This document shows, one piece after another, positions 1 to 64,000 of a stretch of DNA of 64,000 bases. The translations under genes and the position numbers were made by a program. The DNA is taken from positions 32,001 to 96,000 of IMG/VR virus record IMGVR_UViG_3300017746_000002; one strand, given 5' to 3'. Numbering within the stretch: the first letter of the stretch is position 1; every line of letters starts with the position of its first letter. This DNA is from a virus. The notes beneath the pieces were generated by a model. That model was not told the origin of the DNA, did no database searches, and saw nothing but the letters and a program-made list of their open reading frames with translations.

Positions 1-162
1 AGTTACATCTGGTGGAGGAGGTACTGGTAATTCTTTTGCTTCTTCTATATCAGCTTGAAGTGCAAACCACATACCCACTACAGTTGCTATGGCAAAACCA
101 ATACCTATAAGTGTTTTTACACTTACTTTAAAACTTGTATCCTCATTTAATTCTTTTGCCAT
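1..162 (-). CDS. Partial small membrane protein, holin-like (runs off the left edge)
   Basis: Not in the ORF track. ATG at 162 reads MAKELNEDTSFKVSVKTLIGIGFAIATVVGMWFALQADIEEAKELPVPPPPDVT..., open to the edge, with one hydrophobic helix. It starts 10 bp after the stop of 173..1162. Confidence 0.6.
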   Translation of the reverse strand, partial: MAKELNEDTSFKVSVKTLIGIGFAIATVVGMWFALQADIEEAKELPVPPPPDVT

Positions 163-172
163 TTTATATCTT

Positions 173-1162
173 TTAACCGTCTCCTGAAGTTGATGCAGCT
201 CCAGGCTTCATTCTTCTATCTGTTTTTCTTTTTCCTAATTTAGCAGATAACCCTTGCATAGCCCCAACTATTCCTACACCTTCATTAGCTCCTGTAATTG
301 TTCCTGCTGGACTCATAGGTTCATCCCAATTTTGAGAAATTTCTTCAAACCAACCACTTATAACCCATCCAACTAAAGAAGTATGAGATTGAATTTGAAC
401 TACATCATGTGTATTTAACTTTAAAGGACTTTCATGATCTAACAATTTAATTCTTTCATTATCAGATAGTTTTATTCTATCTGCTAAAGACATTTCTGCA
501 GGAATATTAGTAGTATTTATTGTACAATCTGATACAGCAATTGTACCTGTAAGAGCATTATATATCCTTACAGAAAACTTTTTATCATTAGTGCTTCCAT
601 TGTCACAATTCTGAATGTATATCTGTTTTATATAACATTCTTTTTTTATAGTATTACTAGTATAGCAAGTTGTGCCAGTGTCAACATTTGTAATTGAAAC
701 ATCCCATCCTGTTGTAGATTCATATAATGTTTCCCAAGTATCTAAAGCACTTACTTTTTTCTTTTGTCTTCCAGGCCAATTATGTTGTGGCTCTGTATCT
801 AAAGTTGAGCTTTGTAAACAATTAGATCCTGCACCACTACCACAAGTTATTTCTCCACTACATGCTGCTATTGCTGTAACAAGACCGCCAGATCCTACTG
901 TAACACAACCATATATTTTATCACCCTCAATAGGTTGATCACATGATCCATCAGGCCCACAATCAGTATAGATACCAATATCAGCAACAACACCACATTT
1001 TGAGTCTTGGTGTATCTTATCTCCTACCTGTAAGTTGTTTGCACTACCTACTAAATGATCAATGTAAAATAGCTTACATGATACACTTTGAGCACAACAA
1101 CTAGCACATGTTGCTGACTTTATGGAGCAATTCCTAAAATTATGTGCTAGACATGTTGCCAT
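173..1162 (-). CDS. Cys-rich hypothetical protein, probably virion-associated
   Basis: 329-aa ORF with a Cys/Gly-rich N-terminal third and a beta-rich middle. Its start overlaps the upstream stop (TAATG coupling at 1162). Confidence 0.6.
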   Translation of the reverse strand: MATCLAHNFRNCSIKSATCASCCAQSVSCKLFYIDHLVGSANNLQVGDKIHQDSKCGVVADIGIYTDCGPDGSCDQPIEGDKIYGCVTVGSGGLVTAIAACSGEITCGSGAGSNCLQSSTLDTEPQHNWPGRQKKKVSALDTWETLYESTTGWDVSITNVDTGTTCYTSNTIKKECYIKQIYIQNCDNGSTNDKKFSVRIYNALTGTIAVSDCTINTTNIPAEMSLADRIKLSDNERIKLLDHESPLKLNTHDVVQIQSHTSLVGWVISGWFEEISQNWDEPMSPAGTITGANEGVGIVGAMQGLSAKLGKRKTDRRMKPGAASTSGDG

Positions 1163-1401
1163 TACTCAGTAAAAAATAATTTAATTACTAATCCAATTGT
1201 TATACCATAAATAACCCATAAAGCCTTTGCCATTGTTTTTCTATATGAAGTATTTCTATTAACTCTTGCCGTTACTCCATAATCAGGATCTAATAGTTTT
1301 TCAGTTAGCATATCTAACTTTCCATCCATTTTATCAAGCTTATCTTCCATTGAATCTATTCTTAGTTTCATAAGTCCTATTTCTTCAGCAGTAGTGGCCA
1401 T
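1162..1401 (-). CDS. Small coiled-coil protein with C-terminal TM helix (XhlA/holin-like)
   Basis: The likely start is MATTAEEIG at 1401, 2 bp after the upstream stop, not 1428. Heptad-like LRIDSMEDKLDKMDGKLDML is followed by hydrophobic ALWVIYGITIGLVIKLFF. Confidence 0.55.
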   Translation of the reverse strand: MATTAEEIGLMKLRIDSMEDKLDKMDGKLDMLTEKLLDPDYGVTARVNRNTSYRKTMAKALWVIYGITIGLVIKLFFTE

Positions 1402-1403
1402 AT

Positions 1404-1691
1404 TTATATTGTTGCTACAATAACACAATCGTCTGCTGTTACTGTAATAGTTGCACCCTTAAGTTTATTTAACTTACGGTATTGAGTTCCTGCATCCCAA
1501 TTAACTGTTACACCTACTGGAATATTCATTACATTTCCATTAGGCATTGTTACTGTACATGCTCCACTGTTGTTTAAAATAGAAAATGTTCTAAACTTTT
1601 CTAAAAACGTTTTAGCAGCTAGTGATCCAGTAAATCCAAAAGGAGTTACAATAGATACTTGATTAGCTGCAATTACTTTGTTTCCTGCCAT
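1404..1691 (-). CDS. Hypothetical protein (beta-rich, 95 aa)
   Basis: First ORF of the leftward unit, preceded by the recurring upstream motif at 1733-1749. Confidence 0.6.
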   Translation of the reverse strand: MAGNKVIAANQVSIVTPFGFTGSLAAKTFLEKFRTFSILNNSGACTVTMPNGNVMNIPVGVTVNWDAGTQYRKLNKLKGATITVTADDCVIVATI

Positions 1692-1732
1692 GATTTAAAA
1701 TTTTTTTTGTTAGTTTTGTAAATTCTTTATTA

Positions 1733-1749
1733 TACATATATAATATACT
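1733..1749 (-). promoter_or_regulatory. Recurring putative phage promoter motif (minus strand AGTATATTATATATGTA)
   Basis: This 17-bp sequence is identical to 37064-37080. The core GTATATTATA recurs upstream of several minus-strand genes. Confidence 0.5.
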
Positions 1750-1830
1750 GAAAAAAAAGGAATTAAGAAAATATAATAGGAATGAAAAAAAATATGTAAA
1801 ATTTTAAATTTTTATGTTGATGGTAATAAT

Positions 1831-1847
1831 TAGTTTTGTTATCTTAT
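1831..1847 (+). promoter_or_regulatory. Putative Bacteroidota-type -7 promoter element for the nrdJ operon
   Basis: TAGTTTTG (1831-1838) matches TAnnTTTG, and a TATCTTAT variant follows at 1840-1847, about 40-55 bp upstream of the nrdJ ATG. The AT-rich context makes chance matches possible. Confidence 0.35.
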
Positions 1848-1886
1848 ACTTACCCTTTCAAACTAACTTATTAAAATTAAAAAAAA

Positions 1887-3746
1887 ATGAATTTAAACAA
1901 CAAAATACTTAGTGATATTACTGTCTATATGAAGTACAGTAGATATATTCCAGAATTAAATAGAAGAGAAACTTGGGATGAGCTAGTTACTAGAAATAAA
2001 GCAATGCATTTAAAAACATATCCTAAACTTAAAGAGGAAATTAAAAATGCATATGAATTTGTATATGACAAAAAGGTTTTACCTTCAATGAGGTCTATGC
2101 AATTTGGTGGCAAACCTATTGAGATTTCTCCTAATAGAATATATAACTGTGCTTATATGCCTGTTGATCATATTGATTCTTTTGCTGAATGTATGTTTCT
2201 TCTTTTAGGTGGTACTGGTGTTGGGTATTCTGTTCAAAATCATCATGTTGCAAAACTTCCTCCTATAAATAAACCTTATACAAAAAGAACAAAAAGATAT
2301 TTGATAAGTGATTCAATAGAAGGCTGGGCTGACTCAGTTAAGTTATTAATGAAATCATACCTTAATGGTAGATCTTCTAAGATTATATTTGATTTTTCAG
2401 ACATTAGACCTAAAGGAGCTAGACTTGTAACGTCTGGGGGTAAAGCTCCTGGTCCTCAACCACTTAAAGAATGTTTATTAAAGATTGAAGGTTTATTAAG
2501 TGCTAAAGAAGACGGTGATCAACTGTCTACATTAGAAGTACATGACATTGTGTGTCATATTGCTGACGCTGTGCTTGCTGGTGGTATTAGACGTGCCGCT
2601 CTTATTAGTTTATTTAGTGCTCATGATGATGAAATGATTTCTTGTAAGTCAGGTAACTGGTGGGAAACAAATCCTCAAAGAGGAAGAGCTAATAACTCTG
2701 CTGTATTAATGAGACATAAAATAACTAAAGAGTTTTTTATGGATATATGGAAACGTGTTGAACTTTCTGGTTCAGGTGAACCTGGGATATACTTAAACAA
2801 TGATAAAGATTGGGGAACTAATCCTTGTTGTGAGATTGCTTTAAGACCTTATCAATTTTGTAACCTTTGTGAGGTTAATGCAAGTGATCTTAAATCACAA
2901 GAAGATCTTAATGAAAGAGTAAAAGCAGCTGCATTTATTGGTACACTTCAAGCAGGTTATACAGACTTTCATTATCTTAGAGAGGTGTGGAAAGAAACAA
3001 CTGAAAAAGACGCTCTTATAGGTGTTTCAATGACTGGTATTGGAAGTGGTAAAGTGTTAAAACTTAATACGTCTGAGGCAGCATTAATTGTTAAAAAAGA
3101 AAATGCACGTATTGCTAAATTAATTGGTATAAGAAAAGCAGCTAGATGTACTACTGTAAAACCTGCAGGAACAACATCCTTAACATTAGGAACATCATCT
3201 GGTATTCATGCTTGGCATAATGATTACTATGTGAGAAGAATACGTGTTGGTAAAAATGAGGCTATATATACTTATTTAGCAGATAATCACCCTGAGTTAA
3301 TTGAAGATGATTACTTTAGACCGCATGACACTGCAGTAATTAGTATACCACAAAGTGCTCCTGAAGGTTCTATCTTAAGAACTGAATCATCATTTGATTT
3401 GTTAGAAAGAGTTAAGAAAGTTGCAACTGAATGGGTAATGCCTGGTCATAGAACAGGATCTAATAGTCATAATGTGTCTGCAACTATATCATTAAAAGAA
3501 GATGAATGGGAAAAGGCGGGTGAATGGATGTGGAATAATAGAAAGCATTATAATGGTCTTGCTGTATTACCTTATAATGGTGGTACATATACTCAAGCTC
3601 CGTTTGAAGATATATCTAAAAAGAAATTTACTGAAATGCTTAAACATCTTATGGACATTGACTTGTCTAATATAATAGAAGTAGATGATAATACAAACCT
3701 TAAAGGAGAGTTAGCTTGTGCTGGCGGATCCTGTGAAATCACATAA
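1887..3746 (+). CDS. nrdJ: Class II (adenosylcobalamin-dependent) monomeric ribonucleotide reductase
   Basis: Motifs RRETW, LPSMR, YNCAY, GxGVG, GGIRRAA, catalytic TNPCCEI, VKPAGT and C-terminal redox pair ACAGGSCEI. No NrdB small subunit is adjacent. Confidence 0.93.
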   Translation: MNLNNKILSDITVYMKYSRYIPELNRRETWDELVTRNKAMHLKTYPKLKEEIKNAYEFVYDKKVLPSMRSMQFGGKPIEISPNRIYNCAYMPVDHIDSFAECMFLLLGGTGVGYSVQNHHVAKLPPINKPYTKRTKRYLISDSIEGWADSVKLLMKSYLNGRSSKIIFDFSDIRPKGARLVTSGGKAPGPQPLKECLLKIEGLLSAKEDGDQLSTLEVHDIVCHIADAVLAGGIRRAALISLFSAHDDEMISCKSGNWWETNPQRGRANNSAVLMRHKITKEFFMDIWKRVELSGSGEPGIYLNNDKDWGTNPCCEIALRPYQFCNLCEVNASDLKSQEDLNERVKAAAFIGTLQAGYTDFHYLREVWKETTEKDALIGVSMTGIGSGKVLKLNTSEAALIVKKENARIAKLIGIRKAARCTTVKPAGTTSLTLGTSSGIHAWHNDYYVRRIRVGKNEAIYTYLADNHPELIEDDYFRPHDTAVISIPQSAPEGSILRTESSFDLLERVKKVATEWVMPGHRTGSNSHNVSATISLKEDEWEKAGEWMWNNRKHYNGLAVLPYNGGTYTQAPFEDISKKKFTEMLKHLMDIDLSNIIEVDDNTNLKGELACAGGSCEIT

Positions 3747-3761
3747 CTAATTAAAAAAACT

Positions 3762-4088
3762 ATGATAATAGATACAACAGTTACAACAGAAAACATTAAA
3801 GAGAAACTAAAAGAAAATGAAATTATGCTTATACAGTTTTGGGCACCTTGGTGTGGACCTTGTAGAGCATTAACTCCTACTATGGATGACCTAGAGGATG
3901 ATTTTGGTAAAGTAATTGGTAGATGTAATACTGATGACAATCAAGATCTTGTACAAGAATATGGTATAAGAGGAATTCCTGCAGTAATTATGTTTAAAGA
4001 TGGTAAAGAAGTAGAAAGATTTGGTGGTAACACTAAAAGTTTCTTTACAGAAAAACTTAACTACTATTTAGGTGCTCTAAAACAATGA
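3762..4088 (+). CDS. trxA: Thioredoxin
   Basis: Canonical FWAPWCGPC active site and cis-Pro loop GIRGIP. It lies directly downstream of the RNR. Confidence 0.95.
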   Translation: MIIDTTVTTENIKEKLKENEIMLIQFWAPWCGPCRALTPTMDDLEDDFGKVIGRCNTDDNQDLVQEYGIRGIPAVIMFKDGKEVERFGGNTKSFFTEKLNYYLGALKQ

Positions 4089-4867
4089 AGTATATAATTT
4101 CATTTACAACAAGTCCAACTAGAATACATAAGTTTGAGAGCATGTTAAATAGTTTATTAACTCAAACTGTAAAACCTGATCTAATAATATTAAATATACC
4201 TAAAGTTTTTAAAAGAACTTCTGAAGAGTATGACATTCCTAATGGGTTAGAAGATAAAATATTTATTAATAAAATAGATAAAGATTACGGACCTGCAACA
4301 AAAATTATACCAACAATACAATATCTTAAAGATAACAATTTTAATCCTACTGAGACAAGAATAGTATATTTAGATGATGATGTAAAGTATCCACCAGCTA
4401 TGCTAGAAGTATTTAAAGAAATGCCTAATGATAATAGCGTATATGTAAGTTCAGGTGCTGACTTTAGGTGTGGACCTGGTACTTGTGATAACCTACGTGC
4501 AGTTAGGAGACATAATGATACGGCTGCAGCTGCTGAAGGGTATGGTGGTGTTTGTGTAAGGTTAGATACATTTAAGGATGATTTTATGGAATACATAAAT
4601 ATATATATAGACAACATGGATTTTTATCTATCTGATGATGTAGTACTAAGTAACTATTATTGTAGTAAAGGAGTATCTATTAAAGTGATTAATATCCCCG
4701 GAAGATTTAGTGTACAAGATATATGGATTAACAAAGGAACATTAGACTACGGATATAAAGAAGACGCATTACACAAAGGTGCTAATGGAACTTCAGTTAA
4801 TAATGAGCAACGTTACAAGAATGTGTTATCTCAACTAGGTATTGATGGGAATAGGTATATTACCTAA
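4085..4867 (+). CDS. GT-A fold glycosyltransferase-like protein
   Basis: N-terminal ISFTTSPTRI...SLLTQTVKPD, DYGPATK, DxD-type YLDDD, EGYGG and a later SDD motif. The ATGA overlap with trxA indicates coupling. Confidence 0.65.
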   Translation: MKYIISFTTSPTRIHKFESMLNSLLTQTVKPDLIILNIPKVFKRTSEEYDIPNGLEDKIFINKIDKDYGPATKIIPTIQYLKDNNFNPTETRIVYLDDDVKYPPAMLEVFKEMPNDNSVYVSSGADFRCGPGTCDNLRAVRRHNDTAAAAEGYGGVCVRLDTFKDDFMEYINIYIDNMDFYLSDDVVLSNYYCSKGVSIKVINIPGRFSVQDIWINKGTLDYGYKEDALHKGANGTSVNNEQRYKNVLSQLGIDGNRYIT

Positions 4868-4935
4868 ATAGCTAGAGCAAAAACAGTACACATAATAATA
4901 ATATACAGTATTGGGGTTATATCTATCTTCTTCAT
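4864..4935 (-). CDS. Putative 23-aa single-TM micropeptide
   Basis: Not in the ORF track. MKKIDITPILYIIIMCTVFALAI* fills the gap downstream of the SET gene and converges on the GT stop. Confidence 0.4.
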   Translation of the reverse strand: MKKIDITPILYIIIMCTVFALAI

Positions 4936-4986
4936 ATAAATAAGATAGATAATATAACTTTAAACTATGTTATGAAAATGTTAAGG

Positions 4987-5322
4987 CTATGTTAAATAAT
5001 TGCATATATCATACATAGAATACTTTAAAGTAAGCTCTTCACCTGCTGTTATCTTACGTGTAGTTCTTAGTCTTTTATATTCTGGATCTTCATCTTCAAC
5101 AAGCTCACAGTTAGCTTCATCAGAATGATTAATGAATCCACCTAAAGGAGTTCTAATATAATCATGTTGAAAGTTAGGGTCATACACATGACTAATTCCC
5201 ATATCTATTTCAGCGGGTATATCATCCTGAGCAATAATACCAGCTCCATGTATATCAGAAGGACCAATAGCCAAATAATCAGGTAGTGGTTTATAGATCT
5301 TAGTTTTACAGTTTTTTTCCAT
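4987..5322 (-). CDS. Stand-alone SET-domain protein (putative lysine methyltransferase)
   Basis: SET signatures SxIHGxG (SDIHGAGIIA), FINHS (GGFINHSDEANC) and GEELTxxY (ITAGEELTLKY) in 111 aa. Confidence 0.88.
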   Translation of the reverse strand: MEKNCKTKIYKPLPDYLAIGPSDIHGAGIIAQDDIPAEIDMGISHVYDPNFQHDYIRTPLGGFINHSDEANCELVEDEDPEYKRLRTTRKITAGEELTLKYSMYDICNYLT

Positions 5323-5324
5323 AG

Positions 5325-8300
5325 TTATTTAATGTAGAAGTCAGTGATACGTTCATATCCCTTCCATCTGTTTATAGTATAAAGAATAGGTAGGGCATCT
5401 CCCCATTCTTTTCCAAGTTTCATTTTTCCTTTTCTATCTCCTCTTTTGTATACATAACTTGTTTCAGAAAATGCTTCATCATCTAAAAACGCATAAGATA
5501 AACCTGTACCAACAGTTACTTCCATAGCTTGACCTAGTTCACCCAACGTTCTTGAAGCTGCTATAGGTGACTTAAACAGTTGCATCATTTGCTGATAACC
5601 ACCCATACCAGGTACAGGGTTAAAAGTTACAAGTTCTTTTCTTAATCTATCTGCTTGATATACTAATACATTTTCTAGTTTCTTTTTTACTTCACTATCA
5701 TCATCGTCATCTTCAAATAGTTTCACTAATAAATTCCTAACTATTATTGTAGTTATAAATAATCCTAGCTCTCCTATTGTTCTATATGCATTCTGTAGCT
5801 TCTGCTTTCCTTTTACACCATGATGTTTCTTATAGTTCTCATGTATACTACCCAGTTCATTTATATTTTTATAAAAGTACTTCATAAAGTTCCAAAAGCT
5901 TAAGTATCTTCCTTCTGTATATCCTAAGTTTTCATCAAAGTATTCTGGTCTAAATCTAGTTTGTATAGATGGCACTACCCACTTATGAAACTGTGCTGCT
6001 AATTGACCTAAAGCATGAGACTGTATAACCATTCTATCTTCATAAGCATAGTTACCATGTATAATTTTATTTACTTCTCTTATATTGTTTCTTATCTCAT
6101 ATCTAGCATCATCATTCCATTCCATGATTTTATCTCTACCGTACATCTGTACTTGATCATACCCTTCTTCCATCTCTAGGGCACCTGTCTCTCTGTTAAA
6201 TATTAATGCATCGTATAAACTCTTTGTTTCTCCTGTTTTACTATTTATTGCAGTATGTGATCTTACTATAACATTACCTATCTTACTTTGTACATTAAAT
6301 TCACCAGCATCCTGAAGAAAGAATCCCCAGTTTGTTAATCTTCTCCACAAACTTTCTTTATCACCTTTTGTTTGTTCACGTAAATCTGATTTATCATCTA
6401 ACATTCTAAAGAAATCTACACTGGCTAAATACTTACTACTAAAGTTAGCAGGCTTCCATTTACTATTACTATCTGTCATCTCAGCTAATCTTGAAAATGC
6501 ATCTTGCAACGCTCTACCATTAAACTCAGCAAGAGTGTATGCCATTTGACTTCCATCAAAGTGTCTAGAACCTAGTGTCTCAATACTATTAGATAATCTA
6601 CCAAATAGATAGTTGTTTAAGTTACCAAAGACGTTAAACCCTACATAAGCTAATGATGTCTGATTAATAAGACCTTTGGTCATCTTTTCAAAAAAGTTTA
6701 AAGTATCCTGATCATTACCATAATATGTCATCTTCATCCATTTCCTAGCTCTTCTATACCTTCTTGATTCTTCTTTAGTTTTTTCACCAGGGACAAGATT
6801 ACCATCTTCATCATATGTAGCTTCAGATCTATCTTGTATAACTTTCATCATAGCAGTATAAGTATCTTCAGCTTGACTCATCACTTCATAATTTTCTGCC
6901 ATAGCTGAAAACTTTAATAGAACCTCATCTAAATTTAAATTTAAATTAGTTGCTTCTGGTCTGCTTTCTATTTTATTTTGTTCTCCTCTTAATACTTTTA
7001 ATTTTTTATTAATTTTATTTTTTTCTGCAGCAGTAGTTGCTTGAGCATACTCAGTATTAGCAGCATCAATTTGATTTTGTATGTCTATTAATTGTTGTTC
7101 TGTTCTTATGGATCCAACATACATTAAAGGAAGTGAGTCTGTTATTATATTACCGTTTTCATCTGTAAATGTCTTTTTAAGTTTTATTGTAGGATTAATT
7201 AAATTACTAGTACCTCTTTTCATACTAGCCCACATTCTTCCTACCATAGTAGACTTGTTTTTTAAACCTTTCATTTGAACACCCTCCATAACAGGAAGCC
7301 TTCCTAACATTCTTATATTATCTGGAAGTTTATTTAATAGTTCACCTTCATACACATCCATCCACATTTGATAAAACTCTAACTGTGCTCTCTCAAGTTC
7401 AGTTTTAGGGTCATGAAGCTTTAACCACTGATCACTTCTCATTTCTGTACCATCTGCTGCCCGTTTTCTTATTTCTCTAAATGTTCGTTTAGGTGCACTC
7501 ATGTGTGATATAACTATACCACCAGTAGGAATACCATCACTATCTGTTATTGCTTTTTCATAATCAAAACTATCGTAATATTTAGCTCTATAATCATTCC
7601 AGTCTTTATCACTAACAGAGTTTCTTCTTACCCAGTAACCAAATTCAGATTCTGGTTCTTGAAACCATACCTCATGCTTTTCTCTTGCATCTTTAAATTT
7701 TTGAGAGTATCTATGGAATTTACCATCTCTAGGTCCTGCAGCACCAAATCTTTCTGCTTTCATATAATCTCTATAGTCTCTTTTATCTTGAAACAATTGT
7801 TTATTATATGCAATGTCTTCTGGCTTTGCATTATCTAAATTTTCAGGATCAATTAATCTATATGTTTTATACTTACCATCTTCATCATAAAGCTTATCTC
7901 TAAGTACTTTTCTTTTTTCGTAGTATTGTTTACCTATTTCTTTTACATATCTTCCTGTAGGTATACCATTTTCATCTGTTTCAATCATCCACATGAAATC
8001 CTCATTGCCTAATTTCTTTAATTTTAATGATGCTGCTTTAATCCTAGGGGCACGTCTAGCAACTCTATCTAATACTATTTGTCTATCTCTTTTCCAGATC
8101 TTAGCCATTAAAGCAGAAATAGGATCACTTGAAGTATTCATATCACTAACTGCTTCATCCACAACACCTATGTCTTTAGCTGTAGTCATTATCTCATTAA
8201 GTTCTTCTTCAGTAAAATCTCTTTGTGATTTACTTTTTACCAATGCTCTAACATAATTACGTATACTTGCATCAAAGATACCTTTATCACTTGGAGACTG

Positions 8301-10754
8301 TGCATTACTTATACCAACTAATTCATTGAGTTTTTTTATTAGTTTATTTACCATTAATAATTGATTCTTAGTTAAACCAGAATCTTTCCCTTGTAAGTTG
8401 TGTAGACCTCTATAACTCTCAACAAACTTTTGCCATCCTAGAATCTTTCCTATATATTCTGGCTTTCCAAAATTATCTGGATCTGTTGCATATTCCTTAA
8501 AGTTTTCAATAGTTCTTAATGACGCTGTTATTATGTCCATGTATATTGTTTTAACCTTTTCAGGATTCTCATATACTTCTCCAATTAGAGCTCTTGTTAC
8601 AGAAATTTCTTCCAGGATCTCTTTCTTACCTTTATCTAATGAGATATAACCTCTAGTATTAGAAAGAACTTCCTGTGATGTCATTAAACCTTTATCAAAC
8701 TTAGTAAGAGCTTCAAACAAAGCATCATAAGTATCATAAGAATAATCTTCTTCATTTTCAGGTAATGCTTCTTCTTCAGTTAAGAAATCTTCTTTAGCTT
8801 CAGGAGCTTGTTCCATTTCTAATATTTCTTCAATAGTAGTTTGTTCTACAGAATCAATATCTAATGGAGCAATTTTTTCTACTTGCATTTTATTTACAGT
8901 AGATTTAACAGGTGTTATGCCTTCTATAGTATGGGTATTACCTTCTGCATTAATATTTATTACTAAACTGTTTTCTGCTAACTTATATCCCATATTCTCA
9001 AGAAGTCTTCTTTGTAATGCAGAACGTGTATCATTAAGTATTTTTGTTGAAACACCTTTTTCAAATAGTTCTGACTCAGTAGATATAATATCTTGAGAAT
9101 ATGCTGTTGAAAAACTACTAAGTCCACTAATAGATAAACTTATTGGTGTAATTACTCCGTTAACATCTACTTTTAATAAATCAATGGTGTCTGCAATACC
9201 GTTCTCAGAGTTACCAATAACTACATTAGGAACAAATACACTCCTATCATCATGAAGACCATACCCATGTACAATTGCACTTAGTTGACCCATTAATCTT
9301 TTAGCTGCTTGATCATTAAAATAATCAAAACTTAGATCTTCAACTTCTGTTTGAGTAGTTAACCCTGTAAGTAGAGTATGAAAATCAGTTCTTATTTTTC
9401 TATTAACAGAATCAGTGCTGCCTAGTATAACTTCTTCTGTGCTTTTAAATTTTATACTTGCATCATCTACATCTTTATACTTACCATCTTCTAATGTAAT
9501 TCTATTTAATCCTAATATGTCATGTTCAAACTTATCAGACTTTAAATTATTAAATAAATTCTCTACTATTGCTACTTGAGTAGGATTAGCGTGTTTTTTT
9601 ATAGCATCAAGATTACTCTTTGCCTGCGGTGTTAATGAAAACATTACTGTTGGGCTAACACTTTTAACTAGATTAAACTTTAGTTTATCAGTGTTTAATA
9701 TCTTTGCAATATCAGATAATGTAGCCGTAGAGTTAATATATTCTGTTTTTAATGGTAATCCTTGCCCTACATGTTTTCTATAGTAATCACCAACTATATC
9801 TTTAAACCACTTTAAGAACTCAATAATATTATTATACCAAGCCCTACTAGGTGTTGACTCATATTCTTTATTGAAATGTCTAACTAGTGATTGTGTAACT
9901 AATTCTAATGCTCTTACCTTTTTTGAAAATCCTCTTTTGTACGTATCTTCAATCTGTTGATTTAATACAGGGAATGTTTTTTTTGCTTCTGCATGTAATT
10001 TATTGAACAACTCTTGATTATCTAAAAATAAAGATTCAACAAAAGGATGTAACACTTCTTCTACTGCTGTATCTTTTGTTACTCTCCCTTTTATAAGTAT
10101 AGCTGTTCCATCATAGTAAAAGCTTTTTACTTTTTTAAATTCTGTCTTAGTTGGTCTAGCTTGTGCAGGTAGTGTGCTTAAAAAAAACTCAGCTTCTTTC
10201 ACACCCATAACTTTAACCTTAAGTCCAGGAAATTTTTCTACAAGACTATCTACTAACTGTAATATATTTGTTTGATCTTTATACTTTTTACCAGAATATG
10301 GTGACTCAGATATAATATCTTTAGGATTAAATAAACCATCATCAAAAAATACCTCATATGTTTTACCACTTCTAGTTGGTTCAATTCTTATGTAATCTTG
10401 AAAACCATGGTGTAAAAGATAGTTTCGTATTAATAAGTAATTATACTTAGCCCTTAACATATTACCTGTCGTTTCACCAGGTGTTGTGTTTTGTACAAAA
10501 TATCTACCGTCAACTTTTGCAATTAACTTTTTCTTTTTTAAGTTTCCATATAAAGAATTTTCAAAGTTCTTTTTTTCTAATGAAAAATATGCTTTCCTAT
10601 CTGCTAATAAGTCTTCTACTTCCATTACTGAAGGTATTAAATCATTTTTAGAAGCAGCTTGGTAATTAGTAATCAAAGCATCAACAATCATTTTGTCTTT
10701 ATACTTATCTTCTAAAGCTTTATATTCTTTTGTATTTACATTAAAACACGCCAT
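5325..10754 (-). CDS. Large virion cargo/ejection protein (1809 aa)
   Basis: It follows the virion RNAP gene after a 1-bp gap and is mostly helical, with a hydrophobic C-terminal segment (LGLFITTIIVRNLLV) and degenerate zincin-like and PD-(D/E)XK-like motifs. The position matches crAss-like cargo genes. Confidence 0.65.
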   Translation of the reverse strand: MACFNVNTKEYKALEDKYKDKMIVDALITNYQAASKNDLIPSVMEVEDLLADRKAYFSLEKKNFENSLYGNLKKKKLIAKVDGRYFVQNTTPGETTGNMLRAKYNYLLIRNYLLHHGFQDYIRIEPTRSGKTYEVFFDDGLFNPKDIISESPYSGKKYKDQTNILQLVDSLVEKFPGLKVKVMGVKEAEFFLSTLPAQARPTKTEFKKVKSFYYDGTAILIKGRVTKDTAVEEVLHPFVESLFLDNQELFNKLHAEAKKTFPVLNQQIEDTYKRGFSKKVRALELVTQSLVRHFNKEYESTPSRAWYNNIIEFLKWFKDIVGDYYRKHVGQGLPLKTEYINSTATLSDIAKILNTDKLKFNLVKSVSPTVMFSLTPQAKSNLDAIKKHANPTQVAIVENLFNNLKSDKFEHDILGLNRITLEDGKYKDVDDASIKFKSTEEVILGSTDSVNRKIRTDFHTLLTGLTTQTEVEDLSFDYFNDQAAKRLMGQLSAIVHGYGLHDDRSVFVPNVVIGNSENGIADTIDLLKVDVNGVITPISLSISGLSSFSTAYSQDIISTESELFEKGVSTKILNDTRSALQRRLLENMGYKLAENSLVININAEGNTHTIEGITPVKSTVNKMQVEKIAPLDIDSVEQTTIEEILEMEQAPEAKEDFLTEEEALPENEEDYSYDTYDALFEALTKFDKGLMTSQEVLSNTRGYISLDKGKKEILEEISVTRALIGEVYENPEKVKTIYMDIITASLRTIENFKEYATDPDNFGKPEYIGKILGWQKFVESYRGLHNLQGKDSGLTKNQLLMVNKLIKKLNELVGISNAQSPSDKGIFDASIRNYVRALVKSKSQRDFTEEELNEIMTTAKDIGVVDEAVSDMNTSSDPISALMAKIWKRDRQIVLDRVARRAPRIKAASLKLKKLGNEDFMWMIETDENGIPTGRYVKEIGKQYYEKRKVLRDKLYDEDGKYKTYRLIDPENLDNAKPEDIAYNKQLFQDKRDYRDYMKAERFGAAGPRDGKFHRYSQKFKDAREKHEVWFQEPESEFGYWVRRNSVSDKDWNDYRAKYYDSFDYEKAITDSDGIPTGGIVISHMSAPKRTFREIRKRAADGTEMRSDQWLKLHDPKTELERAQLEFYQMWMDVYEGELLNKLPDNIRMLGRLPVMEGVQMKGLKNKSTMVGRMWASMKRGTSNLINPTIKLKKTFTDENGNIITDSLPLMYVGSIRTEQQLIDIQNQIDAANTEYAQATTAAEKNKINKKLKVLRGEQNKIESRPEATNLNLNLDEVLLKFSAMAENYEVMSQAEDTYTAMMKVIQDRSEATYDEDGNLVPGEKTKEESRRYRRARKWMKMTYYGNDQDTLNFFEKMTKGLINQTSLAYVGFNVFGNLNNYLFGRLSNSIETLGSRHFDGSQMAYTLAEFNGRALQDAFSRLAEMTDSNSKWKPANFSSKYLASVDFFRMLDDKSDLREQTKGDKESLWRRLTNWGFFLQDAGEFNVQSKIGNVIVRSHTAINSKTGETKSLYDALIFNRETGALEMEEGYDQVQMYGRDKIMEWNDDARYEIRNNIREVNKIIHGNYAYEDRMVIQSHALGQLAAQFHKWVVPSIQTRFRPEYFDENLGYTEGRYLSFWNFMKYFYKNINELGSIHENYKKHHGVKGKQKLQNAYRTIGELGLFITTIIVRNLLVKLFEDDDDDSEVKKKLENVLVYQADRLRKELVTFNPVPGMGGYQQMMQLFKSPIAASRTLGELGQAMEVTVGTGLSYAFLDDEAFSETSYVYKRGDRKGKMKLGKEWGDALPILYTINRWKGYERITDFYIK

Positions 10755-10755
10755 A

Positions 10756-13700
10756 TTATATATTACATTTTAGGTTTTCCATAAATTTGCTAATTGATAT
10801 ATCCACTTTAGCATTAGTTTTATTATAAGCTGCAATTAGATCTTGTGCATTATAAATCTTCATAACATTGTTTGCACCCAATTTTTCTTCTCCAGTTAAT
10901 TTATCCCATTCTTTTTCAAGTTTAGAATCATTATCATTTCCTTTAGCTTGTTGACTTATACTTCCAGACAAAAATGATACTGGATCTACTACAGTACTAC
11001 TTTTTTCTTCAGCATTATCTTCTTCCAATCTAAAATCTTCATTTTCTTCATCAATTTCTTTATCAGATTTTAAATCATCAAGTGTAATATCAACTTTTTC
11101 ATTTTCAGTTTCTTCAGTTGCAGTTTCATTACTTTGTGCTTCAGGTGTAAAATTATCAATTGCAGTTTCAGCCGCTTGTTCTGGATCTATAACTGAATTA
11201 AATATGTCTTTTTTATCTTCTATATATTTCTTTATTTCTTTTTCAGCAGGTAGCTTTCCAAAAACTAAACCTATTGCATTTTGAGATAAAGATCCTACTT
11301 GTTCTATTTCAACATATTCTGCATAATTTCCAACCGCAATGTTGTTTTCATTATCTATAATCTCATAAGGATCTGTAATTGTTTTATTATCAATACCCTT
11401 ATAAGAAACAAGCTTATATAGTTTTTTATCTTTTTGTCCAAATTTACCTACACCTATACCCATTTCCATAACATATGGAAACTGTATTAGCGTAAGAGTT
11501 TTTGTTTTTGATACAGCTTTCATTGTTTTAAATCCAGATCCTCTTCTAATTATATAAATATTTTTTTGTATTTGATCTGATTTATCACCTTTTTTAACAC
11601 CTTTAAAAATATCAACAGTAACTGTTTTTTCTACATTATCTCTAACAACAGGATTTTTCTTTAAATTTTTATTTATAGCCTCTTGAGTTTTAATACCTGC
11701 TTTTGATATAATAGTTTGCTCACCATTCTCTAAGTTGTTATATACCATATCTTTCTGCAAAGATAATAATGTTTTCTTAGTAACCTTATCTATATTAGTA
11801 TTTGTAGAAAATCTAAAATCATTTCCTCTCATTAGCTCTGTTCTGATTTCAGTCCCATTTGAAGCATAATCAGTTGCAGTATTAATAAATGATGCTCTTA
11901 TTAACTTTTCTAATAAGATCATTTCATCTTCACTTCCTCTTTTCTTAGCAAGTTTTGTTTCAATAACTTTACCATGGGCTTCATCTATACCGTGTTTTTT
12001 ATATTCCTTGTCTACTTTTTTATCAAACTTACCTTTTCTAAGAACTTGAAATGCATGAATAACAGAACCGTATTCCTTAGTCTGATATTTAAACACTCTT
12101 TGAGCAAGATTTGATAAAACTTGTGTAGTTTCATCACCTTCTGCAACATCATAATCTACTAGTATAGAACGTTCTGGTATTACTATTTCTTCTGTATTAT
12201 ATGAAGATACTTCTCCACCTACTTTTGTACTTTTTAAATCATATCCAGTCTTACTATGAGACATGTAATCTTCAAGAAATTGTGTAGTAAGCTCTTCATA
12301 AGATACTCCAAATAATTTTTTATATTTATTATTATTAATCTTAGGGTCTTTCATTAACAAATGAATATCATTAATGGTATTTATTATATCATCAGTAACA
12401 GAAGCTGGTAATGCTGACATAAAAGTATTAGGACCATAACGGAAACCGTCTTTTACTAATAAATAGTTTATCATGTGCACCGCATCATGATGAGTATTTG
12501 GATCTTGATATAATTCTAAAAAACTATTTTGTATTCTTGATAACTCTGCATCATCAATTCTAGTCCATGTATTTGAGTTTATTTGTGATATACCTGAAAA
12601 ATTATCTTCATTATTAGTTTTTCTTAAGGTTATATACTTATCTATAAAATGATTATTCTTTTTAGTACTACTTAAATATTTCGTTACTCTTTCAACTACA
12701 GTATCAACACTTAATGCACCTTGAGGCATAGAAGGGAAAATTTTATTGTCATATATCATTCCATTTTGTAATGAGGCTCCTTGCCATGATTGATATGAAT
12801 TATTTAAAGTCCTATGTATATAAGATTTAGTATTTAAATAAGCAATAAGATCTACTGATATGTTTCCTAATTTACCAGGTTTAGTATATGTAACTTCAAG
12901 ATTTTTTATTAGAGTATTATATATCTTTTCAAATGGCTCAGTTCTTTGTAAGAATACTGCAGGTGCAAGGTAATCATAAGATTCTCTAAATAATTTATAA
13001 TTAGTTGCATGTATGTTTCTACCTTTTTTAAATATATTTCTAACATCTACAAGTATATCTGTATCTGCCTCAAATTCTTTATTAGTCATTTTTAAACCTA
13101 ACCCAATAGCAGCATCTTCTTTTCTTTGCATTGCTTCTAAGTCTCTACCTAATCCTTTTTGTAGATTAACCAGCTCTGTCATATTTCTTATTGACTCTGT
13201 AATATTGTATGCAATTAAAAACTGATCTATTGCTGCAAGGTCAAATTGTATTTCTTCATCAGACCATTGACCTATCCCAACCAAAGTTACATCTTGAGTT
13301 TTATCTAACTTAGGCGTGCCATCAGTAATAGCATTAAAATGTTTATTCATTCTTGTTAAAGACTCAAGACTAATTACTGGTGTTCTAGTAACTTTTTCTA
13401 ATTCCCCTTTTATTTTTCTTTTTCTAGTTTCTAAAACTGTTTTAATATTACCATCTACTTTTCCATTTTTTAGTTGATCAAAAGCAAAAGCAATTGTTGG
13501 GTGCTTAACTAAAAGAGTAATTGTTTTTATATCTACACCAAGAGCCAACATAGTTGTTACTGTAGCTAATGAATTTTTAGTAAGACCTAACTTCTTTGCA
13601 AGCCTTTCTTTAGCATTATCCGTCATTGCTGTTACTAAAGCAGATACAACAAATTGTTTTCTATATAGATCAGTGCTTTGTTTACCTGTTTTAGGGTCTA

Positions 13701-16700
13701 TAGTATACTCTACACCAAAATCATCATAAGAATAATTATTTCCATTAAGAGATAGACGGTCAAATGTTTCTACACCTTTTCTTTTTTTGCTTCTTAATTT
13801 AATACCGTGCTCCTGAAGAATATTTATAAGGATGTTTGGAAGTACTACAGCACCAATAGATCTTGCACCTTCTTTATTATTATCCCAAGCAGTAATTTTA
13901 CCATTAATATTATTTATATCTATTCCTGTCTCATTAACTTCTTCTGCTAATTCAGGTAATTCTCTTTGTATATATTGCCACGTTCCTTCACCAAATAAAT
14001 CTGTTGCAGCTTCATCAGTTAAAGGTGTAAGTACAGCTGGCTCAGAAGCAATAGCTTCTATTCTACCAGCTCTAGGGTCAGACATACCTTTGTTTCCAAG
14101 CAAAGCAATTTTACTATCTAAGATAACATTGTCTTGTGCTCCTTTATAAGGTTCTCTCATTATTGTTTGATCACCTATAGTGTATGTATGTTTTTTTCTA
14201 TAAGCTTTATATTCTTCAAATGATACTGGTTGACCTAACATAGTCATTGCTTCAGATAACCCTTCTGCTCTTTTAAATAGTTTTTTAGATGTTTCTACAT
14301 TTAAATCTGTGTCTGATGTAAGAAGACCAAACAACTCTATTTTTATTTTTAGTTCTTTATTTTTTAAATATTCTTTTATAAATTCTTCTTTAGCTTGAGG
14401 TGACATATTAGCTGTCTTTTCAGTTACTCCTAGTCTTTCAACGTTTTCTAAAGATTTTTCTCTACGTAAAACTTCTTCAACAGCCATATATAAACTGCTG
14501 TTCTTTTTACCATATTCATTTAATGTGTATTTTATATAATCATAATACGCATCTTCCATTCTTTCAGCAGAACCATATTCTATAAACTCTCCATTTTGTA
14601 CATAGAAGTCTTTAATATGCATATAAAGTTTATCAATATCAAAATCCGCTCCAGATATTTCTACAAGATCTCTTGAAAATATTGCAGATGAACCATAATA
14701 AACAGGTAAGAAATCTACAAGCTTAAGATTAACTGCTGAATGTTTATCTTGTGATGGTATTCTAATACCAAACATTTTAGCAATAGCATCTGGTATATTA
14801 TCTCCTATACTTAAAGGGTTTTCTAGTATAGATTTAAAATGAGGAGGCATTACAAATTCAGTATACTTTATACCAGTAGGTTGATTATTAGAGTCATACT
14901 CCATTACACCAGATCTTAAATGATCTAAATAATATTCATTTCTTTTTAATCCAGAAAAAGTTTCATTGTCTTTATCAGTATATGTTTTAGCTTTTAAATT
15001 TGGATCTAGATTTTTTAAACCTTCCCAATCATTAGATCTAATTACTGTCCAACGTATAGGTACTCCGTCTTTATCAACTGCTTCTACTTTTTTAACAACT
15101 TTAAATCCTGCATCTGAAACTAATGCTGCTGATATTCCAGGTTGTCTTTCTGCTAATACACCTTTACTAAAGAATGCTAAGAATAATTCTTGGAACTTTT
15201 TTACAGTAAGTTGGTTATTTAAATCATATTTTGGTTCACCAAACGCATCCATACCAAAATAATCTAGCATTTGTGATTTTGCTTGTGATGCTTCAAGACC
15301 TTTTATTGCATATTTTAAGAATGCTGTAAGGTTAGTAGTCATTCTTTTACCTGCATCTTTAGCTTTTATTAGTTCATCTTGTGAACCAGCCCAAGAGAAT
15401 ACTAAGTTTCTTCTTTTAAAGAATTCATTCTCAACTCTATCTGACATTGTATTATGAAATAAATTAATAACATCAGCAATAGACATTTCTGTTCCTGCTA
15501 CATTAACTAATTCATCTAACTTCTGTTCACTTGTAATTAAGTTCTTAATTTGACGAGGATCAATAACCTCCACTTTGTTAGAAGGATTAATAAGCTGTAG
15601 TCTCATATACTTAGCTCTAAGATCAGTTGTCATATCATTTGTCAAACTTCTATCATCATATGCAGCTTGTGTATCTTGCATATTCATCTTCATCATCTTA
15701 GATGCTGTAGCAGGTACAGCTATACTTACAATACCGTTACCTTCATTTTCTTGTTCTTGCTCAAACTTTTCTAACTTAACTCTTAAATTGTGTAACTCTA
15801 CTCTTCCCTCTCTTGCTACCATTTCACCATTTCTTTCTATAGATGTAAACTCAGGAGTCAAAACAAATGCTGACATCTTTAAGAATACTTGTCCATCAGC
15901 ATATACAAGTTTTAAAGAGTTCATAATCATATCTTGCTCTTTATAACTAAGTTTATTAAACCCACCAAAGAAATCATTATCAACCTTTACCATATTACCA
16001 GCAACAATCTGTTTTAATATATCATTCTTAGTTTTATTCCATTTACCAAAACCAAACATAAAGTGCTTAAAAGATTTTGTAGTAATATACATTTGACCAT
16101 CTGTTCTATCACCTTCTTGACCTTCTTTTTGTCTGTCTGATTCTATTATAGTATCAAATTCTTTTTTTATTTTTTCATCATTAAATAATAATTGCTTAAT
16201 TATATCTGTCTCATGATTAATACCAATTTCAGGATCACTAATTAAAGAACTAGCATTGGGTCCAGCAGCATTTTGCATCTTAGCTCTTTTAATCTTATCA
16301 ACAGCATCTTTAAGTGAATATGCTTCATCACCAAGAACTAACTGATTAATACCAATAGTGTTAAGTTGGTCATTTAAAAATATTTGTGCTAGATTATAAT
16401 CTAAGTTACCTTCTTCCATATTGTACAGAGACATTAATAGATCTGCTGAATCATTTTGAACTACTTGTATTTTACTGTTATTATCTTCTTGCACTTGACC
16501 TAAACCTTCTGAAATTTCAGTAGATATTTCATCCCATGCTCCTGTTTCTTTAAGAGTAATAATAAACTCATTAACATCTTGCATAGCTCTGCTTCTTACA
16601 GCATCATCACCATTTAACTCATTCCATAATGTATCAAAATCAACCATTTCACCGGTTCTTGCTTTTTCAATAGCTTCTTGTAGACCATCAACTACTGATG

Positions 16701-19700
16701 TATCTACATCCATAGTTTCACCAGTAATAATTTCTATTGCTTCGTTAGTAATTAAATCTTCTTGTGACTCATTAATTTGATCTAACTTATCTTTTAGTAC
16801 TTGAACTAGTCTGTAATCTTCAGCTTCCAAGGCTATGTCTATTCTTTCTTGTAATTCTTCTATAGTTTTAACAGTTATTTGTTTAGTGCTAAGACCAACT
16901 TGAACTTTAGAATCTTTAGATAAAGGAACAAAAGAAAATATATTTCTTGAAGTTGTAGATTTATCATTTAACCATTGTGCATCCTTAAGTAAGTATGTAT
17001 AAAATGTTTTATTACCATTTCTAAAAGAATACATTCTTCTATTCTTATCTTTACGGTTAGTGTATTGTTCAGATGTAAGAATTGAAGTACCCATCTCTTT
17101 CATTAACCTATCTTGTTCTGCATTGGTTATATCACTAAACTTCTTAAAACCTTGGTTGTACATTACAAACTGCATACCTCCAATGTCAACAATAGAATTT
17201 TCTCCAACAGATAGATTAGTTGATACAGCAACTTCACGGGATCTTAATACAGTACTAAGATTACCAGCAATTAGTTCTTCAGAAACTACATCTCCTATAC
17301 TAGGAGCTTCTATATTAATAGCTCTGTTCTTCCTAGCTTTTAATGAGTTTGTTAATTCTGCAACATCATCTATTCTAGTTAAACGCCCTGTATCAGTTCT
17401 ATTATTATCTTTATCTGTATTTCCTAAATAGATACTTTGTTTAGTTCTAGTTTCAGGATTAGCTTCTCTTTGTGCTCTTTCAAAAGATTGTTTAACTATT
17501 GTTTTTCTTTTTTCTACTGCTTCATCAGTTAAAGTTAAACCTTCATCTGACATTTCCACTTGCTTATATATTGCTAACGGTGCAAAATCTCCAGTGTTAG
17601 ATGCTTCAATAACTCTTATAAATATAGGAGCTAATACAAAAGGTTCACCAGTTTCTTTATCATAAAATTTAGGTGATTTATCAGGTGAAGTTCTATTATA
17701 ATAATACAAGTATGTGTGAATTAAACTTAATGCAAATTCTTTAGGTGTTGATGAACCAAACTGAACACCAGGTTTTTGATTAACATCAAGAGCTTTATTT
17801 TCTCTTAATACTCCATTTTCACTTATGTTTAATATACCGTCAGATTTAAGCCCAGAAATTCTCATAGGGTTTATTAAACCTTTTTCCACTATTGTTTGAA
17901 ACTTAGAGTCGTTTAAAAGTACATTATCCTTCATAAAAGGACTCTCTAGTATTTTGTTTGCAACATAGTCTGCCCCTTTCATTTCAATAATCTTTTCTAA
18001 ATGCAGTGTAGGCATTTGATGTGCATATATTAAATTTCCTTTAGGATCTTTAAATACAGTAGCACCAACAGATTCAGAAAATGGAGCATTGTTTATTGAT
18101 ATTTTAATAAGTCTAGATTTTATACCATAGAGTTCATCTGTTTTTTTAGAAGTATCTTCTCCATCTACGTCTTGGTTATCAAGAAATATGTTTTCTCCTC
18201 TGTTAATAGACTTTACTAATTCTTCAATGTCTACTTCTTCTATAGCATCATACATACTAAATGTATCAACTAGCATTTTTTGTTCAGGTGTAAAATTAGA
18301 TTGATCAAGAATATTAGTTAGAACACTATATTCTAAATATAAAGGACTAATGTCCATACCAAGATCAACTCTTAAATCTTCTGCTACTGAACTAGCTCTA
18401 TCAGATAGGTTTGTTTGTTCATCTATTTTAGAAATTGCCATTAATTGAGTTAGACTATTTAATGTTAGTGTTGCATTTGTATTTTCTTCAGAACCAAGAA
18501 CTTTAACTAAGTTATACATTTTATTAAATGAACTAGCCCATTCAGATAGTGTATGATGTGCATCATCTTTAGTAGTAGCAGAATATAAATTTACTACACC
18601 ACTACTATCTTTTTGCCAAAATATGTTATCTACTCTAAAGTTCATAAAACCATTTATAAACTGTTGGTATAATTCAGAGTCTTTTATCTCAGGTAATGTG
18701 TAATTATCATCAAACAATACTGCTGTTTTACCTGCATCATCCATAGCTTTATCAAACAGTCCAATATCTTTAAAGAAATTATCAATAAAGGCTTTACTGT
18801 GTGGGTTTTTTCTAGAATATAACCATGCTTTTTTAATTATCTCTATTTCATTTACTTCATTAGCAACTGCTTTTAGTATACCGTTATATACTCTATGTGC
18901 ATCAACACCAATGTTTAAAAGTTCAGTTTCAGCATCATCAAAATACTTATTACCGTATGTATCTGCTTCATTTAATGTAGTTAGACCAATATATGTTCTA
19001 AGGTCTGGACTTAACATTGATGAAAAACCTCCTATTTCATCACTAGATTTACCCCATTCATTTATAGATCTTACACCATCAGCTTCTAATTCTGCAATAT
19101 CTTCTTCTTCAAGATTTATCTTTTCAGCAATATCAGCAAGCCTTTCATTTACCATGTCTTTAATATCTTCAACTTGATCTAACATTGAATCATACATGTT
19201 CCTTACATGAGGAAGTGTATCTACTTGCCATTCCTCACTTTTTTGCATATAGAAATCTCTATTTGGATTATACATTTCAATTGCTAAGAAGACTACCTTT
19301 TCTAATTCTTCATTTTTATTAAAAACTCCTTCATGATTTCTTTTTCTTTTAAGGTATAGGTTTGTTATACCAGAAACAATAGTATGTTGCTGATCTGCAG
19401 GCATTACATTGTTTATTCTTTTTTCTATAAACTTTCCTTTTTGTGTTTTACTTTCATAACGAATATCTAATGTACCTAATCTAATTGACTTTTTGTATGC
19501 TACAGATGGAACTCCTTCTGCAGCCGCTATAGTAAACTTATTAGTTTGAACACCAGCTCTTTTATATTTTCCACCATCAATATCTTTAAATAATGAATTT
19601 AATTGATATGACTTATCTGCTTTAAATTGTCTTAATACTGCTTTGATAAAGTCTATAATTCTAGTAAACAAACTCTTAATTTCTGTATTTGTTTTAGTAG

Positions 19701-22700
19701 TAGCAGGATTCATTTTAAATTCCTCAAATCTATCTGCCATATACTCCTCAGCTAATATATCAGATAATTCTTTAGTGTTCATCTCTTTATAACCCATATC
19801 TATTAATCTTAAGAAGTCAAATGCTTCTGACTCAGATTTAACAAAGATACCTTTATCTATCTCATATCCTTTTTCAGTTCTATATAATGCTCTAAGTTCT
19901 TTTTTAGCAATACTACTATATTTACTCATCTCAGTATCTGTTAGTAGCGTCCTATATACTGCATGGAATGCTTCATGATATTTAAATGGAGCCATTGCAC
20001 TAGTAGCAACTTCCCCTCCTAAAACGCTATCAAATGCATCAGTTTTTGGATTATATATAGACTGCATAGCTAATTCAAAATAACCTACAGTCATAAATTT
20101 ATCTTTCAGTTTACCAGTAAGATAATTTACATATGCTTCTCCTGATTCATGAAAACCAGTCATATCAGATAGTAATATTGTATCAGGTAGATTTGCAGAT
20201 AACCAATCTCTAAATGTATCTATATCCTCAATATCATTACCATCAAAGTTTCTTGTAATCTTACGTATTTTAAAACTATCTTCAAATGCTTTTTTAACAG
20301 CAGCTTTTAACTCTTGTATTTTAGGATCAGTTATGACAATTTGTTGTAAAACTCTATTTATAGCAATTTTACCATCATTAGTTTCTTCATTATATAATTC
20401 AGCATTACGTGCAATTAACTCAGCTCTTTTCTCAGCTCTTAACTTTATTGTATAATCCTTAAGCTCTCTCTCTAGTCTTGAATGTTCAGCAAGTGCTTTT
20501 TGATTTTCAGCTTCTTTAGGTGTATCAGCAGGTACAGCAGATTGTTCTAACACTTCTATTCTAAGTTCAGCAATTCTATCTCTATATGCTGCTTGAACTT
20601 CTTTTTCAAATTCATCAAGACTTTCTCCTATATTTAATTTAACAGCAATTATTTTTAATTGGTCATTAGAAATATTTTCATAATCATCTAATGCAGCATC
20701 CTGTCTTTGTTCTGGTGTTAATTCTTCAACTACTTCATTATCTTTTTCTCTTTCTCTTTCTGATCTTTCTTTTTCTTTAAGAGCATCAGACTTTCTAATT
20801 ATAGGTGTTGTTAATCTAGATATATTACTTCCTTCTAAGTTTAATGTTATGTAAAAACCTTTTTTAACTTCTGATGTTAAGTTTGTTCTTGCAAGAGACA
20901 ATACATTAAAATCCATATTCTTTTTATTAATAGGATATTTAAATGAATTTTTAGTAGGTTGAAAAGCTTTAAAATTTTCATCAGTTAATGCAGCAATCAT
21001 ATCTTCTGCATTATTCCATTCTTGTACTGCTTCAAAATCTATAACTGATTTTAATCTATGATTTTCTGCTTTATCAGATACATTAAAGTTTCTAATTGAA
21101 ACATTTAAACCTCCTATACTGTTCACGTTAAGTGTAACAAATATACCAGGACCCGCAGCAATAAACATACCAGGTAGATCAAATTCTGAATCAGCAGGTG
21201 ATCCATCCATTAATTCTTTATTCCACTTATCATTAAAAGTAATATCTTCAAAATGATTATCATGTGTATCTTTAGATCTTTCTTTTATACTATTTAAAAA
21301 ACTATCAACATCATCAAGACTCATTGTATCTGGAGTAAGTGTAACAATAGCATATTTACCATTATCTAACTTTACAAGAGCATTATATTTACCTTTTAAG
21401 TTAGGGCTTTTAGATTCTAATTTACTGTAAATAGATATAACCTCTTGATACAATTTTTTACCTGCTGGTTTAGTTGTATCAATATTATTTACTGGATTAC
21501 CTTTTACTTTAGAATAAACCCACTTACCATCTTTGTTTTTGTATTTTGAAGGGTAGTTTCTATTGTAGTCCATAATAAAATATGGAGGTTGACCATCTAC
21601 TGTAATATCTGAATAATCCGCTCCTTCTACATCTGTAACTACATATTTATAATCTAATTCACCAAACGTAGCTCCTTGTTCTCCTTTACCGGTTAACCTA
21701 GTTAATGCTCCTTCTGATAACGTAACTCCAATATCTTCAAGATCTGCTATATCAATAATAACCTCCTCTTGGCCTGATTCATCCAACGTTTTTTGCAAAA
21801 ATTCTTCTATAGCATATGCTTGAACATAATTGTTTTTAATCTTGTCAACTATATTATCTATGTTATCACTTTTATATGTTCTAAATAAATCATATGCTTG
21901 TTGATTAGTTATTTGAAGTGGGTCAATAGTATTACCATTACCATCTAACAATACTACCGAACTTGAACCTTGAAAAAATCCTACAGTTTCAGCAACTAAA
22001 TTACCCTCATCATTTATTTGTTCTGATATTATTTCAACATAAAGTTTTTGTTTTTGAATTCTTATACCAGGATTTTTAGGATCTTCTCCAAATTGAAACT
22101 GCTGAAGTTTATTTACATTAGTTTGTCTATCATCCCATTTAGGACCTCTTCTTATTTTTAGTTTTAATGCTCCCTGCTTTTCAGGACTTAACTCTCTTAG
22201 TAACTTTTGAAGTCTATCATTTGCTTCTTTTATTCTTTTTTCTTTATTTTTTATAGCAAAATCATACTTTGGAATAATTGAAAGAGGTTCCCTAGTTAGT
22301 ATCTTAGATATTCTTGTATCATCATCAATAGTCTCATTCTCAACTAAAGTCCAATTATTAATAAAATCATCTACTTTAATAAACTCTTGATCACTTTTCT
22401 TTTTACTATTTGGATCATATGCAGGTCTTAAATGTATTCCCTTCTTAGTTAGTTTATTACCATGAACCATAAACTTATCACCCGTTTCATTATTCTGTAC
22501 AATATCACCTTTCTTTAAAGATACTTCTTCATTAAGTTCATATCCTTCTTCTTTTTTATCTTGTCTTACTTTTTGATTTCTAGAATTAGTTGCATCTTCT
22601 ACTGAACCATATACATCATCATTAATAGGATCACCATTGTTATCTACAATTCTATACATTTGTACGTCCCCTTCTTCTTTTGAGATAGTAGTTTGTTGAA

Positions 22701-25700
22701 CATTTAAACCAGAAGAATGACCTTTTCCTTTTTTATCTACAACCTTTTTTCTTTGTGTATTTTTTTTAGTATTATATTTTTTAGGAATTATCTTTGTAGA
22801 CGTACCAGTTATTTGTTCAACTGTTGTATCAGTTAGTTTTAATATACTTTGAACATTATTTGTGTCTTCATTAGCCATTAACCACTCATTAAAATCAGCC
22901 TTTTCCCCTTTTGCAAAGGCTGGTAAAAATACTTCTTGATTTAATTTCATAATAGCAAAAGCAACTTTTCTTGCTTTCTTTGAGGCAGTGCTATCTAGCC
23001 AATCTCTTTCTGTCATTGGAGTTCCCTTTACACCTCTTTGATAGGTTCTATATTGTTTTTTTAAGTATTGTTTACTTAATGATACACCAGATTCAAAATC
23101 TATTTTATCATCAACAATTTCTCCTGTTTCTTCATCTACTTTAGGTGTAAAGTTATCATCATAGTTATATTCATCATCTCTTATATCTTCAAAGTCTTCT
23201 TGTTCTTCTACATCAAAAGACTCACTTTCTTTTTTACGTGCTGTATTTTCATAAACACCTATTATGTTTTCTATTTTATCAGCAAGCGCTTTATTTTTTG
23301 GATCAGTAAATATAATTTCACCTTTTTTATTAAAGAATGTGTGTGGCATAGGTCCTTCACCTTTTAACCATTGTTCAACCTCAAACATATCCGGGTATAC
23401 TTCAAGTTTAGATAAAGCATTTAAGACATTATTTTTTTCAGTTTGATCAACATACTTTTCTATTCTTTCTCTAACTCCTCTTTTGTTCTCTTCAAAAGCT
23501 TGTTTAAACTGAACTGTAAACTTATCAGCCATGTCATTCAATTTACCAGGAGACATTATATACTGTATAGCTTTATTATAGTCTTCAGCTCTTCCGTTTA
23601 GGAATTTATAGTCTACAATTTTAAGAAGCGTCTCATCTATTTTATCAGAATTAATAAACTCATCATTAGTATTTGCTACAAATTGTAAGAATTTTACAAA
23701 AGGATCTTTTAAGCTTTTTATATTCTGTTCATTAAACATTCCAAAAGGTTGACCTGGTAAACCTTTAAGTTTTGGAATATTAACCTGCTGATCACTTAAC
23801 ACTCTTTCTCTAATTTCAATAATTACTTTTTCTTGAATAGACTGTTCTTTTTTTCTTTGAGCTTCTTCATCAGGTGTTTCTCCTTCTTTAGGTACAAATA
23901 CTGGAGCTGTTTTCTCAACATTTTTTGGATCTGTTAGTACTCCAAAATAAGTTTGTAATAAAGCTAACCTATCTATTTTATTTTTATTTATGTCTTTTTG
24001 ATCTTGTGTTGTTTCTCCTTCAGTTTCTCCAAAAAGTTTTATTTCTGTTTTTAAAAGATTAATCTCATTTATAAGATCATTCATATTGGTTAGCACATCT
24101 AAATCAGATCTTGATAAATTAGCAACAACAGGATCTGCTGCCATGTCTTTATACATTTGATTTGATCTTTCTAAAGCTCTTTTAAATGTATCTCTTGTAA
24201 ATAATGCAAGCATCTTTGCATGATTAAACGCTGCTTGTTTAATTACTTCTTCATTCCACTCTCTAGATTTTACTTCAAAATCAGAAGGATTATATGGGTT
24301 TATTATTTCGTCATTAAGTTGTTTAAATGACTTTTCTAAACTATCTAGATTAGTCATCATACTATTTATACGTTCTCTGGTTTTACCACTTTTAATTTCT
24401 TCTGCTGTAGCATTTGGAAATGCCTCAGCTAATCCTTGATCATCTAGTTTAAGAAAGTCTTCTAGTTGGGAACGAAACTCATAAGCTTTACCAGAACTTA
24501 ATACTGTGTGTAAATGTTGAAATATTCCTTTATCTTTTGCATCCATAAAGTTTAATACAGATCCTGCCATAGATGCATCAAACATTTCTTCATTAGCCAT
24601 TTTTTGATTTATGGCATTAATCTTATCTGGAGAAAAATATTCTTCAGGATTTTCATATACTTCATTAAGTACTTTTACAGTTTCATTAACATAATCATTA
24701 CGTTCTTTTTCATATTTTGCATATGCTTTTGGATCCATGTATTTTTGATACATCTGTGGTGCAAATTCAAAAACAGCTTTTTGTGGTCCTTGTACTAAAC
24801 CACCCATTAAGAATCCTGACATAAATACTTCAAAACCTTGACCAGACATTTGAGATCCTAGTCCTGCTTTTATAGATGCATATTGTGCATCAAGACCCGC
24901 CATTCCTGGATCCTTATAGATATTACTATAATAATCTTTTGCACCTACTGCAATTGCTTCTTGAAATATTTCTTGAAAACCTTCAACTGAATTTGGTAAT
25001 GTATATCTTAATAATTCACCACCAAATATTTTAAGATTACCATTAAGACCACGTTGTCTAAGTCTTCCTAATCTTGATGTACCACCGTCATAAAACTTTT
25101 TGGTACCTTTTTTACCCATTTGTTTAGCAGTGCTTTCTAATATCTGACTACCTACACCTCTCTTAGTAGCTTCAAGTGCTTTGTTAATTCCTCTAAATCC
25201 TCTTAATGCCCCATCAAATACAATCATGTTTGATGCAAATATTATAGGGAAGTTCCACATTAAAGTAGTAAATGCTGCTTCATCAGACTTCTCTACTATT
25301 TTTGCTATTTCATCTGCTGATGGATCGTTACCATTATTATTTGCTTTATAGTCAGCATAGTGTTCAGAAATAAAATCATTCTTTACCATTCCTGCTTCTA
25401 ACTTACTTTCAGCTATAGCAAGATTAACCATTCTCATATCTCTATAAAATCCTCCTGCTGTTTTTGCAACTTTAGCAGCAGTACTAAGAGCCTTTGCTGT
25501 ATTTTCAGCTGTTTTCCAACTCTTAATTGCTTTATATGTATTAGGTGTAAGTTTATCTGCTGTCCATAAACCAGCTCTTAACCAAAAAGATTTTGCGTCA
25601 TCTGCATTCTTTACTGTTTTTAATAAAGCTTCTGATGCATTTTGTGCGTCTTTAATCTTATCTCCAACTCTACCTAATCTAGCAACGTTATATGCAGTTC

Positions 25701-26529
25701 TACTAGCTACAATTGGAGTAGCACCTCCAAACGTTCCTGCCTCAAGAGCAGCTAATGCAAGTTCTTCTACGGCAATGTTAGATAATATACCAACAGTGTA
25801 ACCAGAGTTTAGCATTAAATTAGTTGCAAAACCACCAACACCTCCTCTAGTAGTATTTCCTATTCTCATTGCCTCAGCAAAATTATCAGCACCTTCTATA
25901 TCTGCACTAAGATAGTTTCCTTGCATTGCATCACCAAGAGCATCATATGTACTCATAAAACCAGTACCAAATACTTTACCAAACTGTCCCCACATTCTTT
26001 GATTATCATCCCACCATGTAGAATTTTCGTTATAATACTCCTCATTATTTCTATAAGGATGAAAACCTAACTTATCAAAATTAGGGTGATTATAAAATCT
26101 ATCAAAATTACTTGATTTAAATCCAAAAGTTTGAACATTGTTTGGAGTAAGTTTATCACTAGTAGTAGATGGTTGTGAATATACCTGATTCATTAACCTA
26201 TCTATATCAGACTCAGAATTTTGAGTTTCTAAACTTTGAAACTTTTCTTCTGGAGATAAGTAAGTTGGAGTATACCCTGTATTTATATAACTACTTGCAG
26301 CATCCATATTAGGAGTCCATCCTGGATTTACTTGTGCAGCTAAAAAGCTCATGTCTTGATCACCAAACAAAGCTTGATCAACGTCAAAGTCTTGTGACAA
26401 TTCTAAATCTTGTTGTGGTGAATCTGTTATTCCAGCAAATACATTAGCGTTAGGTGCTAATGGATCAACAGTTTCCTGTGGTACATTGTTTGGAACAATA
26501 TTTCCTTCTTGTGTAATTTCCTCTGCCAT
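10756..26529 (-). CDS. Virion-packaged DNA-dependent RNA polymerase polyprotein (crAss-like, phi14:2 gp66-type)
   Basis: 5257 aa. Catalytic GADFDIDK (DFDID at 14632-14646) is preceded by RIPSQDKHS, and there is a TDGQMY motif. It also has an HEAFH zincin motif (19963-19977) and N-terminal hydrophobic/Gly-rich segments. Confidence 0.88.
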   Translation of the reverse strand: MAEEITQEGNIVPNNVPQETVDPLAPNANVFAGITDSPQQDLELSQDFDVDQALFGDQDMSFLAAQVNPGWTPNMDAASSYINTGYTPTYLSPEEKFQSLETQNSESDIDRLMNQVYSQPSTTSDKLTPNNVQTFGFKSSNFDRFYNHPNFDKLGFHPYRNNEEYYNENSTWWDDNQRMWGQFGKVFGTGFMSTYDALGDAMQGNYLSADIEGADNFAEAMRIGNTTRGGVGGFATNLMLNSGYTVGILSNIAVEELALAALEAGTFGGATPIVASRTAYNVARLGRVGDKIKDAQNASEALLKTVKNADDAKSFWLRAGLWTADKLTPNTYKAIKSWKTAENTAKALSTAAKVAKTAGGFYRDMRMVNLAIAESKLEAGMVKNDFISEHYADYKANNNGNDPSADEIAKIVEKSDEAAFTTLMWNFPIIFASNMIVFDGALRGFRGINKALEATKRGVGSQILESTAKQMGKKGTKKFYDGGTSRLGRLRQRGLNGNLKIFGGELLRYTLPNSVEGFQEIFQEAIAVGAKDYYSNIYKDPGMAGLDAQYASIKAGLGSQMSGQGFEVFMSGFLMGGLVQGPQKAVFEFAPQMYQKYMDPKAYAKYEKERNDYVNETVKVLNEVYENPEEYFSPDKINAINQKMANEEMFDASMAGSVLNFMDAKDKGIFQHLHTVLSSGKAYEFRSQLEDFLKLDDQGLAEAFPNATAEEIKSGKTRERINSMMTNLDSLEKSFKQLNDEIINPYNPSDFEVKSREWNEEVIKQAAFNHAKMLALFTRDTFKRALERSNQMYKDMAADPVVANLSRSDLDVLTNMNDLINEINLLKTEIKLFGETEGETTQDQKDINKNKIDRLALLQTYFGVLTDPKNVEKTAPVFVPKEGETPDEEAQRKKEQSIQEKVIIEIRERVLSDQQVNIPKLKGLPGQPFGMFNEQNIKSLKDPFVKFLQFVANTNDEFINSDKIDETLLKIVDYKFLNGRAEDYNKAIQYIMSPGKLNDMADKFTVQFKQAFEENKRGVRERIEKYVDQTEKNNVLNALSKLEVYPDMFEVEQWLKGEGPMPHTFFNKKGEIIFTDPKNKALADKIENIIGVYENTARKKESESFDVEEQEDFEDIRDDEYNYDDNFTPKVDEETGEIVDDKIDFESGVSLSKQYLKKQYRTYQRGVKGTPMTERDWLDSTASKKARKVAFAIMKLNQEVFLPAFAKGEKADFNEWLMANEDTNNVQSILKLTDTTVEQITGTSTKIIPKKYNTKKNTQRKKVVDKKGKGHSSGLNVQQTTISKEEGDVQMYRIVDNNGDPINDDVYGSVEDATNSRNQKVRQDKKEEGYELNEEVSLKKGDIVQNNETGDKFMVHGNKLTKKGIHLRPAYDPNSKKKSDQEFIKVDDFINNWTLVENETIDDDTRISKILTREPLSIIPKYDFAIKNKEKRIKEANDRLQKLLRELSPEKQGALKLKIRRGPKWDDRQTNVNKLQQFQFGEDPKNPGIRIQKQKLYVEIISEQINDEGNLVAETVGFFQGSSSVVLLDGNGNTIDPLQITNQQAYDLFRTYKSDNIDNIVDKIKNNYVQAYAIEEFLQKTLDESGQEEVIIDIADLEDIGVTLSEGALTRLTGKGEQGATFGELDYKYVVTDVEGADYSDITVDGQPPYFIMDYNRNYPSKYKNKDGKWVYSKVKGNPVNNIDTTKPAGKKLYQEVISIYSKLESKSPNLKGKYNALVKLDNGKYAIVTLTPDTMSLDDVDSFLNSIKERSKDTHDNHFEDITFNDKWNKELMDGSPADSEFDLPGMFIAAGPGIFVTLNVNSIGGLNVSIRNFNVSDKAENHRLKSVIDFEAVQEWNNAEDMIAALTDENFKAFQPTKNSFKYPINKKNMDFNVLSLARTNLTSEVKKGFYITLNLEGSNISRLTTPIIRKSDALKEKERSEREREKDNEVVEELTPEQRQDAALDDYENISNDQLKIIAVKLNIGESLDEFEKEVQAAYRDRIAELRIEVLEQSAVPADTPKEAENQKALAEHSRLERELKDYTIKLRAEKRAELIARNAELYNEETNDGKIAINRVLQQIVITDPKIQELKAAVKKAFEDSFKIRKITRNFDGNDIEDIDTFRDWLSANLPDTILLSDMTGFHESGEAYVNYLTGKLKDKFMTVGYFELAMQSIYNPKTDAFDSVLGGEVATSAMAPFKYHEAFHAVYRTLLTDTEMSKYSSIAKKELRALYRTEKGYEIDKGIFVKSESEAFDFLRLIDMGYKEMNTKELSDILAEEYMADRFEEFKMNPATTKTNTEIKSLFTRIIDFIKAVLRQFKADKSYQLNSLFKDIDGGKYKRAGVQTNKFTIAAAEGVPSVAYKKSIRLGTLDIRYESKTQKGKFIEKRINNVMPADQQHTIVSGITNLYLKRKRNHEGVFNKNEELEKVVFLAIEMYNPNRDFYMQKSEEWQVDTLPHVRNMYDSMLDQVEDIKDMVNERLADIAEKINLEEEDIAELEADGVRSINEWGKSSDEIGGFSSMLSPDLRTYIGLTTLNEADTYGNKYFDDAETELLNIGVDAHRVYNGILKAVANEVNEIEIIKKAWLYSRKNPHSKAFIDNFFKDIGLFDKAMDDAGKTAVLFDDNYTLPEIKDSELYQQFINGFMNFRVDNIFWQKDSSGVVNLYSATTKDDAHHTLSEWASSFNKMYNLVKVLGSEENTNATLTLNSLTQLMAISKIDEQTNLSDRASSVAEDLRVDLGMDISPLYLEYSVLTNILDQSNFTPEQKMLVDTFSMYDAIEEVDIEELVKSINRGENIFLDNQDVDGEDTSKKTDELYGIKSRLIKISINNAPFSESVGATVFKDPKGNLIYAHQMPTLHLEKIIEMKGADYVANKILESPFMKDNVLLNDSKFQTIVEKGLINPMRISGLKSDGILNISENGVLRENKALDVNQKPGVQFGSSTPKEFALSLIHTYLYYYNRTSPDKSPKFYDKETGEPFVLAPIFIRVIEASNTGDFAPLAIYKQVEMSDEGLTLTDEAVEKRKTIVKQSFERAQREANPETRTKQSIYLGNTDKDNNRTDTGRLTRIDDVAELTNSLKARKNRAINIEAPSIGDVVSEELIAGNLSTVLRSREVAVSTNLSVGENSIVDIGGMQFVMYNQGFKKFSDITNAEQDRLMKEMGTSILTSEQYTNRKDKNRRMYSFRNGNKTFYTYLLKDAQWLNDKSTTSRNIFSFVPLSKDSKVQVGLSTKQITVKTIEELQERIDIALEAEDYRLVQVLKDKLDQINESQEDLITNEAIEIITGETMDVDTSVVDGLQEAIEKARTGEMVDFDTLWNELNGDDAVRSRAMQDVNEFIITLKETGAWDEISTEISEGLGQVQEDNNSKIQVVQNDSADLLMSLYNMEEGNLDYNLAQIFLNDQLNTIGINQLVLGDEAYSLKDAVDKIKRAKMQNAAGPNASSLISDPEIGINHETDIIKQLLFNDEKIKKEFDTIIESDRQKEGQEGDRTDGQMYITTKSFKHFMFGFGKWNKTKNDILKQIVAGNMVKVDNDFFGGFNKLSYKEQDMIMNSLKLVYADGQVFLKMSAFVLTPEFTSIERNGEMVAREGRVELHNLRVKLEKFEQEQENEGNGIVSIAVPATASKMMKMNMQDTQAAYDDRSLTNDMTTDLRAKYMRLQLINPSNKVEVIDPRQIKNLITSEQKLDELVNVAGTEMSIADVINLFHNTMSDRVENEFFKRRNLVFSWAGSQDELIKAKDAGKRMTTNLTAFLKYAIKGLEASQAKSQMLDYFGMDAFGEPKYDLNNQLTVKKFQELFLAFFSKGVLAERQPGISAALVSDAGFKVVKKVEAVDKDGVPIRWTVIRSNDWEGLKNLDPNLKAKTYTDKDNETFSGLKRNEYYLDHLRSGVMEYDSNNQPTGIKYTEFVMPPHFKSILENPLSIGDNIPDAIAKMFGIRIPSQDKHSAVNLKLVDFLPVYYGSSAIFSRDLVEISGADFDIDKLYMHIKDFYVQNGEFIEYGSAERMEDAYYDYIKYTLNEYGKKNSSLYMAVEEVLRREKSLENVERLGVTEKTANMSPQAKEEFIKEYLKNKELKIKIELFGLLTSDTDLNVETSKKLFKRAEGLSEAMTMLGQPVSFEEYKAYRKKHTYTIGDQTIMREPYKGAQDNVILDSKIALLGNKGMSDPRAGRIEAIASEPAVLTPLTDEAATDLFGEGTWQYIQRELPELAEEVNETGIDINNINGKITAWDNNKEGARSIGAVVLPNILINILQEHGIKLRSKKRKGVETFDRLSLNGNNYSYDDFGVEYTIDPKTGKQSTDLYRKQFVVSALVTAMTDNAKERLAKKLGLTKNSLATVTTMLALGVDIKTITLLVKHPTIAFAFDQLKNGKVDGNIKTVLETRKRKIKGELEKVTRTPVISLESLTRMNKHFNAITDGTPKLDKTQDVTLVGIGQWSDEEIQFDLAAIDQFLIAYNITESIRNMTELVNLQKGLGRDLEAMQRKEDAAIGLGLKMTNKEFEADTDILVDVRNIFKKGRNIHATNYKLFRESYDYLAPAVFLQRTEPFEKIYNTLIKNLEVTYTKPGKLGNISVDLIAYLNTKSYIHRTLNNSYQSWQGASLQNGMIYDNKIFPSMPQGALSVDTVVERVTKYLSSTKKNNHFIDKYITLRKTNNEDNFSGISQINSNTWTRIDDAELSRIQNSFLELYQDPNTHHDAVHMINYLLVKDGFRYGPNTFMSALPASVTDDIINTINDIHLLMKDPKINNNKYKKLFGVSYEELTTQFLEDYMSHSKTGYDLKSTKVGGEVSSYNTEEIVIPERSILVDYDVAEGDETTQVLSNLAQRVFKYQTKEYGSVIHAFQVLRKGKFDKKVDKEYKKHGIDEAHGKVIETKLAKKRGSEDEMILLEKLIRASFINTATDYASNGTEIRTELMRGNDFRFSTNTNIDKVTKKTLLSLQKDMVYNNLENGEQTIISKAGIKTQEAINKNLKKNPVVRDNVEKTVTVDIFKGVKKGDKSDQIQKNIYIIRRGSGFKTMKAVSKTKTLTLIQFPYVMEMGIGVGKFGQKDKKLYKLVSYKGIDNKTITDPYEIIDNENNIAVGNYAEYVEIEQVGSLSQNAIGLVFGKLPAEKEIKKYIEDKKDIFNSVIDPEQAAETAIDNFTPEAQSNETATEETENEKVDITLDDLKSDKEIDEENEDFRLEEDNAEEKSSTVVDPVSFLSGSISQQAKGNDNDSKLEKEWDKLTGEEKLGANNVMKIYNAQDLIAAYNKTNAKVDISISKFMENLKCNI

Positions 26530-26537
26530 ACTATGGT

Positions 26538-29500
26538 TTATTTCAGATTTTTACTTTGGGTATTTCTATTTTTATTAGCTAAATTTTCTAGATGTTCTCT
26601 TTGAGTTCTCATCATTTCATCAATTTTTGCCTCACCTGATGGAAGCGCTCTAACTTCACCAGCAACTTCTCTATAGACCCATTCTTTATCATCATCTTGG
26701 ATCCATGTTCCTTGTGTCATTTGAGTATATATTGTATTACCATCACTACCTGTCCAAGCTCTAACTTTACCACCTTGAGGTACAGTATGAATATATCCTC
26801 CATTATCTCTTATTATTCTTCTTGTACTAGACACATCCATATTTATTACGTCAAGAGGATTATTTATCATACCTTTATCTACATATATTGTAATAGTATT
26901 CTTATCATCATCAAAAAGTTTAGTAAGTAGATTGTTATCTATAGTAGAGGAGCTTCTCAGTTTTTTTATATAATCTTGATCTAACTGAAGTGTCCAACCA
27001 GATTTACCACCTAAGTTTTCATTATATGTAATAGATATGTTTGGCATGTTAGTAGCAGATGCTGGTTGTCTAAGATCTGTTCTTATTTGTCGTAATATTT
27101 GATCCATACCTTCAGACCATTCCATATCTGTTAATGCTCCTTTTACAATATGCATTGATGGATCTCCTAGTTTAACAACAACATTTGATTTATCTAATTT
27201 GTTAACTGCATTTAAAGCTATTGTTAATTGAGTTGCTATTTCTGGATGAGCATTTCCGTGTATATATGTACCATTCCAATTATCAGTCATTGCAATGCTT
27301 CCATCATTTATCTGATCTTTTAGCATAAACTCATTTCTTGCACTAAATGTTGGAAAACCATTACCTGCAACAGAACTAGTCATCCCTTGATTCATTGCAT
27401 CATATAGACTATTATATGCTACTGTAGTCTTATCATTCATATTATTATAAGGCCTAGAACCAGCTCCTGGTCTCCAATCTTCACTACTATGTTTCACAAC
27501 ATGGTGTTGTAATCTTACAGGAAACTTTTTTCCACGTCCATCTGTAGCTCTAAAATTATTATAAAAGCTATTTGACAAATTATCCTCAGAAGAATCAACA
27601 CCTTTTAGATAATTATCTATACCCTCTTGTCCAAATCTAGTATATTGAGATGATATGTTTTCAACTATTCTTAATTCTGACATATCTACTGCATAATTTT
27701 CTTTTAATGCTGATTTAATATCAGAAACACCTAATGTTTTTAAAACATCAGGAGTAAAGATGCCGGATAAGTATTGTTGATATTTTGCATAATCTCCAAA
27801 GTCTTCAACACTTTTTAATACTGCTGGTAAATTTGCATTATCAGCGTTAGCTTTAAACTTATCTGCTCCAACTTGCTGATATTCTGATAAATTTAACATT
27901 CTAAATGTTCCATTATCATTTTCAATTAATGGTGAACCATATTTATCAAAAAATTCTTTTAATGATGGATCTGCTTGTGCCATTATCATATCATAAGCAG
28001 ACTTGTATGTTTTATTTTGTTTTTCAACTATGTTTAATACATCAGCTTTACCATTTTCAATCTGACTTTCTATCTGAGATATTTGTGTATTTAAAGAATT
28101 AAACTCAGCTGTACCTAACATAGGTGCAAATGCTCCTTCATCTCCTAAACCTACTTGATGATGATATTTTTGTAATACTTCTAAATAAAGATCTTCAAGA
28201 TCTGTTTGACTTCTACCTGCTCCGTTAAGTAAATACTCTTTAGCTTCATTCCAGTGTAAAAATTTCTTTTCCCATTTACCGTCTTTATTAGTAGGGTTAG
28301 TATCTTTCATATATCCAGAACCATCAGCATAGGTAAACACTTCAACTTCAATACCTGTTGGATCTACGTCATAGTCAGCACTACTCCAAATAGAAGCTAA
28401 CTGAGTATGCATTTGTTCAATAGCAGTAAACATTGGAGCATTAACATTGTCTCTCATTTTTGTATCTATGTAAAACTTGTTATCTCCCATAAGATCACCT
28501 GTATTTTCATATGAGCTAAGGTTTAATTCTGCATCAGGCATTCCGCTTTGCATACCAGGACCGTCAAGATTAAGACCTCCACCACCTTCAAGTGATTTTT
28601 TATAGTCAGCTAAAGCTTTAGCATCATTAAACTTTTGTTGTTGTTCAATCATTCTGTATTCATGATCTAACTTTTTTGAAACTAAAGGATTAACTTTTCT
28701 ATCTGTAACTTTCATTGTAGTAGTAGCATACTCATTAGCAGCAGATAATACATCTTTATTAATAGAGTAATTCATATATGCTTGATAAGCAATGTTTCTC
28801 ATTTCTGCAAGATCTTTATATTCTCTAGATATATCTAAAATAGTTTTGTTATCTTTTTGTATACCTTTATCTATTGCTGTAATAGCACCAAGAGTTTCTA
28901 AATAAGTTTGTTTTGCCTTAGTACCCGCTTTTGGATATTTTTCTAAATACTTTTCCCAACTATTTTTTGTTTGTGTTAATTTATCTTTTTGACTTGTTTC
29001 AGTTTTTATTTCATCTTCTATGCCAGTTTTACTTTGATCAATTATCTGACTTAAAATATATTTTTCAGCATTTTCTTTACTACCGTATTTTGTAATATTA
29101 TTTTCATTTTCATAAAACTTTCTTGCTTTTACATATGCTGCTGTAGCATAACCTCTTGAAATAAGAGGATCATCTAGTATAGTTTTAGCAATAATATTTG
29201 CAGCAGGATTGTATGTTCCCATTACTCCTGTTTCTTTATCTACTACACCAGTTGGTCTATTAGTAATAACAGAGCCATTGGTCATTGTAGACATCCATAC
29301 TCCATCTTCACTAAACACAACATCAGTCATTTCTAACTTTTTACCTTTACCTTCATAGTTCATTAGGTATTCAATACCTCTTTCAATTAAATCAGGGTCT
29401 TCAACATATTCAGGTAATCTTTCTGACATAGATTCTTCTAAGGATCCTGCTTTAAAATCTTGCATAGAAAAATTTAATCTATCTACACCATCTTGCCAAT

Positions 29501-29909
29501 ACTTATCTCTTTCTTTTGCATCAGGACTTTTTCTATATCCTTCTGCTTTTTGTGTTTCACCATTAAAACGTTTAGTAAAAACAATATCTCTTACTATTGT
29601 TTTATCTTCAAAGAATGGTTTAAATAATGCTCTAGCAGCATCAGCATTCTGTTGTAAAGAAAAATCTGTACCTGTAAGTTGTTGAATTTTAGGTACAAGA
29701 AGATTTGAATACTCATCTCTTTTGTGAATATTATCTTTATGAGATAAGTCAGCATGGACAACTTTACCATATAAATCATTTAAATGTTTATAATTGGTAT
29801 TATATCTGTCTTGTCTTCTACCTAATGTATCTGCTAAAAACTTAAAGTCTGGTGTATATGCTTTAGTTTTAGCTATGTAGTCATTACTATTTGGAAGGTA
29901 TGTTGCCAT
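26538..29909 (-). CDS. Putative virion cargo protein (1123 aa)
   Basis: It lies directly upstream of the RNAP gene, has a helical N-terminus (MATYLP...YTPDFKFL) and sits at the position of crAss-like internal proteins. I recognised no catalytic motif. Confidence 0.55.
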   Translation of the reverse strand: MATYLPNSNDYIAKTKAYTPDFKFLADTLGRRQDRYNTNYKHLNDLYGKVVHADLSHKDNIHKRDEYSNLLVPKIQQLTGTDFSLQQNADAARALFKPFFEDKTIVRDIVFTKRFNGETQKAEGYRKSPDAKERDKYWQDGVDRLNFSMQDFKAGSLEESMSERLPEYVEDPDLIERGIEYLMNYEGKGKKLEMTDVVFSEDGVWMSTMTNGSVITNRPTGVVDKETGVMGTYNPAANIIAKTILDDPLISRGYATAAYVKARKFYENENNITKYGSKENAEKYILSQIIDQSKTGIEDEIKTETSQKDKLTQTKNSWEKYLEKYPKAGTKAKQTYLETLGAITAIDKGIQKDNKTILDISREYKDLAEMRNIAYQAYMNYSINKDVLSAANEYATTTMKVTDRKVNPLVSKKLDHEYRMIEQQQKFNDAKALADYKKSLEGGGGLNLDGPGMQSGMPDAELNLSSYENTGDLMGDNKFYIDTKMRDNVNAPMFTAIEQMHTQLASIWSSADYDVDPTGIEVEVFTYADGSGYMKDTNPTNKDGKWEKKFLHWNEAKEYLLNGAGRSQTDLEDLYLEVLQKYHHQVGLGDEGAFAPMLGTAEFNSLNTQISQIESQIENGKADVLNIVEKQNKTYKSAYDMIMAQADPSLKEFFDKYGSPLIENDNGTFRMLNLSEYQQVGADKFKANADNANLPAVLKSVEDFGDYAKYQQYLSGIFTPDVLKTLGVSDIKSALKENYAVDMSELRIVENISSQYTRFGQEGIDNYLKGVDSSEDNLSNSFYNNFRATDGRGKKFPVRLQHHVVKHSSEDWRPGAGSRPYNNMNDKTTVAYNSLYDAMNQGMTSSVAGNGFPTFSARNEFMLKDQINDGSIAMTDNWNGTYIHGNAHPEIATQLTIALNAVNKLDKSNVVVKLGDPSMHIVKGALTDMEWSEGMDQILRQIRTDLRQPASATNMPNISITYNENLGGKSGWTLQLDQDYIKKLRSSSTIDNNLLTKLFDDDKNTITIYVDKGMINNPLDVINMDVSSTRRIIRDNGGYIHTVPQGGKVRAWTGSDGNTIYTQMTQGTWIQDDDKEWVYREVAGEVRALPSGEAKIDEMMRTQREHLENLANKNRNTQSKNLK

Positions 29910-29913
29910 ATTA

Positions 29914-29921
29914 CAAAATTA
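29914..29921 (-). promoter_or_regulatory. Possible TAnnTTTG -7 element just before the 1123-aa gene
   Basis: The minus strand reads GTAATTTTGTAATATG, so TAATTTTG ends 4 nt before the ATG. That would imply a leaderless or near-leaderless mRNA. Confidence 0.25.
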
Positions 29922-29971
29922 CTATATTTTTTTAACTTTTATTCATTTATAGAGTAAATTTTTAAAGTTTA

Positions 29972-32900
29972 CTAAACTCCAAATATCCAATCTCTTAAAG
30001 CTTTCTTACTTCTTGCTAGCTCTTTTTTTCTATCACAGGAAGAACAACCTACTTCATTACCATATTTTACTTCTGTAGTATTTTCTATTTCTGTTTCTTC
30101 ATCCTTATTATTAGTCATATTAGAACGTAACGGTGTAGAAGATGCTGAACCTTGTCCCATATATTGTTTAATACAATTAAGCATTTGATTTGTATTATCT
30201 TTAAAGCCCATATCGTTACATGCTGTTCTTGCATTTTGCATTGTCATTTGTTCTGTAGCTTTATTAGCATTAAGATCATCAGGATTATAAAATGTGTTCA
30301 TATGATTCTGAGCATCATAGTAGTAATTAGGATTCTCCATATTTAATGCATATAACTTATCTGCATTATCCATTCTTTCTACTTGTGTATCTACAATGTT
30401 TGCATTATCTGCAGCCATTGTATTATCAAAATTATTTAATGCTGTTGCTACTCTTGTGTTATATTCATCTCTATTAGCTGAATTTGTAGCCATTGCGTTA
30501 TTTAATATTTGAGACTTTCTTGCTTCACTGTTGTCAAAGATCTTAATGTTTGTATTTGCTACATCAGAAATACCTTTATTCATCTTATCACTAATTTGTC
30601 CCATATAGAATGAAGCATTTGCAGGATCAGCTTTTGCTAACTGTTGTGCCATAGCTAAGTTAGCTTGTATCATAGCTTGAGGATCTTGATATGCTACATC
30701 AGGAAGAACAGGATCTACATTTTGCCTAGTAGGCATATATAAATTTCTATCCCACTTTTGACCAATAGCATTTTGTAGTCTAAGATCATCCTGTGGGAAA
30801 GTCATATAAGGAGGAATTTCTCTATCTTCTGGTGTTTCAGGTTTTGTTTTACAACTACAAGTATCTAAATCAAATTCTTGTCCTTTACTTAAACATTCAG
30901 CAGCTATTCTTTTTTGTTCTGCTTCATCACATTTTATATCTGTAATAATTTCTTCTTCATGTACTTCATTAGTAGCAGAACTATATTGTCCAGCAGATGC
31001 CATTCCTATTATACCATCAAGATCTGACATTGGTAAACCAGTTCTTTCATCTATGTGTCTTCCACCTTTATGCTTTCCTCCTTTTAAATCTAAAGTAATA
31101 TTACCAAAAAATGCATCTGCTTGATCTAAATCTGTTTCTGTACCTTTTAGATCTTGCATTGCTGTAAACATTCCTTGGAACATTTTAGCATTTTGTGCAT
31201 AGGTATCACCTTCACAATCACCCCAACCAAACTCTTCACATATAGCTTTATATCCTCCTGATTTAAAGTCAGTTGGGTTATAACCTGCATGTTTAGCTTG
31301 GAGAAGTTTATCATTCATATCCATATATGCTGTAAACAACTCTTCTTCTGATTTACCTGATACTGGTTGATTAGCTACTATTCTTTTTAAATCTTTAACA
31401 CTAAGATCACCAAGCTTCTTTCCATCTTTAATAGATTTTTTTATTGCCTCTATACCACCTGCATTTAAAACAACATCATCCCATTGTTTTTCAAGAGCCC
31501 TATAACCTTCAACCCATGCAGTTCTAACATCTGCAAAATCTTCACCCATAACATGATTATAGAATTCTTGGTGTGCAGCTCTACCTGCTTCTCTACCTTT
31601 ATATTTATCTGAATCATGTGCATTCTTATGATTACAATCATCACCTGTACATATAGGTTGTCCTTTTTGCATTTGTGGTAGTTCCATGCCATCTCTTGCC
31701 ATCATCATACCTGCGCCTTGCATAGCAGGATTAGAACCAGTATACATTGAAGGATCTGCAATCTGCACATTTGGCATAGATTGATCTAAGTCCATTATTG
31801 AACCTGCTAATACATCTTTTCTTTGAACACTTCTCATTTGAAGCTCAACGTCTCTCATTTGTGCTTGGAGATTATTTATTTGTTTTTCAAACTCCTCTTG
31901 CGCTTTCTTTTCTTTAAACATATGAGGATTTGCTTGATGATACTTTATAGCTGCAGAATGCTCTTGCTGCATCATTTCTAATTGTGAACCAAGAGATCTA
32001 TACATAGGGTTACTTGTATATGATGGAGTTAATGGATCTAACTCAATCTCATTTGATCTACCCATAGATATACCCATATTATCTTGTCCCCCATAAACAA
32101 ATCTTCTTAGTGAACCACCTCTACTCATTCCTGGTAGTCCAAGAGGATTTTGATCTCTTACATATCCTTCAGGAACTCCCATTGTAGGAACCATTGGTTG
32201 ACCTGTTTCAACACCCATTTGTCCAAATAGTGGATCTTTAAAGCCAGCCCCTAAATCTCTATCTCCATGTATTGCATCCCATTCAGCTTTTATATTGTTA
32301 GTTGATTCAAACATAGCTTCTGATCTAGCATCTGGTCCACCAGTATTTCCACCTCCTTGCATTTTGGGCATATTACCATAAGGCATGTTAGGTAAATTTT
32401 CATGACCTGGCATGATTCTTGTGTCTGTATCAGGAGCTTTCATTTTGTCAAGAGCTTTAGTCTTATAGCTCTCATACATAAATTTAACTTCTTTTATATC
32501 TTTTAATCTATATGCAAATCTCCACTCATCATATGTACATAGTTGATTCTTACATTTTGTAGCTAAATCAAATTCAACCTTAACTTCTGGTTCTTCTTGT
32601 AAAGCTTTACCTACTCCTGCACCAGCAACTGCACCAGCTGATTGAGCAGGCACTTCTCCTTGAGTTTGATAAGGCATTAAGTCTCCACCATACTTCATAC
32701 CAGGACCTTTATAATTTTTATTTGTATCAGCTGCATGTTTCATTGCTGCACTAGGTGGAGGATTTCCATATGCTGGACATGGTGGATGATCATCTTCTGC
32801 TGAATTATCCTGTGGCGTATTCTCAACTGGAGCAACACTGTAAGTAGATTTTTTAAATCCACCAAATAATAACTTATCTAACTTTGTTGGATTGTTTGGC

Positions 32901-33652
32901 ATACCACCCGTTACACCACCAGCTGCCATTTGTGGAGGAACCATCATACCTTGTGCTTGCATATCAGTAGGAGGTTGAGGTGGCATCATACCTTGAGGAG
33001 GCATTCCTTGAGCCATACCTTGTTGTGGTTGTTGCTCTGGATTCTTTTCAGCATTAATCTGATCTATCTTTTGTTGAAATTGTTGAGGGTCTACACCTTT
33101 AGCCATTAAATATGGAAAAGCAGCTAATGGTAAACCATTCTCAAAATCTTTTTTAGATTCTTGGATAAATGCTATCTGAGATAACATTATCTTATTTTTA
33201 TTAATCATCTGTTCTGCAGTTTCAACTGCAATCTTATCAGATGTTTCATCTTCTAATGTTTCTATATATTTATTTAAAGGAAATTTCTTAGCAGCTTTAG
33301 CAGGAGTAATTCTTTTCTTTTGTTCAATTCCTAAAGATTTCATTTCATCTTTAGTTAAAAGCATTCCTCTTGTGTCAGAGTAAATAAAACTTTGGTCTGG
33401 TAAACTTAAAGGAGTACCTCCTTCATTATGTCTTTTACCTCCTATGTTATATAATTCAAATACTCCATCTCCTGACGTGTCAGTTAATGCTACTTCACCT
33501 TTTTCTGCTTCTAAATTAGCTGCTTCTCTATCAACAGGCTTTAATGTATTGCTAGAAGTAGCACCACCAGCAGCATATGTTTTTATAACTTTACCGTTTC
33601 TTACAGTAAAACCTTTGGGTAATGAATTTTTATTTATTTTTATTTTTGCCAT
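29972..33652 (-). CDS. Putative internal virion protein (1226 aa, Met/Gln/Pro/Gly-rich, repeated xGG motifs)
   Basis: N-terminal EAEKGE...GGKRHNEGG domain, long low-complexity linkers and repeated motifs such as MKYGGDLMPYQTQG. Confidence 0.55.
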   Translation of the reverse strand: MAKIKINKNSLPKGFTVRNGKVIKTYAAGGATSSNTLKPVDREAANLEAEKGEVALTDTSGDGVFELYNIGGKRHNEGGTPLSLPDQSFIYSDTRGMLLTKDEMKSLGIEQKKRITPAKAAKKFPLNKYIETLEDETSDKIAVETAEQMINKNKIMLSQIAFIQESKKDFENGLPLAAFPYLMAKGVDPQQFQQKIDQINAEKNPEQQPQQGMAQGMPPQGMMPPQPPTDMQAQGMMVPPQMAAGGVTGGMPNNPTKLDKLLFGGFKKSTYSVAPVENTPQDNSAEDDHPPCPAYGNPPPSAAMKHAADTNKNYKGPGMKYGGDLMPYQTQGEVPAQSAGAVAGAGVGKALQEEPEVKVEFDLATKCKNQLCTYDEWRFAYRLKDIKEVKFMYESYKTKALDKMKAPDTDTRIMPGHENLPNMPYGNMPKMQGGGNTGGPDARSEAMFESTNNIKAEWDAIHGDRDLGAGFKDPLFGQMGVETGQPMVPTMGVPEGYVRDQNPLGLPGMSRGGSLRRFVYGGQDNMGISMGRSNEIELDPLTPSYTSNPMYRSLGSQLEMMQQEHSAAIKYHQANPHMFKEKKAQEEFEKQINNLQAQMRDVELQMRSVQRKDVLAGSIMDLDQSMPNVQIADPSMYTGSNPAMQGAGMMMARDGMELPQMQKGQPICTGDDCNHKNAHDSDKYKGREAGRAAHQEFYNHVMGEDFADVRTAWVEGYRALEKQWDDVVLNAGGIEAIKKSIKDGKKLGDLSVKDLKRIVANQPVSGKSEEELFTAYMDMNDKLLQAKHAGYNPTDFKSGGYKAICEEFGWGDCEGDTYAQNAKMFQGMFTAMQDLKGTETDLDQADAFFGNITLDLKGGKHKGGRHIDERTGLPMSDLDGIIGMASAGQYSSATNEVHEEEIITDIKCDEAEQKRIAAECLSKGQEFDLDTCSCKTKPETPEDREIPPYMTFPQDDLRLQNAIGQKWDRNLYMPTRQNVDPVLPDVAYQDPQAMIQANLAMAQQLAKADPANASFYMGQISDKMNKGISDVANTNIKIFDNSEARKSQILNNAMATNSANRDEYNTRVATALNNFDNTMAADNANIVDTQVERMDNADKLYALNMENPNYYYDAQNHMNTFYNPDDLNANKATEQMTMQNARTACNDMGFKDNTNQMLNCIKQYMGQGSASSTPLRSNMTNNKDEETEIENTTEVKYGNEVGCSSCDRKKELARSKKALRDWIFGV

Positions 33653-33654
33653 AA

Positions 33655-36600
33655 TTATATAATTTCTATATCAGCACCTGCTTTTATTAGTTCTTGTAAT
33701 AATTCATAATCTATTTCTACTTCAGTTCCATACTTTGCTACCTTATCTATTTTAGGTTCATCTTTTTTCTTAGCTATAGTAGAAGGTGCAGGTTTTTCTG
33801 TTTTTGGTAGAGTAGTTTCTTCTGCTTTAGCAATTAAAGCACTTGGACTTTTACCGTCCTTTTTATCTGGAGTTACGGCATCAGCAACTTGTGTAGTCAT
33901 ACTTCTACCATCAGTAACACCTGCATATTCAGCGGCATCCTTTGCTACTGAAGCCGCACCTACTGCTATTCCAGCTCCAGGTATCATTGAGGCAGCATTA
34001 ATTGCCATATTTTCTGTATGCTTCATTGCTCCCTCTGTATCTCCTTCATAAGCAGAATAACCAGCTCTAGCACCAGATGTAGCTGTATTAACAGCATCCA
34101 CAACATTACCTACAATAGGAACTGTACCTGCTGCTGACATAGCTGTTTGTGCATAATCTAAACCTTTATTTATAGGAGTTTTAAAATCAGTTTCTTCATA
34201 CCAATTTTTTGCTTTATCCCACCATCCGTCTTTTGCCATTGGTAAATGACCACCATAAGCCATTTTAGCCATTATTTGTTTTTGATATGCAATAACTTCA
34301 GGGCTATAACCTATCTCTACATTATAAGGATTAGATCCTGTAAACTCAGCTAGTGCTGCATAGTTAACATTATCTACAACCGGTTGTGCCATACCCTGTC
34401 CACCCATTTGCATTATTAATGGAGCCTTCATATTATTACCAGAATAGATTTCATCTACTTTCTCATTAGTAAAGCTATCTCCACTATTAACATCATGTAT
34501 TCCTTGTGAAGATTCCTGAACCATAAATTGAGATTCAGCATCAGTATTTTCTGTTTCAGCCTTTGTTTGAGCAGCATCATTTGCCCATCCTTCTAAAACA
34601 GCATTACCAAAGTCTGCCCATTTAGTTACAGCTCCTGATACATCACCATATGTATTTATAGCTCTATCTACTATACCTGTTTTAGTATTAGCTTTTACTC
34701 TATTAGCAATATTACCATAACTTGAGTCAACTACTCCTGAATCAGCAACAGTAGTCTCATCCATTTCATTCATTTCTTCTTCAGTCATGTTTGCTTCTTC
34801 CTCATCAGTAGTACCGTCACCTTCTGGACTTCCATCTGGTGGTGGAGTTGCATTTGCGTCAGGATTATTTGCATCATTGTTAGCATTTTCATTTGTTTCA
34901 TCTACAGGAACTTCTTTCTTTTCTGCATTATTATCTTTTGGAGGATCACTAGGACCATCAGATTTATTTTTATTATCCTTATCTTTTTCTCCTTCATCTT
35001 GATAGAAAGGTAGTGCACCTCCATTTCTGTAAAAGTTTAACTTGTCTGCACGTTCTTGATCATCTTGCATTAATAATTTATGTAACCATTCTCTATTTAA
35101 TTGTAACTTTCCTGCTGGACCTAAATTGCTTTGATGATTTTGATCTTGTCCTATAACGTTTCTGTACATCCAACTATTAGCTAAATCATTTTCAATACGT
35201 AAACTATCCCTAGTTATTGCATTTTGTAATTCATTAGCAGTAAAATTCCCTGTATATGGAACAACTGATGTTCTTGGAAAATTAGGAGTGTACTCTAAAA
35301 AGTCATGTACTTTTTCACCTTTATCTTGATATTTGTCAAGTTGTTTTTGACCACCGTATACAAACATTTCTAATCCCATACTAGCTTCTTCTCTTTCTTT
35401 TCTTAATCTATTTTTTCTTTCCTGATTTCCTTCTTGAGTTTTAATAACTTTTGTAGCACCATTAGTATATTTAATTGTTGTAGTACCATCACCATTATCA
35501 ACTCTACTTTCTTCTATTAAGCCACTAGGATTATCATTTCCATCGTCATTATTATTATTATTATCTTCTTCTCTCTTTTCTCTCTTTATTTCTTCACTTG
35601 ATTTTTTTATGACTTTCTTATTATCAGTATAATCATTTTCTGGATCATAATCTTCAATTTGTAAATTTGACATACCATCATCCATTATAACATTAGGATC
35701 TGCTTCAGGTCCTGTTCTTACTAAACTTGTTACATCAGCATCAGGATTAACTAATATATCAGTTACACTATAATCTTTAGTTTTATCTCTTGCTTTATCA
35801 AACTCTGTTCTATCATTTTCTGAATCAAAAGCTCTAGTTTTTGTTACTGTTTTAGTTACTGTTTTTGGATTTTCCTCACTTTCTGGTTCATCAGGATTGA
35901 AATTTGGATTATCTTCTGTAACTTCTTCTTCATATTCTACATCATCATAAGTTACATTTCCTGTTACACGGTCCATTGTTTGTCTAGAAGCAACATTAGT
36001 ATTGTCTAAATGACCTTTTTCATTATATTCAGTAATTAAATTATCTCTATGATCTTGGAACTCATTAAATCTTCTAGAAGTATGCATTCCTTGTGTGCCT
36101 ATAACATCAGATAGTTTCATGTCTTTATCACCAGACTCAATAAACTTTTGTAAATTAGCATCATCCCAATATAACTGTGCATCATTTGCATTACCAATCT
36201 TACTTGTATCAAGAGTGGTTTGTTTAAAGTCTGCTTTTGTATAAGGTTTGCCTGTTTTAGGATTTATTGACTGTCTTCCAAATCCTTTTATTGCTTGTCC
36301 TGTAGAACCAATTGCATCAGCTAAAAGACCCCATTTAGATGTTGGAGATAATTCATAATCAGGAGTTCCTTTTTTTGTTCCTTGTCCTAAATTGTGAGAA
36401 TTAACAACATCCTCCATTTCTTTTTTACTAATCTTACCATTTTGATAATCTTGTATAGCTTTTTGCTTATCAGTTTCTGAAGACTCTTCTACTTTTTCTA
36501 TACATGTACATGTAGCTGGATCTACTTTAAGTCCTTTCTTAGCACATTCAAAATATACAGATTTTTCACAACCTTCACCTTCAGGACTACCATCACCTTC

Positions 36601-37053
36601 TCCATCATTATCTTCTGCATTCTCACTTATCTGTTCACCACATGTGCTTTTAGTAGGACTACAACTTCCAGAAGAAAAATATTCTTCTCCTGCTCTTTCC
36701 CATCCTTCTGGACATATACATTTATTATCTACAGACTCATCAGTATAGTCTCCACCTCTCGTACCATCAGTTTCCTCACCTTCAGTGTTCTCTTCACTTG
36801 GAGTACCTTTTAAATATTCTTGATATTGTTCTTGTGCATTTGCACCCTTTCTATTTACTGGATCTTGTAGTACCCATTCTTTAAAGTCTAGTTTCTTATC
36901 AACAGTTTCTTCCTCTTCCACTGTTTCTTCAATAGGACCTTCAGTCTGATACCATGGTAATGCACCACCATTACGCATAAGATATTGATACTGATCCAAG
37001 TATGGATAAACGTCAAAAGTTTGATTTTTTATATTTTTTTTCTTTTTTGCCAT
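33655..37053 (-). CDS. Acidic, probably disordered internal virion protein (1132 aa)
   Basis: Glu/Asp/Asn-rich, with RNGGALPxYQxEG twice and a small-residue hydrophobic segment near the C-terminus. Confidence 0.55.
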   Translation of the reverse strand: MAKKKKNIKNQTFDVYPYLDQYQYLMRNGGALPWYQTEGPIEETVEEEETVDKKLDFKEWVLQDPVNRKGANAQEQYQEYLKGTPSEENTEGEETDGTRGGDYTDESVDNKCICPEGWERAGEEYFSSGSCSPTKSTCGEQISENAEDNDGEGDGSPEGEGCEKSVYFECAKKGLKVDPATCTCIEKVEESSETDKQKAIQDYQNGKISKKEMEDVVNSHNLGQGTKKGTPDYELSPTSKWGLLADAIGSTGQAIKGFGRQSINPKTGKPYTKADFKQTTLDTSKIGNANDAQLYWDDANLQKFIESGDKDMKLSDVIGTQGMHTSRRFNEFQDHRDNLITEYNEKGHLDNTNVASRQTMDRVTGNVTYDDVEYEEEVTEDNPNFNPDEPESEENPKTVTKTVTKTRAFDSENDRTEFDKARDKTKDYSVTDILVNPDADVTSLVRTGPEADPNVIMDDGMSNLQIEDYDPENDYTDNKKVIKKSSEEIKREKREEDNNNNNDDGNDNPSGLIEESRVDNGDGTTTIKYTNGATKVIKTQEGNQERKNRLRKEREEASMGLEMFVYGGQKQLDKYQDKGEKVHDFLEYTPNFPRTSVVPYTGNFTANELQNAITRDSLRIENDLANSWMYRNVIGQDQNHQSNLGPAGKLQLNREWLHKLLMQDDQERADKLNFYRNGGALPFYQDEGEKDKDNKNKSDGPSDPPKDNNAEKKEVPVDETNENANNDANNPDANATPPPDGSPEGDGTTDEEEANMTEEEMNEMDETTVADSGVVDSSYGNIANRVKANTKTGIVDRAINTYGDVSGAVTKWADFGNAVLEGWANDAAQTKAETENTDAESQFMVQESSQGIHDVNSGDSFTNEKVDEIYSGNNMKAPLIMQMGGQGMAQPVVDNVNYAALAEFTGSNPYNVEIGYSPEVIAYQKQIMAKMAYGGHLPMAKDGWWDKAKNWYEETDFKTPINKGLDYAQTAMSAAGTVPIVGNVVDAVNTATSGARAGYSAYEGDTEGAMKHTENMAINAASMIPGAGIAVGAASVAKDAAEYAGVTDGRSMTTQVADAVTPDKKDGKSPSALIAKAEETTLPKTEKPAPSTIAKKKDEPKIDKVAKYGTEVEIDYELLQELIKAGADIEII

Positions 37054-37063
37054 TTTATTTCAT

Positions 37064-37080
37064 TACATATATAATATACT
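37064..37080 (-). promoter_or_regulatory. Recurring putative phage promoter motif
   Basis: Exact 17-bp match to 1733-1749, located 10 bp upstream of the 1132-aa gene start. Confidence 0.5.
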
Positions 37081-37098
37081 AAAAATCAAGCACATTAA

Positions 37099-38817
37099 CT
37101 AACTTTTAGTTAGTGACTTCATGTACTCTACTGTATCTAAACCTGCTTTTTTAGAATCTTGATAATAAACTCTATTAAGTTTATCATATATTCTTTTTAA
37201 CTTTTTTTGATATGGTGTACCTTCTGCAGCACCACTTACGTGTGCCATATACAATGCTATCTGGTCATCTATAGGAATAACTTTATCATCTCCAAGTGTT
37301 ACGTTTTTTACATTTGTATTTACATCAAGATCTTCAAATGTTATTTCTGGAGCAGAAGGAGGAGGTGTAGTTAATGCTTCTACATTAGGATCTGTTACTT
37401 CTTCATTAGGTATCATTCCTAGTGCGCTTAGATGTTTTAATCCTGAAGGTGATAATTTATCTCCGTTTCTATATTTTTTTATAAGTTTCTTTGTTAATTC
37501 ATGAGCTCTTTGTTGATCATGTATTTGTTGAGCAATATCAATTATTTGAAAATTACCTGATCCATCTGCATCATCTTTATCATAATACACTCTATCATCT
37601 ATATCTTTATGTTTATAGTTTACATAAGGTAAGTTTCTTCCTTTATCAAAGTCTTTTTTAATAGTATAGTTACCTTGAGGTGTTTCAATCTTTTTTTCAG
37701 AACCCATTTGAAACTTAGGTAAGAAAGCACCATTACGCATCATATCTGCAATTACACCATCTTGGTTTTTAAGAGCAAGCTTTTCTTTATTGTAAGGAGA
37801 TTGTTTAACAGAGCCACCATACTTAGCCATCATAGTATTACTACCATCATCTATTTCATCATTAGATGTAAATGTATTCATCATATCAACAACTTGATTA
37901 TCATCAAACTGCTCTAATAATTGTTTATCTTTTATAAACTTATCTGGATTTTCTTTTATATAATCTATATGTGATTGGTCAAACATAAAGTCTTCCTCAA
38001 AATTATATAAACCTGCTTTCCATAACTCATACCTTGTTGTATCTATGTCAGATTTAATTTCATAGCTTCTTGTATCATGAGGTATTTGTAAATTATTATC
38101 AGACCAAAGAAAATCACTTCCTTTCTCTCTAGTGATCTCTCTTTCACCCTCAGTCATTAAAAACTCTTGTGCAACGTTATCTTTAGTATTAGGATGATTA
38201 GCACCTAATGCATGAGAATATTCATTAACAAGAATACTATTAAATGGATCATAAGATAATTCATTATCTTCTGCCATTGTTACAGCTTGTCCTGGGTTTA
38301 CTTTAACTATAGGATTTATATTACCTTCATCTTTATAATTAGGTCTTTTATAGCTAGATTGTAATCTATCAAATTTCTCCTGTAGATTCATCATAGTGAA
38401 TATATTAGCATCTTCACTATAATCCCTAGCATATATCTCTGCCCATTCTTCTTCTCCACTAAAGTCAACTTCTGTATCTTCTAATCTTTTTAGTTTACCA
38501 TCTCTTACTTTTTTCCATTCTTCTTCACCATGTAAATCTATTGCTCTACGTTTAAATAAATCACTATTTAAGTAAGCTGTAAAATAATCTTTGACTTCTG
38601 AACCTTCCTGAGCCATAGGTATTTCCCTTACCATATTTGTATCAAACTTATGAAGACCTGAGTTAGGACCTAGAATAACATTATTAGCAAGTAAAGGCAT
38701 GCTTACATCTGTCATATCTATAATTCCATCTGGTGTATGAATATCTAAGTATGGTCTATCCTTATAAGGAGAGTCATCTTTATATCCTTGTTTTGATATA
38801 TCTTTTTGATCTTCCAT
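37099..38817 (-). CDS. Putative virion protein with degenerate zincin-like motif (572 aa)
   Basis: Coupled to the tail stabilisation gene (TAATG overlap). It has NEYSH...E (38212-38226) and carries the MAKYGG and MRNGAFLPKFQMG motifs shared with the two downstream genes. Confidence 0.5.
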   Translation of the reverse strand: MEDQKDISKQGYKDDSPYKDRPYLDIHTPDGIIDMTDVSMPLLANNVILGPNSGLHKFDTNMVREIPMAQEGSEVKDYFTAYLNSDLFKRRAIDLHGEEEWKKVRDGKLKRLEDTEVDFSGEEEWAEIYARDYSEDANIFTMMNLQEKFDRLQSSYKRPNYKDEGNINPIVKVNPGQAVTMAEDNELSYDPFNSILVNEYSHALGANHPNTKDNVAQEFLMTEGEREITREKGSDFLWSDNNLQIPHDTRSYEIKSDIDTTRYELWKAGLYNFEEDFMFDQSHIDYIKENPDKFIKDKQLLEQFDDNQVVDMMNTFTSNDEIDDGSNTMMAKYGGSVKQSPYNKEKLALKNQDGVIADMMRNGAFLPKFQMGSEKKIETPQGNYTIKKDFDKGRNLPYVNYKHKDIDDRVYYDKDDADGSGNFQIIDIAQQIHDQQRAHELTKKLIKKYRNGDKLSPSGLKHLSALGMIPNEEVTDPNVEALTTPPPSAPEITFEDLDVNTNVKNVTLGDDKVIPIDDQIALYMAHVSGAAEGTPYQKKLKRIYDKLNRVYYQDSKKAGLDTVEYMKSLTKS

Positions 38818-41800
38818 TATCTCATTGAAATATTTAACTTAGTATTATTTAATCTTAATAACATTTTTCTATTTTCAGATTTAACTCTTCTTAGTAAGAT
38901 GTGATTATAGTAATGTCTAAATTTCTTTCTTTGTGTTTGTGCTTTATTATAATTTAAATTAGCAGCATTAAGATTTCTTATATATCCATTCCATTGTGTA
39001 TTAAACACTGTTTGTTGAGCTGCTGAAAATTCTCCTCTATCATTTGTAATATCCCAGAACTGGTTAAATCTATATTTTTGTTCTTCTTTACTATATAATA
39101 TATCTATAAAGCCTCCACCAATTATTGGGAATGTAGATGCTAATACAGGATTATTTTTAGGTGTAATGTTTAATCTTAATAATCCAGATACTTGTTCTGT
39201 ATTATATATTATTGCTTCATCAAAATTCCAATCTAAATCATGGAATCTATCTTTACTTTCATTTTGATATACATATGATTCTAACTGATATTCTAAACTT
39301 CTTATAGTTGTAACACTTTGACCACTATGTTCTATTAAGTCAACTTCCCACGGGTAGTCTATACCATAATAATTAGCATATAAATCAGTTCTTGTATTGT
39401 GTCTCCATATAGAAGATCCTTGTATTTGAGCTCTACAATTTTTACAACTTGCATTACAAAACCCAGGATCAATATATGTTAAACCATTTGGTGATCCATT
39501 AGAATCATATTCATAATCAAATAACTCTTGTGCAGTAAGACAAGGTGTACCATCATCCCATGATGTGTACGCACCGTTTGATTGTTCACATTGATTTCTA
39601 AATGTTCCTAAACTGTTATTACTACCATTACCAGTACAACCACAATTAGATTGACCACATACAGTATATTGATAATTACCAAAAGCATTTTGACCACAAG
39701 GTAAAACTAAATCATATCCTGTTGAGCAAACTTGACCATTAGTTAAAACTGAATCAACACAAGCAGAAGTACCTACACCAGCATCTGGAGTCATATTTAT
39801 AAGAAGCAGATTTGTTAATCTTGGTACTGTAATTTGAATATCTTCACAACACTCTTCTTCAACTGGATCCCATGTATAGCCAGGAGGACAATTAATTTCT
39901 CCTTCTTTAGTTGTTAAAAAATGATTTATACTATTAAATGTTAAATCAGGATGCCAATCATGAAATGAAATCCATGCTTTAGATTTAGGATCATAGCTAA
40001 CAGTCCATGAAGCATCTTCAAAGAAACTAGAATCATTTAATTGTATTGGTGATTTATTAGGAGCTGCTTTACTACAACCAGGACCGGATATTCCAGATAA
40101 ACAATCAAGATTTACATAAAAACCTCCTTCACAATCATCAAAACAAATACAATCAGTTGTTGGTTCATAATCTTTTTTACTAAAATATATAATATCATTC
40201 ATAGGATCATATACTGACTGTACACCTATTCCTGTAACTGGATTATCAGCAACTGAAGGACAATCTTCTACATTAGGTAATGCAGATATTAATCTTGATG
40301 GTAAATATTTATTAAACCACCATTTCATTCCTTGATCAGATATAGCTGATAGACCTTTTGAACCATATTGAAATATTTTTCCTTGTGCTTGAGATACATA
40401 AAATAATCCCATAGGTGTATTAATAACACTTCTTGCGCTTTCACATGAACCATACTCATGTGATAAATCTGAGTTTGCTACATTTTGAAATGCTTGACTA
40501 AATAAACCTCCGTCACCAATAATAAGTTTAGTACCACCTTTGTCCATATTTAATGCGTCTACACCTTGAAACATTTGTGGAGATATTGTTGGAAATAATA
40601 TTAATGCACCTGTTTTATTAATAGGTTTAATTGTATTAACTGTAGATTTAAAATCTCTAAAGTTTTTACTAAGGAATATTCTCCAAAAGTCTTTATTAGC
40701 TTCTTTCTTTTGTTGTTTAAGTTTCTTTAATGTTACACCACCTGTTGGTAAAGAATATATTAATCTCTTAGGAAACTTTGTTAAACATGTCTCTGAAACA
40801 TAAGGGTCATACCATCTAGGTTGTATTTCACCAAAAGATGTATTCCAAAATCTTTTTTGATTTAATGATTTATCATATTTATAATAATTATCTACATCTT
40901 GAATTTTAGCATCAAACATAGTATTTATATCAGTATAATCTAAATAGTCATAATGACGTGTAGTTATACTATCAGAGTAATCTCTATGTGCTACATTTAT
41001 TTCAGATTCAACAAAGAAATCTTGTACACCATTGTTATGTGTATACATATAATGTTCAGTAACAACAAACACACCACCACTATTATCTGTATCTGTAGCA
41101 GCTTCATAAGGTGGATCAGGAGTTTCATAATCTACATTATCAAAACTTTGAGGAATAGGAGTACCACCTGATATATTAATTTGAAAATCAGCTCTACTTT
41201 GGCCTTCATAACCTGTTGATGTACCATCACCACCAATATATGAAAATAATCCTCCTTTGCTTCCTGAATTACCTCCTTGTATTGTGTGTATATTATACTT
41301 AAGTGGGAATGTTGAACAAAGAGTTGATGTTCTACTTGTACCGCCATGTACTATTGTTACAGTATCAAAATTTTGTTTAGGTAGTAGTTGATTAACATTA
41401 GTTGTTGAACCACCACTAGGTATTGGATTAGGAGTTACATTTCCAGGTGGTTTTAACCATGAGTATCTGTTATCAACTACATATTCAAAACCTCCAGTAT
41501 TCCAATTATATACTGCAGCTAAACCAAATACAGAAGCTTCTAATGACATAGTTTGATTTACATATCCTGGTTTTTCAGTACCAGCACTTCCTCCTTCTAT
41601 ACTACTTCCAAAATTTTGGGCATTTGGAGTTCCATCACAACCTCCATTAATTGCATTATTTTGATAATGTCTATCAGCTTGACCTCCTATTCCATTAACC
41701 TTAAAAAAATTTTTATCAGTTAAAGGTCCGCTTATTGCACTACCCGCTCCATTTTGAAGTTCACCTCTTTTATATTCTCCACTTATTACACCTTGCACAT

Positions 41801-44800
41801 CTCTAACATCTGTTGGGTCATCTGGATGTGTTATTGTTATAACATCTGTAACACCATTAAAAGAAACTACATTCTGAGTTGCAGATTTTATATTAACATT
41901 AATATTTACTACTCCCGTTAACTTAAGAACAGAATAATTTTGATGCCATTTATATATAGGATCACCATTAGCATCTGTAACAGTAGGCATTGTACCATTT
42001 GCTTGACCACCTGTTCCTAATACATTTCCTGATTGTGTCCAAGCTTTTGCTTGATCATTACATGTAGTTGCTTGGAATGTTATATATGAATCTACCCAAG
42101 CAGCACCACTAAGAGCTCCTGTATAAACAGCATTTGCATTTGCATAATTATTAAATAGATTACCATTATTAAGAGGCGGAAGTGTAGAATCTGGTTGTAT
42201 ACAAGATGGTAAACAAGGATTAGAACCTGTATAACACGGGCCCAGTGTATTCCAACAATCATTACATGTACAGGATACTCCATCACCATCTTCAGGAAGT
42301 TCCCATGCACCATTTGCCCATGTATTAGCTGTTTCAATTACATGAGGTGTATAAAGTCCTGGACCTCCAGCACCAGGTGTAGAATTAGTATTTATACTAT
42401 CAATAAGTAATTCATTTGTAGTATCATAACTTGCTGTTATTCCACCTGTAGGAGAATTATTAGGATCAAAATTACCTGCTCCTGAAAATGTAGCGCTACT
42501 TCCTTCACAAACAATTGCACCAGGTCCATCAAGATGGTATAAATCTCCAGGAGTATGTCCTCTCCAGTCAAAAGTAAGATCAGTAATAGGTTTAATATAC
42601 TCATCCATTCTAAACTTATTAGAATCTAACCAGTATCTTGGATAAGGAACATTAGGATAATTCTTATAATCCCAAGCAATTCCGTCTGGTTCACCATCTT
42701 TTAGAAAGTCCCAGAAAAAAGGCATACTAGTTTTTTCAGTATATCTGTTTATATATACATCTCCACCCCAATGAACTTCTGACCATCCACCATTAGTAGT
42801 AATTGTTGTTCCAGCAACTAAAGAATCATGACTAAAATAATTACAATCACCACCTGCAGGTTGCATTAATATATTATCTATTTGTCCATATTGGTTATCT
42901 ATATTTACTTTTAGTGCTGCATAATTTACTGCAATAGGTTTACATGTTTGTACTCCTGGTGAATACCATGTAACTGTTGCACCTGTTCCATCATCACGTG
43001 TAGGATTTTGGCAATCATTACATAGACCATCACCAATAGTAAACTTAGAAAAATCATTACCATTAGGATCTAAAAGACCACCATAAGTACCATCTATTAC
43101 TGTTCCACCTGGACCTGTACTTCCAGCTCCAGTTAAATTTTGTGTGCTTAATACTACTGTTGATTGTCTTCTTAAATTATTAATCATCACATTTCCTGGA
43201 AATGCAGAAAACGCTTGTTTTATATATCTTGCATCTTCAACATTTCTTCTCCATGCAGTATCATCCATACCAAAAGGTTGCATTATATCATTAGAAACAT
43301 CTGCACCACTCCATGTAAGAGGAGGTAATATAACTTCTTCATTATAAAAACCGTGAGATATATACTTATATACATGATCTTGATATGATACAAGATTTCT
43401 AATGAGATCTAATATTTTATCACCACCCGTAGCAACATAATTAAGGAATGCAAATATACCTGTAATCATTGCCATAAGTCTTGGAACACCTGTAAAGTCT
43501 GTCCCTCTCATTGTTATTGTCTTTTCACTACCTGATGCAGCACCTGTTAATCCTGTTGCTCCACTTTCAGCTGCGTTAAATGCTGGTATTGCTATTTGTT
43601 TTGCATCACGTCCAAAACCTAAAACAGTAGCACCATCAAGAACCATATCTAAAGCTCCTTTTGCAATATATGTTAAACCCATACCTACTAAGTGAAATAC
43701 AGAATTGGCAAGAGATAAACCATTACCTACAATAGGAAATGGAGATAAAGCTGTACCAGAACCTAATGCTTTTACATCAGACATACCAGCAGGGTTTTGT
43801 CCTGCACCTGTTATTGATAAATCTTCTGGTCCTCTCATTTGGTTAATTGCATAACCAACACCAATAATAGCTGCTACAAAAACAGCTCTTTTCTTTATAA
43901 GTTTAAATCTAGGATGTTCTTCTGATCTTTTAAAGTTTCCTAATTGTTTTCCTCTTATTGTTTTATATAATTTTATTTCACTAGGATTTAAAAACATTCT
44001 TGAAAACATTGTATCTGGAGAATGGAATGTAAAATAATCACGTGTTATTTCACCTAGCCCTCTAGTATCTGTAGATGAATGTTTAGTTGGATCTACTAAG
44101 AAGTTATCTTCAATACCATCATACCAGGGTCTGTTTGAAATTAACTCTCCTTGATTTCTATTTAAAAGATAAGGATCCGTATGTAAATCATTATATGGAT
44201 AGTTAGGAAATACACCCCATGATCTATCAGCTTGTCTTGGTCCATCATCACTGTATAATTGACTTGTTGTAGTATCTCTTTCATAGGTAAACATATTTCT
44301 AATAATACCTTTTGCTAGAATAGATTTATTACCACTTCTACTTCCTGTTAATATTTCATAACCAACTATCCCTGGAATAAGTGTTCCATTATTATCTACT
44401 GGTGGATATATGTTATCAAACTTAGCTCCTAGTATATTTATAAACTCTCCTGTTACACCATTAACTGTTGGACTTAAAAGTGCTGCATCAGTTCCTAGTA
44501 ATGTTTCATCAGGAAACTTATGATGTCTAATTGGTTGACCACATAAGTCATGATTAGGTATTCCTGTAGTTGGATTTACAGTACCATAATTAGACCAAGC
44601 ATGTTCACTAGAATTCCATCTTATAGGATCATGTGGATATAACTCTGTAGATTGCCAGTAACCCATATGACCTTCACCCGTTTTAACACCGCCAAATTTT
44701 TCATCTTTTATATCACCAATATCTCCTGCTGCAATTGAGTTAGCTGTATTTATACCTTCAAAATAAAGTTCTTGAGAACCATTTGGAGCAATGTTAATTC

Positions 44801-46043
44801 CAGTTACATTAAGTGGATCATTTGTTTGTAAAGGAGGATTTGGAACATATCCCGGTAAGTTTGAAGCAACATCACCCGGTGGTTTACCTGGAATGTGATA
44901 TGCTTTAGATTTATCACCTGTATTATATATCCATCTTATAAAGAAAGCATACTGTTCATCCCTCATAAAAGAAGGCTTGTTACCTCCGTTTGTATAATAT
45001 GTTGAAGGGTATCTCCATGACTCCCAATGAGCATGTATTAAGTTTGCTAATGGTTGATAATTAAAATCAAACTTTTCTGTAGGTTGTGATCTAATTAAAT
45101 AATCATTAACAACATACATCCCATCTGATTTTTCATATACAGGATTTCTTACTATTAATGCTAGGTCAGTTAAAACTTCTAATCTACCATCAATATAATC
45201 AATGTTTATTGTTGTTTGTTCAGTGCTATAATATCCAACAATTCTTGTACTAATAGCATTGTGAGTTTTAAATCTTATTACAAGTTGAAAGTTATCAAAG
45301 TCTTTATCAAGATTACTAATATTAATATCTAATGAACCTGAAGGACCACTATGATTCCATAATGATTGTAAGTTTGATATACCAACATAATCACCTATAA
45401 CTTGATTATCTAATGTATATGCAATAAAAGCTTGATATGTACCATTAACTAAAGATCCTCCTTCTTCTGCTTTTGATAATGTTATACAAGGTATATCCAT
45501 GTAAGGAGCTAGTCTTATAGCATCACAATCTAAATCTGTAGTATATTGTACATCACATGGATCTATAATAGGAGTAACAGGTTTATAAGGAACATTATCT
45601 AAATTTAAAACTCTTGAAGGGTTTAAAGCATCATCCCAATATACTAACCATTGACAATCATAATTTTCTTTTGAAACACCAACAATTAAATGATCAGTAC
45701 TAAAGTTAAGACATCCGTCATTTACAATAGGTTTATACTCACATCTGCTGTCATCAAATCTACCAATTTCTGAATTTATATTATCAGTAGAAAAAATAGC
45801 CCATATATCTCCATATAAATGAATACCGCCTATTATTTTATAAGGTATAGTGACACATTGTAAATTTGCAGGTTCATTTCCAATAACACCTACATCACCA
45901 TCAATAGAATTATTTATAGCATTACGTGCATGATTCCAATTTTGTTTGGACATGTAACTTGCATCAGAATCTTTTATCATCCCTTTCGGGGTTAAATTAG
46001 TTTCTGTTGTAGAAGTTGGTTGATTTTGTTTTTTCTTTGCCAT
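38817..46043 (-). CDS. Tail stabilisation / muzzle-like protein (crAss-like, P22 gp10-related) with large insertions
   Basis: 2408 aa, directly after two ring-like genes. Beta-propeller-like blocks include GMIKD...NAIN, YWDDALNPSR, FMRDEQYAFFIRW, IRHHKFP, FHSPD, GGDVYI and WTVSY...WISFHDW. Confidence 0.7.
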   Translation of the reverse strand: MAKKKQNQPTSTTETNLTPKGMIKDSDASYMSKQNWNHARNAINNSIDGDVGVIGNEPANLQCVTIPYKIIGGIHLYGDIWAIFSTDNINSEIGRFDDSRCEYKPIVNDGCLNFSTDHLIVGVSKENYDCQWLVYWDDALNPSRVLNLDNVPYKPVTPIIDPCDVQYTTDLDCDAIRLAPYMDIPCITLSKAEEGGSLVNGTYQAFIAYTLDNQVIGDYVGISNLQSLWNHSGPSGSLDINISNLDKDFDNFQLVIRFKTHNAISTRIVGYYSTEQTTINIDYIDGRLEVLTDLALIVRNPVYEKSDGMYVVNDYLIRSQPTEKFDFNYQPLANLIHAHWESWRYPSTYYTNGGNKPSFMRDEQYAFFIRWIYNTGDKSKAYHIPGKPPGDVASNLPGYVPNPPLQTNDPLNVTGINIAPNGSQELYFEGINTANSIAAGDIGDIKDEKFGGVKTGEGHMGYWQSTELYPHDPIRWNSSEHAWSNYGTVNPTTGIPNHDLCGQPIRHHKFPDETLLGTDAALLSPTVNGVTGEFINILGAKFDNIYPPVDNNGTLIPGIVGYEILTGSRSGNKSILAKGIIRNMFTYERDTTTSQLYSDDGPRQADRSWGVFPNYPYNDLHTDPYLLNRNQGELISNRPWYDGIEDNFLVDPTKHSSTDTRGLGEITRDYFTFHSPDTMFSRMFLNPSEIKLYKTIRGKQLGNFKRSEEHPRFKLIKKRAVFVAAIIGVGYAINQMRGPEDLSITGAGQNPAGMSDVKALGSGTALSPFPIVGNGLSLANSVFHLVGMGLTYIAKGALDMVLDGATVLGFGRDAKQIAIPAFNAAESGATGLTGAASGSEKTITMRGTDFTGVPRLMAMITGIFAFLNYVATGGDKILDLIRNLVSYQDHVYKYISHGFYNEEVILPPLTWSGADVSNDIMQPFGMDDTAWRRNVEDARYIKQAFSAFPGNVMINNLRRQSTVVLSTQNLTGAGSTGPGGTVIDGTYGGLLDPNGNDFSKFTIGDGLCNDCQNPTRDDGTGATVTWYSPGVQTCKPIAVNYAALKVNIDNQYGQIDNILMQPAGGDCNYFSHDSLVAGTTITTNGGWSEVHWGGDVYINRYTEKTSMPFFWDFLKDGEPDGIAWDYKNYPNVPYPRYWLDSNKFRMDEYIKPITDLTFDWRGHTPGDLYHLDGPGAIVCEGSSATFSGAGNFDPNNSPTGGITASYDTTNELLIDSINTNSTPGAGGPGLYTPHVIETANTWANGAWELPEDGDGVSCTCNDCWNTLGPCYTGSNPCLPSCIQPDSTLPPLNNGNLFNNYANANAVYTGALSGAAWVDSYITFQATTCNDQAKAWTQSGNVLGTGGQANGTMPTVTDANGDPIYKWHQNYSVLKLTGVVNINVNIKSATQNVVSFNGVTDVITITHPDDPTDVRDVQGVISGEYKRGELQNGAGSAISGPLTDKNFFKVNGIGGQADRHYQNNAINGGCDGTPNAQNFGSSIEGGSAGTEKPGYVNQTMSLEASVFGLAAVYNWNTGGFEYVVDNRYSWLKPPGNVTPNPIPSGGSTTNVNQLLPKQNFDTVTIVHGGTSRTSTLCSTFPLKYNIHTIQGGNSGSKGGLFSYIGGDGTSTGYEGQSRADFQINISGGTPIPQSFDNVDYETPDPPYEAATDTDNSGGVFVVTEHYMYTHNNGVQDFFVESEINVAHRDYSDSITTRHYDYLDYTDINTMFDAKIQDVDNYYKYDKSLNQKRFWNTSFGEIQPRWYDPYVSETCLTKFPKRLIYSLPTGGVTLKKLKQQKKEANKDFWRIFLSKNFRDFKSTVNTIKPINKTGALILFPTISPQMFQGVDALNMDKGGTKLIIGDGGLFSQAFQNVANSDLSHEYGSCESARSVINTPMGLFYVSQAQGKIFQYGSKGLSAISDQGMKWWFNKYLPSRLISALPNVEDCPSVADNPVTGIGVQSVYDPMNDIIYFSKKDYEPTTDCICFDDCEGGFYVNLDCLSGISGPGCSKAAPNKSPIQLNDSSFFEDASWTVSYDPKSKAWISFHDWHPDLTFNSINHFLTTKEGEINCPPGYTWDPVEEECCEDIQITVPRLTNLLLINMTPDAGVGTSACVDSVLTNGQVCSTGYDLVLPCGQNAFGNYQYTVCGQSNCGCTGNGSNNSLGTFRNQCEQSNGAYTSWDDGTPCLTAQELFDYEYDSNGSPNGLTYIDPGFCNASCKNCRAQIQGSSIWRHNTRTDLYANYYGIDYPWEVDLIEHSGQSVTTIRSLEYQLESYVYQNESKDRFHDLDWNFDEAIIYNTEQVSGLLRLNITPKNNPVLASTFPIIGGGFIDILYSKEEQKYRFNQFWDITNDRGEFSAAQQTVFNTQWNGYIRNLNAANLNYNKAQTQRKKFRHYYNHILLRRVKSENRKMLLRLNNTKLNISMR

Positions 46044-46045
46044 GG

Positions 46046-46954
46046 TTATCTATGTGGTGCAGTGCTTCTAAACATATCATAATAATTATGATACTGCGCT
46101 CTTCTGTTAACTTCCCATATTTTTCTATATTCAGCAAAGTTAGGTGTATTTACAAAACCTAATGCTGTATTTCTAGCAGCTCTTAATTTCTGCTCAATCA
46201 TTCCTATTTGATTAACCACATTTTCACCATCAAACATCATGTTTTCTAGTATTCTTTGTTTTAATGCATATTCATAATACTCATTACAATATGGATGATC
46301 AAGAGTTAAAAGTTTACCTGAACTATCTTCCATTGTTCCTTGATAATTTATATATACTTTTCCTGAATTAAAATTAGTTAATAAATAACCATCTTTAATT
46401 TCTGCTGTATCAGCAGCTCTTGTAGATAAGTTAGGACAATCACAATGTACACCCTGAAGACTAGATATTCTTAAAGGAAGAAATACTGAATATTCTCTCC
46501 ATTGTTCTGGACCTACATATTGTAATACTACATATTGACTATTATATGTTGTTGTTCCCTTAGTTTTTGTTGGACATGTTTGTATTACACAAACGTCTTT
46601 ACAGTCTTTAGGGTCAAGACACATATCACCTCCTCCTGGATCAGGAGTATATTTAGGTTGTGTAGTATCAACATGTGTTCCTGATGGTAATGTATTATTT
46701 ACTTTATACTTTCCACATATTGATCCAAAATTAAGAACATTAAAGTTTGATGGAAGTTTAGCTTTTTTATTTTCTACATCTAGTACTGCATCATTTGTTC
46801 TTTGTATTCTAAGACCTAAATCATAATTTACTCTTTGTACAACTTTAATTAATTGTTGAGGTTCAATATGACCCTCAAGATTATAAGTTCTAAAATCTAT
46901 CTTAACGTCTTCAAGAAGTTGGTCAAATGTCCTATATTTATGTGATACGCTCAT
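46046..46954 (-). CDS. Tail ring / tubular-like protein
   Basis: 302 aa in the crAss-like position upstream of the stabilisation protein. Its C-terminus (YLLTNFNSGKVYINY...YYEYALK) resembles ring/tail tubular proteins. Confidence 0.55.
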   Translation of the reverse strand: MSVSHKYRTFDQLLEDVKIDFRTYNLEGHIEPQQLIKVVQRVNYDLGLRIQRTNDAVLDVENKKAKLPSNFNVLNFGSICGKYKVNNTLPSGTHVDTTQPKYTPDPGGGDMCLDPKDCKDVCVIQTCPTKTKGTTTYNSQYVVLQYVGPEQWREYSVFLPLRISSLQGVHCDCPNLSTRAADTAEIKDGYLLTNFNSGKVYINYQGTMEDSSGKLLTLDHPYCNEYYEYALKQRILENMMFDGENVVNQIGMIEQKLRAARNTALGFVNTPNFAEYRKIWEVNRRAQYHNYYDMFRSTAPHR

Positions 46955-47625
46955 TATCTATTTGGGTTTTGTTTATTATCTGAATCTTCTCCAGGAATTT
47001 TCATTGTATTAAATGCAACATTTAAGATCTGACTTTCTATTTCTGAAAATAAAAACTCAGGTATATAAATTGTTTTTAAATACATAGGAACACAATCATC
47101 TTCTGTATCACATGTCCACTTTGATATATCTCCTTCAAACACACCTTCTAATTTAATAGCATCCCAATCTACATTTGGTAAATATAAATATTCATTTAAG
47201 TACCAAAAATATTTAGTAGTATTATACTTAAAAGATGTACTTCTTGTCATAGAAGCATATGTAGAAGGATCAGTAGGTTCTATTTTTATACTACCGTCTA
47301 TTGATGTTACACTTCTAATTAAAGGTCCCCAATATCCTTCCATAAATGTTGGAAGTTTGTGTTTGGTCCTCATAATTGTTGAACCACTTTCTATCCCTAC
47401 ACATCCTGCCTCAACCTTATCTATCTCAATAAGCTCAATAAAATTAAGAGATTGCCAAACGCTATTAAACTTCATAAGCTTATTAGCATTATCTTGCCTT
47501 CTCATTAACAGTTGTGCATACTTTAGTATAAGACTGTAGATATATCTATCAGTCATAAATGCATCCTGAACCTCAGCCTTTAATTGACCTCTTATTCTTG
47601 AGACGGCTTCTCCTATAGTAGTCAT
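46954..47625 (-). CDS. Tail ring / adaptor-like protein
   Basis: 223 aa with an N-terminal helix (MTTIGEAVSRIR...DRYIYS) and YFWYLNEYLY...GVFE, coupled to the next ring gene. Confidence 0.55.
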   Translation of the reverse strand: MTTIGEAVSRIRGQLKAEVQDAFMTDRYIYSLILKYAQLLMRRQDNANKLMKFNSVWQSLNFIELIEIDKVEAGCVGIESGSTIMRTKHKLPTFMEGYWGPLIRSVTSIDGSIKIEPTDPSTYASMTRSTSFKYNTTKYFWYLNEYLYLPNVDWDAIKLEGVFEGDISKWTCDTEDDCVPMYLKTIYIPEFLFSEIESQILNVAFNTMKIPGEDSDNKQNPNR

Positions 47626-47627
47626 AT

Positions 47628-48146
47628 CTATTTTCTTTTATACATATCAGCCACTCTGATCTTCTTTTTCATTTTGATGTACTTCTTCCACTGGGTAGGA
47701 TATATCTTAGCTACAGCACGCTTAAATTGTCTTATAGCAGTAAACTGCCATAATTCTCTAGTTTTGAATCTGTACTTAGGAGAGTAGTTAGTATAAAATA
47801 TCTTTCCTACATTACCATCAGTATCCCAATTCTTATTTTGAATTACTTTACCATACTTCTTAGATAAAGAATAATCCATATTAACCTTCTTTGCTGCAGG
47901 ACATGTTCCTATAAATAAATATCCTAGTGAGTCCGGTAATTCTACCCCATCTCTATTATCTATAATATTTTCCCAAATCAAACCATTGAATGTTTTTATA
48001 ACATTTTTTAGTTTAGTATCATCAACACTAGAGTACATAGGGTTCTTATCTTTAAACTTATTCAATGTTTCAGCATTCAATAAACTTAAAACCTTTTCCC
48101 TATATCTAGGTTTACTTAAATCCGGTGACTTATAATTGTTAATCAT
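47628..48146 (-). CDS. Basic DNA-binding protein, possibly IHF/HU-like
   Basis: Lys-rich, 172 aa, with helix-helix then GVELPDSLGYLFIG. crAss-like structural modules commonly carry IHF-like genes here. Confidence 0.4.
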   Translation of the reverse strand: MINNYKSPDLSKPRYREKVLSLLNAETLNKFKDKNPMYSSVDDTKLKNVIKTFNGLIWENIIDNRDGVELPDSLGYLFIGTCPAAKKVNMDYSLSKKYGKVIQNKNWDTDGNVGKIFYTNYSPKYRFKTRELWQFTAIRQFKRAVAKIYPTQWKKYIKMKKKIRVADMYKRK

Positions 48147-48157
48147 ATTCCTTACAC

Positions 48158-48171
48158 TATAATTTACAAAA
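48158..48171 (-). promoter_or_regulatory. Variant of recurring promoter motif (TTTTGTAAATTATA)
   Basis: One mismatch to the GTATATTATA core, 11 bp upstream of the 172-aa gene. Confidence 0.4.
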
Positions 48172-48191
48172 AATTAGAGAGATATAAAAGT

Positions 48192-49373
48192 TTATTGAGG
48201 TGAATATGACAATTCACATATTTCACCTTTATTTGGAGAATGTAAAGAAAGTACTCCAGATCTTCTAGATCCTACAAACTTATTATGATAATGGTAGTAA
48301 TCTGTACGTGAAAGACTTGGAAGAATTTTTAGCATAAAGCCTGTCTTTTCATGCTCAGTAATATATTCTATTTTCTTTTTGTGATGGTAATGACCTGTGT
48401 ATAATGTTCTATATAATGTTTTACCCCATTCTCTTGGATACTCCATAGAGTATACCATTAATGAATTTTTAGTATTAACATCTCCATGTTCAAAAGCAAA
48501 AAAGTTATCACCGTATACATATACCTTTCTTTCAAGATATACAACATCCCATATTATTTTTGGATCATCATAACATTTAGATAACCCATGTGCTAAATGA
48601 AATGAAGATAACCTATCATGATTACCAGGGATATATACTACTTGTAATTCATCACAAAATTGTTTAATATAATTGATACTCCATTGTATAGCATTAAATG
48701 CCTGCATGTAAGCCTCTGTAGCAGTCTTACAGTTGTCTAATGGTGTTCCACTAGTGGTAGTACCACTCCAAGTATCCATGTTGATTAGATCTCCTCCTAC
48801 TACATAGTATATTTTTTCTAAATGATGAGCACTTGTAGCTCTCTCAACTAGATCAATAATTGTTTCTTCAAAATCTTTATCTATAGTTTCATTTCCTTCT
48901 TTACCAAAATGTATGTCTTGTAATGATAAAACTCCAGCCGTTTTTGTTCTACCTGGAGTTTTAATTCTTTTTACTTCTTTATATTTTTTTGGTTTAAAAC
49001 CTTTTAATAACTCAGCAACATTATCTACTTCATTATCTTTTAATCTTGTAACCATTGCTGATACTCTCCAATGATCACCCATTTGTTTATTCCAATAACT
49101 AGATAATTTCCATTGTGTTATATCTATGTTTAATATATCAATTATTTCTTCAGGTGATTTAGGTTCAGAAGAACTTACTGTCTCCATTTTTGCTTCACCT
49201 TTTTCTAAATTGTACTCATATGATGTTGATGAGTTTTCTAATAGTTCTTGTGATCTGACATAATCTTTTAACTTGTCATAATCATCTACTGTAATTTCTA
49301 ATTTTTCTGCACAGTATACAGAGTTTTTTTTCCATTTAAATGATGCTTTGATTCTTTCAATTAATGAGTCCAT
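48192..49373 (-). CDS. Calcineurin-like metallophosphoesterase with N-terminal extension
   Basis: All five motifs are present in order: DIH (LQDIHFGK), GD (GGDLIN), GNHD, HG (EHGD) and GHxH (TGHYHH). Confidence 0.85.
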   Translation of the reverse strand: MDSLIERIKASFKWKKNSVYCAEKLEITVDDYDKLKDYVRSQELLENSSTSYEYNLEKGEAKMETVSSSEPKSPEEIIDILNIDITQWKLSSYWNKQMGDHWRVSAMVTRLKDNEVDNVAELLKGFKPKKYKEVKRIKTPGRTKTAGVLSLQDIHFGKEGNETIDKDFEETIIDLVERATSAHHLEKIYYVVGGDLINMDTWSGTTTSGTPLDNCKTATEAYMQAFNAIQWSINYIKQFCDELQVVYIPGNHDRLSSFHLAHGLSKCYDDPKIIWDVVYLERKVYVYGDNFFAFEHGDVNTKNSLMVYSMEYPREWGKTLYRTLYTGHYHHKKKIEYITEHEKTGFMLKILPSLSRTDYYHYHNKFVGSRRSGVLSLHSPNKGEICELSYSPQ

Positions 49374-49399
49374 AAATTATTTTTAGTTATTTTTTTGGG

Positions 49400-49407
49400 C
49401 AAATATA
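49400..49407 (-). promoter_or_regulatory. Bacteroidota-type -7 element TATATTTG upstream of the phosphoesterase
   Basis: Exact TAnnTTTG match 26 bp upstream of the ATG and just downstream of a terminator. I saw no clear -33 element. Confidence 0.4.
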
Positions 49408-49425
49408 TAAAAATTTTTTTAATAT

Positions 49426-49460
49426 AAAAAAAAAGAGACCCGGTGTTAACCCCAGGTCTC
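49426..49460 (-). terminator. Intrinsic terminator
   Basis: Minus strand GAGACCTGG-ggttaaca-CCGGGTCTC followed by T9, about 50 bp downstream of the 195-aa gene. Confidence 0.8.
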
Positions 49461-49511
49461 TGACAATTAAGTTTTGGAAAACCAATAAACCATCACTTTC
49501 TTGTTTTATTA

Positions 49512-50099
49512 TTAAGGATTTGTAGTAACAAAAATAGATGCTGATGTACAACCTGTTCCTACACCTAATACACTAAACATATATTCTGTATTTGGTAGTA
49601 ATCCTGTTACTGTATATGATGTTGACGTAGTAGGTAATGTTGGAGTTATGTTTCCCCAACCAGCTGCTGTTGGTATTTTAACTCTTATTTGTAATGCTGA
49701 AGCTGAATTACTTGTTCCAACTAAATCCCATGTTATTTGAACACTTGTACTATCCACAGTTCCTGGCATGATATTTAGTATTTCATTATTTGATGTAACA
49801 CATGCCGGATTAATAACATATTGAACTAATTTTTGTAATGTTGCAGATAATCTTTCTCCTTTTTCAATTGTAAAACTTGTAGTACTTGATATTTCAAATT
49901 CTAATTTGCTTTCACAATTAGCTATACAATTTTCACAATATACTTCTTCACATTTTTCGTGACTACCATCTTTACAATCTCTTCCTGTATAACCACAAGG
50001 AGTACTTAAAGAATGATCAGCACATCCACATGTTAAGTTATTGCAGTTTGTTTGCCCACAAGATGAGCAACAGTTTCCGTTAGATGTTTTTGTAGCCAT
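49512..50099 (-). CDS. Cys-rich protein with C-terminal fibronectin type III domain
   Basis: The N-terminal half is Cys-rich. The C-terminus has the FN3 pattern (TSVQITW...SYTVTGLLPNTEYMFSV). Confidence 0.7.
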   Translation of the reverse strand: MATKTSNGNCCSSCGQTNCNNLTCGCADHSLSTPCGYTGRDCKDGSHEKCEEVYCENCIANCESKLEFEISSTTSFTIEKGERLSATLQKLVQYVINPACVTSNNEILNIMPGTVDSTSVQITWDLVGTSNSASALQIRVKIPTAAGWGNITPTLPTTSTSYTVTGLLPNTEYMFSVLGVGTGCTSASIFVTTNP

Positions 50100-50115
50100 T
50101 TTTTTTTAATTTATT

Positions 50116-51261
50116 TTAACCTGCGCATGAACTAATTGGTGCACTCCAAAAAGGAGCTGTATCTGCTCCAGTTGTTCCACCTAAATATTGTGCAACTAAT
50201 CCTGTACCTGGGCATACTGCATGCCAACTATTTGTTGTAAGTTCATAAGTAGTTTCAGCTACAGGTGCACTGTATGCTCTAACAGTATTATCAAACTCAA
50301 CTCCTGTTTCATTCCATAAATCAACACAGTTTGAAGATGTTGCTGCATTTGTAACTGCTTGAACACAACCTGAACCAAGTGCATAAAATGTATTTATACT
50401 AACCATTCTTTTAAGTATACCGCTTGCTCCAGAATCTATTTGTAATTTTTCTACAGCACTCCTTAAATCAGAAATTAATCTCATTGCTGTTTCAAGAGAT
50501 TGAGCTAGACTTGTTGGATTTTGATCTAAAGCTGGAATAAAACCAGTTCTTTTTGTAAGTGGTTGATCTAATGGTAAAGCATTAGTTGGTGTAACAGCTA
50601 ATGCGCTTGCTATATTTACATCAGTACCTACAGCATCTGCAGTATGTCCATATGCTACTTCTACTTTATTTAATACAACCGCAACAGGTTGTTGAGCAGT
50701 ATTACCTTTATCAACATACACTGATTGTAATGTTGGATTTGGATCACCTTTTGGTTGTGCTTTTACAGCAGCTACATCAGTAACTGCTTGCTGTATTGAA
50801 TTAGTTAATGCTCTACTTTGTTGTGTATTTCCACATTCTTGATTCATCAAGTAAGTAAGAATTGATTCAAGAGTATCAGGATTAGTTAAATCATTTGTTA
50901 TACTTGTTAAACATTCTGGAACACCTAAAGTACACTCATATGTATCTTTACAAGACCATATTCTACCACCTCCTGAACCTGATCCTCCTGAATTATTTAT
51001 ATTATTTATTATTAATTGAATTAACTCTGTTTCTGTAGTTGCAGGACCTCCATTTAAAGTTGTTTGGTTAATCTGATCTATGTGTATTCCACCTCCACTC
51101 CCATTTTGTAGAATTACAAGTTGATCACATAATCCTGCTATAACAGCACTAATGCTGTCTCCATTACATATATCTACACATGGTAGATCTGGACCTTGCC
51201 AAATTACACAGTTAGAAGATATTGGGTCACAAGGACCATTTTTCTTATTTATAGGAAGCAT
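50116..51261 (-). CDS. Putative fibre/structural protein with Cys-rich N-terminal domain and coiled-coil segments
   Basis: 381 aa. N-terminal CDPISSNCVIWQGPDLPC...GDSISAVI followed by heptad-like stretches. Confidence 0.5.
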   Translation of the reverse strand: MLPINKKNGPCDPISSNCVIWQGPDLPCVDICNGDSISAVIAGLCDQLVILQNGSGGGIHIDQINQTTLNGGPATTETELIQLIINNINNSGGSGSGGGRIWSCKDTYECTLGVPECLTSITNDLTNPDTLESILTYLMNQECGNTQQSRALTNSIQQAVTDVAAVKAQPKGDPNPTLQSVYVDKGNTAQQPVAVVLNKVEVAYGHTADAVGTDVNIASALAVTPTNALPLDQPLTKRTGFIPALDQNPTSLAQSLETAMRLISDLRSAVEKLQIDSGASGILKRMVSINTFYALGSGCVQAVTNAATSSNCVDLWNETGVEFDNTVRAYSAPVAETTYELTTNSWHAVCPGTGLVAQYLGGTTGADTAPFWSAPISSCAG

Positions 51262-51279
51262 AAACTTTATTCTTTATAG

Positions 51280-51293
51280 TATAATATACAAAA
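51280..51293 (-). promoter_or_regulatory. Recurring promoter motif (TTTTGTATATTATA)
   Basis: Exact GTATATTATA core 18 bp upstream of the 381-aa gene. Confidence 0.5.
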
Positions 51294-51333
51294 GATTTAT
51301 ATCTTATACAATTATTTACTTTATTATTCTTTA

Positions 51334-54300
51334 CTAACATCCACCACAAGCACATCCAGTACCAGATTCACAAGCTGCACATGATGAATACATTGTACCA
51401 ATAGGGGAAGGTAGACAAACATTATGAACATCTAACGTACATGCTGCACTACAAAACCCAACCCAAATTTGTTCCCAATTAGTACTATTTGCACTTAGTA
51501 AATCTTCTACCTGTCTTGCATCTAAACCAGTAATATTTGGTTTTCCACCTGTCCCATCAAAACCATAAGTATTTATCAGTTCAGATCTTAGTTCTCCCCA
51601 ACTTAGTGTAGAAGTATTATAATCTCTATACCATAATTGTCCTTGACCATTACTATCTGAGTCGTATATTGCCATTGCTGAAATTATCATTGGTTTGGCA
51701 TGTGATTCTTGAACCATACTTCCTGATGAACCACTACCAATATTAAAACCACTTGTGCCAGCTGGTGACTGATAATTCATATTAGTATACACTGTATTTA
51801 TTTGAGCACTACTCCACGCACATCCAAAAGAACTATTTGTTGCACTCCAGAAAAACCAATCATTAGCATACTCTTCAAGACTTCCACTTATAGCATTTGA
51901 CCAAGCATATACAGCACTTTGATTATCATTCCAATCTGTCATAGCATAACTCATAGTTTGGCATGAGTTAGTAAATTGAGTTAACTGATAAGATCTACTT
52001 AACTCATGTCTACTAGAAAAATCACCTCCATTTCCACTAGAATTAGTAAGTGCATGACCTATTGCCCCAGATCCATCAAAACATGGATTACTAAATGGGA
52101 TTGCTGTACATTCAAAATAAGCAGGTGGTGCTGCACAACAGCTAGTACAACTTGCTACTATATCTGTAGAATTATAATAGTATCCTGGATTTCCACCCCA
52201 TTCATATGATACTAAACCATTAACTTCAAAAGACATAAAATTAGAAGCATTTGAATCCATACAACCTGCATATGTACATGCATCCGGTTGATGTGTATCA
52301 GCATTAACATCATATGTTAAAGCAGCTGGATCCATACATCCTAACATCTGACCCCCTCCTGATCCACCACATAAATCTGGATTATCAAAACATGCACTAA
52401 ATTCATAATTCACATCTGTAGCGTCCATACAACCAGTACAATAACAACATGATCCATCATCATAAGTAGCATTCGGATCATAGTTTAATGCTGGTATACC
52501 ATATTGATAAAAATTTGGTACTCCAGTACCAACTGTTCCTGAACCACCATTAATAACTAGTTCATGAGCTACTATACCATTTTCACATGGAACTTGTTGA
52601 CTATAAGATATGCCGGCTGCATTTGCTGCATTTATCCACCAATTGTCTACTGTTACTGCACCATATGTTCCAAAATCAGGATGTTGATCTACATATCCAT
52701 CATCAATACAACCACCTATTTCTACTGGTTGTTCTCCACAACAATTAATAGCATCTTCACAATCTTGTTCAGTTGGATGAGTTCCTGGTTGTCCACCATT
52801 ATCTGATGCAGTAAGTACTCTATTACATTCACAATCAGTATATCCTGTACATTGAGGTTCATGACCTTTATAATATACAAAATTATCTTCTGGATCAGGA
52901 TTATACATGTTAGCTGACCCATTTATATTATAGTGAAATTGAACAACATAACTATAGTCTTGACCAGATAGTATTATAGGAATTTGACTTCCTGCACAAG
53001 TTTGGTTAGGACCACCTGCTCCATTATGCCAATTAACATATGCATCCCAAGTAGGAAATACATAACCTGCTCCATATTGTGCAATTTGTAATTGTGCATA
53101 ACAACTAGCACTTCCTGTAGGTCCATAAGGATTCTCTGTAGTAAAACCTTCTATAGTTAACAGTGGATAATCTGATGCTTGAGGAAAACCAGGCATAAGT
53201 TCTGTTAACGGACATGCGGTCATACTTGAAAATGAGCCAAAATTACTAGTACCTGTAGTGTTTGCTACAGCAGTTACTTCTAGATTAGGTGTTAAACCTG
53301 TATTACCTACTGCAGAATAATAATCAGCAAGTGTAAAATAAAAACCATCTATATCACAAAATCCACCTGGACATGTTGTATCTACATAAATACCTGTATT
53401 ATTAAGATTAGAAAGTGTATAGTTGTATTGTGTTATTTCATTTATATCATAACCAGCTTCATCACAATCCCAATAGTATATACAAGAATTATCATCACAT
53501 GTTGCATTAGGATCATAGTTACCGGCTATAGGATCCATACAACCATTTTCACATAAATCACAACATGAATCCCATCCTGCATTATTTGTACCTATTGGTT
53601 CCATATTACAATCATGTGTACATGATGCACAATATCCTTGCGGACCTGTTACAGCATTAGGATCTGTACAACCTGCTTCACAACATGTGTCAGGATCTGT
53701 TGCATCAGGATTATAACAGAAATATTTATAACCTTCTGGTGTACCTGTTAATGTTCCATCGCTTGTACAAGGATAAGTACATACTGCACCACTTTGATTT
53801 AGACCGTTAATATTAGGCCATATTCCAGCTGCACTATCCATACAACCATATATTAAAGGTGGTTGATCTAAATTAATTGTTATTGTAGCAGTACAATTTC
53901 TTGCATCTGTTACTGTTAAAGTATATATTCCACCGGCTAAACTTGTAATTGCAGCAGTAGTTGCTGTATAACCACTTGGTCCTGTCCAAGAATAAGTATA
54001 AGGTATAGTACCATTAGATGCAATTGCTGTAATATTTCCATCATTTACACCAGCCGCACTTGCATTAATATGTGCTTCAGCAATAATAATTGCTGGATCA
54101 CAATATAAACAAGTTCCATCATCTACTGTAGCCATAGAGTTATAGTTACTTGAATTTGGATCTGTACATCCTTCAATCACCTGAGTAGGTGATACATATG
54201 TTTCACAAGATACTCCTGTTGGATCTACACAACATTCAGGAGCACATTCTTCATTTACTACTATTTTTATTTGTTGTTGTCTACAGTTACCTTTTGTTTC

Positions 54301-57300
54301 AAGACATAAACAGAAATTAATTATATGATTTGTTTTTATAGCAGCATTTTCTATTTGGAATTTTAATCTACCAAACTCATCTGTTTTACCTTCAAAACCT
54401 CCGTCAACATAAATAGCATAATCAGGAATTGCTACATTATTTTGATTTACTACATTAACTACAATACATTCTGAACCATCACATTTTAACTTATTAGGAT
54501 CCCAATATTTTTCAAGATCAGCTTTAAATAAACTAGAATTAAATGTTCCTGATCCCACATTAGCACGCCAACCATAATTATCTAATCCCCCATACCCATA
54601 TGTATGAGAAGATGGTTGATTTGGATTAGTAGCATCCCAATATGGATTACCCGTTTCAATATTTACTAAGTTAACAAGTGAATTAGTAGGGGCAGTACCT
54701 GCAGCATATCTACCATCCTGTGGATCATTATTACCACTATCTACTGCAGCTAATGCATGTAATGGAAATGCACGATGTGAAGGCGCTGGTGTTACTAATG
54801 GTTTAGCAGGATAAATCACCATTGTTGCTTTATGTAATGGACCTTTTGCTAAATGTTCTTTATATTTTTCTATATATTTATCATAATCAGCTTTATAACA
54901 TGCTGTTAATACTGAGTCAGTAGCATTAGTACCTGTACCATCAGTAGCCATAGGCCATGTTGTTGTACATGCGTTAACAGCACATCCTTCTACATGATAA
55001 GGTTGTGCATCAGAACCAGTTCCATCTAGAGTAGCTGATTCATCAGCAAAGAATACTCCTAATACTTCTCTTTTTGTAAGAGCTGGTGGATAACCAAAAT
55101 GTGTTATAGTACCATTGTCATATCCTAAAGGTGCAGAAGAATACCAAGTTTTATTATTTATATTACCCCAAGCCATTGGAGCCCAAAATTTACTAGTAAC
55201 ACTCATATCTGTTGGAGCCACAGCATCTGCTCTACCAGAATTAATACAAGCTCCATGATCAGCAGCAACACTATTTACTACACAAAATGAATCTTTACCT
55301 CCACATGTTCCAGCATTATTCCAATTTCCTGTAAATATTGTTGTTGCCCAATCTACCCATCTTTCTCCACATACTAGGACATGATATACTTCACCTGCAA
55401 AAGGTATTGCAAATCCATTAATCCAATCATCTGCAGCATTTCTTTGTTGTTGAATTGCAGCAATACCCATTGATGTACAATCATACATAAAGTAAATATC
55501 TATATCTACATCTGATATTAAACCACAGTTTTTGGATGTCCAAGCCGGTCTAGTTGGATCTAACCAATCAGGTTCACCTTCTACAATAGGATATTCATAT
55601 GTAGCTAAGACTTCTATTGTTGAACTTAAATAAGCAGGTCGTTTAGTATCTTCCCAATCACATAATTGTTTTTCATGAAGATGATCTGGTAAATCAGAAC
55701 CACAATAGTTTGATAAACCGTATCTTTCTTTTCTGTATTCTTTGTATACATCACTTGCAAATTCACATTCAATGTTTAATTTTTTAGTAGGATCAGATCC
55801 AAACTCTCTTGGAGCTCTTTTACATTGATCTAAATATTTACAAGGGTCTGTTGGATCTGTAGCAGATGTTGCATTTATTGTTGCAGTTGGATCAAAGTTA
55901 ATTGCATTTATATCTGTACATCCATAAACTGTATAATCACAACAACTTGCACATGCTGTATTAGCTGTAGGGTCATAATTATTTGCTGTAGAATCCATAC
56001 ATCCTTCTTTAACTGCTTCACAAGGTCCTTCACAACAACATGTAGCACAATAATTAAATGCTTGTGGATCTAAACAACCTGTTTCATTACAACAAGAACC
56101 ATCATCACAAGTTGCAGAGGCATCGTAGTTACACATTGTAGGATCTGTGCATCCATAGATACAAACACATGATGCGCAATTAGTATTCCATATTTCATTA
56201 AACTCCCATATACTCATTTGTGGCATAGGAAAACCTGGAGCAGATACAGTTGCGGCAGAAGTCCCTTTGTATTCATAACATATTCGTCCAGCTCCATCTA
56301 CAGTATTTATTGTTTGTCCTATAGCAGGAGAGCCTACATTTATCCAAAAATCATGTTGTGCAAAAATATCTGTATTTGTAGCACCAGGTGCAACTAATGT
56401 AAATTCACCCGCTGGATCTCCACTACATGCAGACCATTTATGAAACTCAGGTTTTTCACATGTTCCATCATCACAAGTTACACATGGATTATAATTACTA
56501 TTTAAATAACCAGCAGTACAAGGATATGGACATAAATTACCTATTGTTGGTACTGTAGTTGACACAGCACAATTATAAATAGCAGTATTATCATAACCGT
56601 TTATATCAGGAAAACCATTAGTTAATGTGGTACTATCCATACAACCATATACACAATATGTACAACAACCATCATCAAATGTTGGAGAGACTGTAGCACC
56701 AGCACAATTTTTATTAAAGTTAAGTGCATTTGGATCAGTACATCCTCCAACACCAAAACAGAATTGACATTGTGCATCTGAATTAACAGTAGGATTATTA
56801 GGTGTATATACAAAGTTACCTGCAGTTGATGCTAGAGTTGGAAAAAATTGTGCTGTTGGATTAGGTCCATTAAGTGCTAACCAATCTTGGTAGTATTGAA
56901 TACTAGTATCTACCCATTGTACACAGTAAACATATGTTACTCCATCATGAACATAATTAACACCTACAATATCCCAGAAATTCTGTAATCCCCATGCAGT
57001 TATTAATGCTTGTGAGTTTGCACATGTTTGAGGATCACCCGGATCACCAAGATATGCCCTATAATACATTTCATTACCCATAGCCATATCACTACAGAAC
57101 CTAATTACAAAAGGATCACAATTTTGACAACTACCATCATCACAAGATGCTAACGGATCATAATTGTTTGCTGTTGGATCTGTGCAACCATATACACATG
57201 CACAACAGTTAGAATCACCATTAGTTGGATTTGTTAATGTAGTTTGACATTCTATCTGAGTAGAATATGAACCTGATGGATCTTCATAACATAAACAATC

Positions 57301-60300
57301 ACCTGTTGCTTGAACCATCCATTGAATATCTTCACTTGCAAATTCTGGAGCTGCTTTATGTCCATGACCAATTAATCCTGGAGCTTTTTCTACCTCTTCA
57401 ATTACCCATTTAGAAACTGATTCCCATGTAGTAGCTGAGGTAGGTAAGTTGTAGTTTAATAATTCTTTATAAAATGATTTCCATGTATTAAATTTTATAC
57501 CGGCTATTGTAGGAAATACACTTTTAAATTGCTTTGGTATTGTAATAGCTCCAGCTGGTATAATATAGTAATATAATCCAGTTTCTGAAGTTCCTCCTGG
57601 TATAGTGGTTGTTATAACCTTAGCTTTTTTATTAAGAAAGTTTCCTTCTAAACTAATCATATTAGTTTTTACTTTATAGTAAGCTTGACTAAGATCTATA
57701 GTATTACCATTAGTAATTGTTCCATCTGTTATAGCCTGCATAAAACTATATGCAAAACTCCATTCTTCAGGATACTTATTAGTATACGTTAATTTAGGTT
57801 GTTTACCACCTGCCCATCCTTGACTACCATCATTATTATTAAAGTGTAATCCTAAATTTCTAAAATTACTAAGTCTTAATGGTACATTTAAATATGCTAA
57901 ACCTGGAAATATATAACCGGTATCATCAATGTGGTTAAATGTAGATTCTGGTCGTGGATTTATATTAGTAATATGTAAACCAAATTTCTTATTATATTGA
58001 GTTTTTACATTACTTTGTATAGATTTTGAATCTTGTATTGGCCAATTAAGTCCAAATTCAGGAAGTTCTCTTGAGCATTCCCAATTATATGTACAACATT
58101 CATTGTTTTGTGCATAAGTTGCATATGTACATTGACAAAATACATTTGTAGGTGGTGTAATTTCTACAGGTATACCAGCACCATTAGGGTTCCATGCTGT
58201 TAAAAGAATATTTAATTCATCAAATGTTGTTTGTGTAGTTACTCCTGTAACACCAATAGTTATACATTGAGTTATTAAATCATCCCATTGCTGATATATT
58301 TTACCTGGATCACCAGGGTTTATACTTGCTTGAATTGAAGAATGAGGTACATATCCGTCACCTAAAGCAAATGATGTCATATATCCACCATTAGGTCCTA
58401 CACATGTGCCTGGAGGTGTTGGTACACCAAACCAAACAGAATCCATATTTTCATATTGAATAGTATCTACAGTTATGGATGTTAAACTATTTGCTTGTGT
58501 ACTTAAATATTGATGAAAACTTGCTGTTGAATATTGACCTGCAACAATAGTATCTGAATTATCACAGTTTCCTGCTATATTTTTATCAATAGGTGTTCCT
58601 ATACCTAAACCTAATCCACAACATCCTGTTGCATTTGGATCATAATTATTTGCTAGTGGATCATTACATAACCCATCACAAGGATTTTCATCACAACAAC
58701 TATTCCATCCAGCAGCTTGATTAGATGGTAAAGAATTTCCATTACAATCACATGCGTTTAATGGATATGGTCCAGGAAAATAATTAGGTGAACTAGGATC
58801 TGTACAAAATGGTGTACAAGGATCTATAACAACAATATTACAGTCATTACAGTTATCCCATATATTTTGAAGATCTAAAGGATCTTGTGGATCAACTTTA
58901 ATAAAATTATCCGTTCCTGGACCTATACCTTCTACCCAGCCTCCAGCATCTGCTCCTCTTGGATTAGTACTAGCACCAGAATATTCTAAACAATATTTTA
59001 CTCCAGAAAATGTAACTTCTAATGTTTCTCCAAGTAACATCCAACTAACACCATTTTGACAAGTTGTACAACTCATGTTTGGTTTTACTAAACCAATCTC
59101 ATTAGCAAATGTCCAAAGATTTGGATTGCCAGGGTTATTGTTTAAAAAATGATCAACAGGATCAGTTGCCCAACTATTTATAACATTTATAATTTCACCA
59201 GCATGAGGACCATCACAGACTGTATATTCTCTATAACTAGGATTAGCTTGACCAGGATTAGTGCAAGAAAAACAATCAGGATCCATTAGTAGATCCAGAG
59301 TACCTGTTGTAGCAGGAGGAGTATTCCACCAATCATGAGATCTCCAATGTTGAGAACTATTTGTTCCTGTACCACCTGCTAAATTATCATAGAAGGCTGC
59401 ATTGTTAGGTTGAGGACCTTTATATTCTAAACACCACCAATCACTAACCATACCCATACTTCTCATCTGTATTCTATCACCAATCGCTAAACCTCCCACA
59501 GGAGCACCTTGAAAAGCTTCAACATAATCCAAAAACTCTTGATTAGTAGCAGGACTATTTACTTGGGATATATTCCCTGAGTTAGAATTGTTACCTGTAA
59601 GATTAAATAAAACAGGATAAGGAGGATTTGCTATTGCACCTGCAAAACCATTAATTCCGCTATTAAATGCTGGAATATAATTACCATGTGCTCCACATAT
59701 TTCCCACATATGATAATACTCACAACATGATGTATCTGAACCAGCTGTTACATCAAGACAATCTTCAGTACAAACAGGACAGAAATTTGCAGCATTAATA
59801 TCCATACAACCACATCTTGGATTTTCTGGTTTACAACCGCCTCCTGAACCTGAACCATTTTCTATTTTATATAAACAGCAATTATTATCTTTTGGTTCAT
59901 AATTCCAAATAGTACTAGGACCATCTGGTGTTGATATTATTGATTCATAAGGAAATTGACCAGCTCCAACACAATCTCTTTGAGGACTCCCAAAATTTTG
60001 TTCAATAGCTTGAAACAAGCTAGTACTAGCATTACCAGGTGGAGGGACAGAAAAAGTTGGATCCCAAACAGGTGATGTTGACTTGTCATAATTTAACGCA
60101 TAAGGATCCCTACATGTTAAACATGCTCGTTGACAAATAGTAAATAAACTTCCTAAATACCATCCAGGGGTCATACCATATGAAACATTAGCATGCGTTG
60201 AATTAATAGTGGGTGATGCACCTGCAGTAGGAACACCTAATACTGTAAAAGGATAACTAAAAGGAACACTAAGTGGATCATTAATTGTATTAATAGAAAT

Positions 60301-61077
60301 ATTTGCACTTGGACCTGAAGGTATATAAGGACCAGTTTGTGTTAAAAAATACCCTGGATTGCTATTAATTGGTTCATTTTGTCTTGTTGTTACACCAATG
60401 TTATAATATAAATCTGTACAGCCATTACAATTAGGATCTCCTGGCATAGCCGTAATGGTACCTACAGGAATATCTCCATATGTAGCTTGAGTAATAAAAG
60501 GACCTGTTGGAACTCCAGCACCATTATTATATGTTGCTTCATCTACAACTTCAATAATTTCAAAAGTAAAATAAAAAGATGCTCTAGCTGCTCCATTTAC
60601 TATTGGTAACCAAGTTACATCTTCTGAATCAAAAACATAAGTCATTTGTTTTCCTACTTCCCACATTTGCGGATTAGGAGCACTTGCAGCCATGTCAGAA
60701 TTAAGATAATCATTCTGACTAAAAAATGCAGTATATGAAGCAGAAGTAGGCTGACCGCCACCTAGAGCTCCGTCACATTGGAATAATGGAGATGACCAAC
60801 CAGAACCACCACTATCTTCCATTGGAACACCTGATCCTGCTAGATAATTAGTAAAACCTACAGGTCCAACATTAAGTTCATTTATATTAAAAAGAGGTGT
60901 CCAACTAGTTCCAACTTGACCAGGATTATCTGGTGTCCATCTCGCAGACCCAACAGTAACTAATCTAACTATAACAGCATAACCGTTACCTGTAGTAACA
61001 GTATTACCTAATCCATTTAAATATGTTTGGCTAACACTATGTGGATTTCTTAAACTATTAAATGGAGTGATTGGCAT
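51334..61077 (-). CDS. Giant Cys-rich modular adhesin/fibre-like protein (3247 aa)
   Basis: About 19 GC[TM]DxxAxN[YF]...(DDGSC) repeats, one SprB-type repeat, a vWA-like segment and other internally repeated domains, located in the structural module. Confidence 0.7.
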   Translation of the reverse strand: MPITPFNSLRNPHSVSQTYLNGLGNTVTTGNGYAVIVRLVTVGSARWTPDNPGQVGTSWTPLFNINELNVGPVGFTNYLAGSGVPMEDSGGSGWSSPLFQCDGALGGGQPTSASYTAFFSQNDYLNSDMAASAPNPQMWEVGKQMTYVFDSEDVTWLPIVNGAARASFYFTFEIIEVVDEATYNNGAGVPTGPFITQATYGDIPVGTITAMPGDPNCNGCTDLYYNIGVTTRQNEPINSNPGYFLTQTGPYIPSGPSANISINTINDPLSVPFSYPFTVLGVPTAGASPTINSTHANVSYGMTPGWYLGSLFTICQRACLTCRDPYALNYDKSTSPVWDPTFSVPPPGNASTSLFQAIEQNFGSPQRDCVGAGQFPYESIISTPDGPSTIWNYEPKDNNCCLYKIENGSGSGGGCKPENPRCGCMDINAANFCPVCTEDCLDVTAGSDTSCCEYYHMWEICGAHGNYIPAFNSGINGFAGAIANPPYPVLFNLTGNNSNSGNISQVNSPATNQEFLDYVEAFQGAPVGGLAIGDRIQMRSMGMVSDWWCLEYKGPQPNNAAFYDNLAGGTGTNSSQHWRSHDWWNTPPATTGTLDLLMDPDCFSCTNPGQANPSYREYTVCDGPHAGEIINVINSWATDPVDHFLNNNPGNPNLWTFANEIGLVKPNMSCTTCQNGVSWMLLGETLEVTFSGVKYCLEYSGASTNPRGADAGGWVEGIGPGTDNFIKVDPQDPLDLQNIWDNCNDCNIVVIDPCTPFCTDPSSPNYFPGPYPLNACDCNGNSLPSNQAAGWNSCCDENPCDGLCNDPLANNYDPNATGCCGLGLGIGTPIDKNIAGNCDNSDTIVAGQYSTASFHQYLSTQANSLTSITVDTIQYENMDSVWFGVPTPPGTCVGPNGGYMTSFALGDGYVPHSSIQASINPGDPGKIYQQWDDLITQCITIGVTGVTTQTTFDELNILLTAWNPNGAGIPVEITPPTNVFCQCTYATYAQNNECCTYNWECSRELPEFGLNWPIQDSKSIQSNVKTQYNKKFGLHITNINPRPESTFNHIDDTGYIFPGLAYLNVPLRLSNFRNLGLHFNNNDGSQGWAGGKQPKLTYTNKYPEEWSFAYSFMQAITDGTITNGNTIDLSQAYYKVKTNMISLEGNFLNKKAKVITTTIPGGTSETGLYYYIIPAGAITIPKQFKSVFPTIAGIKFNTWKSFYKELLNYNLPTSATTWESVSKWVIEEVEKAPGLIGHGHKAAPEFASEDIQWMVQATGDCLCYEDPSGSYSTQIECQTTLTNPTNGDSNCCACVYGCTDPTANNYDPLASCDDGSCQNCDPFVIRFCSDMAMGNEMYYRAYLGDPGDPQTCANSQALITAWGLQNFWDIVGVNYVHDGVTYVYCVQWVDTSIQYYQDWLALNGPNPTAQFFPTLASTAGNFVYTPNNPTVNSDAQCQFCFGVGGCTDPNALNFNKNCAGATVSPTFDDGCCTYCVYGCMDSTTLTNGFPDINGYDNTAIYNCAVSTTVPTIGNLCPYPCTAGYLNSNYNPCVTCDDGTCEKPEFHKWSACSGDPAGEFTLVAPGATNTDIFAQHDFWINVGSPAIGQTINTVDGAGRICYEYKGTSAATVSAPGFPMPQMSIWEFNEIWNTNCASCVCIYGCTDPTMCNYDASATCDDGSCCNETGCLDPQAFNYCATCCCEGPCEAVKEGCMDSTANNYDPTANTACASCCDYTVYGCTDINAINFDPTATINATSATDPTDPCKYLDQCKRAPREFGSDPTKKLNIECEFASDVYKEYRKERYGLSNYCGSDLPDHLHEKQLCDWEDTKRPAYLSSTIEVLATYEYPIVEGEPDWLDPTRPAWTSKNCGLISDVDIDIYFMYDCTSMGIAAIQQQRNAADDWINGFAIPFAGEVYHVLVCGERWVDWATTIFTGNWNNAGTCGGKDSFCVVNSVAADHGACINSGRADAVAPTDMSVTSKFWAPMAWGNINNKTWYSSAPLGYDNGTITHFGYPPALTKREVLGVFFADESATLDGTGSDAQPYHVEGCAVNACTTTWPMATDGTGTNATDSVLTACYKADYDKYIEKYKEHLAKGPLHKATMVIYPAKPLVTPAPSHRAFPLHALAAVDSGNNDPQDGRYAAGTAPTNSLVNLVNIETGNPYWDATNPNQPSSHTYGYGGLDNYGWRANVGSGTFNSSLFKADLEKYWDPNKLKCDGSECIVVNVVNQNNVAIPDYAIYVDGGFEGKTDEFGRLKFQIENAAIKTNHIINFCLCLETKGNCRQQQIKIVVNEECAPECCVDPTGVSCETYVSPTQVIEGCTDPNSSNYNSMATVDDGTCLYCDPAIIIAEAHINASAAGVNDGNITAIASNGTIPYTYSWTGPSGYTATTAAITSLAGGIYTLTVTDARNCTATITINLDQPPLIYGCMDSAAGIWPNINGLNQSGAVCTYPCTSDGTLTGTPEGYKYFCYNPDATDPDTCCEAGCTDPNAVTGPQGYCASCTHDCNMEPIGTNNAGWDSCCDLCENGCMDPIAGNYDPNATCDDNSCIYYWDCDEAGYDINEITQYNYTLSNLNNTGIYVDTTCPGGFCDIDGFYFTLADYYSAVGNTGLTPNLEVTAVANTTGTSNFGSFSSMTACPLTELMPGFPQASDYPLLTIEGFTTENPYGPTGSASCYAQLQIAQYGAGYVFPTWDAYVNWHNGAGGPNQTCAGSQIPIILSGQDYSYVVQFHYNINGSANMYNPDPEDNFVYYKGHEPQCTGYTDCECNRVLTASDNGGQPGTHPTEQDCEDAINCCGEQPVEIGGCIDDGYVDQHPDFGTYGAVTVDNWWINAANAAGISYSQQVPCENGIVAHELVINGGSGTVGTGVPNFYQYGIPALNYDPNATYDDGSCCYCTGCMDATDVNYEFSACFDNPDLCGGSGGGQMLGCMDPAALTYDVNADTHQPDACTYAGCMDSNASNFMSFEVNGLVSYEWGGNPGYYYNSTDIVASCTSCCAAPPAYFECTAIPFSNPCFDGSGAIGHALTNSSGNGGDFSSRHELSRSYQLTQFTNSCQTMSYAMTDWNDNQSAVYAWSNAISGSLEEYANDWFFWSATNSSFGCAWSSAQINTVYTNMNYQSPAGTSGFNIGSGSSGSMVQESHAKPMIISAMAIYDSDSNGQGQLWYRDYNTSTLSWGELRSELINTYGFDGTGGKPNITGLDARQVEDLLSANSTNWEQIWVGFCSAACTLDVHNVCLPSPIGTMYSSCAACESGTGCACGGC

Positions 61078-61080
61078 TTT

Positions 61081-61227
61081 TTACTTTTTATCCTTTGTTG
61101 TAATTTTTATATCATAATCTGCCTTACATGTTTTATGAACCATTTTTCCATCAATACCAGCTATCTTTTGACAGCCGCATGAAAAAGCAGTTCCACAATG
61201 TGCACAGATATTTGTTTGATTACTCAT
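61081..61227 (-). CDS. Small putative Zn-binding protein (48 aa)
   Basis: Not in the ORF track. MSNQTNICAHCGTAFSCGCQKIAGIDGKMVHKTCKADYDIKITTKDKK* has CxxC-x5-CxC...HxxC and fills the gap, with its stop 3 bp before the giant gene start. Confidence 0.7.
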   Translation of the reverse strand: MSNQTNICAHCGTAFSCGCQKIAGIDGKMVHKTCKADYDIKITTKDKK

Positions 61228-61247
61228 AATCTTTTGGTTTTATTGGT

Positions 61248-61793
61248 TTAACAAATATTGCAATTAATCTTTTCTAACTTTCTTTTAGCATAATTATATA
61301 GCTCCATTCCTTTTACAGGGCTACCACAATATTCAACTTGTGATTTTGCTGCGTCAATAAGAGTTCTAATATCATACATTTGTCTAAGCACACCATCTCT
61401 ATCAGATGATGGACTGCACTTATCTATATCTAGTTTACATAATTTTTCATAATATAACTTCATTATAGCTGTAGTTCTTAAGTGATTATATTCTACATAT
61501 ACTTTATCACTAGGTGCTATACCATATCTAATAATATATACTCCATCTTGTAAATTAGTTCTTTCTGAATTACATGTTGTTGTTTGTAATTTTAATGCAC
61601 ATCCAGTTATTGATAAATCAAAACCTGGCTTAACTTCTATTTGTGAAGGTGCATTCCATCCTGGAGGGGTTATTGCTAAATCACCACAATCTGTTCCAAG
61701 GTTATCTGAGTACTGACTTGTATCTTTTATTACTAGAATTTCAGAGTTGGCTACATCTAGTACTTCAAGACTTAATATGTGTTTGGCCGCCAT
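61248..61793 (-). CDS. Conserved crAss-like structural protein (181 aa)
   Basis: Motifs IKDTSQY, LAITPPG and LQDGVYIIRY are followed by a helical C-terminus. It lies downstream of the capsid-associated gene. Confidence 0.5.
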   Translation of the reverse strand: MAAKHILSLEVLDVANSEILVIKDTSQYSDNLGTDCGDLAITPPGWNAPSQIEVKPGFDLSITGCALKLQTTTCNSERTNLQDGVYIIRYGIAPSDKVYVEYNHLRTTAIMKLYYEKLCKLDIDKCSPSSDRDGVLRQMYDIRTLIDAAKSQVEYCGSPVKGMELYNYAKRKLEKINCNIC

Positions 61794-61819
61794 GTTATAT
61801 TATTAGATTACTATGTATT

Positions 61820-61833
61820 AATAATATACAAAA
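61820..61833 (-). promoter_or_regulatory. Variant of recurring promoter motif (TTTTGTATATTATT)
   Basis: It lies between the terminator at 61853-61890 and the 181-aa gene start. Confidence 0.45.
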
Positions 61834-61852
61834 TAAAATAGATATAAAAAAC

Positions 61853-61890
61853 AAAAAAGGAGGAGAACTTAATGTCTCCCCCCTTTTTTT
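61853..61890. terminator. Intrinsic terminator (potentially bidirectional)
   Basis: A6-GGAGGAGA-loop-TCTCCCCCC-T7, 25 bp downstream of the 419-aa gene. Confidence 0.75.
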
Positions 61891-61915
61891 GAATGTTAGC
61901 TATATACTAAGACTA

Positions 61916-63175
61916 CTAGCTTTGCGTACAACCTGCAGCACCTCCTTGACCAGAGCCATTACAAGTGTATGCGTAATCATCTTTAGAAAGATTAGTTGCA
62001 GTTAATGCAAGATTATCCCAAATAACTTCAGTAGCTGTAATTAAAGCAGCATTACCACATGGAACAGCAACAGCAACTACGTATTGATCATTATCAAATA
62101 CTCCAGTTGGGTTGTTGAATCTAGGCACAGTGTGCTGAATATAGAACCATCTGTATGTTGCACGTCTTCCTTTTCCTGCTGTAGTAGTAACTGGGAATTC
62201 AGCAGATAATAAAGCTCCACCTTCAATTTCTCTAAATCTTGCAGAGTCTTTGTTACCTTGATTCCATCCACCATCTTGTCTGTAACGTCCATCTAAAATG
62301 ATTTCTCTTAATACTGACTCTCCTAATGTTTCAGCAGGAGTTCTTGTAATAAAAGCAGTAACGTTAGGAAATGCAGTACCAGCAGCAACTCCTACAGTAG
62401 TTCCGTCAGTAGTAGTACCGTAAGTAACACAAGTACTAGCACAAGGATCTCCTTCAGCAGATAATAATGATACACCTAAGTCAAGAGTTTCATGACCATA
62501 AGCATCTCTAGTATCAAATGAACAGTTATCAAATACAGTTTCAGAAGGACATAAAGTAATCTTTAATGTATTAGTTGTTGCTACAGCAGTAATAAAGTCA
62601 GCCATATTAGAAGCATCTCTATTAATTGCGGCAGCCCAAGCTCCTGCAACATTAGCTCCAGTGTAGTATCCACCAGCTGGACAACATCCAGTCATGTCTG
62701 CTACAAAGTAAGCATTTCTATTTAAAGCTTTCATTACTTCAGAACCTTTAATATCTATACGAATTTGAGGATGTCCTGTTCCATCAGTACCTGCAACTAA
62801 TGCATTTGAAGGATCACAATCATAACAATCATCTGGAATTGTTAATGTAATTGTTGGACATTTTGCCGCATTACAGCATGAAGACCAAAGCTTAGTAATG
62901 TATTGAGGCTTAATAATTTTAGATTTGATACTTTCAGAATAACCACCATGAAGAGGGTTATTACCTAATGTATCAGTTTGATTGTAATTACCTTGAACAA
63001 TCATAATGTCTCCAGCGTAAGTTGTTGCTGCAGCAGGGTTTAATGTTTGATACGTACATGCATCAACAATACCCATTTGACCAGCAGTCAATGTAGCTGT
63101 AGACGCAGCTGCTTGTTTCCAGCCGTCACCTTGCGCAAGCATGGCTTTTTTGTAAGCGTGGTTAAAATAACTCAT
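61916..63175 (-). CDS. Putative abundant capsid-associated (auxiliary/decoration) protein
   Basis: 419 aa, Ala/Thr/Gly/Cys-rich, with C-terminal HTVPRFNNPTGVFDNDQY. Its own promoter motif and terminator suggest high expression, and its position matches the crAss-like capsid module. Confidence 0.5.
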   Translation of the reverse strand: MSYFNHAYKKAMLAQGDGWKQAAASTATLTAGQMGIVDACTYQTLNPAAATTYAGDIMIVQGNYNQTDTLGNNPLHGGYSESIKSKIIKPQYITKLWSSCCNAAKCPTITLTIPDDCYDCDPSNALVAGTDGTGHPQIRIDIKGSEVMKALNRNAYFVADMTGCCPAGGYYTGANVAGAWAAAINRDASNMADFITAVATTNTLKITLCPSETVFDNCSFDTRDAYGHETLDLGVSLLSAEGDPCASTCVTYGTTTDGTTVGVAAGTAFPNVTAFITRTPAETLGESVLREIILDGRYRQDGGWNQGNKDSARFREIEGGALLSAEFPVTTTAGKGRRATYRWFYIQHTVPRFNNPTGVFDNDQYVVAVAVPCGNAALITATEVIWDNLALTATNLSKDDYAYTCNGSGQGGAAGCTQS

Positions 63176-63251
63176 TTTTTTATGCCCCTTTATTTATTCA
63201 GAGGACTTTTTTTAATTAACATACAATGCGTACCTTCGTGGTACACCCAAT

Positions 63252-63261
63252 TATAATATAA
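63252..63261 (-). promoter_or_regulatory. Variant of recurring promoter motif (TTATATTATA)
   Basis: 76 bp upstream of the 419-aa gene, immediately 5' of a hairpin. Confidence 0.35.
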
Positions 63262-63287
63262 GACTTTTATTTAAATTAAACAAGTCT

Positions 63288-63989
63288 TTAATTATTTTTT
63301 TCTGCAGATTGTGCTCCTCTAATTGCTTGATTTACAGCATCAATGTCACCTGCAACAATTGAAACAGCATCATCAATAATTACTTCAACAATATCATCTT
63401 TAAATTCTGGAGCAACATCTGCTAAAGATGTGGTTTCCGTATATGGATCAACACATCCTATTATTTCTATATTTCTTGGCTTTCTATAAAAAGTAAGAGA
63501 AGGATTGATTACATTAAAATCTCTTCTAAATATTTTTACTGAATCATTAGTAAGAGTGCAATAAGTTTCACCCCAATCAAAGTCAGGTCTTTTTAACTCA
63601 TCTCTCATTAATAAATCAATATTAGCTTCCTCTGCTAAATAGACTGTCATTGATCTTGGATCTTCACAACATTCATTTGTAGCTTCAGTACTAACTCTCT
63701 TATATTCTAAATAATTAGTAGGCCAATTATTTGATTGGAAATGATCATTAAATGCAGTACCAACTAATGTTTGCGTTGTAAGAAGGATCTGAAGATCATC
63801 AATACGTCTCTTTGACATCTCATCTCCTTCTTTCATTGCATTAGTACCATGTAATTGTCTTCTACACCATTCAATTTGTGCTTTATTAAAAGCTTCAACA
63901 ATTTGCCAGCATTCTATATTATCATAGTCATTACTAGCTAATTTATTTAACCTTTGTCTAAATTTTATTTGAATAGTGCCTACATTCAT
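63288..63989 (-). CDS. Ring/head-tail adaptor-like protein (crAss-like)
   Basis: 233 aa. N-terminal FRQRLNKLAS...AFNKAQ and C-terminal FYRKP...EVIIDDAV resemble crAss-like ring proteins. Confidence 0.55.
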   Translation of the reverse strand: MNVGTIQIKFRQRLNKLASNDYDNIECWQIVEAFNKAQIEWCRRQLHGTNAMKEGDEMSKRRIDDLQILLTTQTLVGTAFNDHFQSNNWPTNYLEYKRVSTEATNECCEDPRSMTVYLAEEANIDLLMRDELKRPDFDWGETYCTLTNDSVKIFRRDFNVINPSLTFYRKPRNIEIIGCVDPYTETTSLADVAPEFKDDIVEVIIDDAVSIVAGDIDAVNQAIRGAQSAEKNN

Positions 63990-64000
63990 AATTACTCATT

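Follow-up and report, generated by a model that had tools for sequence, protein, structure and literature searches.

A minimal SET-domain gene in a marine crAss-like phage as an optional accessory unlinked to the cargo module

Minimal SET enzymes and the phage protein

SET enzymes are known from textbooks as modifiers of histones, and little is known of their roles in bacteria. The MLL/KMT2 proteins of eukaryotes methylate histone H3K4; they are large, consist of several domains and depend on partner subunits. Among the motifs of the domain, GxG and NHS usually serve in SAM binding and the last tyrosine in catalysis. Reduced forms have been described in several settings. The vSET protein of PBCV-1 (A612L; PDB 1n3j and 3kma) is a virus-encoded, stand-alone core of ~110-120 aa devoid of pre- and post-SET domains; PMC7019647 describes it as methylating K27 of histone H3 in its eukaryotic host and as packaged in virions, and a reference title within the same article calls it dimeric. 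Cells without canonical H3 targets may also possess SET enzymes, as described in PMC3980110 for Go1-SET of Methanosarcina mazei and cpnSET of Chlamydia pneumoniae, which are cellular and not phage-borne and which methylate basic DNA-binding proteins, MC1-alpha and Hc1, respectively. According to PMC12542666, BurB of Burkholderia thailandensis is a small (172 aa), tetrameric, SAM-dependent SET-domain enzyme that acts on a free amino acid, being a methionine S-methyltransferase. None of the papers listed by our literature searches deals with a SET enzyme of a phage. The one crAss-related match for "SET domain" referred to immunoglobulin "C2-set domains".

The gene considered here lies in a stretch of 64,000 nucleotides (the window), which spans bases 32001-96000 of a virus record that is 123,269 bp long and is rated as complete (GC 32%). 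The first-pass annotation had recognised in it a minimal SET protein with intact HGxG, NHS and ELxxxY motifs, starting 2 bp past the stop codon of a 1809-aa gene, and, placing the gene at the end of a virion RNAP/cargo operon, had proposed a methylation system tied to virion assembly or delivery. The identification of the protein and its position are borne out, in contrast to the tie to cargo, which is discussed below. No other ORF of at least 50 aa occupies the span of the gene (Table 1), and its translation contains H25-G-A-G28, N65-H-S67 and E96-L-T-L-K-Y101. The protein scores 35.4 bits against Pfam SET (PF00856; cut-off 22.4, E 1.5e-8), with only residues 62-101 aligned, and a Pfam scan of the whole phage genome returns the same match. 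A second match, to phrog_28741 (function unknown), extends over residues 9-106 (E 3e-23). The resemblance goes well beyond chance, and the relatives are numerous: 2989 of 2993 candidate protein clusters at 90% identity match the family at E<=1e-3, and there are 883 clusters at 50%. In an alignment of 103 members, G42, R57, E96 and Y101 are invariant, the tyrosine occupying what we take to be the catalytic position of lysine methyltransferases, and at least 90% of the sequences share Y10, P12, L13, P14, S22, I24, G26, G28, H45, P59-F63, N65-S67 and N71. These proteins form a distinct marine family with the signature YxPLP ... RTPLGGFxNHS ... EELxxxY. Databases already label relatives as "SET domain-containing protein".

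The AlphaFold2 model computed from the 103-sequence alignment (mean pLDDT 88.5) predicts a full SET beta-fold with confidence. Its best Foldseek match in the PDB, and hence the nearest solved structure, is vSET (3kma_A; TM 0.67/0.70, rmsd 2.7 A, 18% identity); 199 PDB matches reach E<=1e-3, the listed ones being SET or PR domains. A library of viral structures gave, as its best matches, SET proteins from uncultured viruses or phages and from giant viruses. At the level of sequence, the family profile matches MLL-type SET domains best (e.g. 4z4p, 7w67 and 2w5y; E ~1e-11), the NHS and ELxxxY motifs of the phage protein aligning to the same motifs in that half of the domain. It matches vSET (1n3j) with E 7.8e-10 over positions 11-100. 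The phage protein differs from MLL/KMT2 in consisting of the bare core only.

We propose that the 111-aa protein probably works as a homodimer, as chlorovirus vSET does. The predicted homodimer scored 0.77, compared with 0.21 for the best of three controls. Among proteins of solved structure, 20 of 30 pairs and 1 of 23 single chains attained that mark; the resemblance to the solved vSET dimers may account for the high score. At least 78% of the contacts agreed between runs, and the pLDDT of the partner was at least 81. The predicted interface comprises Y10, P12, residues 18-20, residues 56-59 with the invariant R57, G62 and F63, which are specific to the family. The YxPLP and RTPLGG elements that fall in this interface also set the protein apart from vSET, as do the low sequence identity and a presumed bacterial host without H3, and neither the substrate nor the packaging of vSET can be transferred to it. 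BurB is tetrameric and longer, which distinguishes it from the predicted phage dimer.

The confinement of the Pfam alignment to the C-terminal half of the protein, and the optional presence of the gene among relatives, could be read as signs of a non-catalytic or decaying SET remnant carried as a passenger. We find this reading scarcely credible. The residues usually assigned to SAM binding or catalysis are invariant or nearly so in the 103 sequences, and the model comprises the full fold. In a codon comparison of the crAss-phage copies, the median dN/dS was 0.123 over the 1148 pairs, out of 1540, for which 0.05<dS<1.5, and the gene is under purifying selection. Moreover, within a clade of relatives in which SET lies beside the terminase gene (TerL), SET is as conserved as TerL itself (median identity 0.85 vs 0.86, and 0.69 for the portal protein; 276 pairs, 24 loci).

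Genomic setting of the gene

A Crass_capsid match of Pfam in the genome, CrAss_Ring_1 and CrAss_Ring_2 matches on two proteins of the window, and an order of the TerL, portal and capsid genes that distantly resembles that of a second marine crAss-like locus all mark the genome that carries SET as that of a marine crAss-like phage. Megablast of 8 kb against phage records gave no near-identical record. A search of sequencing runs listed 20 runs with the sequence from 9 studies, including 6 RNA runs at shares of 0.11-0.34; no statement on habitat or expression made here is based on them.

Table 1. Features surrounding the mini-SET gene, in coordinates of the window
Feature	Coordinates	Strand	Description and basis
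Mini-SET gene, putative methyltransferase	4987..5322	(-)	111 aa, ATG start, pI 4.7; ORF and translation, Pfam SET, phrog_28741, AF2
Stop-start junction	5320..5327	(-)	TAA of the 1809-aa gene (5325-5327), 2 nt, ATG of SET (5322-5320); read from the sequence
1809-aa gene, upstream of SET	5325..10754	(-)	"cargo" by position only; homologues in 64 viral loci
5257-aa giant protein with crAss-type RNAP catalytic region	10756..26529	(-)	GADFDIDKL at residue 3962
Converging block	1887..4867	(+)	class II RNR 1887-3746, thioredoxin 3762-4088, 260-aa unknown 4085-4867; PHROG and Pfam
AT-rich hairpin within the 119 nt that separate the converging genes	4916..4958	(-)	fold -15.4 kcal/mol, z -2.36; possible terminator

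The SET gene is the last of a string of minus-strand genes that runs from 115446 down to 36987 of the genome, an order which agrees with its earlier placement at the end of a long late operon containing a homologue of virion RNA polymerase. The designation of this operon as a "virion RNAP/cargo" operon holds as regards the virion RNAP. When residues 3500-4500 of the 5257-aa protein were compared with phage records by tblastn, 75 records matched (lowest E among the matches listed, 4e-11); the best 25 of them all belong to crAss-like or uncultured gut/faecal phages, and a number of them carry the annotation RNAP catalytic subunit. The term cargo, as applied to the 1809-aa protein, describes its position, the protein having no Pfam, PHROG or PDB match. 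Virions of phicrAss001 were found to contain its cargo and RNAP-associated proteins, as reported in PMC10172136. The 5257-aa protein (first 4999 aa) and the 2408-aa and 3247-aa proteins likewise gave no PDB sequence match, and most of the large neighbouring proteins are without a PHROG or Pfam match.

The gene order suggests that translation of SET is probably coupled to that of the 1809-aa gene. In the relatives where SET accompanies TerL, the called SET ORF abuts or overlaps the TerL gene, the junction ranging from +1 nt to a 20-nt overlap. On its other side, SET faces a block of genes of the opposite strand that includes a class II RNR. This RNR block and the end of the cargo-like gene bound a variable slot that holds SET in the window and whose contents vary among relatives. 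The hairpin in the gap between the converging genes is a possible terminator of the operon; its stability is modest, 3 of 200 shuffled sequences folding as well, and a scan for consensus terminators and a search for inverted repeats found nothing in the 119 nt. The composition of the SET gene (GC 0.33 vs 0.32, GC3 0.18 vs 0.17) does not indicate a recent foreign origin.

Distribution among relatives and lateral movement

The link between SET and the cargo-like gene was examined from three starting points. Relatives were sampled by locus searches based on short peptide patterns, with up to 80 loci each, and the fractions given here describe these samples and not frequencies in nature. Starting from SET itself, 63 viral loci with a close homologue were obtained, in 53 of which the gene adjoins a homologue of TerL and/or of the portal gene: both in 47, TerL only in five and portal only in one, the latter six running off their contigs. 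The identities of TerL, portal and capsid were assigned by PHROG and Pfam on one such locus (L032). The order of the window, with a cargo-like gene followed by SET facing RNR, recurs in two loci (L040 and L049). In three others (L043, L045 and L051), SET ends a block on the opposite strand and faces a gene of 1458-1665 aa, and the rest consist of three identical copies of another context and two singletons. SET lies inside a late structural operon in 56 of these 63 loci, a position that is also compatible with a virion-related role.

The second search used a profile of the C-terminal 500 aa of the cargo-like protein, which yielded 64 viral loci, and SET was sought in them with the family HMM. 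It was found near the cargo-gene homologue in six: just after that gene and on the same strand in four, two of which are the L040 and L049 contigs, and on the other strand only in two (L162 and L205), where it is co-directional with RNR or replication-side genes; L162 has it downstream of RNR, on the same strand as that gene. One locus (L154) carries, in addition, a second, divergent mini-SET on the other strand, so that the two genes stand tail to tail. The remaining 58 loci are without SET, six of them being weak evidence in that less than 2 kb of downstream sequence is available. The SET-less loci include three that are closely related to the window, L152, L153 and L155 (51-53% identical over the C-terminal 500-aa region), in which the cargo gene meets RNR directly. 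The third search started from the TerL of the clade with the order TerL-SET-portal and gave 80 loci with TerL 82-100% identical, two of which are too short to tell. Of the 78 informative loci, 59 have SET and 19 do not; in the latter, the absence is clean, TerL and portal being ~80 nt apart.

From these three tests it follows that SET is optional in both lineages and occupies varied slots, in both orientations within the cargo/RNR slot. Adjacency to a cargo-like gene, as would be expected for a member of the crassvirus cargo/RNAP module, is not conserved, and most homologues stand at positions unlinked to cargo genes. SET is thus a mobile, optional accessory gene and not a component of the cargo module, and the earlier proposal of a tie to cargo genes and virion delivery does not survive the comparison of neighbourhoods.

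A methylation of cargo or virion proteins, for instance at basic N-termini, during assembly or delivery nevertheless has some arguments in its favour. In the window and in the four co-directional loci, SET directly follows a cargo-like gene on the same strand; the junction between TerL and portal, where most copies reside, also belongs to a late module; and the enzyme is acidic, in keeping with the basic N-termini proposed as its targets. Those N-termini (MAKKKK, MAKKKQ and MAKIKINK) are indeed present as described. The Lys-rich IHF-like protein named beside them as a candidate was not found in the window, where two small proteins gave nothing useful against the PDB, and an HU/IHF scan of the whole genome returned a single Bac_DNA_binding match, below the cut-off (19.9 bits) and outside the window (genome 107443-107604). 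We consider this reading improbable in view of the SET-less majority of cargo-homologue loci, near relatives included, the opposite-strand copies and the SET-minus members of the TerL clade. Members of the family are, moreover, present in a pelagiphage of siphovirus type, T4-like cyanophages and bacterial chromosomes without such virion proteins. Finally, although the RNAP region matched 75 INPHARED records, mostly of gut crAss-like phages, none of the six records that match SET in the same collection is crAss-like.

The same pattern invites the hypothesis of a lysine methyltransferase for counter-defence or host takeover, which would disable a host defence or regulatory protein and be kept only where that factor is met. 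The clean presence and absence among close relatives, the variable slots at module junctions used in both orientations and the two different mini-SET genes set tail to tail in L154 are all in agreement with it. PADLOC matched none of five proteins, its library covering defence and not counter-defence, and the conserved chromosomal homologues in housekeeping contexts fit poorly with a purely anti-defence role. We hold it to be unlikely.

With regard to the history of the gene, the SET of the window is 68-78% identical to those of the closest 59 of the 63 viral loci. The comparison with the TerL-SET-portal locus L032 is instructive, the SET proteins being 71% identical while TerL, portal and capsid are only 26%, 22% and 23% identical. 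Since SET evolves as slowly as TerL within the clade, high constraint alone does not explain this contrast, and the simplest account of the sequences would be a transfer of SET between crAss-like lineages. A tree of 125 rows unites the 45 crAss-phage SETs, without exception, in one clade (SH-aLRT 96), and the SET of the window is placed beside that of L049, nested among copies from the TerL context. The tree is based on 122 columns, with many forks open, and leaves out L052, L053, L063 (truncated), identical duplicates and genome-locus copies shorter than 85 aa. The Flavobacteriaceae (37 rows) and the Marinimicrobia-type sequences (14 rows) form their own clades, with SH-aLRT 99 each.

Relatives in other phages and bacteria, and the putative substrate

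The INPHARED matches, at 41-52% identity, represent four distinct phages: Pelagibacter phage Kolga, a single-cell marine virus and the cyanophages P-RSM6 and P-SSM7. Their SET genes are found after an AAA protein, beside baseplate genes, or after nrdA-nrdB among metabolic genes, as in P-SSM7. Cellular relatives are also common. Of 297 candidate stretches in GTDB, taken as one genome per prokaryotic species, 292 code for a relative of SET; 80 were fetched, and an ORF could be called in 77 loci. SET precedes metK in 14 of them, with ahcY next in 13 of the 14, mostly in Marinimicrobia; some of these contigs are 400-700 kb long, and in L078 SET overlaps metK by 19 nt. In 16 loci, from Flavobacteriaceae, a gene for a GDSL esterase lies just upstream of SET, one of which (L110) also shows an SBF transporter before the esterase-SET region and a converging GT9 gene after it. 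Three loci of Flavobacteriia have the order argC, SET, proC, and the other 44 present various other contexts. Some of the "genome" matches evidently stem from phage contigs that ended up in MAG bins, L101 being Kolga-like and L136 similar to the cyanophages; in L083, SET faces a 619-aa ORF as in relatives of the window. The earlier remark on the bacterial host, that it has no histone H3, is incomplete, marine Flavobacteriaceae carrying chromosomal SET homologues.

The coupling to metK and ahcY provides indirect support for the use of SAM and does not bear on the kind of substrate. It can be hypothesised that the protein is a small-molecule methyltransferase encoded by an auxiliary metabolic gene, acting in the manner of BurB, which converts methionine to S-methylmethionine. 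BurB demonstrates that a small SET enzyme can act on free Met; the overlap of SET with metK, followed by ahcY, in Marinimicrobia suggests heavy SAM turnover; and a place in a metK-ahcY or arg operon would suit an enzyme of metabolites at least as well as one of proteins. In P-SSM7, SET is in the company of nrd and metabolic genes. We regard this hypothesis as unlikely. The nearest matches are all protein-lysine SETs, the tyrosine presumed to be catalytic in lysine methyltransferases is invariant, and no downstream genes of the DMSP pathway lie beside SET in the window. In addition, no BurB chain appeared among 42 PDB sequences (E<=10), the best 60 of 140 profile matches or the Foldseek matches to rank 50, in a PDB set that may not include BurB.

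We consider it likely that the gene encodes an active, SAM-dependent SET methyltransferase that is optional, moves laterally and is unlinked to cargo. The assignment of its substrate to a lysine of a host protein is more finely balanced, the case for it falling at or slightly short of that against. As a whole, we slightly favour an optional, mobile mini-SET that would act as a homodimer and methylate a lysine of a conserved bacterial protein. According to this model, the enzyme would be made late, from the gene that closes the structural/RNAP operon, with its translation probably coupled to that of the 1809-aa gene as the gene order suggests, and would be a SAM-dependent dimer. Its target would be, for example, a nucleoid-associated protein or one of the translation machinery rather than a virion protein specific to crAss-like phages. 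The gene would pass between marine crAss-like lineages and insert at the TerL/portal junction or at the cargo/RNR junction, in either orientation. A conserved bacterial protein is proposed because the same family is kept both in phages with unrelated virions and on bacterial chromosomes, which also makes the basic N-termini of the phage itself less likely targets, and because of the prokaryotic precedents of cpnSET with Hc1 and Go1-SET with MC1-alpha. The target may differ between clades, given that the charge of the protein is not uniform in the family, with a pI of 4.7 in the window and 9.3 in phage Kolga. Outside their SET part, none of 15 longer forms of the family matches proteins of the phage or of the neighbouring loci, and Pfam detected a second domain, Amidoligase_2, in only one of ten longer forms.

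A bolder version, to which we give little credence, is that of a phage counterpart of vSET: a late protein that would either enter the particle together with the RNAP and cargo proteins or act as infection ends, and would be delivered to methylate lysines of a conserved nucleoid or translation protein of the bacterium, thereby copying or overriding a mark that marine Flavobacteriaceae and Marinimicrobia set with chromosomal homologues of their own. If true, marine bacteria and their phages would have in common, and contest, a system of lysine-methyl signalling.

The outcome of this analysis is a correction, in that the mini-SET gene is a mobile and optional extra and not part of a cargo-linked methylation system. 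It belongs to a large and strongly conserved family that is common to abundant marine phages (crAss-like phages, a pelagiphage and cyanomyoviruses) and to marine Flavobacteriaceae and Marinimicrobia. Phages that are nearly identical but differ naturally in the presence of SET form ready-made pairs for finding its target.

Phage neighbourhoods of the SET gene

The SET gene lies just 3' of ribonucleotide reductase (RNR) genes in two unrelated phage lineages, represented by P-SSM7 and the fetched locus L162, on the same strand in both (see table). The SET gene of the window, by its orientation, faces the RNR. The recurrence of this adjacency across phage lineages may be a coincidence of variable regions. 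In an IMG/VR relative of the window's phage (L154), the variable slot between the cargo gene and the RNR holds two different mini-SET genes arranged tail to tail: the first (106 aa), of the window's type, follows the cargo gene, and the second, divergent one (122 aa; HMM E 4e-11), which has no NHS triplet, is downstream of the RNR. The metagenomic protein P0211 (363 aa) carries an Amidoligase_2 domain (residues 3-239) fused to a C-terminal mini-SET of the window's family, and P0219 looks like a tandem SET-SET in which the second copy is degenerate.

Coordinates of the SET neighbourhoods and giant reading frames
Locus	Coordinates	Feature
P-SSM7 (L003)	370-4300	SET downstream of class Ia nrdAB, same strand
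L162	6477-8698	SET downstream of a gene whose 619-aa product is homologous to the class II RNR of the window, same strand
L154	6595-7267	two mini-SET genes
Window	10756-26529 (-)	single 5257-aa ORF with the catalytic region of the crAss RNAP around residue 3962
P-RSM6 (L002)	103907-129628	annotated hypothetical CDS, ~25.7 kb
L124	4023-6088	argC-SET-proC
L078	4986-7926	SET, metK, then ahcY

Giant reading frames

The RNAP ORF of the window far exceeds in size the RNAP-associated proteins of phicrAss001, for which an excerpt of PMC10172136 gives 154-277 kDa. The 3247-, 2408- and 1809-aa ORFs of the same operon gave no family match, or a match to 'virion structural protein' only. A giant CDS is also annotated in cyanophage P-RSM6, where it is found two genes 3' of the SET homologue and adjoins baseplate genes.

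SET genes in cellular genomes

Three contigs recovered in the search of prokaryotic genomes look like phage DNA binned with cells: one filed under a Rickettsiales MAG (L083) resembles a 120-kb crAss phage of the window's kind, one under a Pelagibacter MAG (L101) a Kolga-like pelagiphage, and one under a Methanobacteriota MAG (L136) a cyanomyovirus. In three Flavobacteriia genomes (L124, L103 and L108), a SET gene of 91-97 aa stands between argC and proC, in surroundings that look like an arginine biosynthesis operon. The arrangement of L078, whose 108-aa SET gene shares 19 nt with metK, recurs in 13 further genome loci of Marinimicrobia type; SET, SAM synthetase (metK) and SAH hydrolase (ahcY) form a conserved operon in these genomes.
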